Below the pieces are notes generated by a model. The model had not been told where the DNA came from and searched no databases. It worked only from the letters and a program-made list of their open reading frames with translations. Made by a program: the position numbers and the translations under genes. Of a DNA stretch of 64,000 nucleotides, positions 1-64,000 are shown piece by piece. Source of the stretch: an uncultured Lachnospiraceae bacterium (GTDB lineage: Bacteria; Bacillota; Clostridia; Lachnospirales; Lachnospiraceae); assembly GCA_964428795.1 (NCBI GenBank), contig CAYRZL010000003.1, forward strand, positions 4,999 through 68,998. The letters run 5' to 3'. Each line of letters opens with the position of its first letter. Positions within the stretch are counted from its first letter, which is position 1.

Positions 1-90
1 TTTCCATTTTTTATAGTTCTGTGAACCGGTATAAATTGCGGGTTTTAATAGAAACTTTATAAAAGAAAATAAAAATTCACGATTAAAATG

Positions 91-119
91 TTGATTTTAC
101 AACGCTTTATCAATATAAT
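91..119 (+). promoter_or_regulatory. Putative sigma-A type promoter upstream of ftsH
   Basis: TTGATT (91-96), a 17-nt spacer, then TATAAT (114-119), about 65 nt upstream of the ftsH ATG. Sequence-only prediction. Confidence 0.4.
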
Positions 120-185
120 GAATAGATACAGCTATTGAAGAAAAATGGAAATAACCGTTTTTGGAGATTTCCAGGGAGGACGTAA

Positions 186-2114
186 ATGGAAGACAACAGA
201 GGATCAAATAATAATAACGGCGGCAACGGAAATAAGCCGGGTAAAAACGGGCAGACCATGTTGATATTTGTGTTTGTGACGCTTCTTGTTTTATTGCTGG
301 TGACCGCGTTGAATAACCGCCTTGGCAAGCTGACGACCCAGGAAGTGAGCTATACCCAGTTTAAGGAGATGGTTGAGGAAGGAAAAGTGGAAAGCGTGGA
401 AATAAGTTCATCTGAGATCAGGATCACGCCGAAAGAGGATGAACAGTCTATCATACAGGTTACTTATTATACCGGATATTTGAATGATGATACATTGCTT
501 CAGTATTTGGAGGATCACGACGTGGACGTAAAAGCTGCACAGGCGAATAATACCGCGTCTGTGATTTACAGCATACTCAGTTTTGTGATTCCGATCGTGT
601 TTATCTGGATTTTACTGGGATTTGTGATGCGTCGTATGGGCAGTGGCGGCGGCGGAATTATGGGCGTCGGAAAGAGCAATGCAAAAGTCTATGTGGAGAA
701 ATCTACGGGCGTCAGCTTTGCTGACGTGGCAGGACAGGATGAGGCGAAGGAGTCCTTGCAGGAGGTTGTGGATTTTTTGCATAACCCGCAGAAATATACC
801 GCTATCGGCGCCAAGCTTCCGAAAGGAGCGCTGCTGGTAGGCCCTCCGGGTACCGGTAAGACCCTGCTGGCAAAAGCTGTTGCAGGAGAGGCAAACGTAC
901 CCTTCTTCTCTCTGGCAGGTTCTGATTTTGTGGAGATGTTCGTGGGTGTAGGTGCATCCCGTGTGCGTGACCTGTTTAAGGAAGCATATAAGCAGTCTCC
1001 GTGTATTATTTTTATTGATGAGATCGATGCCATCGGTAAGAGCCGTGACGGACATTACAGCGGAAACGACGAGCGTGAGCAGACATTGAATCAGCTTTTG
1101 GCTGAGATGGATGGTTTTGATACGAGTAAGGGTCTTTTGATTCTGGCAGCAACCAACCGCCCGGAAATTCTGGATAAGGCACTGCTGCGTCCGGGACGTT
1201 TCGACCGTCGTATCATCGTAGATAAGCCGGATTTAAAGGGGCGTATCGAGACATTGAAAGTACATTCCAAAAATGTGAGCATGGATGAGAGTGTGGATCT
1301 GGAAGCTATCGCACTTGCTACCGCAGGCTGTGTGGGTTCCGATCTTGCAAATATGATCAATGAAGCTGCGATCAACGCAGTAAAGCATGGCAGAAAATAT
1401 GTGTGCCAGGCGGATCTGTTTGAGTCTGTGGAAGTGGTCATTGCGGGTAAAGAAAAGAAAGACCGCATCATGGGACCGAAGGAGAAAAAACTGGTGGCTT
1501 ACCACGAGGTAGGACACGCACTGGTATCAGCATTGCAGAAGGATTCGGAACCGGTGCAGAAGATTACTATCGTGCCCCGTACCATGGGCTCCCTGGGCTA
1601 TACGCTGCAGACCCCGGAAGAAGAAAAATATCTGAATACAAAAGACGAGCTGATGGCGCGTATCGTTACTTATATGGGCGGTCGTGCGGCAGAGGAAATC
1701 TGCTGTGAATCCGTTACGACGGGGGCATCCAATGATATCGAGATGGCTACCAGAATCGCAAGAGCCATGGTAACGCAGTTTGGTATGTCTGACCGGTTTG
1801 GTCTGATGAGTCTGGAATCTATTGAGAACCGTTATCTGGACGGCAGGGCAGTGATGACCTGTGGTGATGATACAGCCGCTCAGATTGACGAAGTAGTTAT
1901 GGATATTCTGAAAAAGAGCTATGACGAGGCAAAACAGATGCTGACGGATCACCGTCACATTCTGGAAGAGATTGCGGATTACCTGTATGAGCATGAGACG
2001 ATCACCGGAAAAGAATTTATGGATATCTTTAACCGCATGAAACATGAGGGCGGAGAAATCGTGGATGCTGAGGGCGCTGTATTGGATGACAGCTCCATCT
2101 TTGAGGAGGAGTAG
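186..2114 (+). CDS. ftsH: ATP-dependent zinc metalloprotease FtsH
   Basis: 642-aa ORF preceded by a GGGAGGA RBS. It has N-terminal TM segments, Walker A GPPGTGKT, Walker B IIFIDEID and the zinc motif HEVGHA, which is the standard FtsH architecture. Confidence 0.95.
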
Positions 2115-2144
2115 AGGGCAGACTTCTGTGAAAGAGATGAAATA

Positions 2145-4001
2145 ATGTTTGATATTCAGGAAGAATTAAAAAAGCTGCCGGGAAAACCCGGTGTATATAT
2201 TATGCACGATGAGCGGGATGCGATTATTTATATAGGCAAAGCGGTCAGTCTGAAAAACCGTGTACGTCAGTATTTTCAGAGCAGCAGAAATAAGGGAGCG
2301 AAGATTGAAAAGATGGTGACACACATCCGGCGTTTCGAGTATATTATCACGGATTCGGAGCTGGAGGCCCTTGTGCTGGAGTGCAATCTGATTAAGGAGC
2401 ACCGGCCAAAATACAATACGATGCTCAAGGATGATAAGACATATCCGTATATAAAGGTGACTCTGGGAGAAGATTTTCCCAGGGTCCTCTTTTCACGTCA
2501 GATGAAAAAAGATAAATCCAGATATTATGGACCGTATACAAGTGCAGGGGCAGTGAAGGATACGATAGAACTTCTGCAAAAGCTGTTTACTCTGCGAACC
2601 TGTAATCGTGCTCTGCCGAAGGATACAGGTAAGGAACGCCCCTGTCTGAATTATCATATTCATCAATGTAGGGCTCCTTGTCAGGGATATATCAGCAAAG
2701 ATGAATATATGGAGCAGATTCGGGGAGCTATGGACTTCTTGGGCGGAAATTATCAGCCGATGATCAAAAGTCTGGAAAAAAAAATGCAGGATGCGTCAGA
2801 CCAGTTGGATTTTGAGAAGGCGATTGAATACAGAGAGCTTTTAACCAGTGTCAAAAGTGTGGCGCAGAAGCAGAAGATTACCAGCAGTGACGGAGAGGAC
2901 AGAGATGTTCTGGCACTGGCAAAGGATGACAGAGATGCGGTAGTGCAGGTGTTTTTTGTCCGCGGAGGCAAGCTGATTGGAAGGGAGCACTTTTATGTGA
3001 CCATTGCAAACGAGGATACCGAGGAACAGATTATGTCAACCTTTATCAAACAGTATTATGCGGGCACACCCTTTGTCCCAAAAGAGATCATGCTTCAGAC
3101 AGAAGTGGATGATGCTCAGATCGTCAGTGAATGGCTCAGTTCAAAGCGGGGGAATAAGGTCTATATCCGCGTGCCGAAAAAGGGCAGCAGAGAAAAGCTG
3201 GTGGAGCTGGCTGCGCAGAATGCAAAGCTGGTTCTCAGCCAGGACAAAGAGAAAATAAAAAGAGAAGAAGGACGCACGCTGGGGGCGGTCAAAGAGATTG
3301 CGGGGCTGCTTGGAATGACGGGTATTCAGCGGATGGAGGCCTATGACATATCCAATATCAGCGGATTTGAGTCGGTCGGTTCCATGGTTGTCTACGAGAA
3401 GGGGAAACCCTGCCGCAGTGATTACCGTAAGTTCAAGCTCCGGACAGTAACCGGACCGGATGACTACCGTTCCATGTATGAGGTGCTTACCCGCAGATTT
3501 CAGCATGGCCTGGAAGAACGTCAGGAGATGAGGGAGAAGGAGCTGGATGAGACATATGGAAAGTTTTCAAAGTTTCCCGACCTGATCCTGATGGATGGCG
3601 GAAAGGGGCAGGTTCATATCGCAGAGCGTGTGCTTGATGAACTGCATCTGGATATCCCGGTATGCGGTATGGTAAAGGATGATTATCATCGTACCAGAGG
3701 GTTGTATTTCAGGGATCGGGAAGTGCCCATTGACAGGGACAGCGAGGGCTTCCGGCTGATCACCAGAATACAGGATGAGGCACACAGATTTGCCATTGAG
3801 TATCACAGGTCACTGCGGAGCAGGGAGCAGGTGCATTCCGTTCTGGATGACATACCGGGTATTGGACCGGAGCGCCGCAAAGCACTGATGCGTGCCTTTC
3901 AGTCGCTGGAGGAGATTAAAAATGCCACGGAAGAGGAGCTGGCTGAAGTACCGTCCATGAATGCGGGGAGTGCGAGAAGTGTGTATGCGTTTTTTCATTG
4001 A
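2145..4001 (+). CDS. uvrC: Excinuclease ABC subunit C (UvrC)
   Basis: 618 aa. N-terminal GIY-YIG module ([18 protein letters not shown]...RV.QY) and C-terminal helix-hairpin-helix ([13 protein letters not shown]). Confidence 0.95.
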
Positions 4002-4052
4002 GAAGAGAGGCGGCATGTGATAAAATCTGGTATGAGGCGGCTGGGTAGTGAG

Positions 4053-4139
4053 GCAATTTTGTACCGGGGGATATAGATCAGACTCGATGGTGCAAGCACC
4101 TTAGCCTCGTCTGATCTATATCCCCCGGCACAAAATCGC
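4053..4139. repeat. Long inverted repeat (31-nt arms with 2 mismatches; perfect 20-bp core) downstream of uvrC
   Basis: The left arm 4053-4083 pairs with the right arm 4109-4139, and the core 4064-4083 / 4109-4128 is perfect. The 25-nt loop holds its own small hairpin (ggtgc-aa-gcacc). No T-run follows. The right arm runs directly into the first unit of the tandem array. Confidence 0.8.
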
Positions 4140-4394
4140 ATTTACATCTGCGGCACAAAATCGCATTTACATCTGCGGCACAAAATCGCATTTACATCTG
4201 CGGCACAAAATTGCATTTACATCTGCGGCAGAGATCGCATTTACGTCTGCGGCAGAGATCGCATTTACATCTGCGGCAGAGATCGCATTTACATCTGCGG
4301 CAGAGATCGCATTTACGTCTGCGGCGGAGATTGCATTTACACCAGCGGACAAAATCGCATTTACATCAGTGGACGAGATTGTATTTACATTGAT
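4127..4394. repeat. Tandem direct-repeat array: 4 units of 25 bp followed by 7 units of 24 bp
   Basis: Unit consensus is GGCA(CAAAA/GAGA)TCGCATTTACATCTGC. Unit starts are 4127, 4152, 4177 and 4202 (25-bp type), then 4227, 4251, 4275, 4299, 4323, 4347 and 4371 (24-bp type). The last three units are degenerate. There are no spacers between units. Confidence 0.9.
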
Positions 4395-4432
4395 GGCAGG
4401 GAACACATTTGAGACAGGAATGGGAGAAGAAT

Positions 4433-5353
4433 ATGGGAATTACAGTTGAAAAAATGGTGAAACATATGGGGTTAAAGTCATATACACCTTGTGTGGATTT
4501 AAGTAAAAGCATCATTGAAGCGCCGGATGTGAACCGTCCCGCATTACAGCTGAGCGGGTATTTTGAACATTTTGATGAGGAGCGTATTCAGGTGGTCGGT
4601 ACGGTAGAGTACACATATATTCAGCATCTGGATAAAGAGACAAAGATGGAGCGTTATCGTCAGCTTCTCAGCTATAAGGTGCCATGCGTTGTCTTCTGCC
4701 GGGATTTGGAGCCGGAGGAAAGCTTTTTAAAAATTGCAGCGGAGAATGAGATTCCTGTACTGGGAACGTCCTATGCTACCTCATATTTTATCTCTGAGGT
4801 TACTTACCGGCTGAGCAAAGAACTGGCGCCGTGTATTTCCATTCATGGTGTTCTTGTGGACGTATATGGAGAAGGCCTTCTGATCACCGGAGAGAGCGGC
4901 ATCGGAAAAAGTGAGGCCGCATTGGAATTGATTCGAAGAGGGCACCGTCTTGTTACGGATGATGTGGTGGAAATTCGTAAGATCAATGATTCTACGCTGG
5001 TGGGAACCTCACCGGACATCACACGTTATTTTATCGAGCTGAGAGGCATCGGAATCATCGATGTAAAGACTCTGTTCGGCGTGGAGTGTGTGAAGGAAAA
5101 ACAGAACATCGATCTGGTCATTAAGCTGGAGGACTGGAAAAAAGGCGCGGAATATGACAGACTCGGACTGGAAGATGAGTATATGGAGATTTTGGGAAAT
5201 AAGATCATATGCCATTCCATTCCGATCCGTCCGGGCAGGAATCTTGCTGTTATCTGTGAGGCGGCTGCCGCAAACCACCGTCAGAAAAAAATGGGTTACA
5301 ACGCAGCCCATGAGCTTTATCGCAGAGTACAGGAAAATCTGGGAAAAGAATAA
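4433..5353 (+). CDS. hprK: HPr kinase/phosphorylase
   Basis: P-loop GESGIGKSE and the typical HprK C-terminal catalytic domain. The track ORF begins at a TTG (4409), but the ATG at 4433 has a GGGAGAAG RBS and is the preferred start. Confidence 0.9.
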   Translation: MGITVEKMVKHMGLKSYTPCVDLSKSIIEAPDVNRPALQLSGYFEHFDEERIQVVGTVEYTYIQHLDKETKMERYRQLLSYKVPCVVFCRDLEPEESFLKIAAENEIPVLGTSYATSYFISEVTYRLSKELAPCISIHGVLVDVYGEGLLITGESGIGKSEAALELIRRGHRLVTDDVVEIRKINDSTLVGTSPDITRYFIELRGIGIIDVKTLFGVECVKEKQNIDLVIKLEDWKKGAEYDRLGLEDEYMEILGNKIICHSIPIRPGRNLAVICEAAAANHRQKKMGYNAAHELYRRVQENLGKE

Positions 5354-5373
5354 AAAATAAAGGAGATATTGAC

Positions 5374-6771
5374 ATGGAGAGAGAAAACATATGGAAAAAA
5401 TATCAGGAAGATAAAGGAAAAAAGGTCTTTGCATTTGCGGAGGAGTACAAGGATTTTATCAGCAGATGTAAGACAGAACGCGAGTGTGTAACGGAAATTG
5501 TTGCCAAAGCCAAAGAGCAGGGATTTGTGGATCTGGATGAGGTGATTAGCACCGGCGGAAGTCTGAAGCCGGGGGATAAGGTATATGCAAATAACATGGG
5601 AAAGACACTGGCGTTGTTTGTTATCGGTACAGAGCCGATGGAGCAGGGCATGAATATTCTCGGGGCACACATTGATTCCCCCCGTTTGGATCTGAAACAG
5701 AATCCGTTGTATGAGGATACGGATATGGCTATGCTGGATACACATTACTATGGCGGCGTGAAAAAATATCAATGGCTGGCATTGCCGCTGGCGCTTCACG
5801 GTGTGATTGCAAAGAAGGATGGCAGCGTGGCAGAGGTAAATGTAGGCGACAAACCGGGAGATCCGGTGTTCGGCGTCAGTGATCTTCTGATTCACCTGGC
5901 TGGTGAACAGCTGGAGAAAAAAGCCGGAAAAGTGGTGGAAGGAGAAAATCTGGATGTGCTGGTGGGAAGCATTCCGTCGGAGGAAGGCGAACAGGACAAG
6001 GAAAAGGTAAAAGAGAGAGTAAAAGCGAATATCCTGAATATTTTAAAAGCAGAATATAATGTGGAGGAAGAGGATTTTCTTTCCGCAGAGATTGAAGTGG
6101 TCCCGGCAGGTGAGGCGAGAGACTATGGATTTGACCGGAGCATGATCATGGGTTACGGACATGACGACCGTGTATGCGCTTATCCGTCCTATGCGGCGAT
6201 TGCCGAGATGGAGACCCCGAAACGTACCAGCGCATGCCTGCTGGTGGACAAAGAGGAAATCGGAAGCGTAGGAGCTACAGGTATGGAGTCCCGTTTCTTT
6301 GAAAATACGGTGGCGGAGGTTATGAATGCGGCGGGCTGTTATACAGAGCTTGGATTACGCAGAGCGCTGCAAAATTCCATGGCGCTGTCCTCTGATGTGA
6401 GTGCGGCTTATGACCCGAATTTCCCTTCTGTCATGGAAAAGAAAAATACAGCATACTTTGGAAGAGGTCTTGTTTTTAACAAATATACAGGTGTCAGAGG
6501 AAAATCCGGTTCCAACGATGCAAGCGCAGAGTACATGGCAAAGGTTCGCAGGATCATGGATGAGGGAAATGTGGCGTTCCAGACAGCAGAGCTCGGAAAA
6601 GTAGACCAGGGCGGCGGCGGAACCATAGCATATATTTTGGGCAATTATAATATGCAGGTGATCGACAGTGGTGTGGCAGTGCTGAACATGCATGCCCCGT
6701 GGGAAATTATCAGCAAAGCGGACCTGTATGAAGCGAAGCTGGGTTACAAAGCCTTTTTGGACGCAGAATAA
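5374..6771 (+). CDS. M18-family aminopeptidase (aspartyl aminopeptidase-like)
   Basis: 465 aa with an AAGGAGA RBS. Length and motifs (GAHIDSPRLD, GYGHDDRVC, VDKEEIGS, LNMHAP) fit the M18 dinuclear-zinc aminopeptidase family. Confidence 0.8.
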   Translation: MERENIWKKYQEDKGKKVFAFAEEYKDFISRCKTERECVTEIVAKAKEQGFVDLDEVISTGGSLKPGDKVYANNMGKTLALFVIGTEPMEQGMNILGAHIDSPRLDLKQNPLYEDTDMAMLDTHYYGGVKKYQWLALPLALHGVIAKKDGSVAEVNVGDKPGDPVFGVSDLLIHLAGEQLEKKAGKVVEGENLDVLVGSIPSEEGEQDKEKVKERVKANILNILKAEYNVEEEDFLSAEIEVVPAGEARDYGFDRSMIMGYGHDDRVCAYPSYAAIAEMETPKRTSACLLVDKEEIGSVGATGMESRFFENTVAEVMNAAGCYTELGLRRALQNSMALSSDVSAAYDPNFPSVMEKKNTAYFGRGLVFNKYTGVRGKSGSNDASAEYMAKVRRIMDEGNVAFQTAELGKVDQGGGGTIAYILGNYNMQVIDSGVAVLNMHAPWEIISKADLYEAKLGYKAFLDAE

Positions 6772-6783
6772 GCAGGAGTATCT

Positions 6784-7689
6784 ATGAGTGAATTTTTGAA
6801 GAAGCTAAAAGAAATCATTCCGGAAGATAAAATAATGGAACAGGAGCCTATGAGCCTCCACACGACTTTCCGCATCGGCGGACCGGCAGACCTGTTGATC
6901 CGTCCCACCGAGGAACAGCTGATTCGTGTTGTGTACCTGTGCAGACAGGAAAATGCGGATTATACGGTCATTGGAAACGGAAGTAATCTACTTGTGGGAG
7001 ATCAGGGCATCCGTGGTCTGGTTATAGAGATTGGGTCAGGCATGAGCAAAGTAAACGTGGATGGTGATACGATGACGGTACAGGCAGGCTCGTTGATGGC
7101 GTCGTCTGCTTCGGAAGCCGCAAAAGCATCTCTGTCCGGTATGGAATTTGCCCACGGTATTCCGGGGACATTGGGCGGAGCGGTCGTGATGAATGCCGGA
7201 GCCTACGGTTCAGAGATGAAGGATATCGTCACCTCCGTCCGGGTGCTGGACACGGACGGAACGGTATGTGAGCTTTCTGCGGATGAATTGGAGCTGGGTT
7301 ATCGCCATAGCTGTATTCCAAAGAGAGGCTGCATTATATTATCCGTTAAGCTGCAGCTTGTAAAAGCAAAACAGCAGGATATTTATGATAAAATGAAGGA
7401 ACTGAGAGAGTGCCGCGTGTCAAAACAGCCTTTGGACTATCCAAGCGCCGGGAGTACATTTAAACGTCCGGAAGGACATTTTGCCGGGAAGCTGATTCAG
7501 GACTGCAACCTGAAAGGATATACGGTCGGAGGCGCCAGGGTTTCTGAAAAACACAGTGGTTTTGTCATCAATGCGGGCGGCGCCACTGCATCGGATGTGC
7601 GTCAGCTGATGCTGGATGTACAGAAAAAGGTAAAGGATACGTTTCAGGTGGAATTGGAACCGGAAGTGAAATTTGTTGGAGAGTTTTAA
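6784..7689 (+). CDS. murB: UDP-N-acetylenolpyruvoylglucosamine reductase (MurB)
   Basis: 301 aa. FAD-binding PCMH region (FRIGGPADLL, GNGSNLLV) and C-terminal motifs AGSTFKRP and SEKHSGFVIN. Confidence 0.92.
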   Translation: MSEFLKKLKEIIPEDKIMEQEPMSLHTTFRIGGPADLLIRPTEEQLIRVVYLCRQENADYTVIGNGSNLLVGDQGIRGLVIEIGSGMSKVNVDGDTMTVQAGSLMASSASEAAKASLSGMEFAHGIPGTLGGAVVMNAGAYGSEMKDIVTSVRVLDTDGTVCELSADELELGYRHSCIPKRGCIILSVKLQLVKAKQQDIYDKMKELRECRVSKQPLDYPSAGSTFKRPEGHFAGKLIQDCNLKGYTVGGARVSEKHSGFVINAGGATASDVRQLMLDVQKKVKDTFQVELEPEVKFVGEF

Positions 7690-7722
7690 TATTCAGACAG
7701 AGGAGAAAAGGAGGTTGTTTGT

Positions 7723-8598
7723 ATGCAGTTTGTTATTGTGACAGGTATGTCGGGCGCCGGAAAATCCACAGCGTTAAAGGCGCTTGAGGATATGGATTAT
7801 TTCTGTGTAGACAATCTTCCCATTCCCCTGATCGAAAAATTTGCGGAACTGACCGCTGCGGATCCCGGATATGAGAGAAATGTGGCTTTGGGAATTGATA
7901 TCCGAAACGGTCGTGCGCTGGATGAGCTTCAGCAGGTGTTGGAGCATATGCAGGAGAATGGCGTGCAGTTTCGCATCCTGTTTTTGGATGCCAGTGACGA
8001 GTCGCTGGTGAAGCGTTACAAGGAGACCAGAAGGAATCACCCTCTTTCCAGAGGAGAGCGGGTGGACAAGGGAATCGCTCTGGAGCGCATGCGGGTTGCA
8101 TTCCTGAAAGAACATGCAGATTATATTATCGATACCAGCCAGCTTTTGACGAGAGAATTAAAGGCTGAGCTGGAAAAAATTTTTTTGCGAAATCAGGATT
8201 TTGGGAATCTGTATATTACGATCCTGTCCTTCGGATTTAAATACGGGATTCCGGCGGATTCGGATCTGGTATTTGATGTGAGATTTCTGCCAAATCCCTA
8301 CTATATACCGGAGCTTCGACCGAAGACGGGAAATGATGCGGAAATCAGAGAATTTGTTATGAGGTCGCCTCAGGCCGGAGAATTTTTAGACAAGCTTGAG
8401 GATATGATCCGCTTTCTTACCCCTAACTATATTGTGGAGGGGAAAAATCAGCTGGTCATCAGCATCGGATGTACCGGTGGAAAGCATCGGTCGGTGACGC
8501 TGGCAAATCAGATCTATGAGCGTCTGGATAAGAACAGAAATTATGGACTTCGGATCGAACATCGGGATATCCAGAAGGATGCAGCCAGGGGGAAATAA
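7723..8598 (+). CDS. rapZ: RNase adapter protein RapZ (YvcJ family P-loop NTPase)
   Basis: 291 aa. N-terminal Walker A GMSGAGKST and the conserved C-terminal IGCTGGKHRSV motif. Confidence 0.9.
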   Translation: MQFVIVTGMSGAGKSTALKALEDMDYFCVDNLPIPLIEKFAELTAADPGYERNVALGIDIRNGRALDELQQVLEHMQENGVQFRILFLDASDESLVKRYKETRRNHPLSRGERVDKGIALERMRVAFLKEHADYIIDTSQLLTRELKAELEKIFLRNQDFGNLYITILSFGFKYGIPADSDLVFDVRFLPNPYYIPELRPKTGNDAEIREFVMRSPQAGEFLDKLEDMIRFLTPNYIVEGKNQLVISIGCTGGKHRSVTLANQIYERLDKNRNYGLRIEHRDIQKDAARGK

Positions 8599-8600
8599 AA

Positions 8601-9530
8601 ATGTCTTTTTCGCAGGATATAAAAACAGAACTGGCAAGGCAGATACCAAAGAGCAGACACTGCCGGATCGCAGAGCTTGCAGCGATCATTATTTTTCTTG
8701 GGAAATGTGATCTTGGACAGGATAGAGAAAAAATACAAATTGTGACGGAAAACGTGTCTCTGGCAAAAAAGGTTTTTTCACTGTTCAAAAAATGCTTTAA
8801 TGTGAATGCGCAGACAGACATAAAGCAGAGTGCGGTGCTCAGTAAAAATCATATTTATCACGTGACTGTGGCAGGGCGTGAGCGGGTGTCGGAAATCGCA
8901 GAGGAGCTTCATCTTGGGGAGCAGGATTTTGTGAATCCGCAGATCGTGGAAAAGTCCTGCTGCCAGAGAGCGTTTATCCGGGGAGCTTTTCTTGCGGCAG
9001 GGTCCATGAGTGATCCGGATAAGTCCTATCATCTGGAGATCGTATGTCAGAGTGAGTCTCACGCCAACAAGCTGGTAAAGCTGATCGGAGCATTTCATGT
9101 GGAGGCAAAGGTGACTGCCCGCAAAAAGAAATATATCGTATATATCAAGGACAGTACACAGATCGTAGATTTTCTCAATGTGGTGGAAGCGCATCAGTCT
9201 CTGATGAAGCTGGAAAATGTTAAAATAATAAAAGGGATCAGAAATTCAGCCAATCGGCAGTTTAACTGTGATTCGGCAAATATAAATAAAATTGTGAGTG
9301 CGGCGGCAAAACAAAAAGAGGACATTCTCTATATCGAGGAGCATGGAGGACTGAAGCAGCTTCCGGCAGGACTTGCAGAAACTGCCAGAATCCGGCTGCA
9401 GTATCCGGAATTATCCTTGCAGGAGCTGGGGGCATTATTGGAACCGCCGGTGGGAAAATCCGGTGTGAATCACAGGCTGCGCAGAATCGGCGCCATTGCC
9501 GCGGAGATGAGAGGGGAGCCTCATGACTAA
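8601..9530 (+). CDS. whiA: DNA-binding protein WhiA
   Basis: 309 aa. The typical WhiA N-terminus (FSQDIKTEL), a degenerate LAGLIDADG-like core (RAFIRGAFLAAGS) and a C-terminal HTH (LSLQELGALL...SGVNHRLRRI). The start lies 3 nt after the rapZ stop. Confidence 0.9.
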   Translation: MSFSQDIKTELARQIPKSRHCRIAELAAIIIFLGKCDLGQDREKIQIVTENVSLAKKVFSLFKKCFNVNAQTDIKQSAVLSKNHIYHVTVAGRERVSEIAEELHLGEQDFVNPQIVEKSCCQRAFIRGAFLAAGSMSDPDKSYHLEIVCQSESHANKLVKLIGAFHVEAKVTARKKKYIVYIKDSTQIVDFLNVVEAHQSLMKLENVKIIKGIRNSANRQFNCDSANINKIVSAAAKQKEDILYIEEHGGLKQLPAGLAETARIRLQYPELSLQELGALLEPPVGKSGVNHRLRRIGAIAAEMRGEPHD

Positions 9531-10455
9531 GAAAAAATTATTGTTTATATTTAACCCAAGATCCGGAAAGGGGAAGATCCGTAATCATCTGGTGGAGATT
9601 GTAGACACTTTTGTGAGAGCAGGGTATGAGGTGAAAATCCATTCTACCCAGCGGCATCATGACGCCCTTGAAATGGTGCAAAATGAGGGCGGCTTCTACG
9701 ATCTTGTAGTCTGCAGCGGCGGTGACGGTACACTTGATGAGACGGTGAACGGTATCATGCTGGGAGGTCACTGTATTCCTATTGGTTATATTCCTGCGGG
9801 TTCCACCAATGATTTTGCACAGTCCATAAGTATCCCCAGAAACATGCGCCGGGCAGCAGAGGTGGCGGTGAATGGCGTATGTAAACCTTTTGATGTGGGG
9901 AAATTTAATGAAAAATATTTTGTGTATATTGCCGCCTTCGGCTTGTTTACGGATGTATCCTATCTTACCAGCCAGAATTTAAAAAATATATTCGGGCATG
10001 TGGCATACCTGCTGGAAAGTGCAAAGCGTCTGATCGACATACCGTCTTTTCACATGAAAGTGCGTTATGGCACGCGGGAAATTGAGGATGAATTTGTATA
10101 TGGTATGATTACGAACTCCATATCCGTGGCGGGAGTCAGAAATATGACCGGAAAAAATGTGCAGCTGGATGACGGTGTGTTTGAGGTGAACCTTATTCGT
10201 ATGCCGCAGAATCCCATTGAGTTAAATGAGATTTTCACCACGTTGATCAATTTTAAGGAGAGATCCGAGTACATTTATTCTTTTAAGACGTCTCATCTGG
10301 AGATTGAATGTGAGAAGGAAGTGTCATGGACGGTGGACGGCGAATTTGGGGGCGACTGCAAAACAGTTGTGATCGATAATAAACATCAGGCTTTGAAGAT
10401 AATGGTAAAAAGCAATGCAGATTCCTGGCAAAAAGCGATGGAAAAAGACTTGTAA
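9523..10455 (+). CDS. Diacylglycerol kinase-family lipid kinase (YegS/BmrU-like)
   Basis: 310 aa. DAGK catalytic-domain signature (LFIFNPRSGKG ... CSGGDGTLDE ... IPAGSTNDF). Overlaps the whiA stop by 8 nt. Confidence 0.85.
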   Translation: MTKKKLLFIFNPRSGKGKIRNHLVEIVDTFVRAGYEVKIHSTQRHHDALEMVQNEGGFYDLVVCSGGDGTLDETVNGIMLGGHCIPIGYIPAGSTNDFAQSISIPRNMRRAAEVAVNGVCKPFDVGKFNEKYFVYIAAFGLFTDVSYLTSQNLKNIFGHVAYLLESAKRLIDIPSFHMKVRYGTREIEDEFVYGMITNSISVAGVRNMTGKNVQLDDGVFEVNLIRMPQNPIELNEIFTTLINFKERSEYIYSFKTSHLEIECEKEVSWTVDGEFGGDCKTVVIDNKHQALKIMVKSNADSWQKAMEKDL

Positions 10456-10521
10456 AACATGTGAATTTTGTATATTATTAAGGCAGCAGGTTTGTAAATT
10501 TGAAAATGGAGGTAATACATT

Positions 10522-11388
10522 ATGTTAGTATCAGCAAGCGAAATGCTTAAAAAAGCGAAAGCAGGTCATTATGCAGTAGGTCAGTTTAATATCAACAATC
10601 TGGAATGGACAAAAGCCATTTTGCTGACTGCACAGGAGAATAATTCTCCGGTTATCCTTGGCGTATCCGAGGGCGCAGGAAAATACATGGGCGGATATAA
10701 GACAGTAGTTGGTATGGTAAACGGTATGTTGGAGGAGCTGAATATTACTGTTCCGGTTGCACTGCATCTGGATCATGGCAGCTACGAAGCATGTTATAAA
10801 TGTATTGAAGCAGGATTTTCTTCCATCATGTTTGACGGTTCTCACTATCCGATCGAGGAGAATGTGGAGAAAACAAAAGAGCTTGTAAAGGTTTGTGCGC
10901 AGAAGGGTCTTTCTCTGGAAGCAGAGGTAGGCGCTATCGGCGGCGAGGAAGACGGTGTTATCGGAATGGGCGAGTGTGCAGATCCGAATGAGTGTAAGAT
11001 GGTTGCAGATCTCGGTATTGATTTCCTGGCAGCAGGTATTGGAAATATTCACGGAAAATATCCGGAAAACTGGGCAGGACTGAGCTTTGAGACTCTGGAT
11101 GCGATCCAGCAGAAAACCGGTGATATGCCTCTGGTACTGCATGGAGGTACAGGCATTCCTGCAGATATGATCAAAAAAGCAATCTCACTGGGAGTTGCAA
11201 AGATCAATGTAAATACAGAGTGTCAGATTTCCTTCACAGCAGCGACAAGAGAATACTTTGAGGCAGGAAAGGATCAGGTAGGAAAAGGCTATGATCCGCG
11301 TAAGGTTCTGGCTCCTGGTTTTGAGGCGATCAAAGCAACAGTAAAAGAGAAAATGGAGCTGTTTGGTTCTATCGGTAAAGCAGAATAA
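10522..11388 (+). CDS. fba: Class II fructose-1,6-bisphosphate aldolase
   Basis: 288 aa with a GGAGG RBS. Class II aldolase motifs: ALHLDHG, GNIHG and LVLHGGTG. Confidence 0.92.
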   Translation: MLVSASEMLKKAKAGHYAVGQFNINNLEWTKAILLTAQENNSPVILGVSEGAGKYMGGYKTVVGMVNGMLEELNITVPVALHLDHGSYEACYKCIEAGFSSIMFDGSHYPIEENVEKTKELVKVCAQKGLSLEAEVGAIGGEEDGVIGMGECADPNECKMVADLGIDFLAAGIGNIHGKYPENWAGLSFETLDAIQQKTGDMPLVLHGGTGIPADMIKKAISLGVAKINVNTECQISFTAATREYFEAGKDQVGKGYDPRKVLAPGFEAIKATVKEKMELFGSIGKAE

Positions 11389-11409
11389 AAGATTATTTGG
11401 TTTCTCATG

Positions 11410-11446
11410 CGGGAAATTCCTTGAAAAAGGAATTTCCCGTTTTTTA
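11410..11446 (+). terminator. Rho-independent terminator after fba
   Basis: Perfect 11-bp stem cgggaaattcc / ggaatttcccg with an 8-nt loop, followed by a T6 run. Confidence 0.85.
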
Positions 11447-11543
11447 TTGGACAAAATTCCGGCAATTTTTTCAGAATTATGTAATATTGACATTTTTAAA
11501 CAGCATTTGGGAGACAAAATTTGTGTACAAAATAATATAAAAC

Positions 11544-11572
11544 TTGACAATAATGAACAACTAGAGTATAAA
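11544..11572 (+). promoter_or_regulatory. Putative promoter of the ABC-ATPase/SPFH unit
   Basis: TTGACA (11544-11549), a 17-nt spacer, then TATAAA (11567-11572), preceded by an A/T-rich UP-like tract. The 17-mer AATATAAAACTTGACAA also occurs upstream of both 880-aa genes. Confidence 0.45.
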
Positions 11573-11674
11573 ATAGTAGTTGATAAGCAAAAATAGAAAT
11601 AAAACAAGTTAATACTTAATAAAACATTATTTAGAAAAAGATTAAAATATCAGAGTGTAAAGAGGCATACAAGT

Positions 11675-12466
11675 ATGAAATTAAAACTTACTAATGTGGA
11701 TTGCGGGTATCCGGGATTTCAGCCGGTTCTCCGGGGTGTGGATTTTTCAGTGGAGTCCGGTCAGATCTGCTGTTTGCTGGGACCGAATGGCGTAGGAAAG
11801 ACCACTCTGTTTAAGACGATTCTGGGACTTTTGAAGCCCCAAAGCGGTCTGGTGGAAATGAACGGAGAAAATATGGCTCACTGGTCTGCCCGTAAGCTGG
11901 CTCAGAATATCGCATATGTATCACAGTTCCATAATCCTCCCTTTCCCTACAGGGTCAGAGATGTGGTTCTGCTGGGACGAGTCAGCAATACAGGATATTT
12001 CGGAAGTCCTTCGGAAATGGATTATGAAATTGCCGAGGCTGCAATGGCGGACATGGGAATCACTCATCTTAGGGATACGGTTTATACGGATATTTCGGGA
12101 GGTGAGAGACAGCTTGTCATGATTGCCCGGGCGCTGGCTCAGGAACCACAGCTTCTGGTTATGGATGAGCCTACTTCAAATCTGGATTACGGGAACATGG
12201 TACGAGTCATGAGCAAAATCCGGTCTCTGAAGAAGAAAGGTTTTGGGGTCATTATGACCACCCATTCACCGGATCAGGCATTTATGTGTGAATCTACCGT
12301 ATGTCTGCTGCAGCGGGGGGCGCCTATGGTATTTGGATTTGCCCATGAGGTGATTACGGAGGAAAACATGCGCTCTGCCTATGGCGTGAATGTAAAAGTG
12401 ATAGAGTTTTTTGATACATATAACCGGCTGGTGCGGATGTGTTCTCCGCTGCTGGATGAAGAATAA
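11675..12466 (+). CDS. ABC transporter ATP-binding protein, metal-chelate/cobalamin (FecE/BtuD-like) class
   Basis: 263 aa. Walker A GPNGVGKTT, signature SGGERQ and Walker B LLVMDEP. Size and layout are typical of the ATPases that partner FecCD permeases. Confidence 0.85.
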   Translation: MKLKLTNVDCGYPGFQPVLRGVDFSVESGQICCLLGPNGVGKTTLFKTILGLLKPQSGLVEMNGENMAHWSARKLAQNIAYVSQFHNPPFPYRVRDVVLLGRVSNTGYFGSPSEMDYEIAEAAMADMGITHLRDTVYTDISGGERQLVMIARALAQEPQLLVMDEPTSNLDYGNMVRVMSKIRSLKKKGFGVIMTTHSPDQAFMCESTVCLLQRGAPMVFGFAHEVITEENMRSAYGVNVKVIEFFDTYNRLVRMCSPLLDEE

Positions 12467-12544
12467 AACGGAATCAAAGAAAAACATTTCCCTGAGAGGG
12501 AAGAAAGGAGAAGTAATCCATAATCTGCGAAAAATATAAGCGGT

Positions 12545-13549
12545 GTGGATTACATATTTAATGTTATGGATCATATTGTATTGACGATTGTAATAGTAGC
12601 GATCATTGTCTTTTTGCTGATTATGTCCATTCGTATCGTGCCTCAGGCACATGCCTTTGTGGTGGAGCGTTTCGGACGTTATAAGAGAACCATGGATGCA
12701 GGTATTCATGTTATCTTTCCCTTTGTAGACCGGGTTTCAAGAAAAATATCCCTGATGGAGCAGGTCGTTGATTTTGCACCCCAGCCGGTTATCACAAAGG
12801 ATAACGTTACCATGCGTATTGATACGGTTCTTTATTTCCGGGTTGTGGATCCGAAAATGTATGCATACGGGGTCAACAATCCGATGCTGGCGCTGGAAAA
12901 TCTTACATCTACTACGCTGCGTAATATAATCGGTGAGCTGGAACTGGACGAAACCCTGACCAGCAGGGAGATCATCAACTCCAGCATGCGTTCCTCCATG
13001 CAGGAGGCTACCAGCGTATGGGGCATAGAGACCACCCGTGTGGAACTGAAAAATATCACTCCTCCTGCAGCGATTCAGGATGCAATGGAAAAGCAGATGA
13101 AAGCAGAGAGGGAACGAAGAGAAGCAATCCTTATCGCAGAAGGAGAAAAACAGTCTGCAATTCTGGTGGCAGAAGGAAAGAAACAGTCTGCGATCCTCAA
13201 TGCTCAGGGTGAGAAGGAATCTGCGATTTTGCGGGCAGAGGCAGCAAAAGAGGCTGCAATCCTTCAGGCGGAAGCAGCAAAAGAAGCTTCCATCCGTGAG
13301 GCAGAAGGTCATGGAAAGGCGATCGTTTTGCTTCAGGAGGCCAATGCAGACGGTATTGAAGTCCTAAACCGGAAAAAACCTTGTCCGGAGGTGCTGCAGT
13401 TGAAGGGACTGGAGGCATTTGCAAAAGCGGCGGACGGGAAGGCTACAAAGATCATCGTACCTTCTGAAATCCAGAGCCTTGCAGGTCTTTTGACGACAAT
13501 GAAAGAGGTAGGTGCGACAGCTTCACCGGAAAATCCGGAACTGAAGTAA
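12545..13549 (+). CDS. SPFH/band-7 (stomatin-prohibitin-like) membrane protein
   Basis: 334 aa. An N-terminal TM helix, then the SPFH core (IVPQAHAFVVERFGRYKRT...) and an Ala/Glu-rich coiled-coil tail (AILVAEGKKQSAILNAQGEKESAILRAEAAKEAA). The track start is a GTG; the ATG at 12566 is an alternative. Confidence 0.85.
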   Translation: MDYIFNVMDHIVLTIVIVAIIVFLLIMSIRIVPQAHAFVVERFGRYKRTMDAGIHVIFPFVDRVSRKISLMEQVVDFAPQPVITKDNVTMRIDTVLYFRVVDPKMYAYGVNNPMLALENLTSTTLRNIIGELELDETLTSREIINSSMRSSMQEATSVWGIETTRVELKNITPPAAIQDAMEKQMKAERERREAILIAEGEKQSAILVAEGKKQSAILNAQGEKESAILRAEAAKEAAILQAEAAKEASIREAEGHGKAIVLLQEANADGIEVLNRKKPCPEVLQLKGLEAFAKAADGKATKIIVPSEIQSLAGLLTTMKEVGATASPENPELK

Positions 13550-13630
13550 AAATCTGTTTATTGCCGGCTGTGCGGCGATATGCGGCAATAAAAATTCGTG
13601 AACTATAGAACAGTAAAGGAGTGAACACAT

Positions 13631-14437
13631 ATGCCAGGCGGAGGAATCGGAGGAATCGTAGGCAGTCTTGCCGGCGGCATGGGCGGCGGCATGGGCGGCG
13701 GTATGGGCGGCGGCATGATGGGTGGTATGGGCGGTATGAACGGTCAGAACACTCGGAATGCATCGGCCTCTCAGAATAATCAGTCCTCTTATGACGTTTA
13801 TGATGTAGACCGCTGGAAACGTGCGGATGGCATGGATGAATCATCGACAAATGTGCAGATGGTTCGGGATGCCTGGGACAGAAAGGATGCTGAAAAAAAA
13901 GCTGCAAAAAAAGAAAAAGCCCTGTTGAAGAAAAGTAAAAGAAAGATGACAGGTATTTTTGCAAAAAAAGAAAGAAAAGCAGCAGAGGAAGCAGTGTCCG
14001 CTGAAATGGAAAGACCAAGGACGGGTACGATCCATACTTCTGAAATGAAGAAAGCTGAGCACAATATTGAGTCGGTTGAGCCGGCCGGAGGGACTGTATC
14101 TGCCGGTGCGGACAGAATACCGGTATTATTGCAAAATGAGGAGTATATTCAAGGAAAAAGATGTAATTACCTCGGTCTGGAAACACCATCCGGTATCGAG
14201 CCATTTGTAACTTCAAATCCATTAAATTCGGTTATATTGGCTGTTGACAGTTTGTCTATGGGGTCTTTGATGCTGAATCAGGTGAAAAGACCGGAAGGGA
14301 AGCTGCCGGAACATACTGTGCCGGAGAAAGGTTTTTCCGGAACTGCCGGAGAGATGGAGCGTGAATCTGCAACAGATTATATGGATGCTTTTCGTGAAAA
14401 CCGGGAAAACAGAAAATATAGTGTTCATATTGTGTGA
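13631..14437 (+). CDS. Hypothetical protein with a Gly/Met-rich N-terminus and a Lys/Glu-rich middle
   Basis: 268-aa ORF with a good RBS (AAAGGAG). It starts MPGGGIGGIVGSLAGGMGGGMGGGMGGGMMGGMGGM. I recognise no family. Coding status is supported by the RBS, the length and the terminator that follows. Confidence 0.55.
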   Translation: MPGGGIGGIVGSLAGGMGGGMGGGMGGGMMGGMGGMNGQNTRNASASQNNQSSYDVYDVDRWKRADGMDESSTNVQMVRDAWDRKDAEKKAAKKEKALLKKSKRKMTGIFAKKERKAAEEAVSAEMERPRTGTIHTSEMKKAEHNIESVEPAGGTVSAGADRIPVLLQNEEYIQGKRCNYLGLETPSGIEPFVTSNPLNSVILAVDSLSMGSLMLNQVKRPEGKLPEHTVPEKGFSGTAGEMERESATDYMDAFRENRENRKYSVHIV

Positions 14438-14447
14438 TAAAAAAGTG

Positions 14448-14490
14448 AAGTCTTGCGGACGGATGTTCAAAAGGTGCGCAGGACTTTTTT
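14448..14490 (+). terminator. Rho-independent terminator after the Gly/Met-rich ORF
   Basis: Stem aagtcttgcg / cgcaggactt (one G-U pair) followed by a T6 run. It separates the ATPase/SPFH unit from the lipoprotein/permease unit. Confidence 0.65.
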
Positions 14491-14549
14491 GCCGCTGAGA
14501 AGGTGGCAGCATTGGAAAAAGCGGTTGGTTTTTGGAGTGTGTACAGATT

Positions 14550-16388
14550 ATGAGAAAAACAAAACAAATTGTAGCCATAATATTAGTTGTATGTTTAACA
14601 ATGATGCTGGGCGGCTGTCGTTACAGCGACACGATGGAGGAGATTCTGTACAGTGCCTATAAGGATGGAGCAATCAATCTGAATGCTCCTTTTCAAATGG
14701 CAGAAAATGAATTGGACAATGAGGATAAGAGCGATCAGTTGAAGGATTTGGAACAGCAGGACGACTCGGAGCGAAAAAATGAGTCCGAAAGTCTGGGACT
14801 TGCAGAGGATTCGGAATCAGATGAGGCAGATACGGACAGCGGGTATATGGTTGCCTACAGTAACAGCGGCAAGAGCACCGGAACCTCGGATCAGACAAAA
14901 AAAACTTCGGATGCAGATAATGCGGTGACAAATGCGGATGAAGGATCTGACTCCAAATCGAATGATGGACAGACCGATTCCAATGGCGGAGGCACCGATC
15001 ATTCGGATGAGGATTCTTCCAGTGTGGGTCATTCATCCCCAACGAAAGAGGAGGAAAACGGGAAGGACGGGGTTACAGGCGATGACGGAGAAGATCCCAA
15101 CGGCGATAATTCTGAAGATACGGACAAAACCATAGTTTCCCCCGGCGGTGAGCAGGAGCCGATTCCAACCGGTGATACCGTTGCCGCTGTAGGAGCATTG
15201 GCAGAGATGCTTGTTATATTGGGCTGTGAGGACTCCCTTATAGCCACGGATGCACAGACTGCGCAGAAGGCTCAGAATATTTCAGCATTTGAGGGGCTTT
15301 CCGGTGCGGAAGCATTGTGGGAAGGAGATGGTCTGGCAGGTCTTGGATCTGCAGGCTTTGACCGGTTGATGGAATTAAAACCGGATCTGATTCTGGAGCT
15401 CAGCGGAACAAGCACGTTCAGCGATGCGCAGATCAGCACACTGAAAGCAAACGGTTCAAAGTATCTTTCTCTTGCAGCAATGACGACTGCGGCGGATATT
15501 GAAACGGATATGTACACACTGGGAAGCATGCTGGGAGATGAAGCAAAGCAGCGCGCCGAGGATTATATTACCTGGATGGATAGTACCTTATCAGAGTTAA
15601 AATCCATATCAAACAAGTATGAAACCTGTTATACATTGTATGTGGATGACTGGGATTTTGATGTTCAGATATCCCTGGACGGTACTGTTTTGGAACAGGG
15701 AGCTGCAGTCATAGATTCCTATAAAAATGAAGGAGCTATGTGCATCAGCAATCTGCTGACTTATGCGGGAGTCAAGAATACGTCTTCCATACAGCCTTAT
15801 AGCGCATCAAAATTCAGGGGATATTTTCTTCCGATGACAACGCTGGAGGGAAATGAGGCTTTTTCCTTTACAAGAGGAGCTCTGGGATCCATGGTATATT
15901 CCAGAAGCTATGCATGGACCACGCCTAACAGCCTGGCGGGTACGGAAGAGGAAAATAAAATGACTGAGCTACCCTACGCACTGGGCGGAGGAGAGGCTTT
16001 CCAGTATATTCTGGTGGCAGATCAGTATGTAGCCGCCGGCATTAATGCTTCAAAAGAAACAGAATACGGTATGTGGAGTATATTCACGGACAAAATCACA
16101 AATGAGTCCGGGGATATAGAATTTGTGGGGTATAACCTGGGATCGAGAATGGTGGCTTCCAGACTTGCCCAGGATGGCAGCTACGATGTGCTCGTCAATC
16201 CCCAGGGCTATTCTGACTGGACAAAAGGGGGATGTGAGAGTGTGCTGGAAGCAGTGTGGGCTGCATACAGTATATCCGGCATCATTGATGAAAGCACCAT
16301 GGAAAATTACATATTAGAATTTTATTCCAATTTTTATAATACATCACTAACAGATGAAGAACTGTCAGGGATTCTGGAGGGCAATTAA
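14550..16388 (+). CDS. Lipoprotein, likely class III (Fe-chelate/B12-type) ABC substrate-binding protein, with a long acidic linker and a C-terminal extension
   Basis: Signal peptide plus lipobox (MMLGGC). A roughly 170-aa Asp/Glu/Ser-rich disordered region follows, then a segment matching the periplasmic-binding-protein type 2 pattern (VAAVGALAEMLVILGCEDSLIA ... LKPDLILE ...). It lies directly upstream of two FecCD permeases. The track start 14532 is a TTG; the ATG at 14550 is preferred. Confidence 0.65.
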   Translation: MRKTKQIVAIILVVCLTMMLGGCRYSDTMEEILYSAYKDGAINLNAPFQMAENELDNEDKSDQLKDLEQQDDSERKNESESLGLAEDSESDEADTDSGYMVAYSNSGKSTGTSDQTKKTSDADNAVTNADEGSDSKSNDGQTDSNGGGTDHSDEDSSSVGHSSPTKEEENGKDGVTGDDGEDPNGDNSEDTDKTIVSPGGEQEPIPTGDTVAAVGALAEMLVILGCEDSLIATDAQTAQKAQNISAFEGLSGAEALWEGDGLAGLGSAGFDRLMELKPDLILELSGTSTFSDAQISTLKANGSKYLSLAAMTTAADIETDMYTLGSMLGDEAKQRAEDYITWMDSTLSELKSISNKYETCYTLYVDDWDFDVQISLDGTVLEQGAAVIDSYKNEGAMCISNLLTYAGVKNTSSIQPYSASKFRGYFLPMTTLEGNEAFSFTRGALGSMVYSRSYAWTTPNSLAGTEEENKMTELPYALGGGEAFQYILVADQYVAAGINASKETEYGMWSIFTDKITNESGDIEFVGYNLGSRMVASRLAQDGSYDVLVNPQGYSDWTKGGCESVLEAVWAAYSISGIIDESTMENYILEFYSNFYNTSLTDEELSGILEGN

Positions 16389-17636
16389 ATGAAGCGGGAC
16401 AGAATGCAGCGGGAAATTCTGGACAATCAGATACGACTGAAGATGAATGAGGGAAAAGACACCGAATTATTTTCCGAGGTAGAGAAGAGACGTTTTTCCA
16501 TGTCGAAAGAGGGGAAACGGTGTCTGATTCTCGGTATAATTCTGGTCGTGGTTTTGATTCTTTCTATTTTTTTCGTGGTGGAGAGTCTGTCTATGTACAC
16601 CTCTCCGGCAATTATGTCGGAGACGGTCATGCGGCGGGTCAGTGATCTGGTGGATATTTTGTCCGGAAACAGAAGCCAGAGCCAGATTCACTGGTTTATC
16701 TTCCAGTTTATATCGGCGGCTGTGGCAGGGATTATGCTGTCCTTGGCAGGAATCTGTTTTCAATCCACATTTCAAAATCCCATGGCTTCTCCGACCATGC
16801 TGGGTGTTCAATCGGGAGGAACCATAGGTTCCCTGATATACTGCACGTTCTTTTTTGTGCCTATGATATCGCCGATGTTGTCCATGGGGTCAAGCAACGG
16901 TCTTGATCTGCTCATGGTGGAATATGAAAATATGTCCATGTTTCAGAAGGTGGGGCAGTATTTCTTTACGCTGGCAGGATGCATGATCGTAGTGATTATC
17001 GTCATGCTCATGGCGAAGGTGGCAGGAAGAGGAAAGATCGCCACGGTGCCTTTGATGGTAGGCGGTACCATCTTCAGCAGCTGTGTTTCAAAAATTATCA
17101 ATCTGGTGGAATATTATGAGACAATCACGGGAGCGGATGAATCCATTATAGAGGAAGTACAGTCCATGCAATCGGGAACCTTTACCCCTATCTGGCAGCC
17201 GCTGATCATGGTGTGTTTTCTGATCACTGCAGTACCGCCGATCATACTGGCGCTGGTAGGCAGAAACAGATTAAATGTCATGACCTACGGAGAAGAGGAG
17301 GCCAGAGCGCTGGGTGTTTCCATCCGTACCACCCGGGTGTATTACATAGTTGTCAGTACTTTATTGACAGCATCTGTTATTGCATTCTGCGGAAATATCG
17401 CTTTTGTTGGTTTGATTGTTCCTCATTTTGCCAGATTTATTGTGGGAAATGATTTCAGACATCTGGTGCCGGCGTCAGCATTTTTGGGAGGGATTTTTAT
17501 GCTGGTCGCATGGGATGTTTCCTATTCGGTGTCTATGGTGGTAAATACAGGAATGATTGTAAGTGTGCTGGGCAGTGTGCTGTTCGCAGTATTTATGATT
17601 GTATACAGGAGGCGCGGAAATGCAGATTGGGCTTAA
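16389..17636 (+). CDS. FecCD-family ABC permease, with a roughly 45-aa cytoplasmic N-terminal extension
   Basis: 415 aa and multi-TM. FecCD signatures NPMASPTMLGVQSGG and GNIAFVGLIVPHFARFIVGNDFRHL. The start codon abuts the lipoprotein gene stop. Confidence 0.85.
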   Translation: MKRDRMQREILDNQIRLKMNEGKDTELFSEVEKRRFSMSKEGKRCLILGIILVVVLILSIFFVVESLSMYTSPAIMSETVMRRVSDLVDILSGNRSQSQIHWFIFQFISAAVAGIMLSLAGICFQSTFQNPMASPTMLGVQSGGTIGSLIYCTFFFVPMISPMLSMGSSNGLDLLMVEYENMSMFQKVGQYFFTLAGCMIVVIIVMLMAKVAGRGKIATVPLMVGGTIFSSCVSKIINLVEYYETITGADESIIEEVQSMQSGTFTPIWQPLIMVCFLITAVPPIILALVGRNRLNVMTYGEEEARALGVSIRTTRVYYIVVSTLLTASVIAFCGNIAFVGLIVPHFARFIVGNDFRHLVPASAFLGGIFMLVAWDVSYSVSMVVNTGMIVSVLGSVLFAVFMIVYRRRGNADWA

Positions 17637-18753
17637 TGAAATCAGAAATATGTGCAAGGCTGACAACCGTCGGCTGAAAAAAAGAATTTGGATCGTGGGG
17701 CTCGTACTGCTGGCTCTTTTCTGTGTATTTGTATGTTCCAGAACGACAGCTCTCGGATTTGTATCCCCTCTGCAGGCGCTGGATAATCTGTTTGTGGCGC
17801 TTAGATTGCAGCTTTCCAGACTTGTGGATGGCGCTTTGTATGCAAACCGGAGACTGGTAATGGCAGATCAGGAATATTATCTGGAAACTCTGGGACGTTT
17901 TCAGGCGGCAGTTACCATCGTGGCTTTGGGAGCGGCGCTGTCTGTAGCGGGAGCAGTGTTTCAGTGTGCGTTTCGCAATCCGATCGCCACACCGTCCATG
18001 ATAGGTACCTCCAGCGGAATCCGGATCATCAATATGATCCTGGTACTGATGTATTCCACGGGAGCTTACACTATGATAAAGGAGAGGATGATCATTTCCT
18101 ATATCGGATCTCTGGTGATACTTGGGATCCTTATGGGAGTGGCAAGGCTCATGTCAAAACAGAGGGTGTCCTCTGCGGATATTCTGCTGATCGGTACGGT
18201 TTTTACCCGTATCGCCATGCAGGTAGTCAGCTATGTACAGGCAAATGTGCTTGAGGATGATGATTATCTGGTGCTGCAGGAACTGAATATATATGGTTCC
18301 GGTACTGGAACTACCAAAGGAGTGGGGATTGCGCTGATCGTGATCGTGGCGGCTCTCATTCCTATTTATCTGACCAGAATGTCCTTAAATACCCTGAGCT
18401 TTGGGGATGAGGATGCCCGTTGCCTGGGCATACGGGCTTCTGTGCTGCGGGGTATATCCCTGATCTGCAGCACGCTGCTGTCCGTATCTACTCTGGTGTA
18501 TCTGGGAGATGTGGGAATGCTCTCCATGCTGATTCCGGTGGTGTGTCGTTATACCTTTGGTTCGGATACCCGGTATCTGCTGGTAGGGAGCGCCTTTTGC
18601 GGGGCATTGCTCATGCTGATCTGCAGAATTATCGTCTCCGCGTTTGCATTTAATGAGTATCTGAGTGTGATATCCATAGGAACCATTGTGGAAGTGATCG
18701 CGGCGCCGCTGATGATATTTGTTATATTCAAAAACAGAAGAGGATGGGAATAA
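17620..18753 (+). CDS. FecCD-family ABC permease (divergent second subunit)
   Basis: Multi-TM, with RNPIATPSMIGTSSG and a degenerate C-terminal FecCD motif (GDVGMLSMLIPVVCRYTFGSDTRYL). The ATG at 17620 follows an AGGAGG RBS and overlaps the upstream stop by 17 nt; the track start is 17599. Confidence 0.8.
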   Translation: MQIGLNEIRNMCKADNRRLKKRIWIVGLVLLALFCVFVCSRTTALGFVSPLQALDNLFVALRLQLSRLVDGALYANRRLVMADQEYYLETLGRFQAAVTIVALGAALSVAGAVFQCAFRNPIATPSMIGTSSGIRIINMILVLMYSTGAYTMIKERMIISYIGSLVILGILMGVARLMSKQRVSSADILLIGTVFTRIAMQVVSYVQANVLEDDDYLVLQELNIYGSGTGTTKGVGIALIVIVAALIPIYLTRMSLNTLSFGDEDARCLGIRASVLRGISLICSTLLSVSTLVYLGDVGMLSMLIPVVCRYTFGSDTRYLLVGSAFCGALLMLICRIIVSAFAFNEYLSVISIGTIVEVIAAPLMIFVIFKNRRGWE

Positions 18754-18756
18754 ACA

Positions 18757-19965
18757 ATGAGAGTGAAACCAACAAAAAGTATGATCGGATATATCATTGT
18801 CCTGATTCTTTCTCTGGCTCCGGCTGTTCTGGTGAACCGTCCGGCGGGATATCTTCCCTTTTTCGCACTGCTGTTCTATGGTATTTTATCTGCGGCACAG
18901 TTGATATTGGTGAAAAAAAAGTTTGCTTTAAGTATTGTCGGCGTGGAGGGAAACTGCTTTCGGAGTGACACGGGAGAGTTTGGTATCTGGATGGAAAATA
19001 AAAGCTGTTTGCCGGTACCAAATATATATGTAAGTTTTTTTATACGAAGCAAAAATGGAAAAGAACGTCACAGCTATCCCATGCACCTTACCATGTCTCC
19101 AAAGGAAAAGAGAAGGTTCGAGGTTGAAGCGGATTTTTCCCATATCGGAATGTTCGAGACAGGTTTGGAAGAACTGAGAATCTATGATCTGCTGGGCATC
19201 ATATGTATGGAATGCCCGGTGGAAGAAGTAAAACAGGTGGCGGTGCTTCCGCGCCAGTATTATCTGGACGATCTGCCGGTCAGTGACGTGGCACTGAATG
19301 AGAGCAACCGCTCAGTGACGGCAGCTTCTCTCTCCGGTTACGATTATACCGGTGTGCGGGAGTACGCTTACGGAGATCCCATGAAAATGATCCAGTGGAA
19401 GCTCACAGCCCACGCCTGTACTTTGGTGACAAAACAGATGGAGAGTTATACAAATGTGGGAATGACAGCGGTTTTGGATTTTAGGATTCCCCCCTATGAG
19501 GCGGATGTCCGCCTGTCCATGCTTGACAGTGTGGCGGAGGCTGGAAGCACTCTTGGGGATTTTGCCAGAAGACAGGGACTTGATTTTGACATGATGTTTT
19601 TCGGACTGGAAGGAAAGCGGCGGGAGATGCCTCATTCTTCGGAAGAGTTCATGCCTTTTTTAGAGGATATTTGTATTGCAGACGGAGACAGGGAATGCAA
19701 TGTGGTTTCTATTTTAAGGGAGGACTGTACCAATGTTCATGGTCAGTCAAACGTTATTTTATGTACCTCATGGCTGGATGAGGAGGTTGTCACCGCATTG
19801 ATTTTCCTGAAGCATTGTGGGAAAAGACCCATGCTGATACTGTTCATGCCGGAGCTGATTCATGACAGGGAAAAGGAAGCCATGCTCAGTCCTATGCATG
19901 TGTTAAGATGCGCGGATATACATACAATGGTAGCTTCGTCCGCAGAAGGGCTGGTGATGGGATGA
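18757..19965 (+). CDS. DUF58 domain protein (vWA-like partner of MoxR ATPases) with N-terminal TM helices
   Basis: 402 aa. DUF58 hallmark GYDYTGVREYAYGDPMKMIQWKLTAH (the ReY..GD....I.WK..A pattern). The start lies 3 nt after the permease stop. Confidence 0.75.
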   Translation: MRVKPTKSMIGYIIVLILSLAPAVLVNRPAGYLPFFALLFYGILSAAQLILVKKKFALSIVGVEGNCFRSDTGEFGIWMENKSCLPVPNIYVSFFIRSKNGKERHSYPMHLTMSPKEKRRFEVEADFSHIGMFETGLEELRIYDLLGIICMECPVEEVKQVAVLPRQYYLDDLPVSDVALNESNRSVTAASLSGYDYTGVREYAYGDPMKMIQWKLTAHACTLVTKQMESYTNVGMTAVLDFRIPPYEADVRLSMLDSVAEAGSTLGDFARRQGLDFDMMFFGLEGKRREMPHSSEEFMPFLEDICIADGDRECNVVSILREDCTNVHGQSNVILCTSWLDEEVVTALIFLKHCGKRPMLILFMPELIHDREKEAMLSPMHVLRCADIHTMVASSAEGLVMG

Positions 19966-21320
19966 AGAAATATTTAACGGGACATATCTGGGAATGGCTG
20001 TTGTGCACTCTGATGTCGGCAACAATGCTCATCACATTTTCGCAGGGATTTTATATTCCGAATAAGGTGGCGGACAGCTTTCCCCTTGCGCTTATTGTAT
20101 CGGCGGTGGTTTTATTCCTTTTGTTGCTCACAGGATACAACCGGGTGGGGATGATCCTGTTTCCCATTTGTCTGGTTTTGCTGGGGATCTGCTTCTTTTT
20201 CTGGCTGAGGATAAATGAAATAGATATTGTGGATAAGGAGGGCAGCGCTACCGCCATATACATCTATTGCTTTGCCGCTATTATTTTTCCGTTGATTACA
20301 TATCTGCTGGCAAGAGGGAGAGTTGGCATCTGCGCCCTGTTTTTGATCGGCATCTGTCTGTTCGGTGTTATAGACTATTTGAATTATGACATGAAAGTCT
20401 GGTGCTGCGCAGTTTTTGTATGCTGCGGACCTGCCCTGTTTGCTCTGCGGATGTATCGGATAAAGTCTTTGCAGGGAAGCGCTTTTGCACCGGAGTTTTT
20501 CAAGCTGTTCCGGACAGCTGTTTTGGTAGGTGTGTTTGCACTGGCACTGGCATTTGCTGTGTATGGAGGGATCATCAGACCCTTGTCCCCGCCTACGGCA
20601 ACGGTGAATCTGGTGACAAAATATATGCGGTGGGAGATACTTGAGAAGACCGGCATCACGGACAGTTATACGGTTCCGGATGAACTGCTGAGTGCAAGAA
20701 ACAAAGACAGCACTACCTCCTCCCAGAAACAGAAGGAAGAGGAAGAAAACGAGGAAGGAAGAGAGCAGCAGAACGGACAGGAGGATGACAGTGACAATCA
20801 GAAAGATACGGACGGAATCAAATCCTCTCTGGGAGATGAAACCGGAGGCGGAGATGGCCAGGAAGTGTATTATAGGATGATCCGTCTCACAGAGATTCTT
20901 CTGGACAAGCTGCCGCTCATTATTATCCTACTGTGTATCGTCATCGTCTGCATACCGTTGTTAAAGTGCTATTTGTGGAAGAAAAAAATAAAACAGGCAT
21001 GGGCGCTGACCGCAACAGAACGGGCTATATGGATGGGAAAATACTATCTGACAAAGTTCAGACGACTTGGGTATAAGCGGCTGCCCTGGCAGACGGAGCG
21101 GGAATATGTACAAAACATGGGAACTACCCTTGGAAACTATACGGAAGGTACCCTTTCCCTGTCAGAACTGATGGAAATATACATAAGAGCAAGATATGGC
21201 GGTGAGGAGCCTACGAGGGAAGAAGATCAGAAGCTGATGGAATTTTACCCTGTGTTTCGGAATAATTACCGCAGAAAGAAAGGCAATATCAATTATTTAC
21301 TGAAATATTTTAAGATATAG
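19962..21320 (+). CDS. Polytopic membrane protein with a C-terminal DUF4129-like domain
   Basis: About 453 aa from the ATG at 19962, which forms an ATGA overlap with the DUF58 stop. It has several N-terminal TM helices and an acidic low-complexity linker. The C-terminal region (LPWQTEREYVQNMG ... IYIRARYGGEEPT) matches the DUF4129 pattern. I can see no transglutaminase Cys-His-Asp core. Confidence 0.6.
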   Translation: MKKYLTGHIWEWLLCTLMSATMLITFSQGFYIPNKVADSFPLALIVSAVVLFLLLLTGYNRVGMILFPICLVLLGICFFFWLRINEIDIVDKEGSATAIYIYCFAAIIFPLITYLLARGRVGICALFLIGICLFGVIDYLNYDMKVWCCAVFVCCGPALFALRMYRIKSLQGSAFAPEFFKLFRTAVLVGVFALALAFAVYGGIIRPLSPPTATVNLVTKYMRWEILEKTGITDSYTVPDELLSARNKDSTTSSQKQKEEEENEEGREQQNGQEDDSDNQKDTDGIKSSLGDETGGGDGQEVYYRMIRLTEILLDKLPLIIILLCIVIVCIPLLKCYLWKKKIKQAWALTATERAIWMGKYYLTKFRRLGYKRLPWQTEREYVQNMGTTLGNYTEGTLSLSELMEIYIRARYGGEEPTREEDQKLMEFYPVFRNNYRRKKGNINYLLKYFKI

Positions 21321-21334
21321 GAGGAAACATTGAA

Positions 21335-22300
21335 ATGGAACAAAACATCTCAGGACTTACAGCTCAGGAAAGTGAATATGCGCTGCGGCTGATAAACAGC
21401 GTAATTGAGAATGTGGAGAAAGAAATCGTGGGCAAGCGTGAGGCCATTGAACTGGTTCTGACTGCGCTTCTGACCCAGGGGCATGTACTTTTGGAGGACG
21501 TACCCGGTGTGGGAAAGACAAGCCTGATCTCTGCGGTTGCAAAGAGTATAGACTGTGGATTCAAACGTATACAGTTCACGCCGGATCTGATGCCATCAGA
21601 TGTGACCGGATTTTCCGTATATAACCAGAAAACCGGAGAATTTGAGTTTCGTCCCGGAGCAGTCATGAGCAATCTGATCCTTGCAGACGAGATCAACCGG
21701 GCATCGGCAAAGACCCAGGCATCTCTCCTGGAAGCAATGGAGGAAAAACAGGTGACAGTAGATTCCATGACTTACAAACTGGAACCGCCCTTTATGGTCA
21801 TGGCAACCCAGAATCCGGTGGAGTCTTTCGGAACCTACCCGCTGCCTGAAGCTCAGATCGATCGTTTTGTACTAAAACTCAAAATTGGTTATCCAAGCGT
21901 GGAGGAGGAGCAGCAGATCATACATGCAAAATCCACAGGCGGTGCGGAATTGTCGGCAGTCATCACCAGAGATGAGGTAATCTGGCTGACACAGATCGCG
22001 ACGAAGGTTTATATGGATAAGGATATTGAGCGATATATCGTGGAGCTGGTATCTGCTACCCGGACAAATTCAAAGGTAACACTTGGATCCTCGCCCCGTG
22101 GTTCTATCGCTCTGAGCAGGACCGCGAAGGTAAGAGCACTGTTTTCAGGGAGAGGATATGTAATCCCGGATGATGTGAAATATATGGCGCCTTATGTGCT
22201 GGCACATCGTCTGATACTCAGTCACGAGGCAAAAGCGCAGCGAATCATGCCGGAGAAAATTATAAAGGAAATTCTGGACAGTGTGATCGCACCATCCTAA
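21335..22300 (+). CDS. MoxR-family AAA+ ATPase
   Basis: 321 aa. Walker A EDVPGVGKTS and Walker B LILADEINRA. The size and C-terminal lid region are typical of MoxR (AAA_3). Confidence 0.9.
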   Translation: MEQNISGLTAQESEYALRLINSVIENVEKEIVGKREAIELVLTALLTQGHVLLEDVPGVGKTSLISAVAKSIDCGFKRIQFTPDLMPSDVTGFSVYNQKTGEFEFRPGAVMSNLILADEINRASAKTQASLLEAMEEKQVTVDSMTYKLEPPFMVMATQNPVESFGTYPLPEAQIDRFVLKLKIGYPSVEEEQQIIHAKSTGGAELSAVITRDEVIWLTQIATKVYMDKDIERYIVELVSATRTNSKVTLGSSPRGSIALSRTAKVRALFSGRGYVIPDDVKYMAPYVLAHRLILSHEAKAQRIMPEKIIKEILDSVIAPS

Positions 22301-22318
22301 AAGTAAAGGAGGAAAGAC

Positions 22319-25300
22319 ATGAATGGAATAATTGTAAGGTCAGGAGCCTTTGTTCTGGCGGCAGCACTGGCTCTGCAGATGGGAAGCTATGCTTCCATGA
22401 ATACTTATGCAGCGGAAGACGAAACAGATACTTTGGTATTGACTGATCCCGTAATCGATACAGAATCAGAGGAAGCTGCATCCATGAACTCCGGACAGAT
22501 TGTCACCTATGATTGTGTATGGTTTGGCAGTTATCCACAGGCGGAGGTGGTATCCTCTGATATGGCGTCTATTGATGAGGATGGAAATGTGTCTCTGCTT
22601 TCTTACGCTATGATCGGCGGGGATTATATCAGATCCGATGATCTGATCGTAGATGATGAGGCTTATGCGAAGCTCACTGCGGCTGAGGAGTCTGAGTGGA
22701 GCGAAGATGGGGACATTACCATCGACGGTGAGACATACCGCAGGCTTTCCTCTGACGATGCGACAACTGCGTCCACAAATACAACCGGAGGATATTATTA
22801 TTGGGCAAATGATGAGGATAGGTATCATTATTTCAAGTATGAGCCTGTTAAATGGAGGGTGCTTTCCGTGGATGAGGACAGCAATCAGGCATTACTCATG
22901 GCAGACATCTGTCTGGATGACCAGCCTTATTATGTGAATTCCGCGACCAGTGCTGTGTCAGGTGTCACCTATGATGTGAGTACCATTCGCAGTTGGCTCA
23001 ATGGTTATGGTAAAAGTGAAAATAAAAAATCAAAAGACTATACAAAGTCCAATTTCATGGATGCGGCATTTTCCGCAGCGGAGAGAGCTGCCATCCCACT
23101 GACCACCGTAAAAAACACAGCATCCATGCTTCAGTCAAATGTGGCGAGCGGTGATGACACGGAGGATTATATTTTCCTTCCTTCTGATCAGGAAATGTTT
23201 CAGTATAACGATATCATCACAGATGCTTTCACCTATGGTTTTGCGGAAGATTACAACACTGCGGATGAGGGCAGACAGCGCCAGGCCAGTGCCTATGCCA
23301 GAGCTATGGGAGCATTTTCCGGAAATGCAAACTATCCGTATAATTGTGCCTATTTTCTGAGAACTACAGTTTATAACAGTACGGTTGGCAATACCACTTA
23401 TACAACAGCAAAATTTGTGAATCAGATAACGTACAGCGGAGCAGTCAGCGCAGTAAACAATGTGAGTCGTAATGTGGGCGTGTGTCCGGCATTGTATCTG
23501 GATCTTTCAAAAACAAATCTGTACAGCTATGCTGGAACCGTCAGCACAGACGGTACAATGTCAGAGACGGAAAACGACAGAATTTCCATCGCCCAGGCAG
23601 ATATTATCCTTTCTCTGCCGGAGGACGGTTATGTCTATACAGGGGATGAAATAACACAGGAGATCACTGTCTCCTATAAAGAGGAGATTCTGAGCGAAGG
23701 ACTGGATTATCAGATTAGTTATACAAACAACGTTTCCGCGGGAACAGCCGAGGTGACGGTGAGCGGAATCGGAGATTACATGGGATCTGTCACAAAAACC
23801 TTTGTGATTAGCGGTACCGATATATCCGATGCAGCGGTCACTTTGGAGTACGACAGTGTATCCTATGACATTTTTGACGTATCCCCAAAAACACCGGCAG
23901 TTACCTCCGTTGTTCTGGGGGACGCTGTCCTGCCTGAAAATACATACACTGTGTCTTATGAAGATAATGTTGAACTGGGAACAGCCACAGTGATTGTGAC
24001 CGGAAATAATGAGGCAGGATATACAGGAGAAACAACCGCTGCCTTTGAGATCGTGAAAGATATCATAACCCTGGAGGAGACTGATATAGATGAGCCAAAA
24101 CAGGATGAAGAAGCAGGGACGGTTACCTGGGACTGCGTATGGTTTGGCAGTTATCCACAGGCGGAGGTGATCACGCAGGAGATGTCTGAGGAGTATCAGG
24201 TGTATTATGCGCGGTATGGCGGCATAGGTTCAAACAACGGGGCAGTGCTGGATACCGTTCAGGATGGAGATACCATTGTAGATGATGAGTTATATGCGGC
24301 ATTAAAGGGTTCACAGGATTGGGATTCCAACAATGATCTCATTCTCGGAGGAGTGAAATATCACCGGCTCAGAGGATTGAATGCCACAACAAAATATGCA
24401 GAAAAAACGTCAGGCTATTATATCTGGGAGAATATGACTACCTACCATTATTTCAAATATGAACCGGTCAAATGGCGGGTGCTTTCCGTGGATGAAGAAA
24501 ATGATCAGATGCTGCTGCTTTCGGACAAGATTCTGGATACACAACTATACAATAGTGTAAATAAAAAGGTGACCTGGGCAGGCAGTACGATCCGTAGCTG
24601 GTTAAACGGGTATTCGAATTTGAAAAATGATTACGGAACTGACTATAGATCCCAGAATTTTTCAGATCAGGCATTTTCGGATAACGAGCAGGAGGTTCTT
24701 GTGAAAAACCGTATTACAGCTCCGGAAGGTACGTCCAGTGTTACGGACAGAATATTCTTCCTCTCGGAAGAGAACATAAAAAATGGAGCTTATGGAACTT
24801 TAAAAGACGCCTTGAGAAGCAAAAGCAGCACTTATGCCAAAGCAATGGGGCTGTACAGTGCTATTCCCTCAAACGGAAGAGATACTGCTTCTCTGAATTA
24901 CTGTAACTGGTGGACACTCAGTTGGTATTCAGGAATTATCAGCGGTAAAAATGTTACTTCCTATGCAACAAATGCGGGAATCAGCCGGGAAGTGAGTCTG
25001 GGAATCGATGTGAATACCGGTTATATCGGTGTGCGCCCGGCGCTGATTCTGGATACCTCCGCAGAGCAGTATGGCTATGCAGGAACAGTCAGCTCGAACG
25101 GAATTATAAGGGAACAGGAGGAGACCACCTCTCTGGCAGCAGCTCTTGTGGATTTTGAGGAGAACCTTTCCGAAGAATCCGGCGAGGAGATTTTGGAAGG
25201 TATGACCGTGTACTTGAATGGACAGATACTGGAAAAAGACGTGGATTATAAGGCGGCTTTTCATAAAACTGTAACGGAGCAGGGGCAGACAGAGATACTC

Positions 25301-25978
25301 ATCACGATTACCGGATGCGGTAATTACAATGGCTATGCCAGCGTTTCTTATCCGGAAACCGCAGAGGAAGAGGAGGAACCGGATGATGATCTGAATCATG
25401 CTGCGGTGGATAACGGTCTTGCCAATGAGGCAGATGCAGACGGAAACTGGTATTACTATACAGATGGCAGGATAGATACGTCATACACTGGATTTGCTGC
25501 AAACAAGAATGGCAGCTGGTATGTGACAAAGGGAAAGGTTACCTTTAAAGATAACAGTGTAATCAAAGATGCTTCAGGCGCTATTGGAACGAAGGGAACC
25601 TGGTACTATGTAGTTGGAAGTAAGGTGCAGACCTCCTACACCGGCGTGGCAGATTACAAAAATGCAAATGGCTGGTGGTATATAAAGAAAGGAAAGGTGG
25701 ACTTTAGCGCAAACACCGTAGCAAAGAACAAAAATGGCTGGTGGTATATAAAGAAAGGAAAGGTGGACTTTAGCGCAAACACTGTAGCAAACAACAAAAA
25801 TGGCTGGTGGTATGTAGTTGGCGGAAAAGTACAGTTTGACTATACTGGTGTAGCGAACTACAAGAATGCAAATGGCTGGTGGTACATTAAGAAAGGAAAG
25901 GTAGACTTTACCTATACAGGAAAGGCGAAGAACAAGAATGGCACCTGGAATGTTGTAAAAGGAAAAGTGGTTTTCTGA
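22319..25978 (+). CDS. Large secreted surface protein: 2x DUF6273-like domains, Ig-like repeats and C-terminal cell-wall-binding (CW_binding_1-like) repeats
   Basis: 1219 aa with a signal peptide. Two copies of the module VWFGSYPQAEV ... YHYFKYEPVKWRVLSVD ... STIRSWLNGY ... VCPALYLD / VRPALILD. Repeats of the YTG..IT..ITVSY ... GTAEVTVSG type follow. The C-terminal repeats are about 20-22 aa each (NGWWYIKKGKVDF ...). Confidence 0.8.
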   Translation: MNGIIVRSGAFVLAAALALQMGSYASMNTYAAEDETDTLVLTDPVIDTESEEAASMNSGQIVTYDCVWFGSYPQAEVVSSDMASIDEDGNVSLLSYAMIGGDYIRSDDLIVDDEAYAKLTAAEESEWSEDGDITIDGETYRRLSSDDATTASTNTTGGYYYWANDEDRYHYFKYEPVKWRVLSVDEDSNQALLMADICLDDQPYYVNSATSAVSGVTYDVSTIRSWLNGYGKSENKKSKDYTKSNFMDAAFSAAERAAIPLTTVKNTASMLQSNVASGDDTEDYIFLPSDQEMFQYNDIITDAFTYGFAEDYNTADEGRQRQASAYARAMGAFSGNANYPYNCAYFLRTTVYNSTVGNTTYTTAKFVNQITYSGAVSAVNNVSRNVGVCPALYLDLSKTNLYSYAGTVSTDGTMSETENDRISIAQADIILSLPEDGYVYTGDEITQEITVSYKEEILSEGLDYQISYTNNVSAGTAEVTVSGIGDYMGSVTKTFVISGTDISDAAVTLEYDSVSYDIFDVSPKTPAVTSVVLGDAVLPENTYTVSYEDNVELGTATVIVTGNNEAGYTGETTAAFEIVKDIITLEETDIDEPKQDEEAGTVTWDCVWFGSYPQAEVITQEMSEEYQVYYARYGGIGSNNGAVLDTVQDGDTIVDDELYAALKGSQDWDSNNDLILGGVKYHRLRGLNATTKYAEKTSGYYIWENMTTYHYFKYEPVKWRVLSVDEENDQMLLLSDKILDTQLYNSVNKKVTWAGSTIRSWLNGYSNLKNDYGTDYRSQNFSDQAFSDNEQEVLVKNRITAPEGTSSVTDRIFFLSEENIKNGAYGTLKDALRSKSSTYAKAMGLYSAIPSNGRDTASLNYCNWWTLSWYSGIISGKNVTSYATNAGISREVSLGIDVNTGYIGVRPALILDTSAEQYGYAGTVSSNGIIREQEETTSLAAALVDFEENLSEESGEEILEGMTVYLNGQILEKDVDYKAAFHKTVTEQGQTEILITITGCGNYNGYASVSYPETAEEEEEPDDDLNHAAVDNGLANEADADGNWYYYTDGRIDTSYTGFAANKNGSWYVTKGKVTFKDNSVIKDASGAIGTKGTWYYVVGSKVQTSYTGVADYKNANGWWYIKKGKVDFSANTVAKNKNGWWYIKKGKVDFSANTVANNKNGWWYVVGGKVQFDYTGVANYKNANGWWYIKKGKVDFTYTGKAKNKNGTWNVVKGKVVF

Positions 25979-26012
25979 TTAAAAATCAATTAAAAATAAA
26001 ACAATATAAAAC

Positions 26013-26042
26013 TTGACAAAACTTATCTATTATTGATATAAA
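26013..26042 (+). promoter_or_regulatory. Putative promoter of 880-aa surface protein gene copy 1
   Basis: TTGACA (26013-26018), a 17/18-nt spacer, then ATATAA/TATAAA (26036-26042). An AT-rich UP-like tract lies upstream. Confidence 0.45.
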
Positions 26043-26152
26043 TATAGTTGTATTACATAATGAACATGTAAAAACATTACAAAAATAGAAAAAAGTCATC
26101 AATGGAGAGATCTATTTATGAAATAATTTTTTTATGAGGAGGTTGTTAACCT

Positions 26153-28795
26153 ATGAAATTAGAAAAAGTCAAGAAAATAGGTATCAGTCTGACTGTGGCT
26201 GCTACGATGGTAGCCCCCTCGCTGACATCTATCACAGCGAGTGCAGCGTCAGATTACGAGATTGCATTTCCAACGGAATCTATGAGTGTGGAAACCACGG
26301 ATTCAGAGGGGCGCGAAATTATGACAACGCTGACCCAGCGTGCCGCTTCCGAAATCCCGCTGATATTCGGAGTCAATGTTATCTCAGGTAACATGTTCAG
26401 CGGTCTGCAGTATCTGGCTGGTACATCCGTAAATGAAAATCCGGATCCGTATCTCTGGAATTACAACTATATGCAGGAGACCGGAAAGGAAGATCTGCCA
26501 AAAGGTACTTATTATGAGAATATTGGTAATGATCTGACAAATCCAAACGGACTGTATCAGAGCGGCGGCGGAAACCAGGCTTATGGACAGTCTGTGGAAT
26601 CCCTTGGAGGAGTGGGATACGCAGTGGGTTATCGTACCGACGTTGTATTTAGCTTTAATTCCATCCTGGTAGATCAGATTGACTGGGTACGCAGTCTGAA
26701 GCCCGGAGATACGTATTATCAGGAAGGTGATGAGAACTACAGCCCTCTTTTGGCAGATGTTCAGACCGCCGGCGTATCGGCTCGTCTTTATTCATGGACA
26801 GATCTGGGAAGTGCTCTGTCCGCTTACTTGGAAGAGCATACGGATCTGACCACCCGTTATGACGATCCGGAGATTATCGGTAATGATGTGGCACAGTTCT
26901 CAGCAGGTATCCCGTATTATATCGCATCCCTGATTGCGGACGGTACTATTGAAAAGAAGACAGCGGCTTATGTCAGTGCAATTGATGAGTATACTCTGAC
27001 ATGTACGAATCCTGCCGCTGCAGGAAATGTAGCTGCCGATGTATATGCAGAGGTTTGCAACTTTAATTATATAACTGGAGACTATACGATAGAAAAATTG
27101 ATGGAGGAGGATGTGGATCTGATCATTCTGGCAGCCAGCGGTTATGGTTATGCTAACTCGGGAAACTCTGGCGGAGCTACCGGCGGTGTCGGTGGTCCTG
27201 GCGGCGGCGGAGCCGCAAACACTTCCTCCAAACTGGACATCCTGAATGCAATCGAAGCCTTGGGTTATACTGCTGATGAGACTCCGTTGGTAATGGATTC
27301 CAATACAGTCAGCGTACAGCTTGGCAACAATGGTTACAACTTCTCCCCGATCACTCCAATGTTTATGCCTTATGTACAGACTTATGCTTATATGGATGAG
27401 CTGGCAGAAGTGAATGAGGCGATCAATCCGGTAGCCATGGTAGTATTTATGATGGATGAGCTGGCTCACGTTACCGATGAGGCCTGCAAAGATGTTGCAT
27501 TGTACTATATCGGAAGCAAATGGGATTCTGTAGACAGCGAATACGACAGAGTACCGGATCTGGAGAATTATGTGTATGATAAAGATGCGATCATCGATGC
27601 AATCTATGACGGTGTAAATTATGCATTGTCCGGCGAGGCAGAGGAAAACGGAAACTATCTGATGCCTGCTTACAGAGCAACAGAGACAGCATACCAACTT
27701 CTGACAGAGTCTTCCACCACAGAGATTCCGGAAGAAGGTCATGATTATGTTACGGTAGAAGTGAATGGCGTAACAAAATATCTGGATCTGACAGCTTTGA
27801 TTGCATCTGACAGTGATGATGCAGATGATTCAGAGGATGATTCCGAAAGCGACGGAAACAATGAGTTTAACTATGATGATATTCGTACAAGCTATGAAGC
27901 AATCATCGATTACTACAACACAAGCGAGTATGGCTATGGCGATGACCTTCAGACAACACTCCAGAATTATGCTGACCATATGGTATTGCATGTATGGGAG
28001 CCGGATTTATCTGTAGAGGGATCTTATGTATATGATGATGAATCAGGTGATGATGAAGTTGTAATTGAAGATGGTCTTACTGATACAGCAGCTGAAGACG
28101 GAAACTGGTATTACTACACAGATGGGGAGGTAAATACCTCCTATACCGGATTTGCTGAAAATAAAAATGGAAGCTGGTATGTGGAAAATGGTAGAGTTAC
28201 ATTCAAAACCAACAGTGTAATCAAAGACACCACAGGAGCTATCGGAACAAAGGGATCCTGGTATTATGTAGTAGGAAGTAAAGTCCGGACGGATTATACC
28301 AACGTAGCAAACTATAAGAATGCAAATGGCTGGTGGTACATCAAGAATGGTAAGGTAGACTTTACATATACCGGATTTGCATCCAACAAAAACGGCAGCT
28401 GGTATGTAGAAAAAGGTCAGGTTAAGTTCAATAAAAACAGTGTAATTAAAGATACCAAAGGAACTATTGGAACAAAAGGAACCTGGTATTATGTAGTAGG
28501 AAGTAAAGTTCAGACCAGTTATACCGGCGTAGCAAACTACAAGAATGCAAATGGCTGGTGGTACATCAAGAACGGTAAGGTAGACTTTAGTGCAAACACT
28601 GTAGCAAAGAACAAAAATGGCTGGTGGTATGTAGTTGGCGGAAAAGTACAGTTTGACTATACTGGTGTAGCGAACTACAAGAATGCAAATGGCTGGTGGT
28701 ACATTAAGAAAGGAAAGGTAGACTTTACCTATACAGGAAAGGCGAAGAACAAGAATGGCACCTGGAATGTTGTAAAAGGAAAAGTGGTTTTCTGA
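26153..28795 (+). CDS. Secreted wall-anchored protein of unknown function, copy 1: novel roughly 600-aa N-terminal domain, acidic linker and CWB repeats
   Basis: 880 aa with a strong RBS (GAGGAGG) and a signal peptide (KKIGISLTVAATMVAPSLTSITASAAS). I recognise no catalytic motif. The C-terminal repeats are of the WYY/WWYIKNGKVDF type. The last 47 aa are identical to the C-terminus of the preceding 1219-aa protein. Confidence 0.8.
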   Translation: MKLEKVKKIGISLTVAATMVAPSLTSITASAASDYEIAFPTESMSVETTDSEGREIMTTLTQRAASEIPLIFGVNVISGNMFSGLQYLAGTSVNENPDPYLWNYNYMQETGKEDLPKGTYYENIGNDLTNPNGLYQSGGGNQAYGQSVESLGGVGYAVGYRTDVVFSFNSILVDQIDWVRSLKPGDTYYQEGDENYSPLLADVQTAGVSARLYSWTDLGSALSAYLEEHTDLTTRYDDPEIIGNDVAQFSAGIPYYIASLIADGTIEKKTAAYVSAIDEYTLTCTNPAAAGNVAADVYAEVCNFNYITGDYTIEKLMEEDVDLIILAASGYGYANSGNSGGATGGVGGPGGGGAANTSSKLDILNAIEALGYTADETPLVMDSNTVSVQLGNNGYNFSPITPMFMPYVQTYAYMDELAEVNEAINPVAMVVFMMDELAHVTDEACKDVALYYIGSKWDSVDSEYDRVPDLENYVYDKDAIIDAIYDGVNYALSGEAEENGNYLMPAYRATETAYQLLTESSTTEIPEEGHDYVTVEVNGVTKYLDLTALIASDSDDADDSEDDSESDGNNEFNYDDIRTSYEAIIDYYNTSEYGYGDDLQTTLQNYADHMVLHVWEPDLSVEGSYVYDDESGDDEVVIEDGLTDTAAEDGNWYYYTDGEVNTSYTGFAENKNGSWYVENGRVTFKTNSVIKDTTGAIGTKGSWYYVVGSKVRTDYTNVANYKNANGWWYIKNGKVDFTYTGFASNKNGSWYVEKGQVKFNKNSVIKDTKGTIGTKGTWYYVVGSKVQTSYTGVANYKNANGWWYIKNGKVDFSANTVAKNKNGWWYVVGGKVQFDYTGVANYKNANGWWYIKKGKVDFTYTGKAKNKNGTWNVVKGKVVF

Positions 28796-28829
28796 TTAAA
28801 AATCAATTAAAAATAAAACAATATAAAAC

Positions 28830-28859
28830 TTGACAAAACTTATCTATTATTGATATAAA
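28830..28859 (+). promoter_or_regulatory. Putative promoter of 880-aa surface protein gene copy 2
   Basis: Exact duplicate of 26013-26042, offset by 2,817 bp. Confidence 0.45.
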
Positions 28860-28969
28860 TATAGTTGTATTACATAATGAACATGTAAAAACATTACAAA
28901 AATAGAAAAAAGTCATCAATGGAGAGATCTATTTATGAAATAATTTTTTTATGAGGAGGTTGTTAACCT

Positions 28970-31612
28970 ATGAAATTAGAAAAAGTCAAGAAAATAGGTA
29001 TCAGTCTGACTGTGGCTGCTACGATGGTAGCCCCCTCGCTGACATCTATCACAGCGAGTGCAGCGTCAGATTACGAGATTGCATTTCCAACGGAATCTAT
29101 GAGTGTGGAAACCACGGATTCAGAGGGGCGCGAAATTATGACAACGCTGACCCAGCGTGCCGCTTCCGAAATCCCGCTGATATTCGGAGTCAATGTTATC
29201 TCAGGTAACATGTTCAGCGGTCTGCAGTATCTGGCTGGTACATCCGTAAATGAAAATCCGGATCCGTATCTCTGGAATTACAACTATATGCAGGAGACCG
29301 GAAAGGAAGATCTGCCAAAAGGTACTTATTATGAGAATATTGGTAATGATCTGACAAATCCAAACGGACTGTATCAGAGCGGCGGCGGAAACCAGGCTTA
29401 TGGACAGTCTGTGGAATCCCTTGGAGGAGTGGGATACGCAGTGGGTTATCGTACCGACGTTGTATTTAGCTTTAATTCCATCCTGGTAGATCAGATTGAC
29501 TGGGTACGCAGTCTGAAGCCCGGAGATACGTATTATCAGGAAGGTGATGAGAACTACAGCCCTCTTTTGGCAGATGTTCAGACCGCCGGCGTATCGGCTC
29601 GTCTTTATTCATGGACAGATCTGGGAAGTGCTCTGTCCGCTTACTTGGAAGAGCATACGGATCTGACCACCCGTTATGACGATCCGGAGATTATCGGTAA
29701 TGATGTGGCACAGTTCTCAGCAGGTATCCCGTATTATATCGCATCCCTGATTGCGGACGGTACTATTGAAAAGAAGACAGCGGCTTATGTCAGTGCAATT
29801 GATGAGTATACTCTGACATGTACGAATCCTGCCGCTGCAGGAAATGTAGCTGCCGATGTATATGCAGAGGTTTGCAACTTTAATTATATAACTGGAGACT
29901 ATACGATAGAAAAATTGATGGAGGAGGATGTGGATCTGATCATTCTGGCAGCCAGCGGTTATGGTTATGCTAACTCGGGAAACTCTGGCGGAGCTACCGG
30001 CGGTGTCGGTGGTCCTGGCGGCGGCGGAGCCGCAAACACTTCCTCCAAACTGGACATCCTGAATGCAATCGAAGCCTTGGGTTATACTGCTGATGAGACT
30101 CCGTTGGTAATGGATTCCAATACAGTCAGCGTACAGCTTGGCAACAATGGTTACAACTTCTCCCCGATCACTCCAATGTTTATGCCTTATGTACAGACTT
30201 ATGCTTATATGGATGAGCTGGCAGAAGTGAATGAGGCGATCAATCCGGTAGCCATGGTAGTATTTATGATGGATGAGCTGGCTCACGTTACCGATGAGGC
30301 CTGCAAAGATGTTGCATTGTACTATATCGGAAGCAAATGGGATTCTGTAGACAGCGAATACGACAGAGTACCGGATCTGGAGAATTATGTGTATGATAAA
30401 GATGCGATCATCGATGCAATCTATGACGGTGTAAATTATGCATTGTCCGGCGAGGCAGAGGAAAACGGAAACTATCTGATGCCTGCTTACAGAGCAACAG
30501 AGACAGCATACCAACTTCTGACAGAGTCTTCCACCACAGAGATTCCGGAAGAAGGTCATGATTATGTTACGGTAGAAGTGAATGGCGTAACAAAATATCT
30601 GGATCTGACAGCTTTGATTGCATCTGACAGTGATGATGCAGATGATTCAGAGGATGATTCCGAAAGCGACGGAAACAATGAGTTTAACTATGATGATATT
30701 CGTACAAGCTATGAAGCAATCATCGATTACTACAACACAAGCGAGTATGGCTATGGCGATGACCTTCAGACAACACTCCAGAATTATGCTGACCATATGG
30801 TATTGCATGTATGGGAGCCGGATTTATCTGTAGAGGGATCTTATGTATATGATGATGAATCAGGTGATGATGAAGTTGTAATTGAAGATGGTCTTACTGA
30901 TACAGCAGCTGAAGACGGAAACTGGTATTACTACACAGATGGGGAGGTAAATACCTCCTATACCGGATTTGCTGAAAATAAAAATGGAAGCTGGTATGTG
31001 GAAAATGGTAGAGTTACATTCAAAACCAACAGTGTAATCAAAGACACCACAGGAGCTATCGGAACAAAGGGATCCTGGTATTATGTAGTAGGAAGTAAAG
31101 TCCGGACGGATTATACCAACGTAGCAAACTATAAGAATGCAAATGGCTGGTGGTACATCAAGAATGGTAAGGTAGACTTTACATATACCGGATTTGCATC
31201 CAACAAAAACGGCAGCTGGTATGTAGAAAAAGGTCAGGTTAAGTTCAATAAAAACAGTGTAATTAAAGATACCAAAGGAACTATTGGAACAAAAGGAACC
31301 TGGTATTATGTAGTAGGAAGTAAAGTTCAGACCAGTTATACCGGCGTAGCAAACTACAAGAATGCAAATGGCTGGTGGTACATCAAGAACGGTAAGGTAG
31401 ACTTTAGTGCAAACACTGTAGCAAAGAACAAAAATGGCTGGTGGTATGTAGTTGGCGGAAAAGTACAGTTTAACTATACAGGTGTAGCAAACTACAAGAA
31501 TGCAAATGGCTGGTGGTACATTAAGAACGGTAAGGTAGACTTTACCTACACCGGAAGAGCAAGCAACAAGAACGGTACATGGAATGTGGTAAAAGGAAAA
31601 GTAAAATTCTAA
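28970..31612 (+). CDS. Secreted wall-anchored protein of unknown function, copy 2
   Basis: 880 aa. Identical to copy 1 through residue 834. Nucleotide identity ends at 31471 and the first amino-acid difference is residue 835 (D in copy 1, N here). Only the last roughly 46 aa differ (QFNYTG...GRASNKNGTWNVVKGKVKF). Confidence 0.8.
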   Translation: MKLEKVKKIGISLTVAATMVAPSLTSITASAASDYEIAFPTESMSVETTDSEGREIMTTLTQRAASEIPLIFGVNVISGNMFSGLQYLAGTSVNENPDPYLWNYNYMQETGKEDLPKGTYYENIGNDLTNPNGLYQSGGGNQAYGQSVESLGGVGYAVGYRTDVVFSFNSILVDQIDWVRSLKPGDTYYQEGDENYSPLLADVQTAGVSARLYSWTDLGSALSAYLEEHTDLTTRYDDPEIIGNDVAQFSAGIPYYIASLIADGTIEKKTAAYVSAIDEYTLTCTNPAAAGNVAADVYAEVCNFNYITGDYTIEKLMEEDVDLIILAASGYGYANSGNSGGATGGVGGPGGGGAANTSSKLDILNAIEALGYTADETPLVMDSNTVSVQLGNNGYNFSPITPMFMPYVQTYAYMDELAEVNEAINPVAMVVFMMDELAHVTDEACKDVALYYIGSKWDSVDSEYDRVPDLENYVYDKDAIIDAIYDGVNYALSGEAEENGNYLMPAYRATETAYQLLTESSTTEIPEEGHDYVTVEVNGVTKYLDLTALIASDSDDADDSEDDSESDGNNEFNYDDIRTSYEAIIDYYNTSEYGYGDDLQTTLQNYADHMVLHVWEPDLSVEGSYVYDDESGDDEVVIEDGLTDTAAEDGNWYYYTDGEVNTSYTGFAENKNGSWYVENGRVTFKTNSVIKDTTGAIGTKGSWYYVVGSKVRTDYTNVANYKNANGWWYIKNGKVDFTYTGFASNKNGSWYVEKGQVKFNKNSVIKDTKGTIGTKGTWYYVVGSKVQTSYTGVANYKNANGWWYIKNGKVDFSANTVAKNKNGWWYVVGGKVQFNYTGVANYKNANGWWYIKNGKVDFTYTGRASNKNGTWNVVKGKVKF

Positions 31613-31786
31613 GTATTTCCGGGTTGCTTTCATCTAAAACAGGATAAATCAAAGTGGTTTGTAAAAAAATAACGAAAAAGCAGATAATTTCAAGGGTTTT
31701 TTAGGCAAAAGAGAAAAAATTGGTTTTACCTATTGCAATTTATGAAAAATTGCGTTATCGTTATCACATACAAAGAAGTAATGAAC

Positions 31787-31823
31787 AAGGGCGTTCCAAG
31801 TAACTGGAATGCCCTTCTTTATT
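31787..31823 (+). terminator. Terminator-like hairpin in the leader of the GS-III gene (possible attenuator)
   Basis: Stem aagggcgttcca / tggaatgccctt (12 bp, one G-U pair) with a 6-nt loop, followed by cTTTaTT. It lies about 120 nt upstream of the glutamine synthetase ATG. Confidence 0.5.
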
Positions 31824-31939
31824 ACTAAGTATGTGAAAGAAAGCTCAGGTGGAGGTTTCTATTCGCTGAATGGAGATATTTCATTCAGGAAGGAATGAAG
31901 TCAGACCAGGGGGATTTTATCGAAAGAGAGGATAAAGAG

Positions 31940-34054
31940 ATGAGTGAATACTTTAACGTGGTAGACATTTTCGGAGAAAACGTGTTCAATGACAGTGTAA
32001 TGCAGGCTCGTCTGCCGAAAAAAGTGTATCAGAAGCTGAAACATGTAATGGACGAGGGATCAGAGCTTGATCTGGAAACCGCAGACATTATTGCACATGA
32101 GATGAAGGAATGGGCGATCGAGCAGGGGGCAACCCATTATACCCATTGGTTCCAGCCATTGACTGGCGTGACAGCAGAGAAGCATGATTCTTTTATCACT
32201 TCTCCTGATGGAAGAGGAAAGATCCTGATGAGCTTTTCCGGTAAAGAGCTGATCAAAGGCGAACCGGATGCTTCTTCCTTCCCGTCCGGTGGTTTGCGTG
32301 CCACCTGTGAGGCGAGAGGATATACCGCATGGGATTGTACTTCTTATGCATTTGTAAGACATGATGAAGCAGGAGCAACACTTTGCATTCCTACCGCATT
32401 TTGCTCCTACACAGGAGAGGCGCTGGATCAGAAGACACCGCTGCTTCGTTCCATGCAGGCGATCAACGAGCAGTCATTGAGACTGCTGAGACTGTTTGGA
32501 AATACAACCTCCAAAAAGGTTATTCCGTCTGTTGGACCGGAACAGGAGTATTTCCTTGTTGACAGAGAAAAATATTTAAAGAGAAAAGATCTGATCTATA
32601 CCGGACGTACTTTGTTTGGTTCCATGCCGGCAAAAGGACAGGAACTGGATGATCACTATTTCGGAAGCATCCGTCCACGTATTGCGGCATTTATGAAAGA
32701 CGTAAATAAAGAGCTCTGGAAACTGGGCGTTCCGGCAAAAACACAGCATAATGAGGTTGCTCCTGCACAGCACGAGCTGGCTCCGATCTACGAGACCTGC
32801 AACCTGGCAGTAGATCACAATCATCTTGTAATGGAGATTCTGAAGAAAAAGGCAAACGAGCATGGTTTGCAGTGTCTGCTTCATGAGAAACCATTTGCGG
32901 GAGTGAACGGTTCCGGTAAACATAATAACTGGTCTATTACTACGGATGATGGTATCAACCTGCTGGATCCGGGCAAGACGCCTCATCAGAACAGGCAGTT
33001 CCTGTTGGTTCTTACCTGTATCATCAAGGCAGTAGACGTGCATGCAGATCTGCTTCGTGAATCCGCAGCAGATGTGGGCAATGATCACAGATTAGGAGCA
33101 AATGAAGCGCCTCCTGCTATTGTCTCCATTTATCTTGGAGATCAGCTTCAGGATGTAATGGCTCAGTTGATCAGCACCGGCTCTGCGGAGCGTTCTCTGA
33201 CAGGGGAAGTGTTAAAGACAGGTGTAGATTCTTTGCCGGATTTCATGAAAGATGCAACTGACCGAAACAGAACATCCCCGTTTGCATTTACAGGAAATAA
33301 ATTTGAGTTCCGTATGGTTGGTTCCCAGGATTCTATCTCTGCACCAAACGTAGTATTGAACACGATTGTGGCAGAAGCTTTTGCGGAGGCTTGTGATGTG
33401 CTGGAGAATGCGGAAGATTTTGATGAAGCACTCCATACTCTGATCAAAAAACAGGCGATCGAGCATCAGAGAGTTATCTTCAATGGTGACGGATATTCCG
33501 ATGAGTGGGTAGCAGAAGCTGAGCGCAGAGGTCTGCCGAACATCCGGTCTATGGTAGATGCGATCCCGGCTATCGTGACAGAGAAAGCTGTAAATCTGTA
33601 CGAGAGATTCGGCGTATTTACAAGAGCTGAGCTGGAGTCCCGTGCGGAGGTATTGTACGAGAAATATGCAAAAGAGGTTAATATTGAAGCGAGAGCCATG
33701 ATCAATATTACAAGCAAATCCATTATTCCGGCTGTTATCAAATATATTTCTTCACTGGCAAGCGGTGTAAACAGCGTGAAGGCGGCATGTGACTGTGACT
33801 GCAGCGTTCAGACAGATCTGTTAAAAGAGTGCTCTGCACTTCTGGCCCAGACAAGAGAGGCTCTGTTAAATCTGGAAAAAGTGACGGACGCAGGTCTGGC
33901 AATGGAAGAAGGAAAAGAGCAGGCCGCATATTACAGAGATGAGGTAAAGACTGCCATGGAAGCGCTGCGTAATCCAATCGATAAGCTGGAAATTATTGTG
34001 GACAAAACTATGTGGCCGATGCCATCCTATGGAGATTTGATCTTTGAGGTTTAG
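31940..34054 (+). CDS. glnA: Glutamine synthetase, type III
   Basis: About 704 aa from the ATG at 31940 (RBS AGAGAGGA); the track start is 31895. The length and motifs (THYTHWFQP, EQEYFLV, HNEVAPAQHELAP, FAGVNGSGKHNNWS) are characteristic of GS-III, not the 440-470-aa GS-I. Confidence 0.9.
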   Translation: MSEYFNVVDIFGENVFNDSVMQARLPKKVYQKLKHVMDEGSELDLETADIIAHEMKEWAIEQGATHYTHWFQPLTGVTAEKHDSFITSPDGRGKILMSFSGKELIKGEPDASSFPSGGLRATCEARGYTAWDCTSYAFVRHDEAGATLCIPTAFCSYTGEALDQKTPLLRSMQAINEQSLRLLRLFGNTTSKKVIPSVGPEQEYFLVDREKYLKRKDLIYTGRTLFGSMPAKGQELDDHYFGSIRPRIAAFMKDVNKELWKLGVPAKTQHNEVAPAQHELAPIYETCNLAVDHNHLVMEILKKKANEHGLQCLLHEKPFAGVNGSGKHNNWSITTDDGINLLDPGKTPHQNRQFLLVLTCIIKAVDVHADLLRESAADVGNDHRLGANEAPPAIVSIYLGDQLQDVMAQLISTGSAERSLTGEVLKTGVDSLPDFMKDATDRNRTSPFAFTGNKFEFRMVGSQDSISAPNVVLNTIVAEAFAEACDVLENAEDFDEALHTLIKKQAIEHQRVIFNGDGYSDEWVAEAERRGLPNIRSMVDAIPAIVTEKAVNLYERFGVFTRAELESRAEVLYEKYAKEVNIEARAMINITSKSIIPAVIKYISSLASGVNSVKAACDCDCSVQTDLLKECSALLAQTREALLNLEKVTDAGLAMEEGKEQAAYYRDEVKTAMEALRNPIDKLEIIVDKTMWPMPSYGDLIFEV

Positions 34055-34122
34055 CCCCGAAGAATAAAATATTGATGTTGATCACGGGTATATCTAATCC
34101 CCTTAGTTAGTATATACATCAA

Positions 34123-34161
34123 CATGAAAGAAAGAGATCATTTTGATCTCTTTCTTTCATG
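34123..34161. terminator. Bidirectional terminator hairpin between the GS-III gene and the convergent LysR gene
   Basis: Perfect 17-bp stem catgaaagaaagagatc / gatctctttctttcatg with a 5-nt loop. The arms are A/T-rich on both sides. Confidence 0.7.
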
Positions 34162-34179
34162 TCTCAGGAAGAAGCCTCA

Positions 34180-35046
34180 TTATAATACAAATTCCCGGGC
34201 AAATGTTTCATATGCCTGTTTAGAATTAGTATTTTTCCATGTGAGATAGACAATTCCTTTTGCTGTCAGGGGACAATTCCTGTAATACTCCTCATAACAG
34301 CCGGGACCCCAATCATCTGTAATTGTGACGCCTTTCCCGGCTAATACATTTGCAAGTATGGTTTGTATGTTTTCTGCTTTTTTTATTCTGGGTATAAATT
34401 GATACTCCTTGCAATAGTCTCTGTTTTTCTGAATTACAAAGTCAACATTTTCATCCAGTACAAAAAAAGTTTCATCTTTAAAATCACGGACATTCACCAT
34501 ATTATTTTGAGCCAACGGATGATATTTAGAGTAGCAGATCACTTTATTGGTTGTTGTGATTTCCTTTTTGTAAAACAGTGGATTTTCCAATCCGGGGTGT
34601 TCCATAATTAAAATCATGTCAAGTCTGTCCCGGGAAAGCTGAGAGAGAAGTGATTCCAACCCCATGCAATGAAGATCAATTTCTATTTGGGGATATTTAT
34701 TCTCAAATTCAGAAAAAAAACGGTGAACACTGTCGGGCAGTACCCATCCATCCTGATAGCCAAGGCGAATACAGCATTGCTCTGTGTCCTGTATGTAGTG
34801 TATTCTTTTTTTTACATCTGTTAATTCCATTTCCCAAGACAAAAACAGACGATAATATTGCTGCCCGGCCTCTGTGAGCTCTATTTTCTGAGTTGTTCGT
34901 TTTAGTAATTGACAATTGAGCTCTTTTTCCAGTTTTGCCACATAACGGCTGACGGTAGGCTGGCTTAAGAACAGTTTTTTGGCGGCTTTTGTATAGCTTT
35001 TCAGTGAAACAGTTAATAAAAAGCACTCAATCTCCAGACGATTCAT
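34180..35046 (-). CDS. LysR-family transcriptional regulator
   Basis: 288 aa. N-terminal wHTH (SYTKAAKKLFLSQPTVSRYVAKLEKEL) and a C-terminal LysR substrate-binding domain. The RBS is AGGAGGAA. Confidence 0.9.
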   Translation of the reverse strand: MNRLEIECFLLTVSLKSYTKAAKKLFLSQPTVSRYVAKLEKELNCQLLKRTTQKIELTEAGQQYYRLFLSWEMELTDVKKRIHYIQDTEQCCIRLGYQDGWVLPDSVHRFFSEFENKYPQIEIDLHCMGLESLLSQLSRDRLDMILIMEHPGLENPLFYKKEITTTNKVICYSKYHPLAQNNMVNVRDFKDETFFVLDENVDFVIQKNRDYCKEYQFIPRIKKAENIQTILANVLAGKGVTITDDWGPGCYEEYYRNCPLTAKGIVYLTWKNTNSKQAYETFAREFVL

Positions 35047-35191
35047 ACGCTATTCCTCCTGAATCTACTATATAAAAACTGTTTCCAAACGTCAAGGTCA
35101 ATCGTTCCGATATACAAAACGAATAGCAAACAAAACAAATAGGATGGAAGTAGGTTTATATTTTGTTCCGTTCATGGTAATGTGCGCTTCC

Positions 35192-35827
35192 TTATAAATA
35201 TTTATATTTGGCGTCCAGCCCCTTTCCCTCAATCTCAAAGCTTGCATATGGAGAAATCTGCGGATCGTCAATGACCTTGTACAGACGATAGAGCTCGGGC
35301 AGAAAGACTTCCCAGTTTCCTACCTCTTCTGCTGCGTGTGCAGCCCAGATCAAACCGGAGTCCTCATACTGATCTCCTTTCTCATGAAGCGGTATTGCGG
35401 AAGACATACCTACGATACCGGCTTCGGATGGCTGCCATTGGTGGACGCGGTAAGCTTCTTTTCTCGTTGTTTCCGGGTCATAGGTATCCTCCTTACCTTC
35501 CAGATTAAATCCTACAGCAACGATCGCATGATCATACTTGATGATTTTCCGTACATGGTCGGGAACCTTTGCCACATCATCAAGCCGGATGTACGGGGTG
35601 ATCAGGTTACCGTCATTCCATTTTTGCGGAGCACGATGGATGGAGCCGATTGGCCCGTTTTCTCTCGGATCGATCATCCATGAGAGACCTACATGCTGAT
35701 TTGGGTGCCAGAGGTTATCGCATTTTTCCATATTACACCAAAACCAGTTGATCATTTTTGCTGTTACTCCATCCAGTTCCCACTCCAGATGTGTTCCTGT
35801 TTCGTCCTGTCTTGTTTCTTTTAACAT
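35192..35827 (-). CDS. Hypothetical protein, possibly of the DAPG-hydrolase (PhlG)/phloretin-hydrolase-like family
   Basis: 211 aa from the ATG at 35827 (RBS AAAGGAGAA); the track start is 35848. It is Trp-rich (INWFWCNMEKCDNLWHPNQH) and has a C-terminal H-x3-E motif (AAHAAEEVGNW) reminiscent of the PhlG zinc site. The assignment is from memory of the family and is not verified. Confidence 0.4.
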   Translation of the reverse strand: MLKETRQDETGTHLEWELDGVTAKMINWFWCNMEKCDNLWHPNQHVGLSWMIDPRENGPIGSIHRAPQKWNDGNLITPYIRLDDVAKVPDHVRKIIKYDHAIVAVGFNLEGKEDTYDPETTRKEAYRVHQWQPSEAGIVGMSSAIPLHEKGDQYEDSGLIWAAHAAEEVGNWEVFLPELYRLYKVIDDPQISPYASFEIEGKGLDAKYKYL

Positions 35828-36040
35828 GATTCTTCTCCTTTTCTGCATATATTTTAATTGTAATAATATTATTTGATCTTATTATAAAAGAAATGAGGAT
35901 GCTTGAGAAATTCCAAAATATAACATAGATTTATTCATATTTGTAACAGATTTTTTCCCCTTTGGAGTTGCTTATTATGGTCAGATAGAGTAAAATGAAG
36001 GCTCAGCAATGACATTCAGTAGGGAAAAGGAGTAAAAAGG

Positions 36041-36757
36041 ATGTACAGTTTTAAGAGCCGGGTGCGTTTCAGTGAAGTAGATGCAGATCAGAATATGATG
36101 CTGACTTCGATTTTGGATTATTTTCAGGATTGTGCTGTATTTCACGGACAGAATGCAGGACTTGATATCGATGAGCTGAACCGCATGGGTTATGCATGGA
36201 TTTTATCTTCCTGGCAGGTGATCGTAGATCGCTATCCAAAATTTGGCGAGGAAATTACCATCAGTACATGGGCATATGATTTCAAAGATTTTTATGGATA
36301 TCGTAATTTGAAGATCGAGGATGCAAACGGTGAGGTGGTTGCCTATGCAAATTCTATATGGATTTTTATGGATATACAAAAGGGTCGTCCATCCAGACTT
36401 CCGGAGAGGGTACAGACTGCTTACGGATTTGATCCGCAGTTGCCCATGGATACCGCTCCACGGAAAATCGCACTTCCGAAAGAGATGGAGGCGGCTGCTT
36501 CGTTTCCGGTACATAAGTTTCATATTGATGCCTATCAGCATGTAAATAATGAGAAATATGTATTGATGGCCCAGGAGTACCTGCCAACGGATTTTATCGT
36601 GCATCAGATGCGTGTGGAGTATCGGAAGTCAGCGGTGTATGGAGATATAATTTATCCGTTTATACAAAGAGAAGATGGTAAAATACTTATTTCTCTGGCG
36701 GATGAAAAAGGAAAAGCATATGCGGTAGTGGAGTTTTTACAGCGTCAGGCAGATTAG
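36041..36757 (+). CDS. Acyl-[acyl-carrier-protein] thioesterase
   Basis: 238 aa. It has a double hot-dog layout with typical N-terminal (RVRFSEVDADQNM ... GYAWILSSWQV) and second-half (HIDAYQHVNNEKY) motifs. Confidence 0.8.
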   Translation: MYSFKSRVRFSEVDADQNMMLTSILDYFQDCAVFHGQNAGLDIDELNRMGYAWILSSWQVIVDRYPKFGEEITISTWAYDFKDFYGYRNLKIEDANGEVVAYANSIWIFMDIQKGRPSRLPERVQTAYGFDPQLPMDTAPRKIALPKEMEAAASFPVHKFHIDAYQHVNNEKYVLMAQEYLPTDFIVHQMRVEYRKSAVYGDIIYPFIQREDGKILISLADEKGKAYAVVEFLQRQAD

Positions 36758-36766
36758 AATAGAAAG

Positions 36767-37615
36767 ATGAGGGCGAATATGTTTCGTTTAGGTGAAAAAC
36801 AGGTATTAACAGTAATAAAAAAAGTAGATTTTGGCATGTATCTGGCAGAGACCATGAATTCAGAGGACCGGGTGCTCCTTCCGAAAAAGTATATTCCGGA
36901 AGGGACAAAGCTTCATGACAAAGTGGAAGTTTTTTTGTATAAGGATTCCAGTGACCGCCTGATTGCGACGACACTTCAGCCGAAACTGGAGTTTGGAAAA
37001 TTTGCGGTACTGCGGGTATCCCAGGTAAATAAATTCGGCGCCTTTTTGGACTGGGGACTGGAAAAAGATCTGTTTCTTCCATATAAAGAGCAGCTTTCCA
37101 GAGTGAGAGAAGGGGATGAGATTTTGGTGACCCTCTATATTGACAAGAGTAAACGACTCTGTGCCACGATGAAGGGATTGTACCACCTTCTTTGCACGGA
37201 CGCACCATATGAAAAAGACGCGGTAGTTATCGGCAGGGTTTATGAATTCAGTAATAATTTTGGTACGTTTGTGGCAGTGGATGACAAATATTCGGCGCGT
37301 ATTCCGAGACATGAGGATACACGTGGCTTAAAGATCGGTCAGGTGATAGAGGCAAAAGTAACAGATGTAAAGGATGACGGAAAGCTGGATCTGACTATTC
37401 GTAAGCGGGCATATCTTCAGATGGAGGAGGATGCAGATAAGGTTATGGATATCATTGACGAATTTGCAGGGGTGCTCCCCTTCAATGACAAATCATCCCC
37501 GGAAGTAATTCTCAGAGAGACGGGGCTTAGCAAGGCTGCTTTCAAACGGGCAGTGGGACGTTTATATAAAGAACGGAAAATTGAATTTACCGAAAAAGGT
37601 ATCCGAAGAATATAA
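36767..37615 (+). CDS. S1-like RNA-binding protein, CvfB/YitL family
   Basis: 282 aa with three S1-like repeats (FGMYL, FGAFLDWGLEKDLFLP, FGTFVAVD) and a C-terminal winged-helix region. The ATG at 36779, preceded by GAGGG, is an alternative start. Confidence 0.8.
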   Translation: MRANMFRLGEKQVLTVIKKVDFGMYLAETMNSEDRVLLPKKYIPEGTKLHDKVEVFLYKDSSDRLIATTLQPKLEFGKFAVLRVSQVNKFGAFLDWGLEKDLFLPYKEQLSRVREGDEILVTLYIDKSKRLCATMKGLYHLLCTDAPYEKDAVVIGRVYEFSNNFGTFVAVDDKYSARIPRHEDTRGLKIGQVIEAKVTDVKDDGKLDLTIRKRAYLQMEEDADKVMDIIDEFAGVLPFNDKSSPEVILRETGLSKAAFKRAVGRLYKERKIEFTEKGIRRI

Positions 37616-37655
37616 TAAAATAAAAAAGGAAGTATCACGACAATGTGATACTTCC
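37616..37655 (-). terminator. Rho-independent terminator downstream of tRNA-Gln (minus strand); may also stop cvfB transcription
   Basis: Perfect 11-bp stem ggaagtatcac / gtgatacttcc (37628-37655) with a 6-nt loop. On the minus strand it is followed by TTTTTTATTTTATT. Confidence 0.75.
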
Positions 37656-37658
37656 CAG

Positions 37659-37730
37659 CAGCGCTACCAGGGCTCGAACCTGGAAATGACGGAGTCAGAG
37701 TCCGTTGCCTTACCATTTGGCGATAGCGCT
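37659..37730 (-). tRNA. tRNA-Gln (anticodon CTG)
   Basis: The reverse complement folds by hand into a 72-nt cloverleaf. Acceptor AGCGCTA/TAGCGCT, anticodon stem ACGGA/TCCGT with loop CT-CTG-AC, T arm CCAGG-TTCGAGC-CCTGG, discriminator G. No CCA is encoded. Confidence 0.9.
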
Positions 37731-37807
37731 ATGTTTTCAACAAAGGCTAGTATACAGGATAACCTCATAAAATGCAAGCATTTTTTTGTTTTTTTCATGA
37801 AAATAAT

Positions 37808-38455
37808 CTAAAAAATTTCTACAGCTCCATCTATTTCGGCATATAGTACCGTATTTTCCCGCATAAATTCTGCCTGACCGCTGGTGGCTTCTGTTAATTG
37901 GGCGAGCAAAGTGGTCAGACGTTCCTCGGGTACTATCAGTTTTAAAGAAACCATATCCGTATAAATAGAATCCATGGTGGGAATCTGTTCTTTGGCGAGA
38001 ATGTACTGGATCTTTCCAACACTGTTATAATCGGTATCTACTGTCAGTGGGATACCGGGGCGTTTTTCGATGATGACGCTGGCAGCCAGTCCCTCCTGGG
38101 CAGCTTTCTGATAGGCGCGCACCAGCCCACCGGTGCCCAGCAGCGTACCGCCGAAGTAACGGGTCACTACGACCAGTGTGTTGTGAATATCCTCTTTCAA
38201 TAATACATCCAGCATGGGTCGTCCTGCGGTACCGGCCGGTTCTCCGTCATCGCTGCATCGCTGCAGTTCGTGGTGGGGACCTGCCACAAAGGCGTAGCAG
38301 TTGTGGCGGGCATCCCAGTACTGCTTTTTCAGTGCCGCAATGTGTGCCAGTGCTTCCTCTTCTGTTTCAATCGATGTTACGTTAGCGATAAAACGGGATT
38401 TCTTCTCTATAATTTCCCCTGTACCGCCAATATATACGGTTTTATATGAAGTCAT
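37808..38455 (-). CDS. YigZ/IMPACT-family protein (UPF0029)
   Basis: About 215 aa from the ATG at 38455 (RBS AGGAAA); the track start is 38518. N-terminal UPF0029 motifs are EKKSRFIA, HNCYAF and DDGEPAGTAG. A C-terminal DUF1949-like domain follows. Confidence 0.8.
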   Translation of the reverse strand: MTSYKTVYIGGTGEIIEKKSRFIANVTSIETEEEALAHIAALKKQYWDARHNCYAFVAGPHHELQRCSDDGEPAGTAGRPMLDVLLKEDIHNTLVVVTRYFGGTLLGTGGLVRAYQKAAQEGLAASVIIEKRPGIPLTVDTDYNSVGKIQYILAKEQIPTMDSIYTDMVSLKLIVPEERLTTLLAQLTEATSGQAEFMRENTVLYAEIDGAVEIF

Positions 38456-38597
38456 AATATTTTCCTGCTTTTTCTCATGAACTGTCATTATCATATCAGA
38501 ACAGGGAGGGATGTGCAAGAGGTCAGATTTCTGTTGGTTAAAAAAGCTGAAAACCGTGGAAAGATATGTATATTACGGTTCGGGTCGGGGGAAATAG

Positions 38598-39253
38598 GAA
38601 AAAGGGGTTTTTGACAGAGAAGAGGAAGGGACAACAGGTATCGGAGAAGGAATCGCAATCCCCCATTGCAAGTCAGAGGTGATTGCCGCACCGGGGCTTG
38701 CGGCAATGGTGCTGAAAGACGGGGTAGATTACGATGCGCTGGACGGTGAGCCGGTAAATCTGATTTTTTTGATTGCGGCGCCGGATACAGAGGATAGTGT
38801 GCATTTAGAGGTGCTCAGCCGGTTGTCCCAGCTTTTGATGGACCCGGATTTTCAGGATGCACTTAGAGTTGCAAAAACGCCGGAAGAATTTCTGACTGTC
38901 ATTGATCAGGCGGAGGGAGGCAAAGAGGAGGAAGCAAAGTGTCATTGCGGCCTGTGATACAAAGGTTCCCATGGAACGCTTTAACGGAAAGCCTCTGTTG
39001 GAGGTGAAGGTGGCAGACGGGAATGCTGGCTGCGGCAGCCGATCCGCTGCATGTGATTCCCTGTACACTTGCCGGAGCGGGAGCTGCAGGACTTTTGTCC
39101 GCATTGTTTGGATGTTCCCTGATGGCTCCTCATGGCGGCGTGTTCGTGTTCGCAACAGTAGGAAAACCGCTGCTCTATATTATTGTATGGATCATTGGTT
39201 CATTGATCACATGCTTTATGCTTGGCATTTTAAAGAAGAATGCGCGGACATAA
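38598..39253 (+). pseudogene. Remnant of a fructose-family PTS EIIABC gene (fruA-like) with large internal deletions and frameshifts
   Basis: Three frames carry collinear fragments. Frame 0 holds the EIIA(Fru/Mtl) core with the active-site GIGEGIAIPHC, but it lacks the N-terminal roughly 45 aa and any start (stop at 38595). Frame 1 holds the EIIB end (VIAACDTKVPMERFNGKPLLEV). Frame 2 holds only the last roughly 75 aa of EIIC (APHGGVFVFATVGKPLLY...). The total is about 0.66 kb, against the roughly 1.9 kb expected for an intact gene. Confidence 0.65.
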
Positions 39254-39350
39254 GACGACGTTAAAAGAGGAATGGACAGGGCAGAAGAAGAAAAACTTTT
39301 CATTATCTCTATTATTTGCTATACTATTAGTGGAATAATGGAGGAACCCT

Positions 39351-41990
39351 ATGGATTTTGGAGAAAAAAATACCAGAAAATTAAAAAGGGAGCTGAATAA
39401 AAAGGGTCCTAAAATAAAGAAAAAGGTATTTGTTATTTTTACAAAGGCCTTTTTGGCGCTCGTGCTGGCGGTGGTCGTGGCAGGTGTTTCCGCAGGAATC
39501 GGCGCAGTGCGGGGAATTATAGATAACGCACCGGACATTTCTGAAATCGATGCTACTCCAAGGGGCTATCAGTCCGTTCTGCTGGATGGGAACGGAGACG
39601 AGATCATGAAGCTGGTGGCGGAGGGAGGCAACCGTGTTTATGCAACGCTGGACGAAATACCGGAGGATCTGCAGCACGCATTCGTTGCGATTGAGGACGA
39701 GCGCTTTTATGAGCATAACGGAATTGATATCCGAGCAATTCTGCGGGCAGGTGTCCATGGTGTGATGAATGGATTTCATTTTACCGAGGGCGGAAGTACC
39801 ATTACCCAGCAGCTTTTGAAAAACAATGTGTTTGATAACTGGGTCAATGAGAGTAAGACGGAACGGGTAAAGCGGAAATTGCAGGAACAGTACCTGGCAG
39901 TTGAACTGGAAAAGATACAGGATAAAGACTGGATACTTGAAAACTATCTTAATACGATCAATATGGGACAAAATACCCTGGGAGTGCAGGCGGCTTCCCG
40001 CAGATATTTTGGAAAGAATGTGTCGGAATTGACGTTGTCAGAGTGCGCGGTTATGGCAGCTATCACAAACAATCCGGAGCGGTATAACCCGATTCATCAC
40101 CCGGAAAAAAATGCTGCCCGCCGGGAAATTGTGCTGAATTATATGAAAGAGCAGGGGTATATTGATCAGGCGCAATTTGACGAAGCTATGGCGGACAATG
40201 TGTATGAGCGGATTCAGGAAGTAAATATGAAGTTCCAGAACCAGGAAAAGGAGATCACTTCCTATTTTGTAGATGCGGTTATGGAGCAGGTGATCGAGGA
40301 TTTGCAGGAGGAACTGGGCTATTCAGAGACACAGGCGTACACCGCGCTGTACAGCGGTGGTCTTACCGTATGCACTACATTGGATCCTCAGCTTCAGGAT
40401 ATTTGCGACGCACAGGTGAACGACGCGGATAATTATGACGAAGATACAAGCATATCTGTTTCCTTTGCGCTTTCCATTCAGCGCGAGGATGGCAGCATAG
40501 ATAATTATGACCAGGAGACGATGCTCTCCTATTACCAGAAGGAGGATGAAGATTACAATCTGGAGTTTGACGATCAGGCGGCTGCTCAGGAGGCATATGA
40601 AGCATACAAGGCTCAGATGCTGTCAGAGGGCGGCAGTATAGTGGATGGCGGAGAGCGTGTTACCTATGTGCTTCAGCCGCAGGTGGCTGTGACGGTCATG
40701 GATCAGTATACAGGGGAAGTAAAAGCGATCGTCGGCGGACGGGGAGACAAGGTTGCAAACCGTACCCTGAACAGAGCTACTTCTTCCACACGTCAGCCGG
40801 GTTCTACATTCAAGGTTCTTGCCACCTATGCAGCAGCGTTGGATAAGGGCGGTATGACGCTGGCAAGCGTGCAGGATGATGCACCGTATGAGTATGAAAA
40901 CGGAGAGGTTGTCAAAAATTATGATAAGAAATACAGAGGATATACGACACTCCATCAGGCAATCACAAATTCCATTAACGTGGTAACGGTGAAGACACTG
41001 ACCGATATTACGCCGCAGCTGGGGTATGATTATCTTCTGAACATGGGATTTACCACACTGGATGAAAAAGAGGACGTCACGCAGTCATTGGCGCTGGGGG
41101 GCATCACATACGGGGTGACGAATCTTGAGCTGACTGCAGCCTACGCTATGATTGCCAATGACGGGACATACATCAAACCGCGGTTTTATACACAGATTCT
41201 GGATCATGAGGGTAATGTGCTTCTGGATAAAAAGGCAGAATCTCATACCGTGCTGAAAGAAACCACAGCTTATCTGCTGACGACAGCTATGGAAGATGTT
41301 ATGACGCAGGGAACCGGAAAGACAGCCAATCTGGAAGGTATGACAGCCGCCGGTAAAACCGGAACGACAAATGACAACAGAGTAACGTTGTTTGCCGGAT
41401 TTACCCCGTACTATACCTGCGTGGTATGGGGAGCATATGACGACAATTCGTCTCTGGAAAAGACACAGTTTTCGAGGACTTTGTGGAAAAACATCATGCA
41501 GGAGATCCATACTGGTCTGGAGGATAAAGAGTTTGAACAGCCGGAGAATATTGTGACAGCAAAAATCTGTACGAAATCGGGTAAGCTTGCTGTCAACGGA
41601 TTGTGCAACTGTGATCCGAGAGGCTCTATGGTTGTAACGGAATATTTTGAAAAGGGGACAGAACCGACGGAGGTTTGCGACCATCATGTAGGTATGACTA
41701 TCTGTAAAGAATCCGGTATGGTTGCAGGAGAATTCTGCCCGGATGATCAGAAACAAACGAAGGTTTTTATGACAAAAGGATCTACTTCTACCGAGGATGC
41801 AAAATATGTACTTACCAGAAAATTCAAAAACATCACCTGTAATATTCACACAAAGAAACAGGAGGAGACGGAAGAAGAGGATGAAAAAGATTCTGAAAAG
41901 AAGAACGACAGTAAAGAGGATGAAAAACAAAACACATCAGAAAATGTGTCGGATATTTTACAGAATATTTTAAATCAGGTGTCACAATAG
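39351..41990 (+). CDS. Class A penicillin-binding protein (PBP1A-type transglycosylase/transpeptidase)
   Basis: 879 aa with an N-terminal TM anchor. GT51 motifs: EDERFYEHNGID, GGSTITQQL and RRYFGK. Transpeptidase motifs: STFK, SIN and KTGT. The C-terminal tail is Cys-rich and acidic. Confidence 0.92.
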   Translation: MDFGEKNTRKLKRELNKKGPKIKKKVFVIFTKAFLALVLAVVVAGVSAGIGAVRGIIDNAPDISEIDATPRGYQSVLLDGNGDEIMKLVAEGGNRVYATLDEIPEDLQHAFVAIEDERFYEHNGIDIRAILRAGVHGVMNGFHFTEGGSTITQQLLKNNVFDNWVNESKTERVKRKLQEQYLAVELEKIQDKDWILENYLNTINMGQNTLGVQAASRRYFGKNVSELTLSECAVMAAITNNPERYNPIHHPEKNAARREIVLNYMKEQGYIDQAQFDEAMADNVYERIQEVNMKFQNQEKEITSYFVDAVMEQVIEDLQEELGYSETQAYTALYSGGLTVCTTLDPQLQDICDAQVNDADNYDEDTSISVSFALSIQREDGSIDNYDQETMLSYYQKEDEDYNLEFDDQAAAQEAYEAYKAQMLSEGGSIVDGGERVTYVLQPQVAVTVMDQYTGEVKAIVGGRGDKVANRTLNRATSSTRQPGSTFKVLATYAAALDKGGMTLASVQDDAPYEYENGEVVKNYDKKYRGYTTLHQAITNSINVVTVKTLTDITPQLGYDYLLNMGFTTLDEKEDVTQSLALGGITYGVTNLELTAAYAMIANDGTYIKPRFYTQILDHEGNVLLDKKAESHTVLKETTAYLLTTAMEDVMTQGTGKTANLEGMTAAGKTGTTNDNRVTLFAGFTPYYTCVVWGAYDDNSSLEKTQFSRTLWKNIMQEIHTGLEDKEFEQPENIVTAKICTKSGKLAVNGLCNCDPRGSMVVTEYFEKGTEPTEVCDHHVGMTICKESGMVAGEFCPDDQKQTKVFMTKGSTSTEDAKYVLTRKFKNITCNIHTKKQEETEEEDEKDSEKKNDSKEDEKQNTSENVSDILQNILNQVSQ

Positions 41991-42002
41991 AAGTACCGGA
42001 CA

Positions 42003-42040
42003 GGAAGCAGCCTGCATAACAAGGGCTGCTTCCTTTTGTT
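42003..42040 (+). terminator. Rho-independent terminator after the PBP gene
   Basis: 10-bp stem ggaagcagcc / ggctgcttcc followed by TTTTGTT. Confidence 0.8.
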
Positions 42041-42222
42041 ATGTATACTTTTTGGATGAGGAAGGGAATGATATAATTGACGGAAAAATGATGCTTTGAA
42101 AAACTTTCCTTCAAAAAAACAAAAGGTAAAAAAGTTAATAAAAATGATGTAATTGTCGTAAATGCACAAAACAAATGTTTGGAGAAAAATTGGTTTATTT
42201 ATCAAAAAAATAGTTTTTGATT

Positions 42223-42293
42223 TGTGGATAACGTTTATAACTTTGTGTATAACTTGATTTTCCGTTGTTTTTCAAATGTTGATTTGTGGATAA
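42223..42293 (+). promoter_or_regulatory. Cluster of DnaA-box motifs (two perfect, one single-mismatch) in the same orientation
   Basis: TGTGGATAA, the complement of the consensus TTATCCACA, occurs at 42223-42231 and 42285-42293. TGTGTATAA occurs at 42244-42252. The two perfect boxes sit inside a repeated 16-mer, TTGATTTGTGGATAAC. The cluster lies in a roughly 650-bp AT-rich non-coding region. Confidence 0.55.
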
Positions 42294-42698
42294 CTTGTTT
42301 GAAGAAAAAAGTAATTTATTTAAAAATTCTTCTTGACTTAAAAAAAATTGTGTAAATTGCATAGGGTTTGAAGATGTCAAAATAGTTTGATTTTTGCAAG
42401 AAAAAAAATAAAGTTGCAAAATATAATACAAAAAAAGTTTACATAAAGAATGTTACAAAAGTGTTTCGTAATTGTTGTGGCATATGGAAAAATAGGGCTT
42501 TGTGAACTATGTATATGAGGAAAGTCTAAAAAAAATCTAAAATAATTGAGAAATTGCATAAAAAAATGCTATTTCCTCTTTACATTTTTTGGTGTTTTGT
42601 CTTAAAATGAATAGAAATAGTTTAAAAATTATAAAATGTAGTGGAAAATTTATTGTGAAAGTTGTCCAGAATACAATGAATTTAAAGTGGGGGATAAT

Positions 42699-43787
42699 AT
42701 GATATCAAATCAGATACTGCAAAACACCATTGATGGGCTGAAAAATATTACCAGGATTGATCTGGCGATTATCGATACGGAAGGAAAGGTGCTGGCGAGT
42801 ACGTTTTCAGATGCGGAGCGCTACATGCATCCCGCAAGAGCTTTTGTGGATTCTCCGGCAGACAGTCAGGTAGTACAGGGTTGTCTGTTCTTCAAGGTGT
42901 TTGATGAAAACCAGATGGAATACGTGTTGCTGGCAAACGGGGACAGCGATGATGTATTTATGGTAGGAAAGATTGCAAGCTTCCAGATACAGAATCTTCT
43001 GGTTGCATATAAAGAGCGTTTTGATAAAGATAATTTTATCAAGAACCTGTTGTTGGACAATCTGCTGCTGGTTGATATTTATAACCGGGCAAAGAAACTG
43101 CATATCGCTACGGATGTAAGACGGGTAGTTTACATTGTGGAAACGAATCGTGAGAAAGAGGGAAATGAACTGGAAAGGGTGCGCAGCCTTTTTGAGGGGA
43201 AGGTTCATGACTTTGTCACCGCAGTTGACGAGAAGAACATTATTGTGGTAAAAGAAGTCAGTGAGAATGATACTGCTGTGGAGCTGGAGCGTATTGCCGA
43301 TATGATTCTCGGCATATTCAAGCCGGATCATAATTATGACATACATATCGCATATGGTACCGTGGTAAATGAAATCAAAGAGGTTTCCCGTTCCTACAAA
43401 GAAGCGCGCATGGCCTTGGATGTGGGCAAGACTTTCTTTGAGGATCGCAATATCATTGCTTACTCTGCGCTGGGTATCGGGCGTCTGATCTATCAGCTTC
43501 CGATTCCTCTCTGCAAGATGTTTATCAAAGAAATTTTCGGCGGAAAATCACCGGATGAATTTGATGAGGAGACGCTGGTTACGATCAATAAGTTTTTCGA
43601 AAACAGCCTGAATGTTTCTGAGACTTCCAGACAATTATATATTCACAGGAATACGCTGGTATATCGTCTGGATAAACTACAGAAGAGTACGGGGTTAGAT
43701 CTGAGGGTATTTGAAGATGCGATTACCTTCAAAATCGCATTGATGGTAGTAAAATACATGAGATATATGGAGTCGCTGGATTATTAA
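42699..43787 (+). CDS. PucR/CdaR-family transcriptional regulator
   Basis: About 362 aa from the ATG at 42699; the track start is the GTG at 42687. The C-terminal PucR-type HTH is SETSRQLYIHRNTLVYRLDKLQKSTGLD. Confidence 0.8.
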   Translation: MISNQILQNTIDGLKNITRIDLAIIDTEGKVLASTFSDAERYMHPARAFVDSPADSQVVQGCLFFKVFDENQMEYVLLANGDSDDVFMVGKIASFQIQNLLVAYKERFDKDNFIKNLLLDNLLLVDIYNRAKKLHIATDVRRVVYIVETNREKEGNELERVRSLFEGKVHDFVTAVDEKNIIVVKEVSENDTAVELERIADMILGIFKPDHNYDIHIAYGTVVNEIKEVSRSYKEARMALDVGKTFFEDRNIIAYSALGIGRLIYQLPIPLCKMFIKEIFGGKSPDEFDEETLVTINKFFENSLNVSETSRQLYIHRNTLVYRLDKLQKSTGLDLRVFEDAITFKIALMVVKYMRYMESLDY

Positions 43788-43839
43788 CAGATGATGCTGG
43801 CCATATATTTCGGGCATAACGTAAAAAGTGGAGGCATAT

Positions 43840-44523
43840 ATGATTAGAATGGAGCATGTAAGCATGACTTACAGTACAGGCACGACTGCCTTAAACGACG
43901 TAAGTCTGCACATTGAACCTGGTGAATTTGTCTTTGTCATTGGAGACAGTGGTTCCGGTAAATCTACATTGATGAAGCTGCTGATGAAGGAGCTGGAACC
44001 GACAAAGGGACGTATTCGCGTGGATCGTAAGGATCTGTCAAAGATCAAACACAGACAGATTCCGAAATACCGCAGAAATATAGGAATGGTGTTTCAGGAT
44101 TTCCGTCTGTTGAAGGATCGCAGTGTGTTTGAGAATGTTGCTTTTGCACTTCGTGTTGTTGCAACGCCGACGAGAGTAATTCGAAGAAAAGTACCGCAGA
44201 TGTTGTCGCTGGTAGGACTTGCGGCAAATTACAGGGCGCTGCCAAGTCAGATATCAGGCGGTGAGCAGCAGCGTGTGGGCATTGCCCGTGCTTTGGTAAA
44301 TGAGCCGAAGATCCTGCTGGCGGATGAACCGACCGGAAACCTTGATATGACCAATGCATGGGAGATCATGGCACTTTTGGATGAGATCAATCAGAGAGGT
44401 ACTACGGTGCTTGTGGTAACGCACAATCAGGAAATAGTAGACGAGATGAAAAAGAGAGTCATCCGTTTGAAAAACGGTTCCATAGTCAGTGATGAAAAGG
44501 GGGAAGATAATTATGCGGTTTAA
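43840..44523 (+). CDS. ftsE: Cell division ATP-binding protein FtsE
   Basis: About 227 aa from the ATG at 43840 (RBS GGAGG). Walker [10 protein letters not shown], signature SGGEQQR and Walker [12 protein letters not shown]. It is followed by ftsX. Confidence 0.9.
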
Positions 44524-45421
44524 TACATTTATTTTTACCCTGAGATCAGGCGTTGCGAATATATGGAAAAACAAATTGTTCTCTTTGATTTCCATTGCAA
44601 CTATGGCGGCATGTATTTTCCTGTTCGGATTATTCTTTGCGATTATCAGTAATTTTCAGAATGTAGTAAAGAATGTGGAATCTGAGGTGGCAATTACAGT
44701 ACTGTTTGATGATGATGCTACGGATGAACAGATTACCGCTATCGGCGAGCTGATCCGTCAGCGCCCGGAAGTGGCAGATTACAAATATACCGATGCAGAT
44801 GAGGCATGGCAGAAATTTATTGATGATTACCTGGGTGACAGTGTAGAGCTGGGTGATACATTTGAGGATGACAATCCGCTGGCAAATTCTACCAGCTATA
44901 CCGTTTACCTGAAGGATGTGTCACAGCAGGAGCAGCTGGTAGAATATCTGGAAACGATACCCGGTGTCCGCGAGATCAACCGATCCGAGCTTGCGGCAAA
45001 TACATTGATGGATTTCAACCGTCTGCTGACCTATGTGTCCGGCGGTATTATTATCATTTTGATCTGTGCGGCAATTTTCCTGATCAGTAATACGGTTACT
45101 GTAGGTATTACGGTACGAAGCGAAGAGATTGGAATTATGAAAATGATCGGAGCCACAGACTTTCTGGTGCGTGCGCCTTTCGTGATCGAGGGTATTTTAA
45201 TCGGTATCATTGGTTCTGTCATTCCGCTGTTTATATTGTATGAATTGTATATAAGGGTTATTGCGTATATCGGTGACAATTTTGCATTTTTACAGCGTAT
45301 GCTGAATTTTATGTCGGCACGGTCAATTTTTGAGGTTCTTGTTCCGATTGCGCTGATTCTTGGCGTGGGTGTCGGATACATTGGAAGCTTTTTTACCGTG
45401 CGCAAGCATTTGCGCGTTTAA
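44513..45421 (+). CDS. ftsX: Cell division permease-like protein FtsX
   Basis: About 302 aa from the ATG at 44513. TM1, a large extracellular loop and three C-terminal TM helices give the FtsX topology. It overlaps the ftsE stop. Confidence 0.88.
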   Translation: MRFNTFIFTLRSGVANIWKNKLFSLISIATMAACIFLFGLFFAIISNFQNVVKNVESEVAITVLFDDDATDEQITAIGELIRQRPEVADYKYTDADEAWQKFIDDYLGDSVELGDTFEDDNPLANSTSYTVYLKDVSQQEQLVEYLETIPGVREINRSELAANTLMDFNRLLTYVSGGIIIILICAAIFLISNTVTVGITVRSEEIGIMKMIGATDFLVRAPFVIEGILIGIIGSVIPLFILYELYIRVIAYIGDNFAFLQRMLNFMSARSIFEVLVPIALILGVGVGYIGSFFTVRKHLRV

Positions 45422-45593
45422 TTATTTCAGAGCGATAAAGACTGTCAAGGGGAAGCATTCTGCCGCTCCTGGGCAGTTTTATTGCCATGTATGCGAAAGG
45501 AAGCTCCGGCGGAGGTTCCTTTTCGTTGCGTGTTGAGGAACAAAAGACTCCGCAAGGAGTATGTGATCATAAAGCGTGTTTGGAGGGAAGAAA

Positions 45594-46898
45594 ATGATCC
45601 AAAACGATAATAAATGGAATGATGACCTGAATCACTATCGCTCCAGTTATACAGGTACAGACAGCCAGGCGGATCTGAAGAAAGAGTACCGCCGCGGCTT
45701 AAGAAGGGGATTGCTCGGTATGGGAGTGGTCACCATTATTGTTGTGGTGGTTTTGGGCGGCTTGCTCATAGCCGGAGGAAAAGGTGAAAGTGTGGCAGAA
45801 AAGAACGGGGACGGAATCTTATCTGCCGACAACCAGCAAAAAATTCATGAGCTGGCGGAGTATATTGAAACCTATTATTATGAGGATGTAAATGAGGAGG
45901 ATCTTGTCAATGGTCTTTATAAAGGATTGTTCGAGGGATTGAACGATCCGTACTCCACTTATTACACGGAGGAAGAGTATAAGGATTTGTATGAGACCAG
46001 TATTTCCGGAAATTATTGCGGTATCGGCGCCGGACTGCAGCAAAATCAGGAAACTATGGAAGTGGTAGTGACAAAGGTCTACAGAAATTCACCGGCAGAG
46101 GAGGCCGGAATCCAGGTGGGAGACGTTATTACATATGTAGATGATATTGACGCCACCTCGATGGAGCTTGAACAACTGGTACAGAATATCCGCGGTGAGG
46201 AAAATACAAATGTTCATCTTCAGATTTATCGGGAGGGTGAAACGGATTATCTGGAATTTGATCTGACCCGTAGATTTCTTGATATCGAGACGGTAGAATA
46301 TAAGATGCTTGAGGACGGTATCGGATACATCTATATTACAGATTTTACCGGGGAGACTGCGCAGCAGTATGAAGAGGCTTATGCCGAACTCATAGCCCAG
46401 GGAATGAAGTCTATGATCGTAGATCTGCGTTATAATGGCGGGGGAATGCTGAGCGCTGTCTGCCAGATTCTGGATGATATTTTGCCGGAAGGACGTCTGG
46501 TTTACACGGAGTACAATGATGGAAGTGAGGAAGAGTATACGTCTGACGCAGACTGCATTGACATACCGATGGCAGTGCTGGTAAATGAGTACAGTGCCAG
46601 TGCATCCGAAATTTTTGCAGGAGCCATCCGTGATTATGAGTATGGTACGCTGATTGGAACGACTACTTTTGGAAAAGGTATCGTTCAGACCATTCAGCAG
46701 CTGGAGGATGGAAGCGCGGTGAAGCTTACCGTGGCAAAATATTATACGCCAAACGGTGACTATATTCACGGAAAAGGAATTGATCCGGACATAGAGCTGG
46801 AATATGAATTTTTGGGTACGGAAGAAGATGAGTATGATATTATGCTGGACAATCAGATTTTGAAGGCGGTTGAAATATTAAAAGGAGAGACAGATTAA
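45594..46898 (+). CDS. S41-family C-terminal processing peptidase (Ctp)
   Basis: About 434 aa from the ATG at 45594 (RBS GGAGGGAAG). An N-terminal TM anchor, a PDZ region (SPAEEAGIQVGDVI) and an S41 core (DLRYNGGG ... ASASEIFAGA ... TFGKG). Confidence 0.88.
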   Translation: MIQNDNKWNDDLNHYRSSYTGTDSQADLKKEYRRGLRRGLLGMGVVTIIVVVVLGGLLIAGGKGESVAEKNGDGILSADNQQKIHELAEYIETYYYEDVNEEDLVNGLYKGLFEGLNDPYSTYYTEEEYKDLYETSISGNYCGIGAGLQQNQETMEVVVTKVYRNSPAEEAGIQVGDVITYVDDIDATSMELEQLVQNIRGEENTNVHLQIYREGETDYLEFDLTRRFLDIETVEYKMLEDGIGYIYITDFTGETAQQYEEAYAELIAQGMKSMIVDLRYNGGGMLSAVCQILDDILPEGRLVYTEYNDGSEEEYTSDADCIDIPMAVLVNEYSASASEIFAGAIRDYEYGTLIGTTTFGKGIVQTIQQLEDGSAVKLTVAKYYTPNGDYIHGKGIDPDIELEYEFLGTEEDEYDIMLDNQILKAVEILKGETD

Positions 46899-46899
46899 A

Positions 46900-48270
46900 A
46901 TGGGCAAGTATTTTGGTACAGACGGTTTCAGAGGAGAAGCCAACAAGACATTGACCGTAGAACATGCGTATAAAGTGGGACGTTTTCTGGGCTGGTACTA
47001 TGGTCAGATCGATGAGGGAAAATGCAAGGTTGTCATCGGAAAAGATACAAGAAGATCGAGCTATATGTTTGAGTATTCACTGGTGGCAGGTCTGACTGCC
47101 TCCGGTGCGGACGTATATCTGCTTCATGTAACGACGACGCCTTCCGTATCTTATGTGGTGCGGACGGAGGATTTTGACTGTGGTATCATGATTTCCGCAA
47201 GCCACAATCCGTTTTATGATAACGGAATCAAGCTGATCAATGGTCAGGGAGAAAAGATGGATGAGACTACCATTTCTTATGTGGAAGCTTATATTGACGG
47301 TCAGCTGGAGCTGTTCGACAGAAAATGGGAGGATATTCCTTTTGCCACCGGCGAGGATATCGGACGTACGGTGGACTATGTGGCAGGGCGTAATCGCTAT
47401 GTGGGCTATCTGATTTCCATGGCTGTCCGTTCTTATCGCGGTATGCGTATAGGGTTGGATTGCGCCAATGGCAGCGCATGGATGATTGCGAAGAATATTT
47501 TTGACGCGCTCGGTGCAAAAACCTATGTGATCAACGCGGATCCGGACGGTACCAATATCAATAAAAATGCAGGATCCACGCATATTGAAGTATTGCAGAA
47601 ATATGTGATAGAAAATAATCTGGATGTAGGATTTGCCTACGATGGAGATGCGGATCGCTGCATGGCAGTGGATGAAAAAGGAAATGTGGTTGACGGTGAT
47701 CTGATCCTCTACATTTACGGGCGTTACATGAAGGAGCGCGGAAAGCTGCTGAATAATACGGTAGTCACGACGGTTATGTCGAACTTCGGTCTGTACAAGG
47801 CATTTGATGAGATCGGGATCGATTATGAAAAGACTGCTGTGGGCGATAAATATGTATATGAAAATATGGTGGCAAACGGACATCGCATCGGCGGCGAGCA
47901 GTCCGGACATATCATTTTCAGCAAATATGCCACCACTGGAGACGGGATTCTGACCTCCATCAAGATTATGGAAGTCATTCTGGAACGTAAGATGCCGCTG
48001 AGCAGGCTGGCGGAGCCTGTGACCATCTATCCGCAGGTGCTCAAGAATGTCCGTGTGCGCAGTAAACCGGAGGCACAGAATGATCCGGATGTGCAGGCAG
48101 CTGTCAGCGCTGTGGCAGAGAAGCTTGGCGATGGAGGACGTATCCTGGTGCGCGAGAGCGGTACGGAGCCGCTGATCCGCGTTATGGTGGAAGCTGAGAC
48201 AGAGAGCGAGTGCGAAAGATATGTGGATCAGGTCATCGAGGTAATCAAAGAGAAGGGATATTCGGTATAA
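46900..48270 (+). CDS. glmM: Phosphoglucosamine mutase
   Basis: 456 aa. N-terminus MGKYFGTDGFRG, phosphoserine loop SASHNP and metal loop DGDADR. Confidence 0.95.
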   Translation: MGKYFGTDGFRGEANKTLTVEHAYKVGRFLGWYYGQIDEGKCKVVIGKDTRRSSYMFEYSLVAGLTASGADVYLLHVTTTPSVSYVVRTEDFDCGIMISASHNPFYDNGIKLINGQGEKMDETTISYVEAYIDGQLELFDRKWEDIPFATGEDIGRTVDYVAGRNRYVGYLISMAVRSYRGMRIGLDCANGSAWMIAKNIFDALGAKTYVINADPDGTNINKNAGSTHIEVLQKYVIENNLDVGFAYDGDADRCMAVDEKGNVVDGDLILYIYGRYMKERGKLLNNTVVTTVMSNFGLYKAFDEIGIDYEKTAVGDKYVYENMVANGHRIGGEQSGHIIFSKYATTGDGILTSIKIMEVILERKMPLSRLAEPVTIYPQVLKNVRVRSKPEAQNDPDVQAAVSAVAEKLGDGGRILVRESGTEPLIRVMVEAETESECERYVDQVIEVIKEKGYSV

Positions 48271-48274
48271 AATT

Positions 48275-50668
48275 ATGAAGTCACAAAACACTACCAGATA
48301 TTTTTCAAGCGTTGTGGTCAGCGCCAGAAATGAGACTCAGCACCTGCATAAGGAAATAGAATTGATTTATGTCATTAACGGAAGCGTCAATGTATTTGTA
48401 TCAGACAACAAGTCCCATTTAAAAGAGGGAGATATTATTCTGATCAATTCCAACACGGTTCATTTTATACAGACTATGGATAAATCAATGATTAGCAATA
48501 TTTATATCTCGTATGAAATGATAAGCAAAATGATGGGGGAAGAGGGCATTGTCTTCTGGTGTAATTCTGTGGGATCGAATGAGACGGAGTATGAAACACT
48601 CTGTGATCTGATCAGGCAGATCATTTTGCTGGAATTGAATAAAAGTTCAGAGCGGATTTTTGAGTTACATGCCAGATATTTTCAGCTGATTGATTATCTT
48701 GTTCAGAATTTTAAGATATCTACTTCCCGATGGCTGGAGAACGCATCCATTACCAATGAACGTTACAAGATACGGGAAGTGTTGGAATATATTGATAATA
48801 ATTATCAGCACGATATCAGCCTGAATATGCTGGCGGATAAGTTATATTTGTCTGCCAGCAGCGTATCGCGTATTTTTAAACGGGAGACTGGCATAAAGTT
48901 TCCGGATTATGTGAATCAGATCCGGCTTCAACACGCGGTTGGCGAGCTGTTGTATACAAATAAAACAATTACGGAAATTGCAGTGGACAATGGCTTTTCG
49001 AGCCCCTCTGCATTTAACCGCATTTTTCGGGATAAATACTCTACTACCCCGACTCAATACAAAAAAAGCATGAGATATGCGATTATTGATGAACGCAGTG
49101 ATCTGACAGATGATGAGAAACAGAAACTGTCTGTTTTTATGGAGAGGCAGCAAAAGTCTTTCAAACAGCCGGATGGGGAGGAGGTCATATATTTTGACGC
49201 AAATACGAAAGAAGTATATCGGCCGGTTGCATGCGGAGCCGTCAGTTTTGGCGCGATCCACAAATTGAGCGACTCAATTATGCAGGAGCATCTCCGGTTT
49301 CTGGCAGACAATCTTCATTTAGAATATGTGCGTATCTGGAACATATTCTCACCGAAATCAATGATAATAGAGGATCTGAAAACCCGTAAGATCAATTTCG
49401 AATATCTGGATCATATCTTTGATTATTTGTTAAGTCTCCGGGTAAAGCCTTATATCGATATGGGCTCGCACCTGGAATGCGTTGTCCTGAACCGGCACGA
49501 AAGTTTATATGATGAAAAGGATACCATTATTTTTGAAAATAAAGAACAATGGGCATACTTTTTTGAATGTTTTATGGAACATATCGTCTTCCGGTACGGA
49601 GAAGAGGAAGTAGGACAATGGGTAATCGAGTTTTCCCGCCTGCCGATTGACGTTTCCTATTATTATGGGGAAACATATTTTGATGTTTTTTGCTGCGGAT
49701 ATCAGATCGTCAAGGAGAAATGTCCGAATTGTAAAGTGGCGGGACCCGGTTGGAGTTTGAACTGGAAAGAAGAACACTGGCGGGAATTGTTTGGAAAATG
49801 GATGGATCAGCCCGCGATTCCGGATATTTTGTCCTTTATCATTCTCCCGTGTCAGGATGATTTTCTGGGAGGCGTTTATGAAAAAAACCGGATTTTTGAC
49901 ATTCAATACATCAAAAACCAGATACATAAAATGAAACAGGCTTTAAAGGATGTCCATTTTCCCGAACGGCCGTTTTATATAGTAGAAATCAGCAGTATGG
50001 TTTCCAATCGGAACTTTTTGAACGATCATCTCGGGAGAGGAACGTATATGATCTGTATGGCGGATCAATTACAGAATGATGTGGATCGGATTTTCACCTG
50101 GATTGCAACTGACCGGGTGGATTTCAAACATGCTCCTGAAGGTCTGCTTCACGGGGGGACCGGCGTTCTGACAAAAGATAAGCTGCCGAAACCCGCTTTT
50201 TACGCAGTGCTTTTCCTGAATAAGCTGGGCAGATATAAAATGGGAAACGGTGTCGGTTATATTGCCACTTCAAAGCTGTCTAAAAGTTTTTACATACTAT
50301 TGTATAACTTCCACAAACTCAGTTACCGGTTCCTCCTGCAGGAAGAAAACCAGATTACTCTTCAGAATCTGGATATGATGTATCAGTATAATAGATGTGA
50401 AACACGGAGTTTTTGTCTGAAAAACCTGGAAGAGGATGCAGAATATGTGATAAAGAGCCGGGTAGTGAATTCGGATCAGGGAAGTGTTCTGGATGAGTGG
50501 AAACGTTTGGGATATGAATCCGATCTTCGCAGCGAAGACATTGCGTATCTGCAAAGCATCTGCAACCCCAGGGTGTATCTGGAACGCAAGACGGCAAAAG
50601 AAGGCGCCATAAGCATGACCGTTACACTTCAGCCGCATGAAATCAGATTGATACATATTTACAGATAA
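48275..50668 (+). CDS. AraC-family transcriptional regulator fused to a glycoside-hydrolase-39-like (TIM-barrel) domain
   Basis: 797 aa. An N-terminal cupin-like sensor, then an AraC double HTH (LADKLYLSASSVSRIFKRETG ... ITEIAVDNGFSSPSAFNRIFRDKY), then a roughly 500-aa C-terminal region resembling GH39 beta-xylosidase-type domains (LEYVRIWNIF ... GQWVIEFSRLP ... FYIVEIS). The position of the GH39 WNEP acid/base motif reads FSRLP. Confidence 0.65.
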   Translation: MKSQNTTRYFSSVVVSARNETQHLHKEIELIYVINGSVNVFVSDNKSHLKEGDIILINSNTVHFIQTMDKSMISNIYISYEMISKMMGEEGIVFWCNSVGSNETEYETLCDLIRQIILLELNKSSERIFELHARYFQLIDYLVQNFKISTSRWLENASITNERYKIREVLEYIDNNYQHDISLNMLADKLYLSASSVSRIFKRETGIKFPDYVNQIRLQHAVGELLYTNKTITEIAVDNGFSSPSAFNRIFRDKYSTTPTQYKKSMRYAIIDERSDLTDDEKQKLSVFMERQQKSFKQPDGEEVIYFDANTKEVYRPVACGAVSFGAIHKLSDSIMQEHLRFLADNLHLEYVRIWNIFSPKSMIIEDLKTRKINFEYLDHIFDYLLSLRVKPYIDMGSHLECVVLNRHESLYDEKDTIIFENKEQWAYFFECFMEHIVFRYGEEEVGQWVIEFSRLPIDVSYYYGETYFDVFCCGYQIVKEKCPNCKVAGPGWSLNWKEEHWRELFGKWMDQPAIPDILSFIILPCQDDFLGGVYEKNRIFDIQYIKNQIHKMKQALKDVHFPERPFYIVEISSMVSNRNFLNDHLGRGTYMICMADQLQNDVDRIFTWIATDRVDFKHAPEGLLHGGTGVLTKDKLPKPAFYAVLFLNKLGRYKMGNGVGYIATSKLSKSFYILLYNFHKLSYRFLLQEENQITLQNLDMMYQYNRCETRSFCLKNLEEDAEYVIKSRVVNSDQGSVLDEWKRLGYESDLRSEDIAYLQSICNPRVYLERKTAKEGAISMTVTLQPHEIRLIHIYR

Positions 50669-50673
50669 TAAAA

Positions 50674-50748
50674 AAAACCTTGTCATTTTTTGCAGAGACT
50701 ATGGAAAAGAAGTCCTGAATCTGCAAAAAACGGCAAGGTTTTGTTTTT
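50674..50748 (+). terminator. Long-stem rho-independent terminator after the AraC/GH39-like gene
   Basis: Roughly 23-bp imperfect stem (50674-50696 pairs with 50720-50742; one mismatch, one G-U pair) followed by GTTTTT. Confidence 0.8.
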
Positions 50749-50861
50749 GCGTGAAAAGCGCAGAGAACCTGAAAATGATAGAATCAGAACATCGAAAACG
50801 TCGTTTTATCCGGAGAAACGACTGTTTGTGATAGAAAATTTTTTTTAACAGGAGGGGAAAA

Positions 50862-52076
50862 ATGAAGAAGAGAGTAATTTCTTTGGTATTAGCAACTGTA
50901 ATGACGGCAGGACTTTTTATCGGCTGCGGATCTTCGGATACTTCTGGAACTTCCGAAGAGTCAGCTTCTGTCAATGAAAACAACGAAACAGCGGATTCCG
51001 GTACATCCGGGGAAAGCGGCGGCGAAGGGGAGTTTACAGTCGGTTATAACTATTATGGTTCCGGTTCGTACGCCTTGTTGTCTCTGGCAAACAACTCCAA
51101 ATATGCGATTGAGTATATGGGAGATACGGCAATGGGAACGGATGACAACTTTTCTGTAGAGTCCATGGTGTCCGATATCGAGAACATGATCAATGCGGGC
51201 TGCGATGGCGTCATCGTATGGCTTCCTGTTGACAGTTTATATTTGACTGTTGCAGATATCTGTGAGGAATATGAAGTGCCTTTTGTGTTAAATGATAAAA
51301 TCCCGAGCGATTCTGAAATTCTTGCAGAACTTAAAGAAAATCCATACTTCATCGGCGCTGTTTCACCTGCAAACGCGATTTATGGCGAAGCGATTGCCGA
51401 GTATGCGCTGTCCCAGGGATATAAGAGCTGTATCGTTTCTACGGCAGGCGTAGGAGATCCATCCGATACGCCGCGTCTGGAAGCTTTCCAGGAAGCATTT
51501 GAAGCGGGCGGCGGACAGATTCTGGATATCTTATATGCAGATTCTTCTGATGGTGCGCAGCAGCAGATTGAAGATTCCCTTGTAGCAAATCCAAATCCGG
51601 ATTTCATATATGGTACCGGTTCTGACTATGGTATCGGAGCAGTTGGAGCTCTTTCCAATGCGGGAAACACTGAAACGGCGGTTTTGACATCTGGTCTTGA
51701 CTCCCAGGTTTTACAGTATGCGGCAGACGGAAAAATTGAAATGGTTAACGGTGATTTCTGGGTAGCGGGTTATTTCTCCGCAGTAATCATGGAAGCTTAT
51801 TTACATGGAAATCAGCTTCTGGATGCTGATGGGAACGTTCCGTATATTGATGATATCGAGCCTTTTGATGTTCCCGCAACAGCTATAGACGCATACCAGA
51901 AATGCTTTGTTGATGAGACCTGTTATTCAGAGGAAGAGACACAGGCTCTTGCAAACGGCACATATGATGAATTTATGGATGCAGTAAACAGCTATAGTTT
52001 CAAGGAACGTGTGGAAAAGAAGCTTGCAGACGGCACGATTACAGCTGAGGAGGCTGCGACAGCCGGGGTAGAGTAA
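50862..52076 (+). CDS. Sugar ABC transporter substrate-binding lipoprotein (type I PBP, CUT2/ribose-like class)
   Basis: 404 aa with a strong RBS (AGGAGGGG), a signal peptide plus lipobox (LFIGCGSS) and a Ser/Glu-rich linker. The Peripla_BP_4-like core follows (FTVGYNYYGSG ... DGVIVW ...). Confidence 0.8.
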   Translation: MKKRVISLVLATVMTAGLFIGCGSSDTSGTSEESASVNENNETADSGTSGESGGEGEFTVGYNYYGSGSYALLSLANNSKYAIEYMGDTAMGTDDNFSVESMVSDIENMINAGCDGVIVWLPVDSLYLTVADICEEYEVPFVLNDKIPSDSEILAELKENPYFIGAVSPANAIYGEAIAEYALSQGYKSCIVSTAGVGDPSDTPRLEAFQEAFEAGGGQILDILYADSSDGAQQQIEDSLVANPNPDFIYGTGSDYGIGAVGALSNAGNTETAVLTSGLDSQVLQYAADGKIEMVNGDFWVAGYFSAVIMEAYLHGNQLLDADGNVPYIDDIEPFDVPATAIDAYQKCFVDETCYSEEETQALANGTYDEFMDAVNSYSFKERVEKKLADGTITAEEAATAGVE

Positions 52077-52126
52077 AACAGAACCGGGATTTTTCAAATA
52101 TCCGGATTGAAAAATTCTCACAGTAT

Positions 52127-52159
52127 TTCAGCGGTCTGTGTGTTTCACAGACCGCTGAA
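52127..52159 (+). other. Intra-operon stem-loop after the binding-protein gene
   Basis: Perfect 14-bp stem ttcagcggtctgtg / cacagaccgctgaa with a 5-nt loop and no T-run. Its position after the SBP gene is typical of mRNA-stabilising or partial-termination hairpins in ABC operons. Confidence 0.6.
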
Positions 52160-52177
52160 TGAAAAATGGAGGAAGAC

Positions 52178-53155
52178 ATGGCAAATATTAAAGGCGGGTT
52201 AAAAAACAATCTGGCTGCAAAACGTATTATGCTGATTATTGCAGTTGTTCTTATTTTTGTGGTGGAAAATGCGATAACAGGAAATGCTATGTTTACAGCG
52301 GGAAATATCCAGATAATTCTGATGCATGCCGTATTTCCGGCTTTTGCCGCGTGGGGGATGATGTTCATTTTTACCACAGGACTGATTGATCTGTCCGTGG
52401 GCGCCCAGGTAATTCTGGGAGCAAATATTGGCGCTATCCTTGCTATGGATTTGGGATTGGGTTACGCAGGCCTCATTATCGGCCCAATCGTAGTAGTGAT
52501 TATTTGCGAACAGGTCGTAGTGTTTTGCAATCAGAAATTAAAAATTCCAGGCTGGATCGCCGGTCTGGGATGCGGACTGGTATTTGAGTCGATACTGGTG
52601 ATGTGGTCCACGCAGCGTGCAAAAACAGCCGGGAGCTCTGTAATCACTCTCCCAGAGAATCTGAGAGCGCTCGGGAGATGGCCGGCCATGGTTATTATCT
52701 GGATTGCCGCGCTGGTCATAGCATATTTTATCTATAACAAGACAACGATCGGTATGAATTTGAGAGCTGTAGGCGGCAATGAAAGCGTTGCTTCCGCAAT
52801 GGGTATCAACAAAGGAAAAGCAATTATCCTGGCTGCGCTGGTTGGCGCTTTATTTGTCGGCGTTGGCTCTGTACTGGATATCAGTTATGCGGGTAAACTG
52901 GCGCCGGCCAGTGGTCTTGGTAGCATTTCCACGATTTTTAAAGGTCTGGCGGTGGTTCTTCTGGCACAATCCTTTTCGGCGATCATCAGCGATGCGATCG
53001 GCGTTTTCATCGCGGCGATTTTTATTCAGGGATTATTTAATTTTCTGACAATTATGGGCGTTCCTTCCGGAACCGGACAGGATGTGTTCCTGGGGGTTGT
53101 AGTAATTGCCTGCGGAGTACTGGCAAGACTGAAATATAAGGGGGTGGCTAAATAA
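52178..53155 (+). CDS. Sugar ABC transporter permease (RbsC/BPD_transp_2-like)
   Basis: About 325 aa from the ATG at 52178 (RBS GGAGGAAG). Multi-TM, with the conserved region MNLRAVGGNESVASAMGINKGK. Confidence 0.85.
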   Translation: MANIKGGLKNNLAAKRIMLIIAVVLIFVVENAITGNAMFTAGNIQIILMHAVFPAFAAWGMMFIFTTGLIDLSVGAQVILGANIGAILAMDLGLGYAGLIIGPIVVVIICEQVVVFCNQKLKIPGWIAGLGCGLVFESILVMWSTQRAKTAGSSVITLPENLRALGRWPAMVIIWIAALVIAYFIYNKTTIGMNLRAVGGNESVASAMGINKGKAIILAALVGALFVGVGSVLDISYAGKLAPASGLGSISTIFKGLAVVLLAQSFSAIISDAIGVFIAAIFIQGLFNFLTIMGVPSGTGQDVFLGVVVIACGVLARLKYKGVAK

Positions 53156-54657
53156 TGAAGGATATTGTTTTAAAAGTGGAACACCTCTGTAAATATTTTG
53201 GGGCGACAAAGGCAAATGACGACCTGAATATCGAAATACCGAGAGGATCTGTTCTCGGTCTGGCAGGCGAGAACGGTTCAGGTAAATCCACGCTGGCTTC
53301 CATGATCTGCGGCAACGCGAAACCAACCAGCGGGAAAATGTATTATGAAGACAAAGAGTATGCGCCGAACAGTCTTGTGGATGCAAATAATGCCGGCATT
53401 GCGATGGTTCTGCAGGAACTGGGTGTTGTCGGAAATATGAGTCCGATCATCAATATGTTTCTCGGGAGGACAAATCAGTTTAAAAAAGGGCCGATTCTTG
53501 ATATTGGCGCAATGAAACGCAAGGCAGATGAAACATTTAAAAAATGGGGTCTGACAAAGGTGCCGATGGATGGAGTGGCGGACGCACTTTCCATTGAGCA
53601 GAGAAAGATTCTTGAACTTGCCAGAGCATTATCAGTGAATCCAAAATTTCTGATCCTTGATGAAATTTCCCAGGCTTTGTCCCAGGATAACCGGGATATG
53701 CTGTATAAGTTTATCAAAGATTTTACGGCGCAGGGCGGGACGATCCTGATGGTTACGCATGATTTGGAAGAAATGATGGATGTCTGTACCCATATCAGCG
53801 TACTTCGCGACGGCAGGATTATCGAGACAAAATTAACTTCTGAATACTCCATGGATGAGCTGAAGAGGATGATGATCGGCCGAGAGGTTTCCGGCGATTA
53901 TTACCGTGATGATCAGGAGGAATGCTATCAGGATGAAGTAATTCTTAAGGTGGAAAACCTGAACGTCCCCGAAAAGCTGAAAAACATTAATTTTGAACTT
54001 CACAAAGGCGAGATACTTGGTGTCTGCGGACTTTCAGATGGCGGGATTCACGATCTTGGGCCGGCGTTGTTTGGTATTTCAGAACATCGGACCGGGACTG
54101 TTCGCTGTGTGCTGCATGACCGCGAGTTGAAAAAACCGATGGATATGATCGAATCAAAGGGGGCTTATCTCTCAAAAGACAGAGATGCGGACGGTCTTAT
54201 GCTGAACGCGACTATCGGGCAGAATATTGCCGCGCCAAACGTCCGTTTGCTGAAAAAGAAACTGAGTTTCCTGAGTCCGGCGTCAGTAAATAAGCTTGCG
54301 AATCAGGCGTCAATTGATTTTGAGATCAAATCTTCAGGTCTCGGGCAGGTAGTGAAAAGTCTTTCCGGCGGCAACAAGCAGAAAGTAAATCTGAGCAGGT
54401 GGATGGTACAGGATCTGGATTTTGTCATTCTTGACTGCCCGACACGAGGTGTGGATATCGGTGTAAAGGCATACATCTACGGTGTGTTAAAAGAGTTAAA
54501 GGCGAAGGGCGTCGGTATCATTATGATATCTGACGAGCTGCCGGAGGCGATGGGTATGTCCGATCGATTGCTGATCATGAAAGAACACGAGATGGCCGGA
54601 ATGCTGAGCAGAACCACGGACTTTGTCGAAGATAAGATTGTGGAGGTAATGCTGTAA
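53155..54657 (+). CDS. Sugar ABC transporter ATP-binding protein (fused double-NBD, RbsA/MglA-like)
   Basis: 500 aa. NBD1 has Walker A GENGSGKST and Walker B LILDEIS. NBD2 has a degenerate P-loop (GLSDGGIHD), signature SGGNKQK and Walker B VILDCPTRGVD, which is the usual CUT2 arrangement. The start forms a TAATG overlap with the upstream stop. Confidence 0.9.
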   Translation: MKDIVLKVEHLCKYFGATKANDDLNIEIPRGSVLGLAGENGSGKSTLASMICGNAKPTSGKMYYEDKEYAPNSLVDANNAGIAMVLQELGVVGNMSPIINMFLGRTNQFKKGPILDIGAMKRKADETFKKWGLTKVPMDGVADALSIEQRKILELARALSVNPKFLILDEISQALSQDNRDMLYKFIKDFTAQGGTILMVTHDLEEMMDVCTHISVLRDGRIIETKLTSEYSMDELKRMMIGREVSGDYYRDDQEECYQDEVILKVENLNVPEKLKNINFELHKGEILGVCGLSDGGIHDLGPALFGISEHRTGTVRCVLHDRELKKPMDMIESKGAYLSKDRDADGLMLNATIGQNIAAPNVRLLKKKLSFLSPASVNKLANQASIDFEIKSSGLGQVVKSLSGGNKQKVNLSRWMVQDLDFVILDCPTRGVDIGVKAYIYGVLKELKAKGVGIIMISDELPEAMGMSDRLLIMKEHEMAGMLSRTTDFVEDKIVEVML

Positions 54658-55628
54658 TGAAGAAAAACATATCATATCAGGAGTTTGTTCCATTTATCAT
54701 TTTAGGCGTCATGCTTGTTATCTTCGGTATTTTAACACATGGCTCCATATTCCAGAAATCGAACATGATCAGTATGTTTGATCAGGCATTCTGCATTATT
54801 ATTGCGGGTTTTGGTATGGCATTTGCAACGACTATGGGAGCTACCGATATCACCCACGGAGCATTACTCTGTCTGGCTGCAGGTATTGGTTGTATGGCAG
54901 CGGCGGCAGTAGGCGCCTGGGCAACATTCCCGGTGGCTGTTGCCATTGGTCTCGGATCAGGAGCGTTTCTGGGACTTTGCAATGCAAAGTGGAAAGCAAA
55001 TTCTTTCATGATGTCCCTGGCGATGATGATTGCATTTAAAGCGCTGAACAGTTTGATTTTTGCGAATAACGTAGTATCTGCGCCCAGAGCGTTGAGATTT
55101 ATTGACGGGTTTGTTTTCAAGGTGATTATAGTTGTTATAGTATTTCTCATCATGCTTTACATCTACAATTACACTCCGTATGGTACTTATTTAAAAGGTC
55201 TCGGTGAGAATGAGATTGCCATGAAACATATAGGTATCAGTATTCCCAGAATAAAAATGATTGCATTTATCATTTCCGGCGTGATGTGCGCAATCGCAGC
55301 AGTGTTTAACGCCGTTCGAATTGGCGGTATCAACAACCAGATTGGTACATCGTTCGAAATGAACGTAATGATTGCAATGTTTATTGGCGGAATTCCCGTA
55401 GAAGGAGGTATGAAGTCAAAACTTTATAAACTGATCATCGGTGCATTTACAGTCATTGTTTTGACAAACGGTCTGACTCTTGCAGGCGCCGGAGGCGGTC
55501 TCACACAGTTAATAAAAGGACTGGTCCTTCTGTTTGCCGTCGCTTTGACACAGTTTATGAATACCAAGCTGAGCGCGATCGGACAGCAGGCAGCTGCAAA
55601 TCAGAAGAAATTACACACGGAAGCATAA
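54657..55628 (+). CDS. Sugar ABC transporter permease (second RbsC-like subunit)
   Basis: 323 aa and multi-TM, with the motif YLKGLGENEIAMKHIGISIPRIK. The start forms a TAATG overlap with the ATPase gene stop. Confidence 0.85.
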   Translation: MKKNISYQEFVPFIILGVMLVIFGILTHGSIFQKSNMISMFDQAFCIIIAGFGMAFATTMGATDITHGALLCLAAGIGCMAAAAVGAWATFPVAVAIGLGSGAFLGLCNAKWKANSFMMSLAMMIAFKALNSLIFANNVVSAPRALRFIDGFVFKVIIVVIVFLIMLYIYNYTPYGTYLKGLGENEIAMKHIGISIPRIKMIAFIISGVMCAIAAVFNAVRIGGINNQIGTSFEMNVMIAMFIGGIPVEGGMKSKLYKLIIGAFTVIVLTNGLTLAGAGGGLTQLIKGLVLLFAVALTQFMNTKLSAIGQQAAANQKKLHTEA

Positions 55629-55666
55629 AAAAATTAAGGACATAATAATAGAAAGAGAGGCTTAGT

Positions 55667-56785
55667 ATGGATAAATTAAAAGTGGCAGTGATCGGATGTG
55701 GCGGAATTGCTAACCAGAAGCATTTCCCGGCATTGTCCAATCAGTCGGATAAATGTGAGATGGTTGCTTTTTGCGACATCATCAGGGAACGGGCCGTTGC
55801 CGCCTGTGAAAAATACGGTGCGGAAGGCGCAAAAGTGTACACGGACTACAGGGAATTGCTGAAAGATAAAAGTATTGACGTGGTTCATGTCTGCACCCCG
55901 AATGTCATGCATTGCCCGATTACAGTTGCGGCGTTTGAGGCAGGCAAGCATGTAATGTGTGAAAAACCTATGGCGCATAATACCGAATCAGCCCAGAAAA
56001 TGATGGACGCCTGGAAAAAATCCGGAAAGAAGTTCACGGTCGGCTATCAGAACCGGTTCCGTCAGGATACGCAATTGCTTCATAAAGCCTGTGAATCAGA
56101 TGAATTCGGTGAGATTTATTTTGCAAAAGCCCATGCGATCAGAAGGAGAGCCGTCCCCACATGGGGAGTATTTCCGGATAAGTCCCAGCAGGGCGGCGGT
56201 CCCCTGATTGATATAGGGACACACGCGCTTGATATCACGTTGTGGTGCATGAATAATTACAAACCGGTTTCTGTCATGGGATCTGTTTTTGAAAAGCTTG
56301 GACATTCTGAGCTTGCTGCCCAGGGAAATATGTTTGGACCGTGGGATCCCAAAACCTATGAGGTAGAAGATTCGGCGTTTGGTTTTATTAAATTTGAAAA
56401 TGGGGCAACCATTTTTCTCGAGTCTGCCTGGGCTATTAATATGAAGGACTCCAGAGAGGCTGCCTGCACCCTCTGCGGTACCAAGGGAGGAGCGGAGATT
56501 GTGGGTGAAATGGCCGGAGGAAATGCGACGGGCAGGGAGTATAACCTGATTGTGAACGGAACGTATCATGGAGAGCTTGTTGAACAGCAGATTTCTGAAG
56601 GAGGTTCCATCGCGTTTTTCGAGGGCGGCTCCTCTGAGCCCAAGGATATTGAGTGCAAACAGTGGCTCGAAGCTGTGATCAATGACACAGATCCCTGCGT
56701 ATTACCTGAACAGGCATTTGTTGTAACACAGATTCTGGATGCAATCTACAGATCCGCGGCAGAAGGAAAGGAAATAAAATTATAG
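55667..56785 (+). CDS. Gfo/Idh/MocA-family NAD(P)-dependent oxidoreductase
   Basis: 372 aa. Rossmann N-terminus KVAVIGCGGIANQKH and the family EKP motif (VMCEKPMA). Confidence 0.88.
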   Translation: MDKLKVAVIGCGGIANQKHFPALSNQSDKCEMVAFCDIIRERAVAACEKYGAEGAKVYTDYRELLKDKSIDVVHVCTPNVMHCPITVAAFEAGKHVMCEKPMAHNTESAQKMMDAWKKSGKKFTVGYQNRFRQDTQLLHKACESDEFGEIYFAKAHAIRRRAVPTWGVFPDKSQQGGGPLIDIGTHALDITLWCMNNYKPVSVMGSVFEKLGHSELAAQGNMFGPWDPKTYEVEDSAFGFIKFENGATIFLESAWAINMKDSREAACTLCGTKGGAEIVGEMAGGNATGREYNLIVNGTYHGELVEQQISEGGSIAFFEGGSSEPKDIECKQWLEAVINDTDPCVLPEQAFVVTQILDAIYRSAAEGKEIKL

Positions 56786-56794
56786 TTGTCAGGT

Positions 56795-56820
56795 TTCAGG
56801 CAGCTTTCGGGCTGCCTGAA
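56795..56820 (+). other. Intergenic stem-loop inside the glycoside locus
   Basis: 10-bp stem ttcaggcagc / gctgcctgaa with a 6-nt loop and no T-run. Confidence 0.5.
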
Positions 56821-56837
56821 CAGTTAGGAGAGAATCG

Positions 56838-57752
56838 ATGAAATTAGGATTAGTGAGTGCAATTCTTCCGGAAATGAATTTTGAAGAAATATGTGAGTTT
56901 GCAGGAGAATATGGTATCGAATGTCTCGAGGTTGCATGTTGGCCTGCGGGAAAAGCAGAACGGCGTTATGCAGGGGTCAGTCATATTGATGTAGATCAGT
57001 TGGATGATACCAGTATCAGAAAACTGACGGAATGTTGTGTCAGAAATGGCGTAGAGATTTCTTCTCTGGCCTATTATCCGAATACAATGGATGCGGATAT
57101 TGAAAAGAGGAACAATGCGATCGCACACTTATATAAACTGATCGATGCGTCTGCGCGTCTCGGGGTCAATATGGTCACGACGTTCATAGGAAGAGATTCA
57201 GCCAAAACGGTGGAAGAGAATCTGGATCTTGTCCGGGAGATCTGGCCTCCGATTATCAGATTCGCAGAAGAAAAAGGCGTGAAAATCGCGATAGAGAATT
57301 GTCCGATGTTATTCACGAAAGATGAGTGGCCGGGCGGACAGAATCTGATGACTTCGCCGGTAAACTGGAAAAAAGTATTTGATATTCTGGACAGTCCGAA
57401 TTTGGGAATCAACTATGATCCTTCCCATTTTGTCTGGCAGCAGATAGATTATATCAAGCCAATATATGAGTTTAAAGATAAAATTTTCCATGTACATTAC
57501 AAAGACATTAAGATTTATCCGGATAAACTTCAGGAAGTGGGGATTATGGGCTATCCGCTTGAATATATGACGCCGAAGCTGCCGGGTTTGGGAGACGTGG
57601 ACTGGGGCAAATATGTTTCGGCTTTGACAGATATCGGATATGACGGATTTACCTGTATTGAGATTGAAGATAAAGCTTTTGAAGGAAGCCCTGAAAAAAC
57701 AAAAAAAGCTATTTTACAAAGTCTCGTTTATCTGCGAAATTTTATTTCTTAA
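56838..57752 (+). CDS. Sugar phosphate isomerase/epimerase-family protein (xylose-isomerase-like TIM barrel)
   Basis: 304 aa. AP_endonuc_2/TIM-barrel pattern (IECLEVACWP ... KIAIENCP ... NYDPSHF ... HVHYKD ... CIEIED). Confidence 0.85.
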   Translation: MKLGLVSAILPEMNFEEICEFAGEYGIECLEVACWPAGKAERRYAGVSHIDVDQLDDTSIRKLTECCVRNGVEISSLAYYPNTMDADIEKRNNAIAHLYKLIDASARLGVNMVTTFIGRDSAKTVEENLDLVREIWPPIIRFAEEKGVKIAIENCPMLFTKDEWPGGQNLMTSPVNWKKVFDILDSPNLGINYDPSHFVWQQIDYIKPIYEFKDKIFHVHYKDIKIYPDKLQEVGIMGYPLEYMTPKLPGLGDVDWGKYVSALTDIGYDGFTCIEIEDKAFEGSPEKTKKAILQSLVYLRNFIS

Positions 57753-57771
57753 TATCTGGAAGGAGAGAATT

Positions 57772-58791
57772 ATGTCAAATATCAAATCCGCTGTAAGCCT
57801 GTATAGCTTACAGAACGAATATTTAACAAAAAAAATGAATCTGAAGGAAATCATTCAATATGTAAAAGAATGCGGAGCTCAGGGTGTAGAGATTGTTCCG
57901 GATCAGATGCTGAAAAATGCACCGCATATATCGGATGAGAGCGTTGCCGAATTCAAAGAAGTGATTGCTGAGACGGGACTTACGCCGGTCATTGCAGATG
58001 TTTATTTGAATACGAACCTTTACAAGAACAGAACACTGACACAAAGGGAATGTATCGATCTTTTAATTGATGAGATCAAAATGGCAAATAAGCTTGGTAT
58101 TCCAATGCTTCGTCTTGTTTCCATGGTTCCATACTGGGTATGTGAACCTCTTCTTCCGTACTGTGAAAAATACGGAGTGGTCATTGCATTGGAAGTTCAT
58201 GCTGCAATGGCGTTTGACATTCCTGAAACGAAAGCGTTTATTGAGGAAATGAAGCGACTGAATTCCCCGTATGTCGGGCTTGTGATCGACACGGGAATTT
58301 TCTGCCGGAGATTTCCCAGACGCGTCAGTGCGTATGAGTCTCAAAACGGCACGAATCCGGCTATTTTTGAGTATATGGACATGCTGTTTAAAAAGGGAAC
58401 CGATTTTCATGCAGAGCAAATCCGTTTACAGGGAGCTTTCCCTCCGGAGCTTAAAGACATTGACCTGACGGAGCATGACAAAATGTTTCTTCCGCTCTGT
58501 GATGGTTATGAGAATCTCCCGTTCGAGGTTATGGATGATCTGCTTCCTTATATCAAACATTTTCATTTTAAATTGTTTGAAATGACACCGGAAGGACCGG
58601 AGTATTCTATGGATTACAAAGCCTTGCTTGAATACCTTCATGATCATGACTGGTCGGGATTCGTCGCGACGGAATATGAAGGGAATCGTTTTACGATTCC
58701 GGGGACGCCGTTCGTTGAAAAAGAGCAGGTTGCCGCGAATGTGAAATATGTAAACGAATGTTTAAAAGAAATCCAGGGACAGGAGGGATAA
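57772..58791 (+). CDS. Xylose-isomerase-like TIM-barrel protein, candidate large (alpha) subunit of a C-glycoside deglycosidase-type lyase
   Basis: About 339 aa from the ATG at 57772 (RBS GGAAGGAGAG); the track ORF extension from 57640 overlaps the previous gene. TIM-barrel motifs are GAQGVEIVPDQ, VIALEVHA and LVIDTGIF. A small ORF follows 2 nt later, the arrangement expected for DgpB/C- or CarB/C-type enzymes. Family membership is confident. The specific function is inferred from context. Confidence 0.6.
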   Translation: MSNIKSAVSLYSLQNEYLTKKMNLKEIIQYVKECGAQGVEIVPDQMLKNAPHISDESVAEFKEVIAETGLTPVIADVYLNTNLYKNRTLTQRECIDLLIDEIKMANKLGIPMLRLVSMVPYWVCEPLLPYCEKYGVVIALEVHAAMAFDIPETKAFIEEMKRLNSPYVGLVIDTGIFCRRFPRRVSAYESQNGTNPAIFEYMDMLFKKGTDFHAEQIRLQGAFPPELKDIDLTEHDKMFLPLCDGYENLPFEVMDDLLPYIKHFHFKLFEMTPEGPEYSMDYKALLEYLHDHDWSGFVATEYEGNRFTIPGTPFVEKEQVAANVKYVNECLKEIQGQEG

Positions 58792-58793
58792 AT

Positions 58794-59186
58794 ATGTTTG
58801 ATAATAATGTATTTCTTGAAAATACCTGCAAAAATACAGTAGAAGACGGAAAGGTCATTGGATATGAGATGCAGACAAATATCACCTATTACAGGGGAAT
58901 TCCCATGTCCATGATCGAATATATAAAAGTTGCAGCAGACGGTGCAGAGGTTCCTGAGGAAGATATTCGCATATCCATTGATGAAACAGACTGGTTTACG
59001 CTGAAAGAGGCGGAGACGGTTACGTCTTATAAATGGGAGTACGGTGAACCTTTATATATCCGCGTGATAAAAGAGGGCGGATTAAGCAGGGGAAAGCATA
59101 AGGTAAAGCTTACGGTTGCCACGAGGACTGCGTATATTCCGGTCCCGTTGGAGGGCGTCATGGAGCGTGAAGTTATCATTTCTTAA
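58794..59186 (+). CDS. Small protein (130 aa), candidate beta subunit of a C-glycoside deglycosidase (DUF6379-like)
   Basis: The ATG at 58794 follows a GGAGGG RBS and lies 2 nt after the upstream stop; the track start is 58758. There is no signal peptide and no TM helix. Its size and its position between a TIM-barrel gene and a Gfo/Idh/MocA gene match the described CGD small subunits. Homology was not verified. Confidence 0.5.
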   Translation: MFDNNVFLENTCKNTVEDGKVIGYEMQTNITYYRGIPMSMIEYIKVAADGAEVPEEDIRISIDETDWFTLKEAETVTSYKWEYGEPLYIRVIKEGGLSRGKHKVKLTVATRTAYIPVPLEGVMEREVIIS

Positions 59187-59268
59187 AGGGGTCATACGCT
59201 GAAAATTTTATCTTATGCGTTGAAAGTTTTATTATTCTGTTATGAGAAAAATAAGGAGGAAAAGACAT

Positions 59269-60342
59269 ATGTCGGATATTAGGATTGGCGTTATTGGTCA
59301 TGGCTTTATGGGGCACGAACATGAAACGATGTTGACAGCCATGGACGGTATTCGAGTAGTTGGATTTTCAGACAGAGATCCGGCACAATTGGAGGATGTA
59401 AAAGAAGGATTAAAAAGATATGCTTCCAATGAAGAATTGATAAATGATCCCGAGGTGCAGGTGGTGCTTATCGTCGCAAATAATAATCAGCATCATGATC
59501 TGGTCATTCAGGCGGCGAGAGCGGGTAAAGATATTATTTGTGAAAAACCGGTAGCCATGAATGTGGCGGAACTGGATGAAATGATGAAAGTCGTTGAAGA
59601 ATGCGGCGTTAAATTCACGGTGCATCATCAGCGGCGCTATGATCAGGATTTCCGCACGATGAAGGAAGTGTATGATTCCGGCGCCCTGGGCGATGTATAT
59701 ATGGTAAAGAACAGTCTTTACGGGCATAATGGGAATATGCATGACTGGCACGTATATATTGCTGAAGGAGGTGGTATGCTTTTTGACTGGGGCGTTCATC
59801 TTCTGGATCAGGTTCTATGGATGTTTCAGGGTTCAAAGATTCAGTCGGTATATGCAGATGTGCGCAATGTCATCAATTTTGAAGTAGATGATTATTTTAA
59901 AATCCTGCTGCGTTTTGATAACGGCATTATGGCTGAAATCGAGCTGGGAACGTACTTTCTGGCAGATAAGCCGCAGGACAAATGGTTTGAACGCCATTGG
60001 TTCATGGGCGGAAACAAAGGAAGCGCTTATGTCGATGGATTTGAACCGGAAGGAAAGATCGTCCGGACTACAAGATTGCTTCAGAATGTGGGCGGAAAGA
60101 GAACAATGACGGCAGCCGGACCGACAAGATCCTTTGGACCTCCGGAGCCGGGCAAGATTATAACGGAAGCGCTTCCAAAGGTAAATACACGGCACGAAGA
60201 TTACTTCGAAAATTATAAGAAGGCTTATCGGGGAGAGGAGGAATTCCTTGTTAAAATACCTGAGACAAGAAGGGTTCTTGCCTTGATGGAAGCAGTCAGG
60301 GAGTCTGCCCGAACCGGCCGATCAGTTGATTTCGAAACATAA
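59269..60342 (+). CDS. Gfo/Idh/MocA-family oxidoreductase (second copy; DgpA-like candidate)
   Basis: About 357 aa from the ATG at 59269 (RBS AAGGAGGAA). Rossmann N-terminus IGVIGHGFMG and the EKP motif (IICEKPVA). Confidence 0.85.
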   Translation: MSDIRIGVIGHGFMGHEHETMLTAMDGIRVVGFSDRDPAQLEDVKEGLKRYASNEELINDPEVQVVLIVANNNQHHDLVIQAARAGKDIICEKPVAMNVAELDEMMKVVEECGVKFTVHHQRRYDQDFRTMKEVYDSGALGDVYMVKNSLYGHNGNMHDWHVYIAEGGGMLFDWGVHLLDQVLWMFQGSKIQSVYADVRNVINFEVDDYFKILLRFDNGIMAEIELGTYFLADKPQDKWFERHWFMGGNKGSAYVDGFEPEGKIVRTTRLLQNVGGKRTMTAAGPTRSFGPPEPGKIITEALPKVNTRHEDYFENYKKAYRGEEEFLVKIPETRRVLALMEAVRESARTGRSVDFET

Positions 60343-60352
60343 GGGAGGCAAT

Positions 60353-61300
60353 ATGAAAAAATATGCTTTTGGTGTAGATATAGGCGGAACTTCCGTAAAA
60401 ACAGGATTGTTTGAGACCGGCGGATTATTATTGGAATCCTGGGAAATACCAACCCGTACAGAAAATAACGGGGAGGCAATTCTGCCTGATATCCATGAGG
60501 CCATTGCAGCTAAGCTTCGGGAGAAAAGAATAGCTATTGACAACGTGGAAGGGATTGGACTTGGCGTTCCCGGACCGGTAAGTGAAGAAGGAATTGTCTT
60601 AAAATGCGTGAATCTGGGATGGGGCATTTTTAATGTAGAAAAAGCTATGGGTCAGTTGTTCAATGGCTTGAGAGTAAAGGCCGGAAATGATGCGAATGTT
60701 GCCGCCCTTGGCGAAATGTGGCAAGGCGGTGGAAAGGGATTTAAGGATATCGTCATGGTGACTCTTGGAACCGGCGTTGGCGGGGGCATCATCATTGATG
60801 GGAAAATTTTGCCCGGTGCGAATGGCTCCGCTGGTGAAATCGGACATATTACAGTATCTGATAATGAAAAGGAGCAATGCGGCTGCGGCAAATGCGGATG
60901 TCTGGAACAGTATGCGTCAGCCAATGGAATCGTTTTTGCTGCAAGGAGGTATCTTACGGAACATCCGGAGGAGAAAACGCCTCTTCGGGATGTGGAAAAA
61001 CTTACCTCGGTTGAAATATTTGATTTTGCGAAACAGGGAGAGCCTGTTTCACTGAAAATAGTGAATGATACATGCCGCATTCTGGGAAAGAACCTTGCGA
61101 CAATCGCCTGTGTGTTGAACCCGCAGGCTTTCGTGATTGGCGGAGGCATGTCAAAAGCAGGAGACATATTGATTGACGGTATTAAACAGAATTACCGCAG
61201 GTACGCATTCCATGCGTCCAGGGAAACAGAATTTTACAAGGCAAAATTGGGGAACAATGCAGGCATGTATGGAGGAGTTAAAATGTTGATTTCCGGTTAA
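60353..61300 (+). CDS. ROK-family sugar kinase (glucokinase-like)
   Basis: About 315 aa from the ATG at 60353 (RBS AAGGGAGG). ATP site GVDIGGTSVK, ROK signature and zinc motif GHI...CGCGKCGCLE. Confidence 0.88.
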   Translation: MKKYAFGVDIGGTSVKTGLFETGGLLLESWEIPTRTENNGEAILPDIHEAIAAKLREKRIAIDNVEGIGLGVPGPVSEEGIVLKCVNLGWGIFNVEKAMGQLFNGLRVKAGNDANVAALGEMWQGGGKGFKDIVMVTLGTGVGGGIIIDGKILPGANGSAGEIGHITVSDNEKEQCGCGKCGCLEQYASANGIVFAARRYLTEHPEEKTPLRDVEKLTSVEIFDFAKQGEPVSLKIVNDTCRILGKNLATIACVLNPQAFVIGGGMSKAGDILIDGIKQNYRRYAFHASRETEFYKAKLGNNAGMYGGVKMLISG

Positions 61301-61435
61301 GACCGACGGATCTTTAATGAAGATATTCTGGACAAATATTCAACGGGTGTTAAAATGTATTTGTAAGCAGGAATGCATTCCGATAATCAGAGAAGAAAAA
61401 ACAGAATATCAATTCATTAGAGAAGGAGGAGAAAA

Positions 61436-62383
61436 ATGATAAAGAAAATCACGGTCGTTGGAGCAGGCACCATGGGACATGCCATTGCAAACACCTTTGC
61501 CATGCATGGATTTGCGGTAAATCTGTACGAATCCTTTGAGGAAGTCCGGTCATCTGTGTTGGAAAAGATTCGGGGCGAGCTGGAATTTATGGTGGAACAG
61601 GAGTACATATCCGGCGAAAAGGTGGAGGAGACGCTTGCGAATATTACTCTGTATGAAGATTTGAAAGAGTCAGTAAAAGAGGCGGATTATGTGATCGAGG
61701 CAACGCCGGAAGATCTGGAATTAAAACAGCAGTTATTTGCACAGCTGGATCAATTCTGCCCGGAGCATACGATATTCGGAAGCAACACCTCCAGTCTGAA
61801 ATTAGGAGATATGATGGAAGGGCTGCCGGCGAAGCGGAAGGCAAAAATGATGATCTGTCACTGGTTCAATCCGGCACATCTGATGCCCATTGTGGAGTTG
61901 TCTTATTTTGGAAATATGCCGGAGGAGGATTTTGAACAAGTCTACGAATTGTACAAGGTGTGTGAGAAGGTGCCAGTCAAAGTATTGAAGGATATTCCGG
62001 GTATGATAGCGAACCGCATTCTTCATGCTCAGGCGCGGGAGGTTTTTTATCTGAACTCCATCGGGGCGGCGTCCCCGGAGGATATCGACAAAGCTCTGAT
62101 GTTTGGTCCCTGCTTTCGCAATGCCACCACCGGAATGCTGGAGGTGGCAGACATGGGAGGGCTGGACGTCTGGGTCGCAGCGGAGGAAAATTTTTTACCG
62201 ACACTGTGTAATTCCACAAAGTCAAATGACACGATGCGGGCGCTGGCAGCGGAGGGTAACCTCGGTATCAAGACAGGAAAAGGATTTTATGAATATCCCA
62301 GGGAGACAAGGGAGGAATTAGTAAAAGAATTTAATAAACGTCTGATCACGCAGTTGAAAGCGAGCCGGACATTCCGAAAATAA
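61436..62383 (+). CDS. 3-hydroxyacyl-CoA dehydrogenase-family NAD-binding protein (HBD / L-gulonate-3-dehydrogenase-like)
   Basis: 315 aa with RBS AGAAGGAGGAG. Rossmann N-terminus ITVVGAGTMGHAIA, plus conserved 3HCDH_N and 3HCDH_C regions (SNTSSL, HWFNPAHLMPIVE). Confidence 0.8.
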   Translation: MIKKITVVGAGTMGHAIANTFAMHGFAVNLYESFEEVRSSVLEKIRGELEFMVEQEYISGEKVEETLANITLYEDLKESVKEADYVIEATPEDLELKQQLFAQLDQFCPEHTIFGSNTSSLKLGDMMEGLPAKRKAKMMICHWFNPAHLMPIVELSYFGNMPEEDFEQVYELYKVCEKVPVKVLKDIPGMIANRILHAQAREVFYLNSIGAASPEDIDKALMFGPCFRNATTGMLEVADMGGLDVWVAAEENFLPTLCNSTKSNDTMRALAAEGNLGIKTGKGFYEYPRETREELVKEFNKRLITQLKASRTFRK

Positions 62384-62432
62384 TAAAGGAGGATCAGACG
62401 AGTAATACCCGGGTTTGCCGCCTGAGAATCAA

Positions 62433-62462
62433 AAATGGAGTCTGCAAAGACTCCATTTGTTT
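62433..62462 (+). terminator. Rho-independent terminator ending the glycoside locus
   Basis: 10-bp stem aaatggagtc / gactccattt with a 6-nt loop, followed by a T-rich tail (TTTGTTT). Confidence 0.75.
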
Positions 62463-62499
62463 ATATAGATAAAAGCGTACTTGAAATTATTAAGTCTAA

Positions 62500-62982
62500 A
62501 TGCTAAAATATTTAAAATTAAAGTTTCTGTTTGGAAGGCAGGAAAGCGTAGTGGACGAGCAATTAGAACTGGCATTAAAAGGCGGGGACTTCAAACGCCT
62601 GATGGAAAGCCGCTTTTCGGTGATAAAAAAAGAATATAATTTAAAAAAGGTGGACATTGAAGTATTGTATTATCTTTCAAAGTGCACGGAGGAGAATACG
62701 CCGACTGACATTTACCGGAGACTGAAGCTGAACCGCGGGCACGTATCACAGGCCATCGATTATCTGTACCGCAGGGAGCTGATTACTGCGATACCGGATA
62801 AAAAGGACAGGAGATATATGCATTATCTGGTCACTGACAGCGCGAAAGTTATCATAGCGGAGATCTCAAAAACAAAAAGAGAGCTGGGGGAACAGATTTT
62901 TAAAGGCCTTTCCCGGGAGGAAATAGCCGCTTATCAGAAAACAACAGAGAAAATCTTCAGAAATATTCATGAACTGCTCTGA
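62500..62982 (+). CDS. MarR-family transcriptional regulator
   Basis: The winged-HTH region (IEVLYYLSK ... TPTDIYRRLKLNRGHVSQAIDYLYRRELI ... DRRY) fits MarR. The start is uncertain: the ATG at 62500 has no RBS, whereas the GTG at 62551 follows GGAAGGCAGGAAAG. Confidence 0.75.
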   Translation: MLKYLKLKFLFGRQESVVDEQLELALKGGDFKRLMESRFSVIKKEYNLKKVDIEVLYYLSKCTEENTPTDIYRRLKLNRGHVSQAIDYLYRRELITAIPDKKDRRYMHYLVTDSAKVIIAEISKTKRELGEQIFKGLSREEIAAYQKTTEKIFRNIHELL

Positions 62983-63037
62983 ACAGCAGGCGAGGTGCGG
63001 GTAAAATGTGAAAATGTAAAAAAAAATATAAAACCTA

Positions 63038-63066
63038 TTGACAAAGTCGGTGAAATGTTGCATAAT
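63038..63066 (+). promoter_or_regulatory. Putative sigma-A promoter of groES-groEL
   Basis: TTGACA (63038-63043), a 17-nt spacer, then CATAAT (63061-63066). Confidence 0.6.
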
Positions 63067-63127
63067 ACTTTAAAATTAAACAGTTTAAAAATGACGCTTC
63101 TGAAGAAGCAAATTTTTTGGCCCTACG

Positions 63128-63154
63128 CTGGCACTCATAAAAAGAGAGTGCTGA
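63128..63154 (+). promoter_or_regulatory. CIRCE operator (HrcA binding site)
   Basis: CTGGCACTC-N9-GAGTGCTGA, against the consensus TTAGCACTC-N9-GAGTGCTAA. It lies between the promoter and groES, the canonical position. Confidence 0.85.
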
Positions 63155-63177
63155 CAGAGCAGAAAGGAAGGTAAAAT

Positions 63178-63462
63178 ATGAAGTTAAAACCATTAGGGGA
63201 CAAAGTCATTTTAAAGCAGTTGGAGGCAGAGGAGAAAACAGAATCCGGGATTATTCTGCCGGACAGCGCAAAGGAAAAACCGCAGGAAGCAGTCGTGGTC
63301 GCTGTCGGACCAGGAAAAGAAGAGAATGGGAAAACAACTGCCATGCAGGTAGAAGAGGGCTGCAAAGTCATTTATTCAAAATATGCAGGGACTGAAGTGA
63401 AGGTGAATGAAGAAGAGTTTATTATTGTGAGCCAGAGTGATATTATCGCTATTGTAGAGTAG
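63178..63462 (+). CDS. groES: Co-chaperonin GroES
   Basis: 94 aa. MKLKPLGDKVILK ... SGIILPDSAKEKPQEA.VVAVGPG is the classic Cpn10 sequence. Confidence 0.97.
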   Translation: MKLKPLGDKVILKQLEAEEKTESGIILPDSAKEKPQEAVVVAVGPGKEENGKTTAMQVEEGCKVIYSKYAGTEVKVNEEEFIIVSQSDIIAIVE

Positions 63463-63489
63463 ACAGCTAAGTCAGAATAATAAGGATAA

Positions 63490-64000
<511 letters not shown>

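Follow-up and report, generated by a model that had tools for sequence, protein, structure and literature searches.

The two adjacent genes encoding 880-aa surface proteins in this Lachnospiraceae genome likely arose by a genuine tandem duplication, with a unit of 2,817 bp, that is present in at least part of the sequenced population. In the window, the whole 64,000-nucleotide stretch of DNA that was analysed, positions 25793-28654 and 28610-31471 form one unbroken identical run of 2,862 bp, with no mismatches in a base-by-base comparison at an offset of 2,817. The identity and period given in the original prediction are exact, and the base-by-base alignment it proposed as a check contains no scattered substitutions, only this single uninterrupted run. 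Mismatches lie directly outside the run, at 25792 and 28655. An identity of 2.8 kb cannot have arisen by chance, and the repeat is the sole exact repeat longer than 760 bp across the whole 2.96-Mb assembly.

Repeat structure and a putative crossover site

The repeat has the layout A-S-T-S-T-S-C, in which a 45-bp segment (S) occurs three times and a 2,772-bp unit (T) occurs twice, with a period of 2,817 bp. There are n+1 copies of S for n units, and the 45-mer occurs exactly three times (at 25793, 28610 and 31427), versus none expected in shuffled sequences. The tandem unit is contiguous, direct and head-to-tail, as is characteristic of a tandem duplication. The features of the locus are as follows.

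14532-22300, + strand: upstream cluster encoding a 618-aa binding-protein-like protein (weak Peripla_BP_2 match), two FecCD permeases, DUF58, DUF4129 and a MoxR AAA_3 ATPase (Pfam matches)
22319-25978, + strand: gene encoding a secreted protein of 1219 aa, with two stretches matched to DUF6273 and choline-binding repeats at the C terminus; putative upstream recombination partner via its 3' end (Pfam matches, ORF comparison)
25793-25837, + strand: S1, the first 45-bp segment and left repeat edge (exact comparison, k-mer count, tail alignment)
25838-28609, + strand: unit T copy 1, 2,772 bp, with the 1219-type tail, stop, 174-bp spacer and 880-aa gene body (exact comparison)
25979-26152, + strand: spacer 1, AT-rich, with a promoter-like TTGATA-17-CATAAT (26033-26061) and a GAGGAGG ribosome-binding site before the ATG (consensus matches only)
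26153-28795, + strand: 880-aa gene copy 1, chimeric, with its own body and the last 46 codons and stop of 1219 type (exact and ORF comparison)
28610-28654, + strand: S2, the duplication junction, with the 880-aa body end upstream and the 1219-type tail downstream (exact comparison)
28655-31426, + strand: unit T copy 2, the same as copy 1 (exact comparison)
28796-28969, + strand: spacer 2, identical to spacer 1, with a promoter-like site at 28850-28878 (exact comparison and consensus match)
28970-31612, + strand: 880-aa gene copy 2, with a presumed native tail (exact and ORF comparison)
31427-31471, + strand: S3, the third 45-bp segment and right repeat edge (exact comparison)
31787-31816, + strand: terminator-like hairpin with a 12-bp stem, after copy 2 (hairpin scan)

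The two 880-aa ORFs differ at 21 nucleotides, all of which are located inside the final 141 nt, and the proteins differ by five residue changes (D835N, K853N, K863R, K865S and V879K). Copy 1 ends with the same 61 residues and stop as the 1219-aa gene, and the chimeric ORF remains open. The architecture proposed for this copy in the original prediction is thus correct, but its 1219-specific tail consists of 46 codons and the stop (141 nt), not 47 codons and the stop. The 174-bp spacer is repeated as well, as had also been claimed, since 25979-26152 falls within the identity block, and each 880-aa copy retains its own spacer and ribosome-binding site. Promoter-like sites show no enrichment over shuffles, and those in the spacers are consensus matches only. 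Between 25700 and 32000 on the + strand, no terminator-like sites are present in either spacer; apart from the hairpin that follows copy 2, the only such sites are a weak 5-bp stem at 26768 in copy 1 and another at 29585 in copy 2.

No exact match between the repeat-coding 3' ends of the 1219-aa and 880-aa genes is longer than the S segment (45 bp, versus 38 bp for the next longest), and S sits within approximately 250 bp of in-register similarity that is roughly 88% identical, as counted from an alignment of the two tails. Because the edges of the repeat coincide with copies of S, and because S is the longest match between the tails and is in register, the locus carries the signature of homology-mediated unequal exchange. 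The earlier placement of the crossover at this segment, within repeats shared by both genes, is well supported by the tail alignment.

The ancestral locus would have contained gene 1219 followed by a single 880-aa gene, in the layout A-S-T-S-C, with both genes ending in choline-binding-repeat codons and with the identical 45-bp S in common. From this layout, A-S-T-S-T-S-C would result when S on one chromosome copy is joined to the other S on its sister, either through unequal homologous recombination or through template switching. A second complete gene has been gained together with a spacer, a promoter-like site and a ribosome-binding site of its own, and the upstream copy has acquired the end of its neighbour. 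The founding event would be rare because a stretch of 45 bp is short for RecA-type recombination to act on. Once established, the duplication would raise the dose of the protein, and the resulting 2.8-kb direct repeat would be able to lose or gain copies at high frequency. Recombination between repeats is known to generate duplications, which then revert or are amplified at rates of 1e-3 to 1e-1 per cell per generation (PMC13732712). From this general knowledge of duplications, the dosage switch or ongoing copy-number variation suggested in the original prediction is plausible.

The nearest relatives (L020 and L024) lack gene 1219 at the equivalent position and have one 880-aa homologue directly after MoxR, which points to the presence of two adjacent genes with the same anchor as a lineage-specific arrangement. 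The best homologue of the 880-aa protein is 66% identical, and there is no second strain of the same species among the matches. A tandem pair of homologues is found in one Anaerovoracaceae locus (L018), at 7187-9739 and 9923-12382. These copies share 86% identity at both the DNA and the protein level and group as sisters in the tree (100/100 support), indicating an independent duplication. Tandem copies of this family thus arise and are kept elsewhere.

Assembly and alternative explanations

The reading of copy number and identity depends on how the genome was assembled. There are 58 contig-end overlaps (29 pairs) of exactly 55 bp, from which a short-read de Bruijn assembly with a final k of 55 can be recognized. 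The assembly contains 31 scaffold gaps of 100 N, and its N50 is 25 kb. A completeness of 86% in 203 contigs points to a metagenome bin; if so, the junction could come from a minority strain. Telling the contexts of S apart requires 47 bases, namely S and the flanking mismatches at -1 and +1. With k = 55, every 55-mer across S therefore identifies its context, and a single-copy locus would be an unbranched path without a loop. A false loop would take a shared segment at least as long as k, and S, at 45 bp, is shorter. By this de Bruijn logic, the back junction must stem from reads, and it is most likely, given the assembler's k, that the sequence joining gene end, S and unit start is derived from real ones.

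It is probable that a single graph edge gave rise to both printed copies. If one edge is traversed twice, then "zero divergence" and "exactly two copies" are properties of the assembly and not measurements, and a printed copy number of 2 corresponds to the smallest path in which the back edge is used. The earlier claim that zero divergence implies a very recent event thus does not follow, as identity is largely built into a k = 55 de Bruijn assembly, and neither copy number nor age can be fixed from short-read data of this kind. A more general caution follows for perfect tandem repeats in such assemblies: they show that a junction exists, but neither the number of the copies nor their age. No leftover contig of the genome contains T or an alternative junction. 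Only one public run contains part of the stretch, from a diverged relative, in short contigs with approximately 3-6% other letters, none of which bridges the junction.

Several other explanations can be considered. The assembly artefact allowed for in the original prediction would involve a single-copy A-S-T-S-C locus in which a false loop, or the joining of T-containing paths, printed the unit twice. Choline-binding-repeat regions of this draft, which was scaffolded from short reads, contain many breaks and gaps, the repeat is the only long exact one in the assembly, and perfect identity is expected from a graph edge used twice. Library chimeras between homologous repeats can also yield false junction reads. 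However, the two S sites of a single-copy locus have no 55-mer in common, k being longer than the 47 bases needed, and no loop would form without real junction reads. Assemblers normally remove low-coverage chimeric edges, and they normally collapse tandem repeats rather than expand them; amplifications are described as hard to assemble from short reads (PMC11721125). The independent Anaerovoracaceae pair, moreover, makes the event biologically ordinary for this gene family. An artefact is thus unlikely.

It may instead be that an old duplicate pair, neither recent nor dynamic, has been kept identical by repeated gene conversion (concerted evolution). The retention of a tandem pair in the Anaerovoracaceae locus is compatible with this model, as are the choline-binding-repeat tails of neighbouring genes, which are mosaic and approximately 85-97% alike, suggesting past sequence exchange; a small divergence would also be masked by the assembly method. 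Yet there is no difference in 2,862 bp, non-coding spacer included, identity stops precisely at the boundaries of S, a pattern left by a single exchange rather than by patchy conversion, and the retained Anaerovoracaceae pair has itself diverged to 86%. These observations make concerted evolution distinctly improbable. Finally, the junction could be real and the chromosome single-copy, with the reads coming from excised T-S circles, a by-product of deletion between S copies. Recombination between direct repeats does give a circle with exactly this joining of gene end, S and unit start. The unit, however, comprises only the tail of one gene, a spacer and the greater part of a single surface-protein gene, with no recognisable replication function, and circles unable to replicate would be far too scarce to pass assembly filters. 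The corresponding deletion junction, in which the body of gene 1219 would be joined via S to the native tail, is absent from all contigs, and circles of this kind are barely credible as the source of the junction. A chromosomal tandem duplication remains the preferred reading. Overall, the pair of choline-binding-repeat proteins is best explained by an ordinary gene duplication of a known, textbook kind, which is in itself of modest interest.

The duplicated protein and its gene neighbourhood

The 880-aa protein begins with a basic stretch, a hydrophobic stretch and then ASA, which by eye resembles a signal peptide. Choline_bind_4 (PF21540) matches both copies with an E value of 2e-41 and 135-138 bits, against a cut-off of 27, over six stretches per copy; gene 1219 scores 111 bits with the same profile. 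For the domain of approximately 600 aa, there is no Pfam match even at E 10, including to the PF01497 Peripla_BP_2 profile, no NCBIfam match and no meaningful PDB sequence match. For the AlphaFold model (pLDDT 88, pTM 0.90), the top 50 Foldseek and VIA-align matches are all class III binding proteins. The best of these is CeuE, with a Z score of 10.6 and 258 of 300 residues aligned to model residues 24-430, and the high rmsd (5-7 Å) indicates that the relationship is distant. The protein is probably secreted and cell-wall-anchored, with a domain whose predicted fold is that of class III substrate-binding proteins, the siderophore, haem and corrinoid class.

The same set of cluster genes adjoins 880-aa homologues in 11 of 14 genome loci. 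Two FecCD genes are present inside the window, and linkage to FecCD is a feature of class III binding proteins. From the fold and gene neighbourhood, the 880-aa protein probably captures ligands at the surface for the adjoining FecCD-type importer, and the separate 618-aa protein of the cluster, with its weak binding-protein match, may be the transporter's own partner. The amplified gene is a member of an unnamed family in which a double-sized binding-protein-like domain occurs on various wall anchors.

The family is of interest because it belongs to the core of an importer cluster that is conserved in gut Clostridia and unstudied, and the fact that it has been duplicated more than once hints that its dose is important for the cell. 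Choline-binding-repeat DNA is common to many genes of the present genome (58 DNA matches). In a broader model, which we regard as doubtful, adjacent surface-protein genes would have a recombination substrate built into them, in the form of the wall-anchor repeat codons that they share. Such a substrate would provide a reversible dosage (and deletion) switch for the wall-anchored ligand-capture protein of a FecCD/DUF58/DUF4129/MoxR import system in gut Clostridia, reused in independent lineages, now in the present genome and earlier in the L018 lineage. If copy number does vary in natural populations, the locus would represent natural amplification-based tuning of expression outside the setting of antibiotic resistance.

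Comparison with known systems

The pneumococcal choline-binding proteins are the classic case of proteins with choline-binding repeats. Like these and other cell-wall-binding repeat proteins of Firmicutes, the 880-aa protein has a C-terminal array of aromatic-rich repeats of approximately 20 residues and is predicted to be retained at the wall. Its functional domain, however, is not among their known enzymatic or adhesin modules. That domain is instead comparable to the class III (cluster A) binding proteins CeuE, YiuA, FepB and BtuF and the haem-binding ShuT and BhuT (PDB 4inp, 6b2y, 4mo9, 1n4a, 2r7a and 5giz), with fold Z scores of 8-10.6 and 230-280 residues aligned, covering most of each known protein, and genes of the 880-aa family are likewise linked to FecCD permeases. 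The domain differs in its size, which is approximately double, in its large insertions and in an additional region of approximately 170 residues, and the protein has a wall anchor rather than a lipid anchor or a free periplasmic form.

In the Isd haem relay of Staphylococcus aureus, wall-held capture proteins with NEAT domains and sortase anchoring hand their ligand to a membrane ABC importer. The logic proposed here would be similar, with a wall-held protein capturing a ligand outside the cell and feeding a FecCD-type importer. Fold and anchoring are different in the two systems, and the comparison is one of analogous mechanism, not membership.

The L018 pair belongs to the same protein family, has the same orientation and a similar period (approximately 2.65 kb), and adjoins the same gene cluster. 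At 86% identity, though, it is old and retained, and its anchor appears to be an S-layer-homology domain. Bacterial gene duplication-amplification by recombination between direct repeats was reportedly described by Anderson and Roth in 1977 and by Reams and Roth in 2015. Such duplication-amplification is also reviewed in PMC13732712 and PMC11721125. Unlike duplications between IS elements or rRNA operons, the present one has as its repeats 45 bp of identity in the wall-anchor codons of two adjacent surface-protein genes, and repeat-coding DNA that is common to many genes can serve as a recombination substrate. In its other features it resembles the known process: the repeat is head-to-tail, the join point is common to both endpoints, a whole gene is included with its expression signals, and the repeat would be expected to be unstable and to change gene dose.

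Structure of the repeat and the proposed exchange at S

With the window shifted against itself by 2,817 bp, 25793-28654 is identical to 28610-31471 in an unbroken 2,862-bp run, bounded by mismatches at 25792 and 28655, the bases directly outside. The region reads A-S-T-S-T-S-C, in which the 45-mer S occurs exactly three times (none is expected from shuffles).

Elements of the repeat region
A: body of the 1219-aa gene (whole gene 22319-25978)
S: 45-mer, at 25793, 28610 and 31427
T: 2,772 bp, running from the final 46 codons of the 1219-aa gene, with their stop, through the 174-bp spacer and into the 880-aa gene as far as S
C: native tail of the 880-aa gene (its presumed own 3' end)

The two copies of the 880-aa open reading frame (26153-28795 and 28970-31612) differ by 21 nucleotides, all inside the final 141 nt, giving five residue changes, and the 61 C-terminal residues of copy 1 match those of the 1219-aa protein without a difference. 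The tandem identity claimed in the original prediction, with its period of 2,817 bp, is borne out base by base, without a mismatch over 2,862 bp. Its account of copy 1 as a chimera carrying the end of the preceding gene is also correct, except that the tail comprises 46 codons plus the stop where 47 codons had been counted. By consensus matches only, the AT-rich spacer that precedes each copy contains a promoter-like TTGATA-17-CATAAT and a ribosome-binding site, GAGGAGG, and the sole strong terminator-like hairpin lies after copy 2, at 31787-31816. The neighbouring 1219-aa protein (22319-25978) is itself internally duplicated, with two DUF6273-containing halves that share similar sequence blocks such as WFGSYPQAEV and HYFKYEPVKWRVLSVDE.

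When the 3' end of the 1219-aa gene is aligned with the native one of the 880-aa gene, the longest exact match is S, at 45 bp, followed by matches of 38, 32 and 30 bp. S sits in register in a similar stretch of ~250 bp, with an identity of roughly 88% as counted from the printed alignment. Both repeat edges coincide exactly with copies of S. The predicted crossover at this segment therefore holds up: S is the longest match of the two tails, and the repeat starts and ends there. These coincidences support reading the edges as the putative footprint of one unequal exchange. A single event at S between sister chromosomes, by homologous recombination or template switching, would suffice, and its reciprocal product would delete the 880-aa gene.

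The window's protein forms a clade (support 100/99) with its nearest relatives, at the Clostridia loci L020 and L024, where a single homologue directly follows MoxR and the 1219-aa gene has no counterpart. The adjacent pair of genes with one type of anchor is therefore lineage-specific, and its appearance created the recombination substrate. The genome is rich in choline-binding-repeat DNA: 58 matches were counted, with identities of up to 94%.

Junction and copy number in the assembly

The draft genome comprises 203 contigs (86% complete, N50 25 kb). Its 31 gaps, each exactly 100 N, indicate that the assembly was scaffolded. Several of these gaps lie inside or adjoin choline-binding-repeat regions (contigs C1, C11, C23, C37 and others of this genome, G000), and surface-protein genes are therefore systematically under-assembled. 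Contigs C67 and C81 are linked by a 757-bp repeat with 99.5% identity. In 58 cases (29 pairs), the overlap between contig ends is exactly 55 bp long; other lengths are almost never seen. This pattern is characteristic of de Bruijn graph assemblies whose final k was 55.

This value of k bears on the pure assembly artefact that the original prediction had offered as one explanation, in which the second copy would be a product of the assembler. In a single-copy locus, the bases adjoining S on either side would differ between the two S sites, so that any 55-mer across S identifies its own context. By graph logic, such a locus should form a simple unbranched path at k=55, and a loop should require real reads joining the body of the 880-aa gene through S to the 1219-type tail, the junction at 28610-28654. 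Among the genome's contigs, there is no spare contig with T or an alternative junction. Both points tell against an artefact, which the distinct contexts of S make rather improbable. A strain with a merely gene-converted tail was also considered as the source of the loop and dropped, because it would need another junction to return to the native sequence downstream; such a strain would give a bubble, not a 2.8-kb loop.

A genuine duplication junction is thus the preferred reading, and the same graph logic limits what the printed copies convey. Once the back junction exists, both copies would be printed from one graph edge, small differences between true copies would probably be merged, and two passes would be the fewest that cover all edges. 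Since the same edge serves for both copies, neither the perfect identity nor the copy number is a measurement. The argument that zero divergence implies a very recent event is accordingly not sustained: the identity would largely come with the k=55 graph, in which one edge is printed twice.

A search of public sequencing runs found a single run with matches, a 2016 run coded X1, which contains 20% of the words. Aligned to a repeat-free permutation of the unit (27250-30050), its contigs are short, low-depth sequences of a diverged relative, placed on 29302-29950, of which the two longest differ at ~3-6% of letters over the N-terminal domain; the run also yields assorted choline-binding-repeat fragments. 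This degree of difference over part of the domain means that a related strain or species is present in at least one other sample. No X1 contig bridged the junction, and these contigs carry no information on junction, depth or copy number. Contigs from Logan, which uses k=31, would in any case break at S. Exact-protein look-ups with the 1219-aa protein and copy 2 returned no other contig, and the N-terminal domain had no match outside its own genome among 40 relatives' genomes, none of the same genus. The best relatives in the protein search are 66% identical, and a scan of metagenome contigs gave distant relatives only, at 26-31%.

The duplicated protein and its neighbourhood

Regions of the 880-aa protein
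N-terminus: signal-peptide-like, judged by eye
Central domain: ~600 residues, without a Pfam, NCBIfam or PDB sequence match
Anchor: six choline-binding repeats (PF21540, E 2e-41)

Searches of Pfam (to E 10), NCBIfam, PDB sequences and ESM Atlas features gave nothing usable for naming the N-terminal domain. The same domain occurs on other anchors in forty-odd homologues (38-66% identical), most of which carry S-layer-homology domains and some FIVAR or FG-GAP-like regions. An AlphaFold model from the homologue alignment is confident (pLDDT 88, pTM 0.90). All of the top 50 Foldseek matches are class III substrate-binding proteins, as are the top 50 after realignment, and they include CeuE, YiuA, FepB, BtuF and haem-binding proteins. 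The best match has a Z of 10.6, with 258 of 300 residues aligned over a span of model residues 24-430. Given the high rmsd and a size double that of a usual domain of this class, it is predicted to be a distant, expanded class III relative by fold, and its sequence does not place it in the family. A Gly/Ser/Asn-rich loop in mid-domain, at residues ~300-327 (27050-27130 and 29867-29947), is the one long stretch modelled with low confidence (pLDDT <50).

Upstream of the 880-aa gene are six genes, encoding a 618-aa protein with a weak binding-protein match, two FecCD permeases, DUF58, DUF4129 and MoxR, with an ABC ATPase and an SPFH gene slightly further upstream; the whole set lies within 11675-22300. 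Among 14 loci of other Clostridia genomes (Oscillospiraceae, Lachnospiraceae and Anaerovoracaceae), 11 have an 880-aa homologue beside the same gene set in permuted orders (noted at L014-L018 and L020-L024), often adjoined by the ABC ATPase and SPFH genes. Such linkage is good evidence that the 880-aa protein may work with the FecCD importer, and its likeliest role would be to capture, at the wall, a ligand of the siderophore, haem or corrinoid class. Paralogy with the cluster's own 618-aa protein was rejected, as BLASTP found no significant similarity between the two. At one locus, L017 (JAITNL010000223.1), the complete Clostridia-type cluster and a ~51% identical homologue occur in a bin labelled Accumulibacter (Pseudomonadota), probably a binning or labelling error. 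Within the library searched, no paper treats FecCD together with MoxR or DUF58.

Comparison with other gene duplications

Two tandem copies of this gene family, with a period of ~2.65 kb, are also found at the Anaerovoracaceae locus L018 (7187-12382). The identity between them is 86% both in DNA, over 2,545 bp, and in protein, and they group as sisters in the tree (support 100/100). This pair is independent of the window's duplication, and tandem duplication of the gene has therefore occurred before and been kept. The genomes of L022 and L025/L026 each have two distant paralogues, ~37% identical.

For duplications in choline-binding-repeat genes, a literature search found only unrelated eukaryotic work. 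More generally, duplications arise via recombination between existing repeats, and their subsequent reversion or amplification has a frequency of 1e-3 to 1e-1 per cell per generation (PMC13732712). At such rates, a duplication abundant enough to appear in an assembly would be young, maintained by selection, or the product of a clonal bloom. On the same general grounds, the dosage switch or ongoing copy-number variation suggested in the original prediction would be plausible.

Among known systems, the event belongs with ordinary duplication-amplification of genes. It is less typical in that the shared sequence consists of anchor-repeat codons from two adjacent genes for surface proteins, and in that the duplicated gene comes from an unnamed family of binding-protein-like proteins. 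These two features do not make the duplication a new kind of system. Its mechanism is ordinary and its quantitative features are not vouched for by the assembly; the protein family and its cluster are the more interesting part.

Follow-up and report, generated by a model that had tools for sequence, protein, structure and literature searches.

A run of genes in the window, the 64,000-nucleotide stretch of DNA from an uncultured Lachnospiraceae bacterium analysed here, probably forms (at a probability of roughly 0.8) an operon-like cassette for the oxidative (3-keto) deglycosylation of aryl C-glucosides, and the cassette probably handles related O-glucosides as well. The assignment was drawn from sequence comparison, with aryl C-glucosides as the presumed substrates. 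In this gut Clostridia-type bacterium the cassette would free plant polyphenols of their C-linked glucose, the sugar being oxidised before the C-C bond is cut.

The gene coordinates given for 55667-62383 in an earlier note on this DNA were all borne out by a check of the ORFs, and when genes were called independently on the public contig (L077), which is identical, the seven genes of this region had the same boundaries. Every ORF of the set was located on the + strand, and the run of co-oriented genes had 2-135 nt between neighbours, a strong terminator-like hairpin first appearing after the run at 62433-62458, beyond 62383. The features are as follows.

48275-50668, + strand: probable cassette regulator (Pfam AraC_binding, HTH_18 and Glyco_hydro_39)
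50862-52076, + strand: substrate-binding lipoprotein of a CUT2-type ABC importer (Pfam Peripla_BP_4, E 6e-23; N-terminal lipobox LFIGC)
52166-53155, + strand: ABC permease 1 (PF02653, BPD_transp_2, from the L077 gene call; start at 52178 in the public gene call)
53155-54657, + strand: ABC ATPase of 500 aa (PF00005), its start overlapping the stop of the preceding gene
54657-55628, + strand: ABC permease 2 (PF02653)
55667-56785, + strand: predicted DgpA-type glycoside 3''-oxidoreductase, Gfo1 (matches to PDB 7XR9/9M3D)
56838-57752, + strand: extra xylose-isomerase-like TIM barrel, TIM1, candidate 2-hydroxy-3-keto-glucal (hexose enediolone) hydratase (Pfam AP_endonuc_2, profile and fold)
57772-58791, + strand: predicted C-glycoside deglycosidase (CGD) alpha subunit of DgpC/CarB type, 339 aa (PDB 9M3B_A, active site)
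58794-59186, + strand: predicted CGD beta subunit (DUF6379/CGDB), 130 aa (Pfam PF19906)
59269-60342, + strand: second Gfo/Idh/MocA oxidoreductase, Gfo2, predicted DgpA2 type (PDB 9M37/9M39)
60353-61300, + strand: ROK-family glucokinase (TIGR00744, Pfam ROK)
61436-62383, + strand: 3HCDH-family dehydrogenase, probably a TfD-type (S)-3-hydroxycarboxylate dehydrogenase (neighbourhoods of relatives)
62433-62458, strand not given: hairpin with an 11-bp stem (terminator-like structure)
62500-62982, + strand: MarR-family regulator (Pfam HTH_27, MarR)

The lyase genes carried the most specific evidence. The proposal that the 130-aa ORF encodes a CGD small subunit held when it was compared with the DUF6379/CGDB family, as Pfam PF19906 matched over the full length (E 8.6e-38, 129 bits); the protein also matched PDB 9M3B_B (E 5e-46) and 7BVR_B (5e-16). 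Its N-terminus, MFDNNVF, was identical to that of chain B of 9M3B, which backs the 130-aa start, located 2 nt past the alpha stop. The longest ORF of the 339-aa gene began at 57640, and the ATG at 57772 was preceded by a ribosome-binding site, GGAAGGAGAG, and agreed with the N-termini of homologues. The product, likewise expected to be a DgpC/CarB-type alpha subunit, matched 9M3B_A ("P581a DgpC1") with an E-value of 8e-123 and 54-55% identity, as well as 8QVC, 7BVR, 7DNM and 7BVS, i.e. every other solved CGD alpha chain, and showed 27-28% identity to DgpC of strain PUE. Mutagenesis by Mori et al. identified seven necessary residues, namely the Mn ligands Glu/Asp/His/Lys/Glu and the catalytic His and Glu (PMC8563793). 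All seven were present in the 339-aa TIM barrel, and the check for metal ligands thus recovered the full Mn-ligand and catalytic set: E141, H143, D173, H265, K267, E301 and E303, invariant across 43 sequences. By sequence, the two proteins are assigned as matching CGD alpha and beta subunits. Identity was just 54-59% between these subunits and the closest solved pair, and 27-28% between the alpha subunit and PUE DgpC, which is too distant for naming the substrate.

The earlier note also expected a Gfo/Idh/MocA enzyme of a C-glycoside system with the lyase genes, and Gfo1, encoded in their operon, fitted this expectation, showing 64% identity to DgpA of strain PUE (PDB 7XR9, E 1.7e-158) and 61% to 9M3D ("DgpA1 from W974-1"), together with EKP and GGGPLIDIGTH motifs. 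Gfo1 is accordingly classed by similarity as a DgpA orthologue. Gfo2 matched 9M37/9M39 ("P581a DgpA2 and isoorientin complex") with an E-value of 1.6e-132 and 55% identity and is classed as a DgpA2-type enzyme, the putative role of DgpA2 being taken from the title of the PDB entry. The two oxidoreductases may share the work. The genes described as a second oxidoreductase/isomerase pair did not constitute a separate pair: Gfo1 was the DgpA orthologue, Gfo2 the DgpA2 type and TIM1 most like AtHYD.

The ROK protein passed the NCBIfam TIGR00744 glucokinase cut-off (293 bits against 260; Pfam ROK E 2e-63), in agreement with the suggested phosphorylation of the released hexose. Upstream, the CUT2 importer was recovered as a binding protein, two permeases and an ATPase at 50862-55628. 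Two points about it count against the proposed reading: ligands of CUT2 importers are usually monosaccharide-sized, and most homologous cassettes carry an MFS_2/GPH or PTS transporter instead. The binding protein was kept with the cassette in only one related locus (L009). In the probable regulator, AraC-type cupin and HTH domains at the N-terminus were joined to a GH39-like domain at the C-terminus, presumably the ligand sensor.

The synteny survey identified Gfo1, Gfo2 and TIM1 as conserved cassette members. Among the 49 loci that spanned 18 kb or more, 30 had Gfo1, 29 had TIM1 and 22 had Gfo2, and a regulator homologue lay upstream of the cassette in 30, as well as in loci seeded independently on TIM1. 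Two abundant TIM1 homologues, chosen independently, both sat in the same cassette type. The arrangement is not due to chance, because dozens of genomes unrelated to one another carry the same gene set next to the alpha and beta genes. The gene order differed from that of the PUE cluster, as had been remarked of the published clusters, but was freely permuted among homologous cassettes. The MarR-family gene at 62500-62982 was absent from the related loci surveyed, being a neighbour not conserved with the cassette. At the level of sequence, the family assignments of the alpha and beta subunits, Gfo1, Gfo2 and the ROK protein are established along with the active-site conservation and the conserved synteny.

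The enzyme set of the locus would make up a redox-neutral route that is complete from oxidation through cleavage, hydration and reduction to phosphorylation. The AraC/GH39-like regulator would sense the glycoside, which would be taken up via the CUT2 importer, and the glucosyl 3''-OH would be oxidised by Gfo1 and/or Gfo2 using tightly bound NAD. The Mn-dependent alpha/beta lyase would then cut the C-C bond by beta-elimination, giving the aglycone and 2-hydroxy-3-keto-glucal, to which TIM1 would add water, yielding 3-keto-glucose. This product would become glucose by re-oxidising the oxidoreductase from its NADH form, consistent with 3-oxo-glucose being the hydride acceptor of DgpA (PMC10539306), and the ROK glucokinase would trap it as glucose-6-phosphate. 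The net conversion would be C-glucoside + H2O + ATP to aglycone + glucose-6-phosphate + ADP, redox being balanced overall. The oxidise-eliminate-hydrate scheme is that of Nasseri et al. (bioRxiv 10.1101/2024.03.25.586180); in strain PUE, the hexose enediolone hydratase had not been identified (PMC10539306).

TIM1 is a candidate for this hydratase. It matched Pfam AP_endonuc_2 (E 5e-39), and its nearest characterised relative by profile and fold is the Agrobacterium 2-hydroxy-3-keto-glucal hydratase AtHYD (8RO4), described by Bitter et al. (PMC10628242), the relation being remote (18-19% identity). It is possible, if doubtful, that TIM1 is instead a second eliminase with other anomeric or aglycone specificity, or an epimerase/isomerase acting on 3-keto/2-keto sugar intermediates: Foldseek with the AF2 model (pLDDT 83) gave 2ZDS and 8RO4 as best matches, with ketose 3-epimerases nearly equal to AtHYD (2.7e-13 vs 1e-13), weak IolO/IolE-like NCBIfam matches were seen, and BT2/AL2 and BT1/AL1 each perform both elimination and hydration (bioRxiv 10.1101/2024.03.25.586180). 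However, a profile of 22 TIM1 orthologues, which matched 2ZDS at 2e-20, placed AtHYD (5.8e-9) well ahead of the epimerases (7e-4), the DPSHFVxQ motif was common to TIM1 and AtHYD, and Cys155, two residues past the first metal Glu, occupied the position of the catalytic His of CGD alpha. The TIM1 family also retained >70% identity across the best 120 matches, far above the diverging alpha/beta, which fits an aglycone-free substrate common to all cassettes. As for the HBD-like dehydrogenase at 61436-62383, we consider it quite unlikely to be a working pathway part acting on a keto-sugar product, as had been suggested. The gene is co-oriented and starts 135 nt past the ROK gene, with the terminator-like hairpin only beyond its stop, and the protein is weakly similar to L-gulonate 3-dehydrogenase/lambda-crystallin (3F3S, 114 bits); but the 135-nt gap contains a promoter-like site, the gene was found in none of the 76 related loci nor in the TIM1-seeded loci, and the pathway is redox-balanced without it. 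The protein reached none of the NCBIfam cut-offs for Hbd (189 bits vs 408) and carried Tyr57 in place of Hbd Lys56. Its 77%- and 63%-identical relatives adjoined a sigma-54 activator and BKACE genes, the former also a cyclase-family gene, and the BKACE/cyclase-family neighbourhood is the characterised arrangement of the phloroglucinol pathway, where TfD is an enzyme of phloroglucinol (flavonoid A-ring) catabolism (PMC10470551). The gene most likely encodes a TfD-type (S)-3-hydroxycarboxylate dehydrogenase, placed beside the cassette only locally in this lineage and not serving a sugar-removal step.

For the locus as a whole, the same machinery might serve physiologically to cleave O-linked (or S-linked) glucosides in general without hydrolysis, e.g. 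flavonoid O-glucosides or small aryl glucosides, with alpha/beta an O-glycoside beta-eliminase and C-glycosides at most side substrates. PuCGE cleaves 3-keto-O-glucosides besides C-glucosides, which makes O-glycosides, by far the commoner class in plants, possible physiological substrates (PMC10628242); a Dorea DgpA homologue oxidises many O-glucosides (PMC11239390), and in a Gram-positive cluster encoding two oxidoreductases and a pair of isomerases, the same chemistry serves to cleave O-/S-glucuronides (bioRxiv 10.1101/2024.03.25.586180). We regard this as unlikely, as 3-keto-O-aryl-glucosides largely eliminate spontaneously (PMC11239390), the O-specific systems AtOGE and BT1/AL1 use a single TIM barrel without a DUF6379 subunit (PMC10628242; bioRxiv 10.1101/2024.03.25.586180), His143, needed for C-C cleavage (PMC8563793), is invariant in alpha, and the nearest solved relatives were deposited along with an isoorientin complex. 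An ordinary inositol/ketose catabolic locus of IolG/IolE/IolI-like enzymes with a sugar ABC importer is highly improbable: iolG was matched at 110-147 bits, iolE at 39 and a rhizopine binding protein at 20, far under the curated cut-offs of 355, 290 and 420 bits, and of the NCBIfam models that cover later steps of the inositol pathway, none attained its cut-off in the proteins scanned. The PF19906 beta subunit, the DgpA orthology and the active site of CGD type are all features peculiar to C-glycoside deglycosylation.

The GlmM of the host shared 85% identity with its counterpart in Eubacterium ramulus, a degrader of flavonoids. The core cassette for C-glycoside deglycosylation proved widespread, occurring in gut Clostridia and also in Enterococcus and Streptococcus, and an AraC/GH39-like regulator usually preceded it; the present locus is a clear further example of an already described type of system rather than a new kind.

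The earlier note had proposed that the stretch carries an oxidative 3-keto deglycosylation locus. All of the genes that it had named were present at their positions on the + strand, and the gene boundaries were identical in an independent call on a matching public contig (Logan assembly of SRR10165008). The features considered here are as follows.

37659-37730, - strand, tRNA gene
48275-50668, + strand, AraC/GH39-like regulator
50862-55628, + strand, CUT2-type ABC importer
55667-56785, + strand, Gfo1, Gfo/Idh/MocA oxidoreductase
56838-57752, + strand, TIM1, extra TIM barrel
57772-58791, + strand, alpha, 339-aa TIM barrel of the predicted C-glycoside deglycosidase (CGD)
58794-59186, + strand, beta, 130-aa small subunit of the predicted CGD
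59269-60342, + strand, Gfo2, second Gfo/Idh/MocA oxidoreductase
60353-61300, + strand, ROK kinase
61436-62383, + strand, 3HCDH-family dehydrogenase

The ATG of alpha at 57772 is preceded by a ribosome-binding site (GGAAGGAGAG), the N-terminus of beta (MFDNNVF) is the same as that of PDB 9M3B chain B, and the alignment of Gfo2 with DgpA2 opens at residue 4 of the reading that starts at 59269. Every gene in 50862-62383 is co-oriented, with spacing of 2-135 nt or stop/start overlap. A hairpin at 62433-62458, 3' of the last co-oriented gene, is the first strong one in the locus, the promoter and terminator scans giving no excess over shuffled expectation and serving for description only. The alpha and beta genes are separated by 2 nt on the same strand, and the pair was adjacent in all 76 loci of the conservation scan (76/76); co-transcription of the two is predicted, and they were counted as adjacent, co-transcribed genes. 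As housekeeping genes (FtsEX, a CtpA-type protease, GlmM, a class A PBP and glutamine synthetase III) lie upstream of the regulator gene, the locus was taken to begin at 48275. The Rfam scan of the 64-kb window revealed neither a riboswitch nor a leader within the locus, the tRNA being the sole family found.

The exact sequence was found only on one NCBI contig and in the Logan assemblies of SRR10165007 and SRR10165008. GlmM, encoded at 46900-48270, shows 85% identity to its counterpart in Eubacterium ramulus, a flavonoid degrader (PMC10470551, PMC11170127), and the window probably derives from an uncultured relative of this species. Elsewhere in the window, a perfect tandem duplication at 25793-31471 (bases 25793-28654 identical to 28610-31471, period 2817 nt) yields two identical genes for 880-aa surface proteins with choline-binding repeats (26153-28795 and 28970-31612), adjoined by the gene for a 1219-aa paralogue (22319-25978). 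The duplication is either a very recent event or an assembly artefact.

The beta subunit matched Pfam PF19906 (CGD beta subunit, DUF6379/CGDB) over the entire profile (1-112/112) with 129.1 bits against a cut-off of 27.6 (E 8.6e-38), in agreement with the earlier proposal that the 130-aa ORF is a CGD small subunit. Its best match among the solved CGD beta chains was 9M3B_B, 'P581a DgpB1' (E 5e-46), and 7BVR_B gave 5e-16. The comparison of 57772-58791 with DgpC/CarB-type alpha subunits, also suggested in that note, returned PDB matches confined to CGD alpha chains or CGD-type fusions (8/8), namely 9M3B_A, 'P581a DgpC1' (E 8e-123), 7BVR_A (1.4e-33), 8QVC, 7XRF (like 7BVR, an entry for DgpC of strain PUE), 9M3A, 7DNM (CarB type), 7BVS (DfgA) and the beta-alpha fusion 8QRZ. 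The Mn ligands of the TIM barrel, the absence of which would have spoken against a lyase, were present as well. For the alignment, PUE DgpC was reconstructed from a printed alignment and set against 40 genome homologues, with AgCGD2 as the reference for the Mn set (E147, D179, H269, K271 and E305) and the catalytic residues (H149 and E307; roles from PMC8563793). The corresponding positions in alpha were E141, D173, H265, K267 and E301 for Mn, and H143 and E303 for catalysis, and the seven columns were invariant in 43 aligned alpha homologues. These seven CGD residues were shown to be required by the mutagenesis of Mori et al. (PMC8563793).

Alpha showed 54-55% identity to P581a DgpC1 and 27-28% to PUE DgpC, and since beta matched DgpB only at E 5e-16, the pair was placed in a clade separate from PUE. 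The predicted CGD belongs to the 'DgpB1C1' clade and stands apart from the puerarin-specific PUE clade. No second CGD pair was found within the window. An apparent alpha-beta fusion in locus L009 and over-long alpha ORFs were rejected as artefacts, in which tblastn had run through stop codons.

Both oxidoreductases carry the domains PF01408, PF02894 and PF22725 and keep the EKP and D-x(3)-H motifs of the family. Gfo1 matched DgpA of strain PUE (7XR9) with 64% identity over 360 residues (E 1.7e-158) and 9M3D, 'DgpA1 from W974-1', with 61%, and is assigned as a DgpA orthologue. Gfo2 was 55% identical to 'P581a DgpA2' (9M37/9M39), which was deposited as an isoorientin complex. Judging by this entry title alone, C-glycosides would be substrates of the DgpA2-type enzymes too, which probably differ in substrate preference. 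Alternatively, Gfo2 may be a dedicated 3-keto-glucose reductase. DgpA-type enzymes hold NAD tightly, oxidize regiospecifically at 3'' and have the cofactor recycled by 3-oxo-glucose (PMC10539306, PMC11239390). The curated NCBIfam models for inositol dehydrogenase, levoglucosan dehydrogenase and Bacteroides 3-dehydrogenases scored Gfo1 and Gfo2 far below their cut-offs. An inositol or ketose catabolic locus was likewise rejected, as iolG gave 110 and 147 bits against 355 and iolE gave 39 against 290, both under the curated cut-offs.

TIM1 consists of a full-length AP_endonuc_2 domain. A profile of 22 TIM1 orthologues matched best the uncharacterized SCO6571 (2ZDS, 2e-20) and second the 2-hydroxy-3-keto-glucal hydratase AtHYD of Agrobacterium (8RO4, 5.8e-9), ketose epimerases appearing only at 7e-4, and the motifs DPSHFVxQ, HxKD, GDVD and ExE are common to TIM1, 2ZDS and 8RO4. 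The AlphaFold model of TIM1 (pLDDT 83, pTM 0.86) gave a similar ranking in the Foldseek search of the PDB, with 2ZDS first (1.8e-17) and 8RO4 the next-best protein (rank 3, 1e-13; TM 0.70, 18% identity), but here the ketose 3-epimerases followed close behind, from 2.7e-13. Profile-profile comparison aligned TIM1 with CGD alpha including the metal Glu/Asp/Glu at 95% probability, which shows TIM1, at the level of profiles, to be a paralogue of the alpha subunit; the position of the catalytic His of alpha is occupied by Cys155. The best 120 database matches of TIM1, all labelled 'sugar phosphate isomerase/epimerase', were more than 70% identical, whereas the alpha/beta pairs accompanying TIM1 diverged to 45-50%. 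Such strong conservation beside divergent lyases is consistent with one substrate shared by every cassette, the sugar product. As of 2023, no enzyme had yet been assigned to the conversion of the hexose enediolone to 3-oxo-glucose in the PUE system (PMC10539306). Taken together, the profiles and the model make TIM1 a candidate 2-hydroxy-3-keto-glucal hydratase, to which we give a probability of about 55-60%.

The ROK protein scored 293.3 bits with the glucokinase model TIGR00744, above the cut-off of 260.35. The importer is of the CUT2 ABC type with a lipoprotein binding protein, the only protein of the locus with a signal peptide, and was shared among the related loci with L009 only; MFS_2/GPH symporters were found in L087-L090 and PTS EIIC/EIIA in L071. 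The transporter therefore appears to be an exchangeable module. The regulator is a 797-aa AraC-cupin/HTH protein with a C-terminal GH39-like domain, and 30 of the 49 full-length loci, as well as the loci seeded on TIM1 (L087-L090), had a homologue upstream of the cassette. It would be the sensor-regulator of the cassette, its GH39-like domain probably serving to sense a ligand and not as a glycosidase. Such fusions may account for the unusually high numbers of GH39 domains reported in Catenibacillus genomes (PMC11170127).

Conservation was scanned by searching the alpha subunit against one genome per species, which gave 76 loci, and the presence of the other genes was counted within 10 kb in the 49 loci of at least 18 kb. 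The hosts among the 76 loci included Mediterraneibacter, Petralouisia, Butyricicoccus, Faecalibacterium-type MAGs, Oscillospiraceae, Enterococcus, Streptococcus, Neobacillus and Catenibacillus. Clostridium sp. AF19-22AC, Butyricicoccus pullicaecorum DSM 23266 and Enterococcus pallens are examples of cultured cassette carriers.

Table. Presence of cassette genes in the loci of at least 18 kb
Gfo1 orthologue: 30/49
TIM1: 29/49
AraC/GH39-like regulator: 30/49
Gfo2: 22/49
Gfo1, TIM1 and Gfo2 together: 22/49
ROK kinase, identity at least 50%: 12/49

The gene order was permuted between the loci, and one to four alpha/beta pairs were present in each. The occurrence of multiple pairs flanking a single Gfo1/TIM1/ROK set, as in L063 and L071, suggests that the alpha/beta pair is a specificity module and the remainder common machinery. 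An FMN_red-family gene was observed within the cassette in L089 and L090; L087 and L088 carried one more Gfo/Idh/MocA gene, their third, and downstream of it PTS genes and a gene for a GH4 6-phospho-glucosidase.

The last gene, 61436-62383, had been regarded in the earlier note as coding for an HBD-like enzyme that could act on a keto-sugar product. We found no support for this role, as a homologue was near 0/76 cassettes and the relatives were located in phloroglucinol-type neighborhoods. An identity as 3-hydroxybutyryl-CoA dehydrogenase (Hbd) was also rejected: the best Hbd model, PRK05808, gave 189 bits against a cut-off of 408, all of the Hbd and FadB cut-offs were missed, and the CoA-binding Lys56 of clostridial Hbd aligned with Tyr57, even though Hbd Asn221 was apparently kept. 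The 77%-identical relative P0003 (three contigs, L083-L085) is flanked by a sigma-54 activator and BKACE on one side and by a cyclase-family gene on the other, in a probable phloroglucinol-degradation cluster that resembles a flavonoid-catabolism neighborhood. About 4 kb from the dehydrogenase, these loci also hold genes for a bacterial chalcone isomerase (Chalcone_N) and a glyoxalase-family protein. P0040 (63% identity, 269 contigs, L079-L082), which was the relative with the widest occurrence, lies between a sigma-54 activator and BKACE, with no called cyclase gene. In the phloroglucinol cluster of Clostridium scatologenes, which has been reported from E. ramulus as well, the 'putative 3-hydroxyacyl-CoA dehydrogenase' is TfD, the (S)-3-hydroxy-5-oxohexanoate dehydrogenase, with DPGC as the cyclase and TAL as the BKACE (PMC10470551). 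When compared with this cluster (PGR, DPGC, TfD and TAL), the protein of 61436-62383 is, like CsTfD, a 3HCDH-family member without Hbd Lys56, but Asn221 is missing in CsTfD. It is most likely a TfD-type 3-hydroxy-acid dehydrogenase, located beside the cassette in this lineage only. No DPGC-like (cyclase) or TAL-like (BKACE) homologue was detected in the 64-kb window. Phloroglucinol derives from the flavonoid A-ring, and a loose functional link of the TfD-like gene to the cassette is thus conceivable.

The family assignments, active-site residues and synteny observed here may be arranged into one pathway, for which the sequence of steps, the role of the hydratase and the substrates are taken from the cited literature. 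After uptake of the glycoside, Gfo1 and/or Gfo2 would oxidize the 3'' position with bound NAD as the cofactor, and Mn-dependent beta-elimination by alpha/beta would release the aglycone and 2-hydroxy-3-keto-glucal. TIM1 would hydrate the latter to 3-keto-glucose, which the NADH form of the oxidoreductase would reduce before phosphorylation by the ROK kinase. Ping-pong reduction of 3-keto-glucose has been described for DgpA (PMC10539306, PMC11239390) and for the Bacteroides/Alistipes enzymes.

The closest known enzymes are those of the gut isolates P581a and W974-1 (PDB 9M37, 9M39, 9M3A, 9M3B and 9M3D), the substrates of which are known from PDB entry titles alone. They provided the best matches for alpha, beta (59%) and both oxidoreductases at about 55-60% identity, and the window comes from another host lineage. 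The closest genomic relative of P581a DgpC1, at 86% identity, was L071 of Candidatus Enterococcus huntleyi, which holds the same Gfo1-Gfo2-TIM1-ROK-alpha-beta set; it has PTS components and a second alpha/beta pair, whereas the window has the ABC importer, one pair and the appended TfD-like gene. DgpA and DgpB-DgpC of strain PUE (PuCGD) share the predicted three-protein chemistry, the folds of alpha and beta and all of the metal and catalytic residues, but the gene order differs and the puerarin specificity of PUE is not transferable. DfgA-DfgB/DfgE of Eubacterium cellulosolvens and CarB-CarC of soil Actinobacteria are likewise two-subunit Mn lyases on 3-oxo-C-glycosides, although much more distant from the window pair than the DgpB1C1 clade (7BVS, 3e-18 for alpha and 3e-8 for beta; 7DNM, 2e-19). 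The Car system oxidizes with the FAD oxidase CarA and O2 and has no Gfo/Idh/MocA enzyme (PMC11239390). The same logic of C3 oxidation, elimination, hydration and reduction with recycling of bound NAD applies to the Bacteroides BT2156-2160 and Alistipes AL1-4 systems and to GlycDH-AtOGE-AtHYD of Agrobacterium, and AtHYD is the closest characterized relative of TIM1. These systems, however, lack the DUF6379 subunit and do not cleave C-glycosides; the Bacteroides hydratase is a DUF1080 jelly-roll and not a TIM barrel, and the Bacteroides/Alistipes enzymes are largely periplasmic, unlike the proteins of this locus with their near absence of signal peptides.

All of the features by which sequence can identify CGD systems that have an oxidoreductase of the DgpA type were found, and on this basis the locus was classed as a CGD-system member. 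The PDB already contains this chemistry, along with the two-subunit lyase, its DgpA partner and the DgpA1/DgpA2/DgpB1C1 naming, and the sequence itself is new, the closest characterized proteins being 54-64% identical. The conserved six-gene cassette, the hydratase-like TIM1, the recurrent AraC/GH39-like regulator and the reassignment of the last gene go beyond the earlier note. A fuller reading, to which we give somewhat less than even odds, is that TIM1 is the hydratase missing in 2023 for Firmicute C-deglycosylation. The conserved Gfo1-TIM1-alpha-beta-Gfo2-ROK set would then be a self-contained, redox-neutral module converting a C-glucoside to the aglycone and glucose-6-phosphate, to which the E. 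ramulus-like lineage added the CUT2 ABC importer and the TfD-type dehydrogenase. If so, the gained dehydrogenase would physically link sugar removal to the catabolism of the flavonoid A-ring (phloroglucinol).

Orientin, vitexin, puerarin and mangiferin are C-glycosyl polyphenols resistant to ordinary glycosidases, and their gut uptake and bioactivity hinge on bacteria with such systems. The locus reveals no new kind of chemistry and is useful yet unsurprising for the specialist. It places the DgpA/DgpBC chemistry within a wider, widespread six-gene cassette that includes a TIM barrel resembling a hydratase, another oxidoreductase, a glucokinase and a sensor of the AraC/GH39-like type, which forms a testable model of the complete pathway. 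In metagenome searches for C-deglycosylating bacteria, this cassette would be a more specific signature than DgpBC alone, and the uncultured relative of E. ramulus is an added candidate for such an organism.
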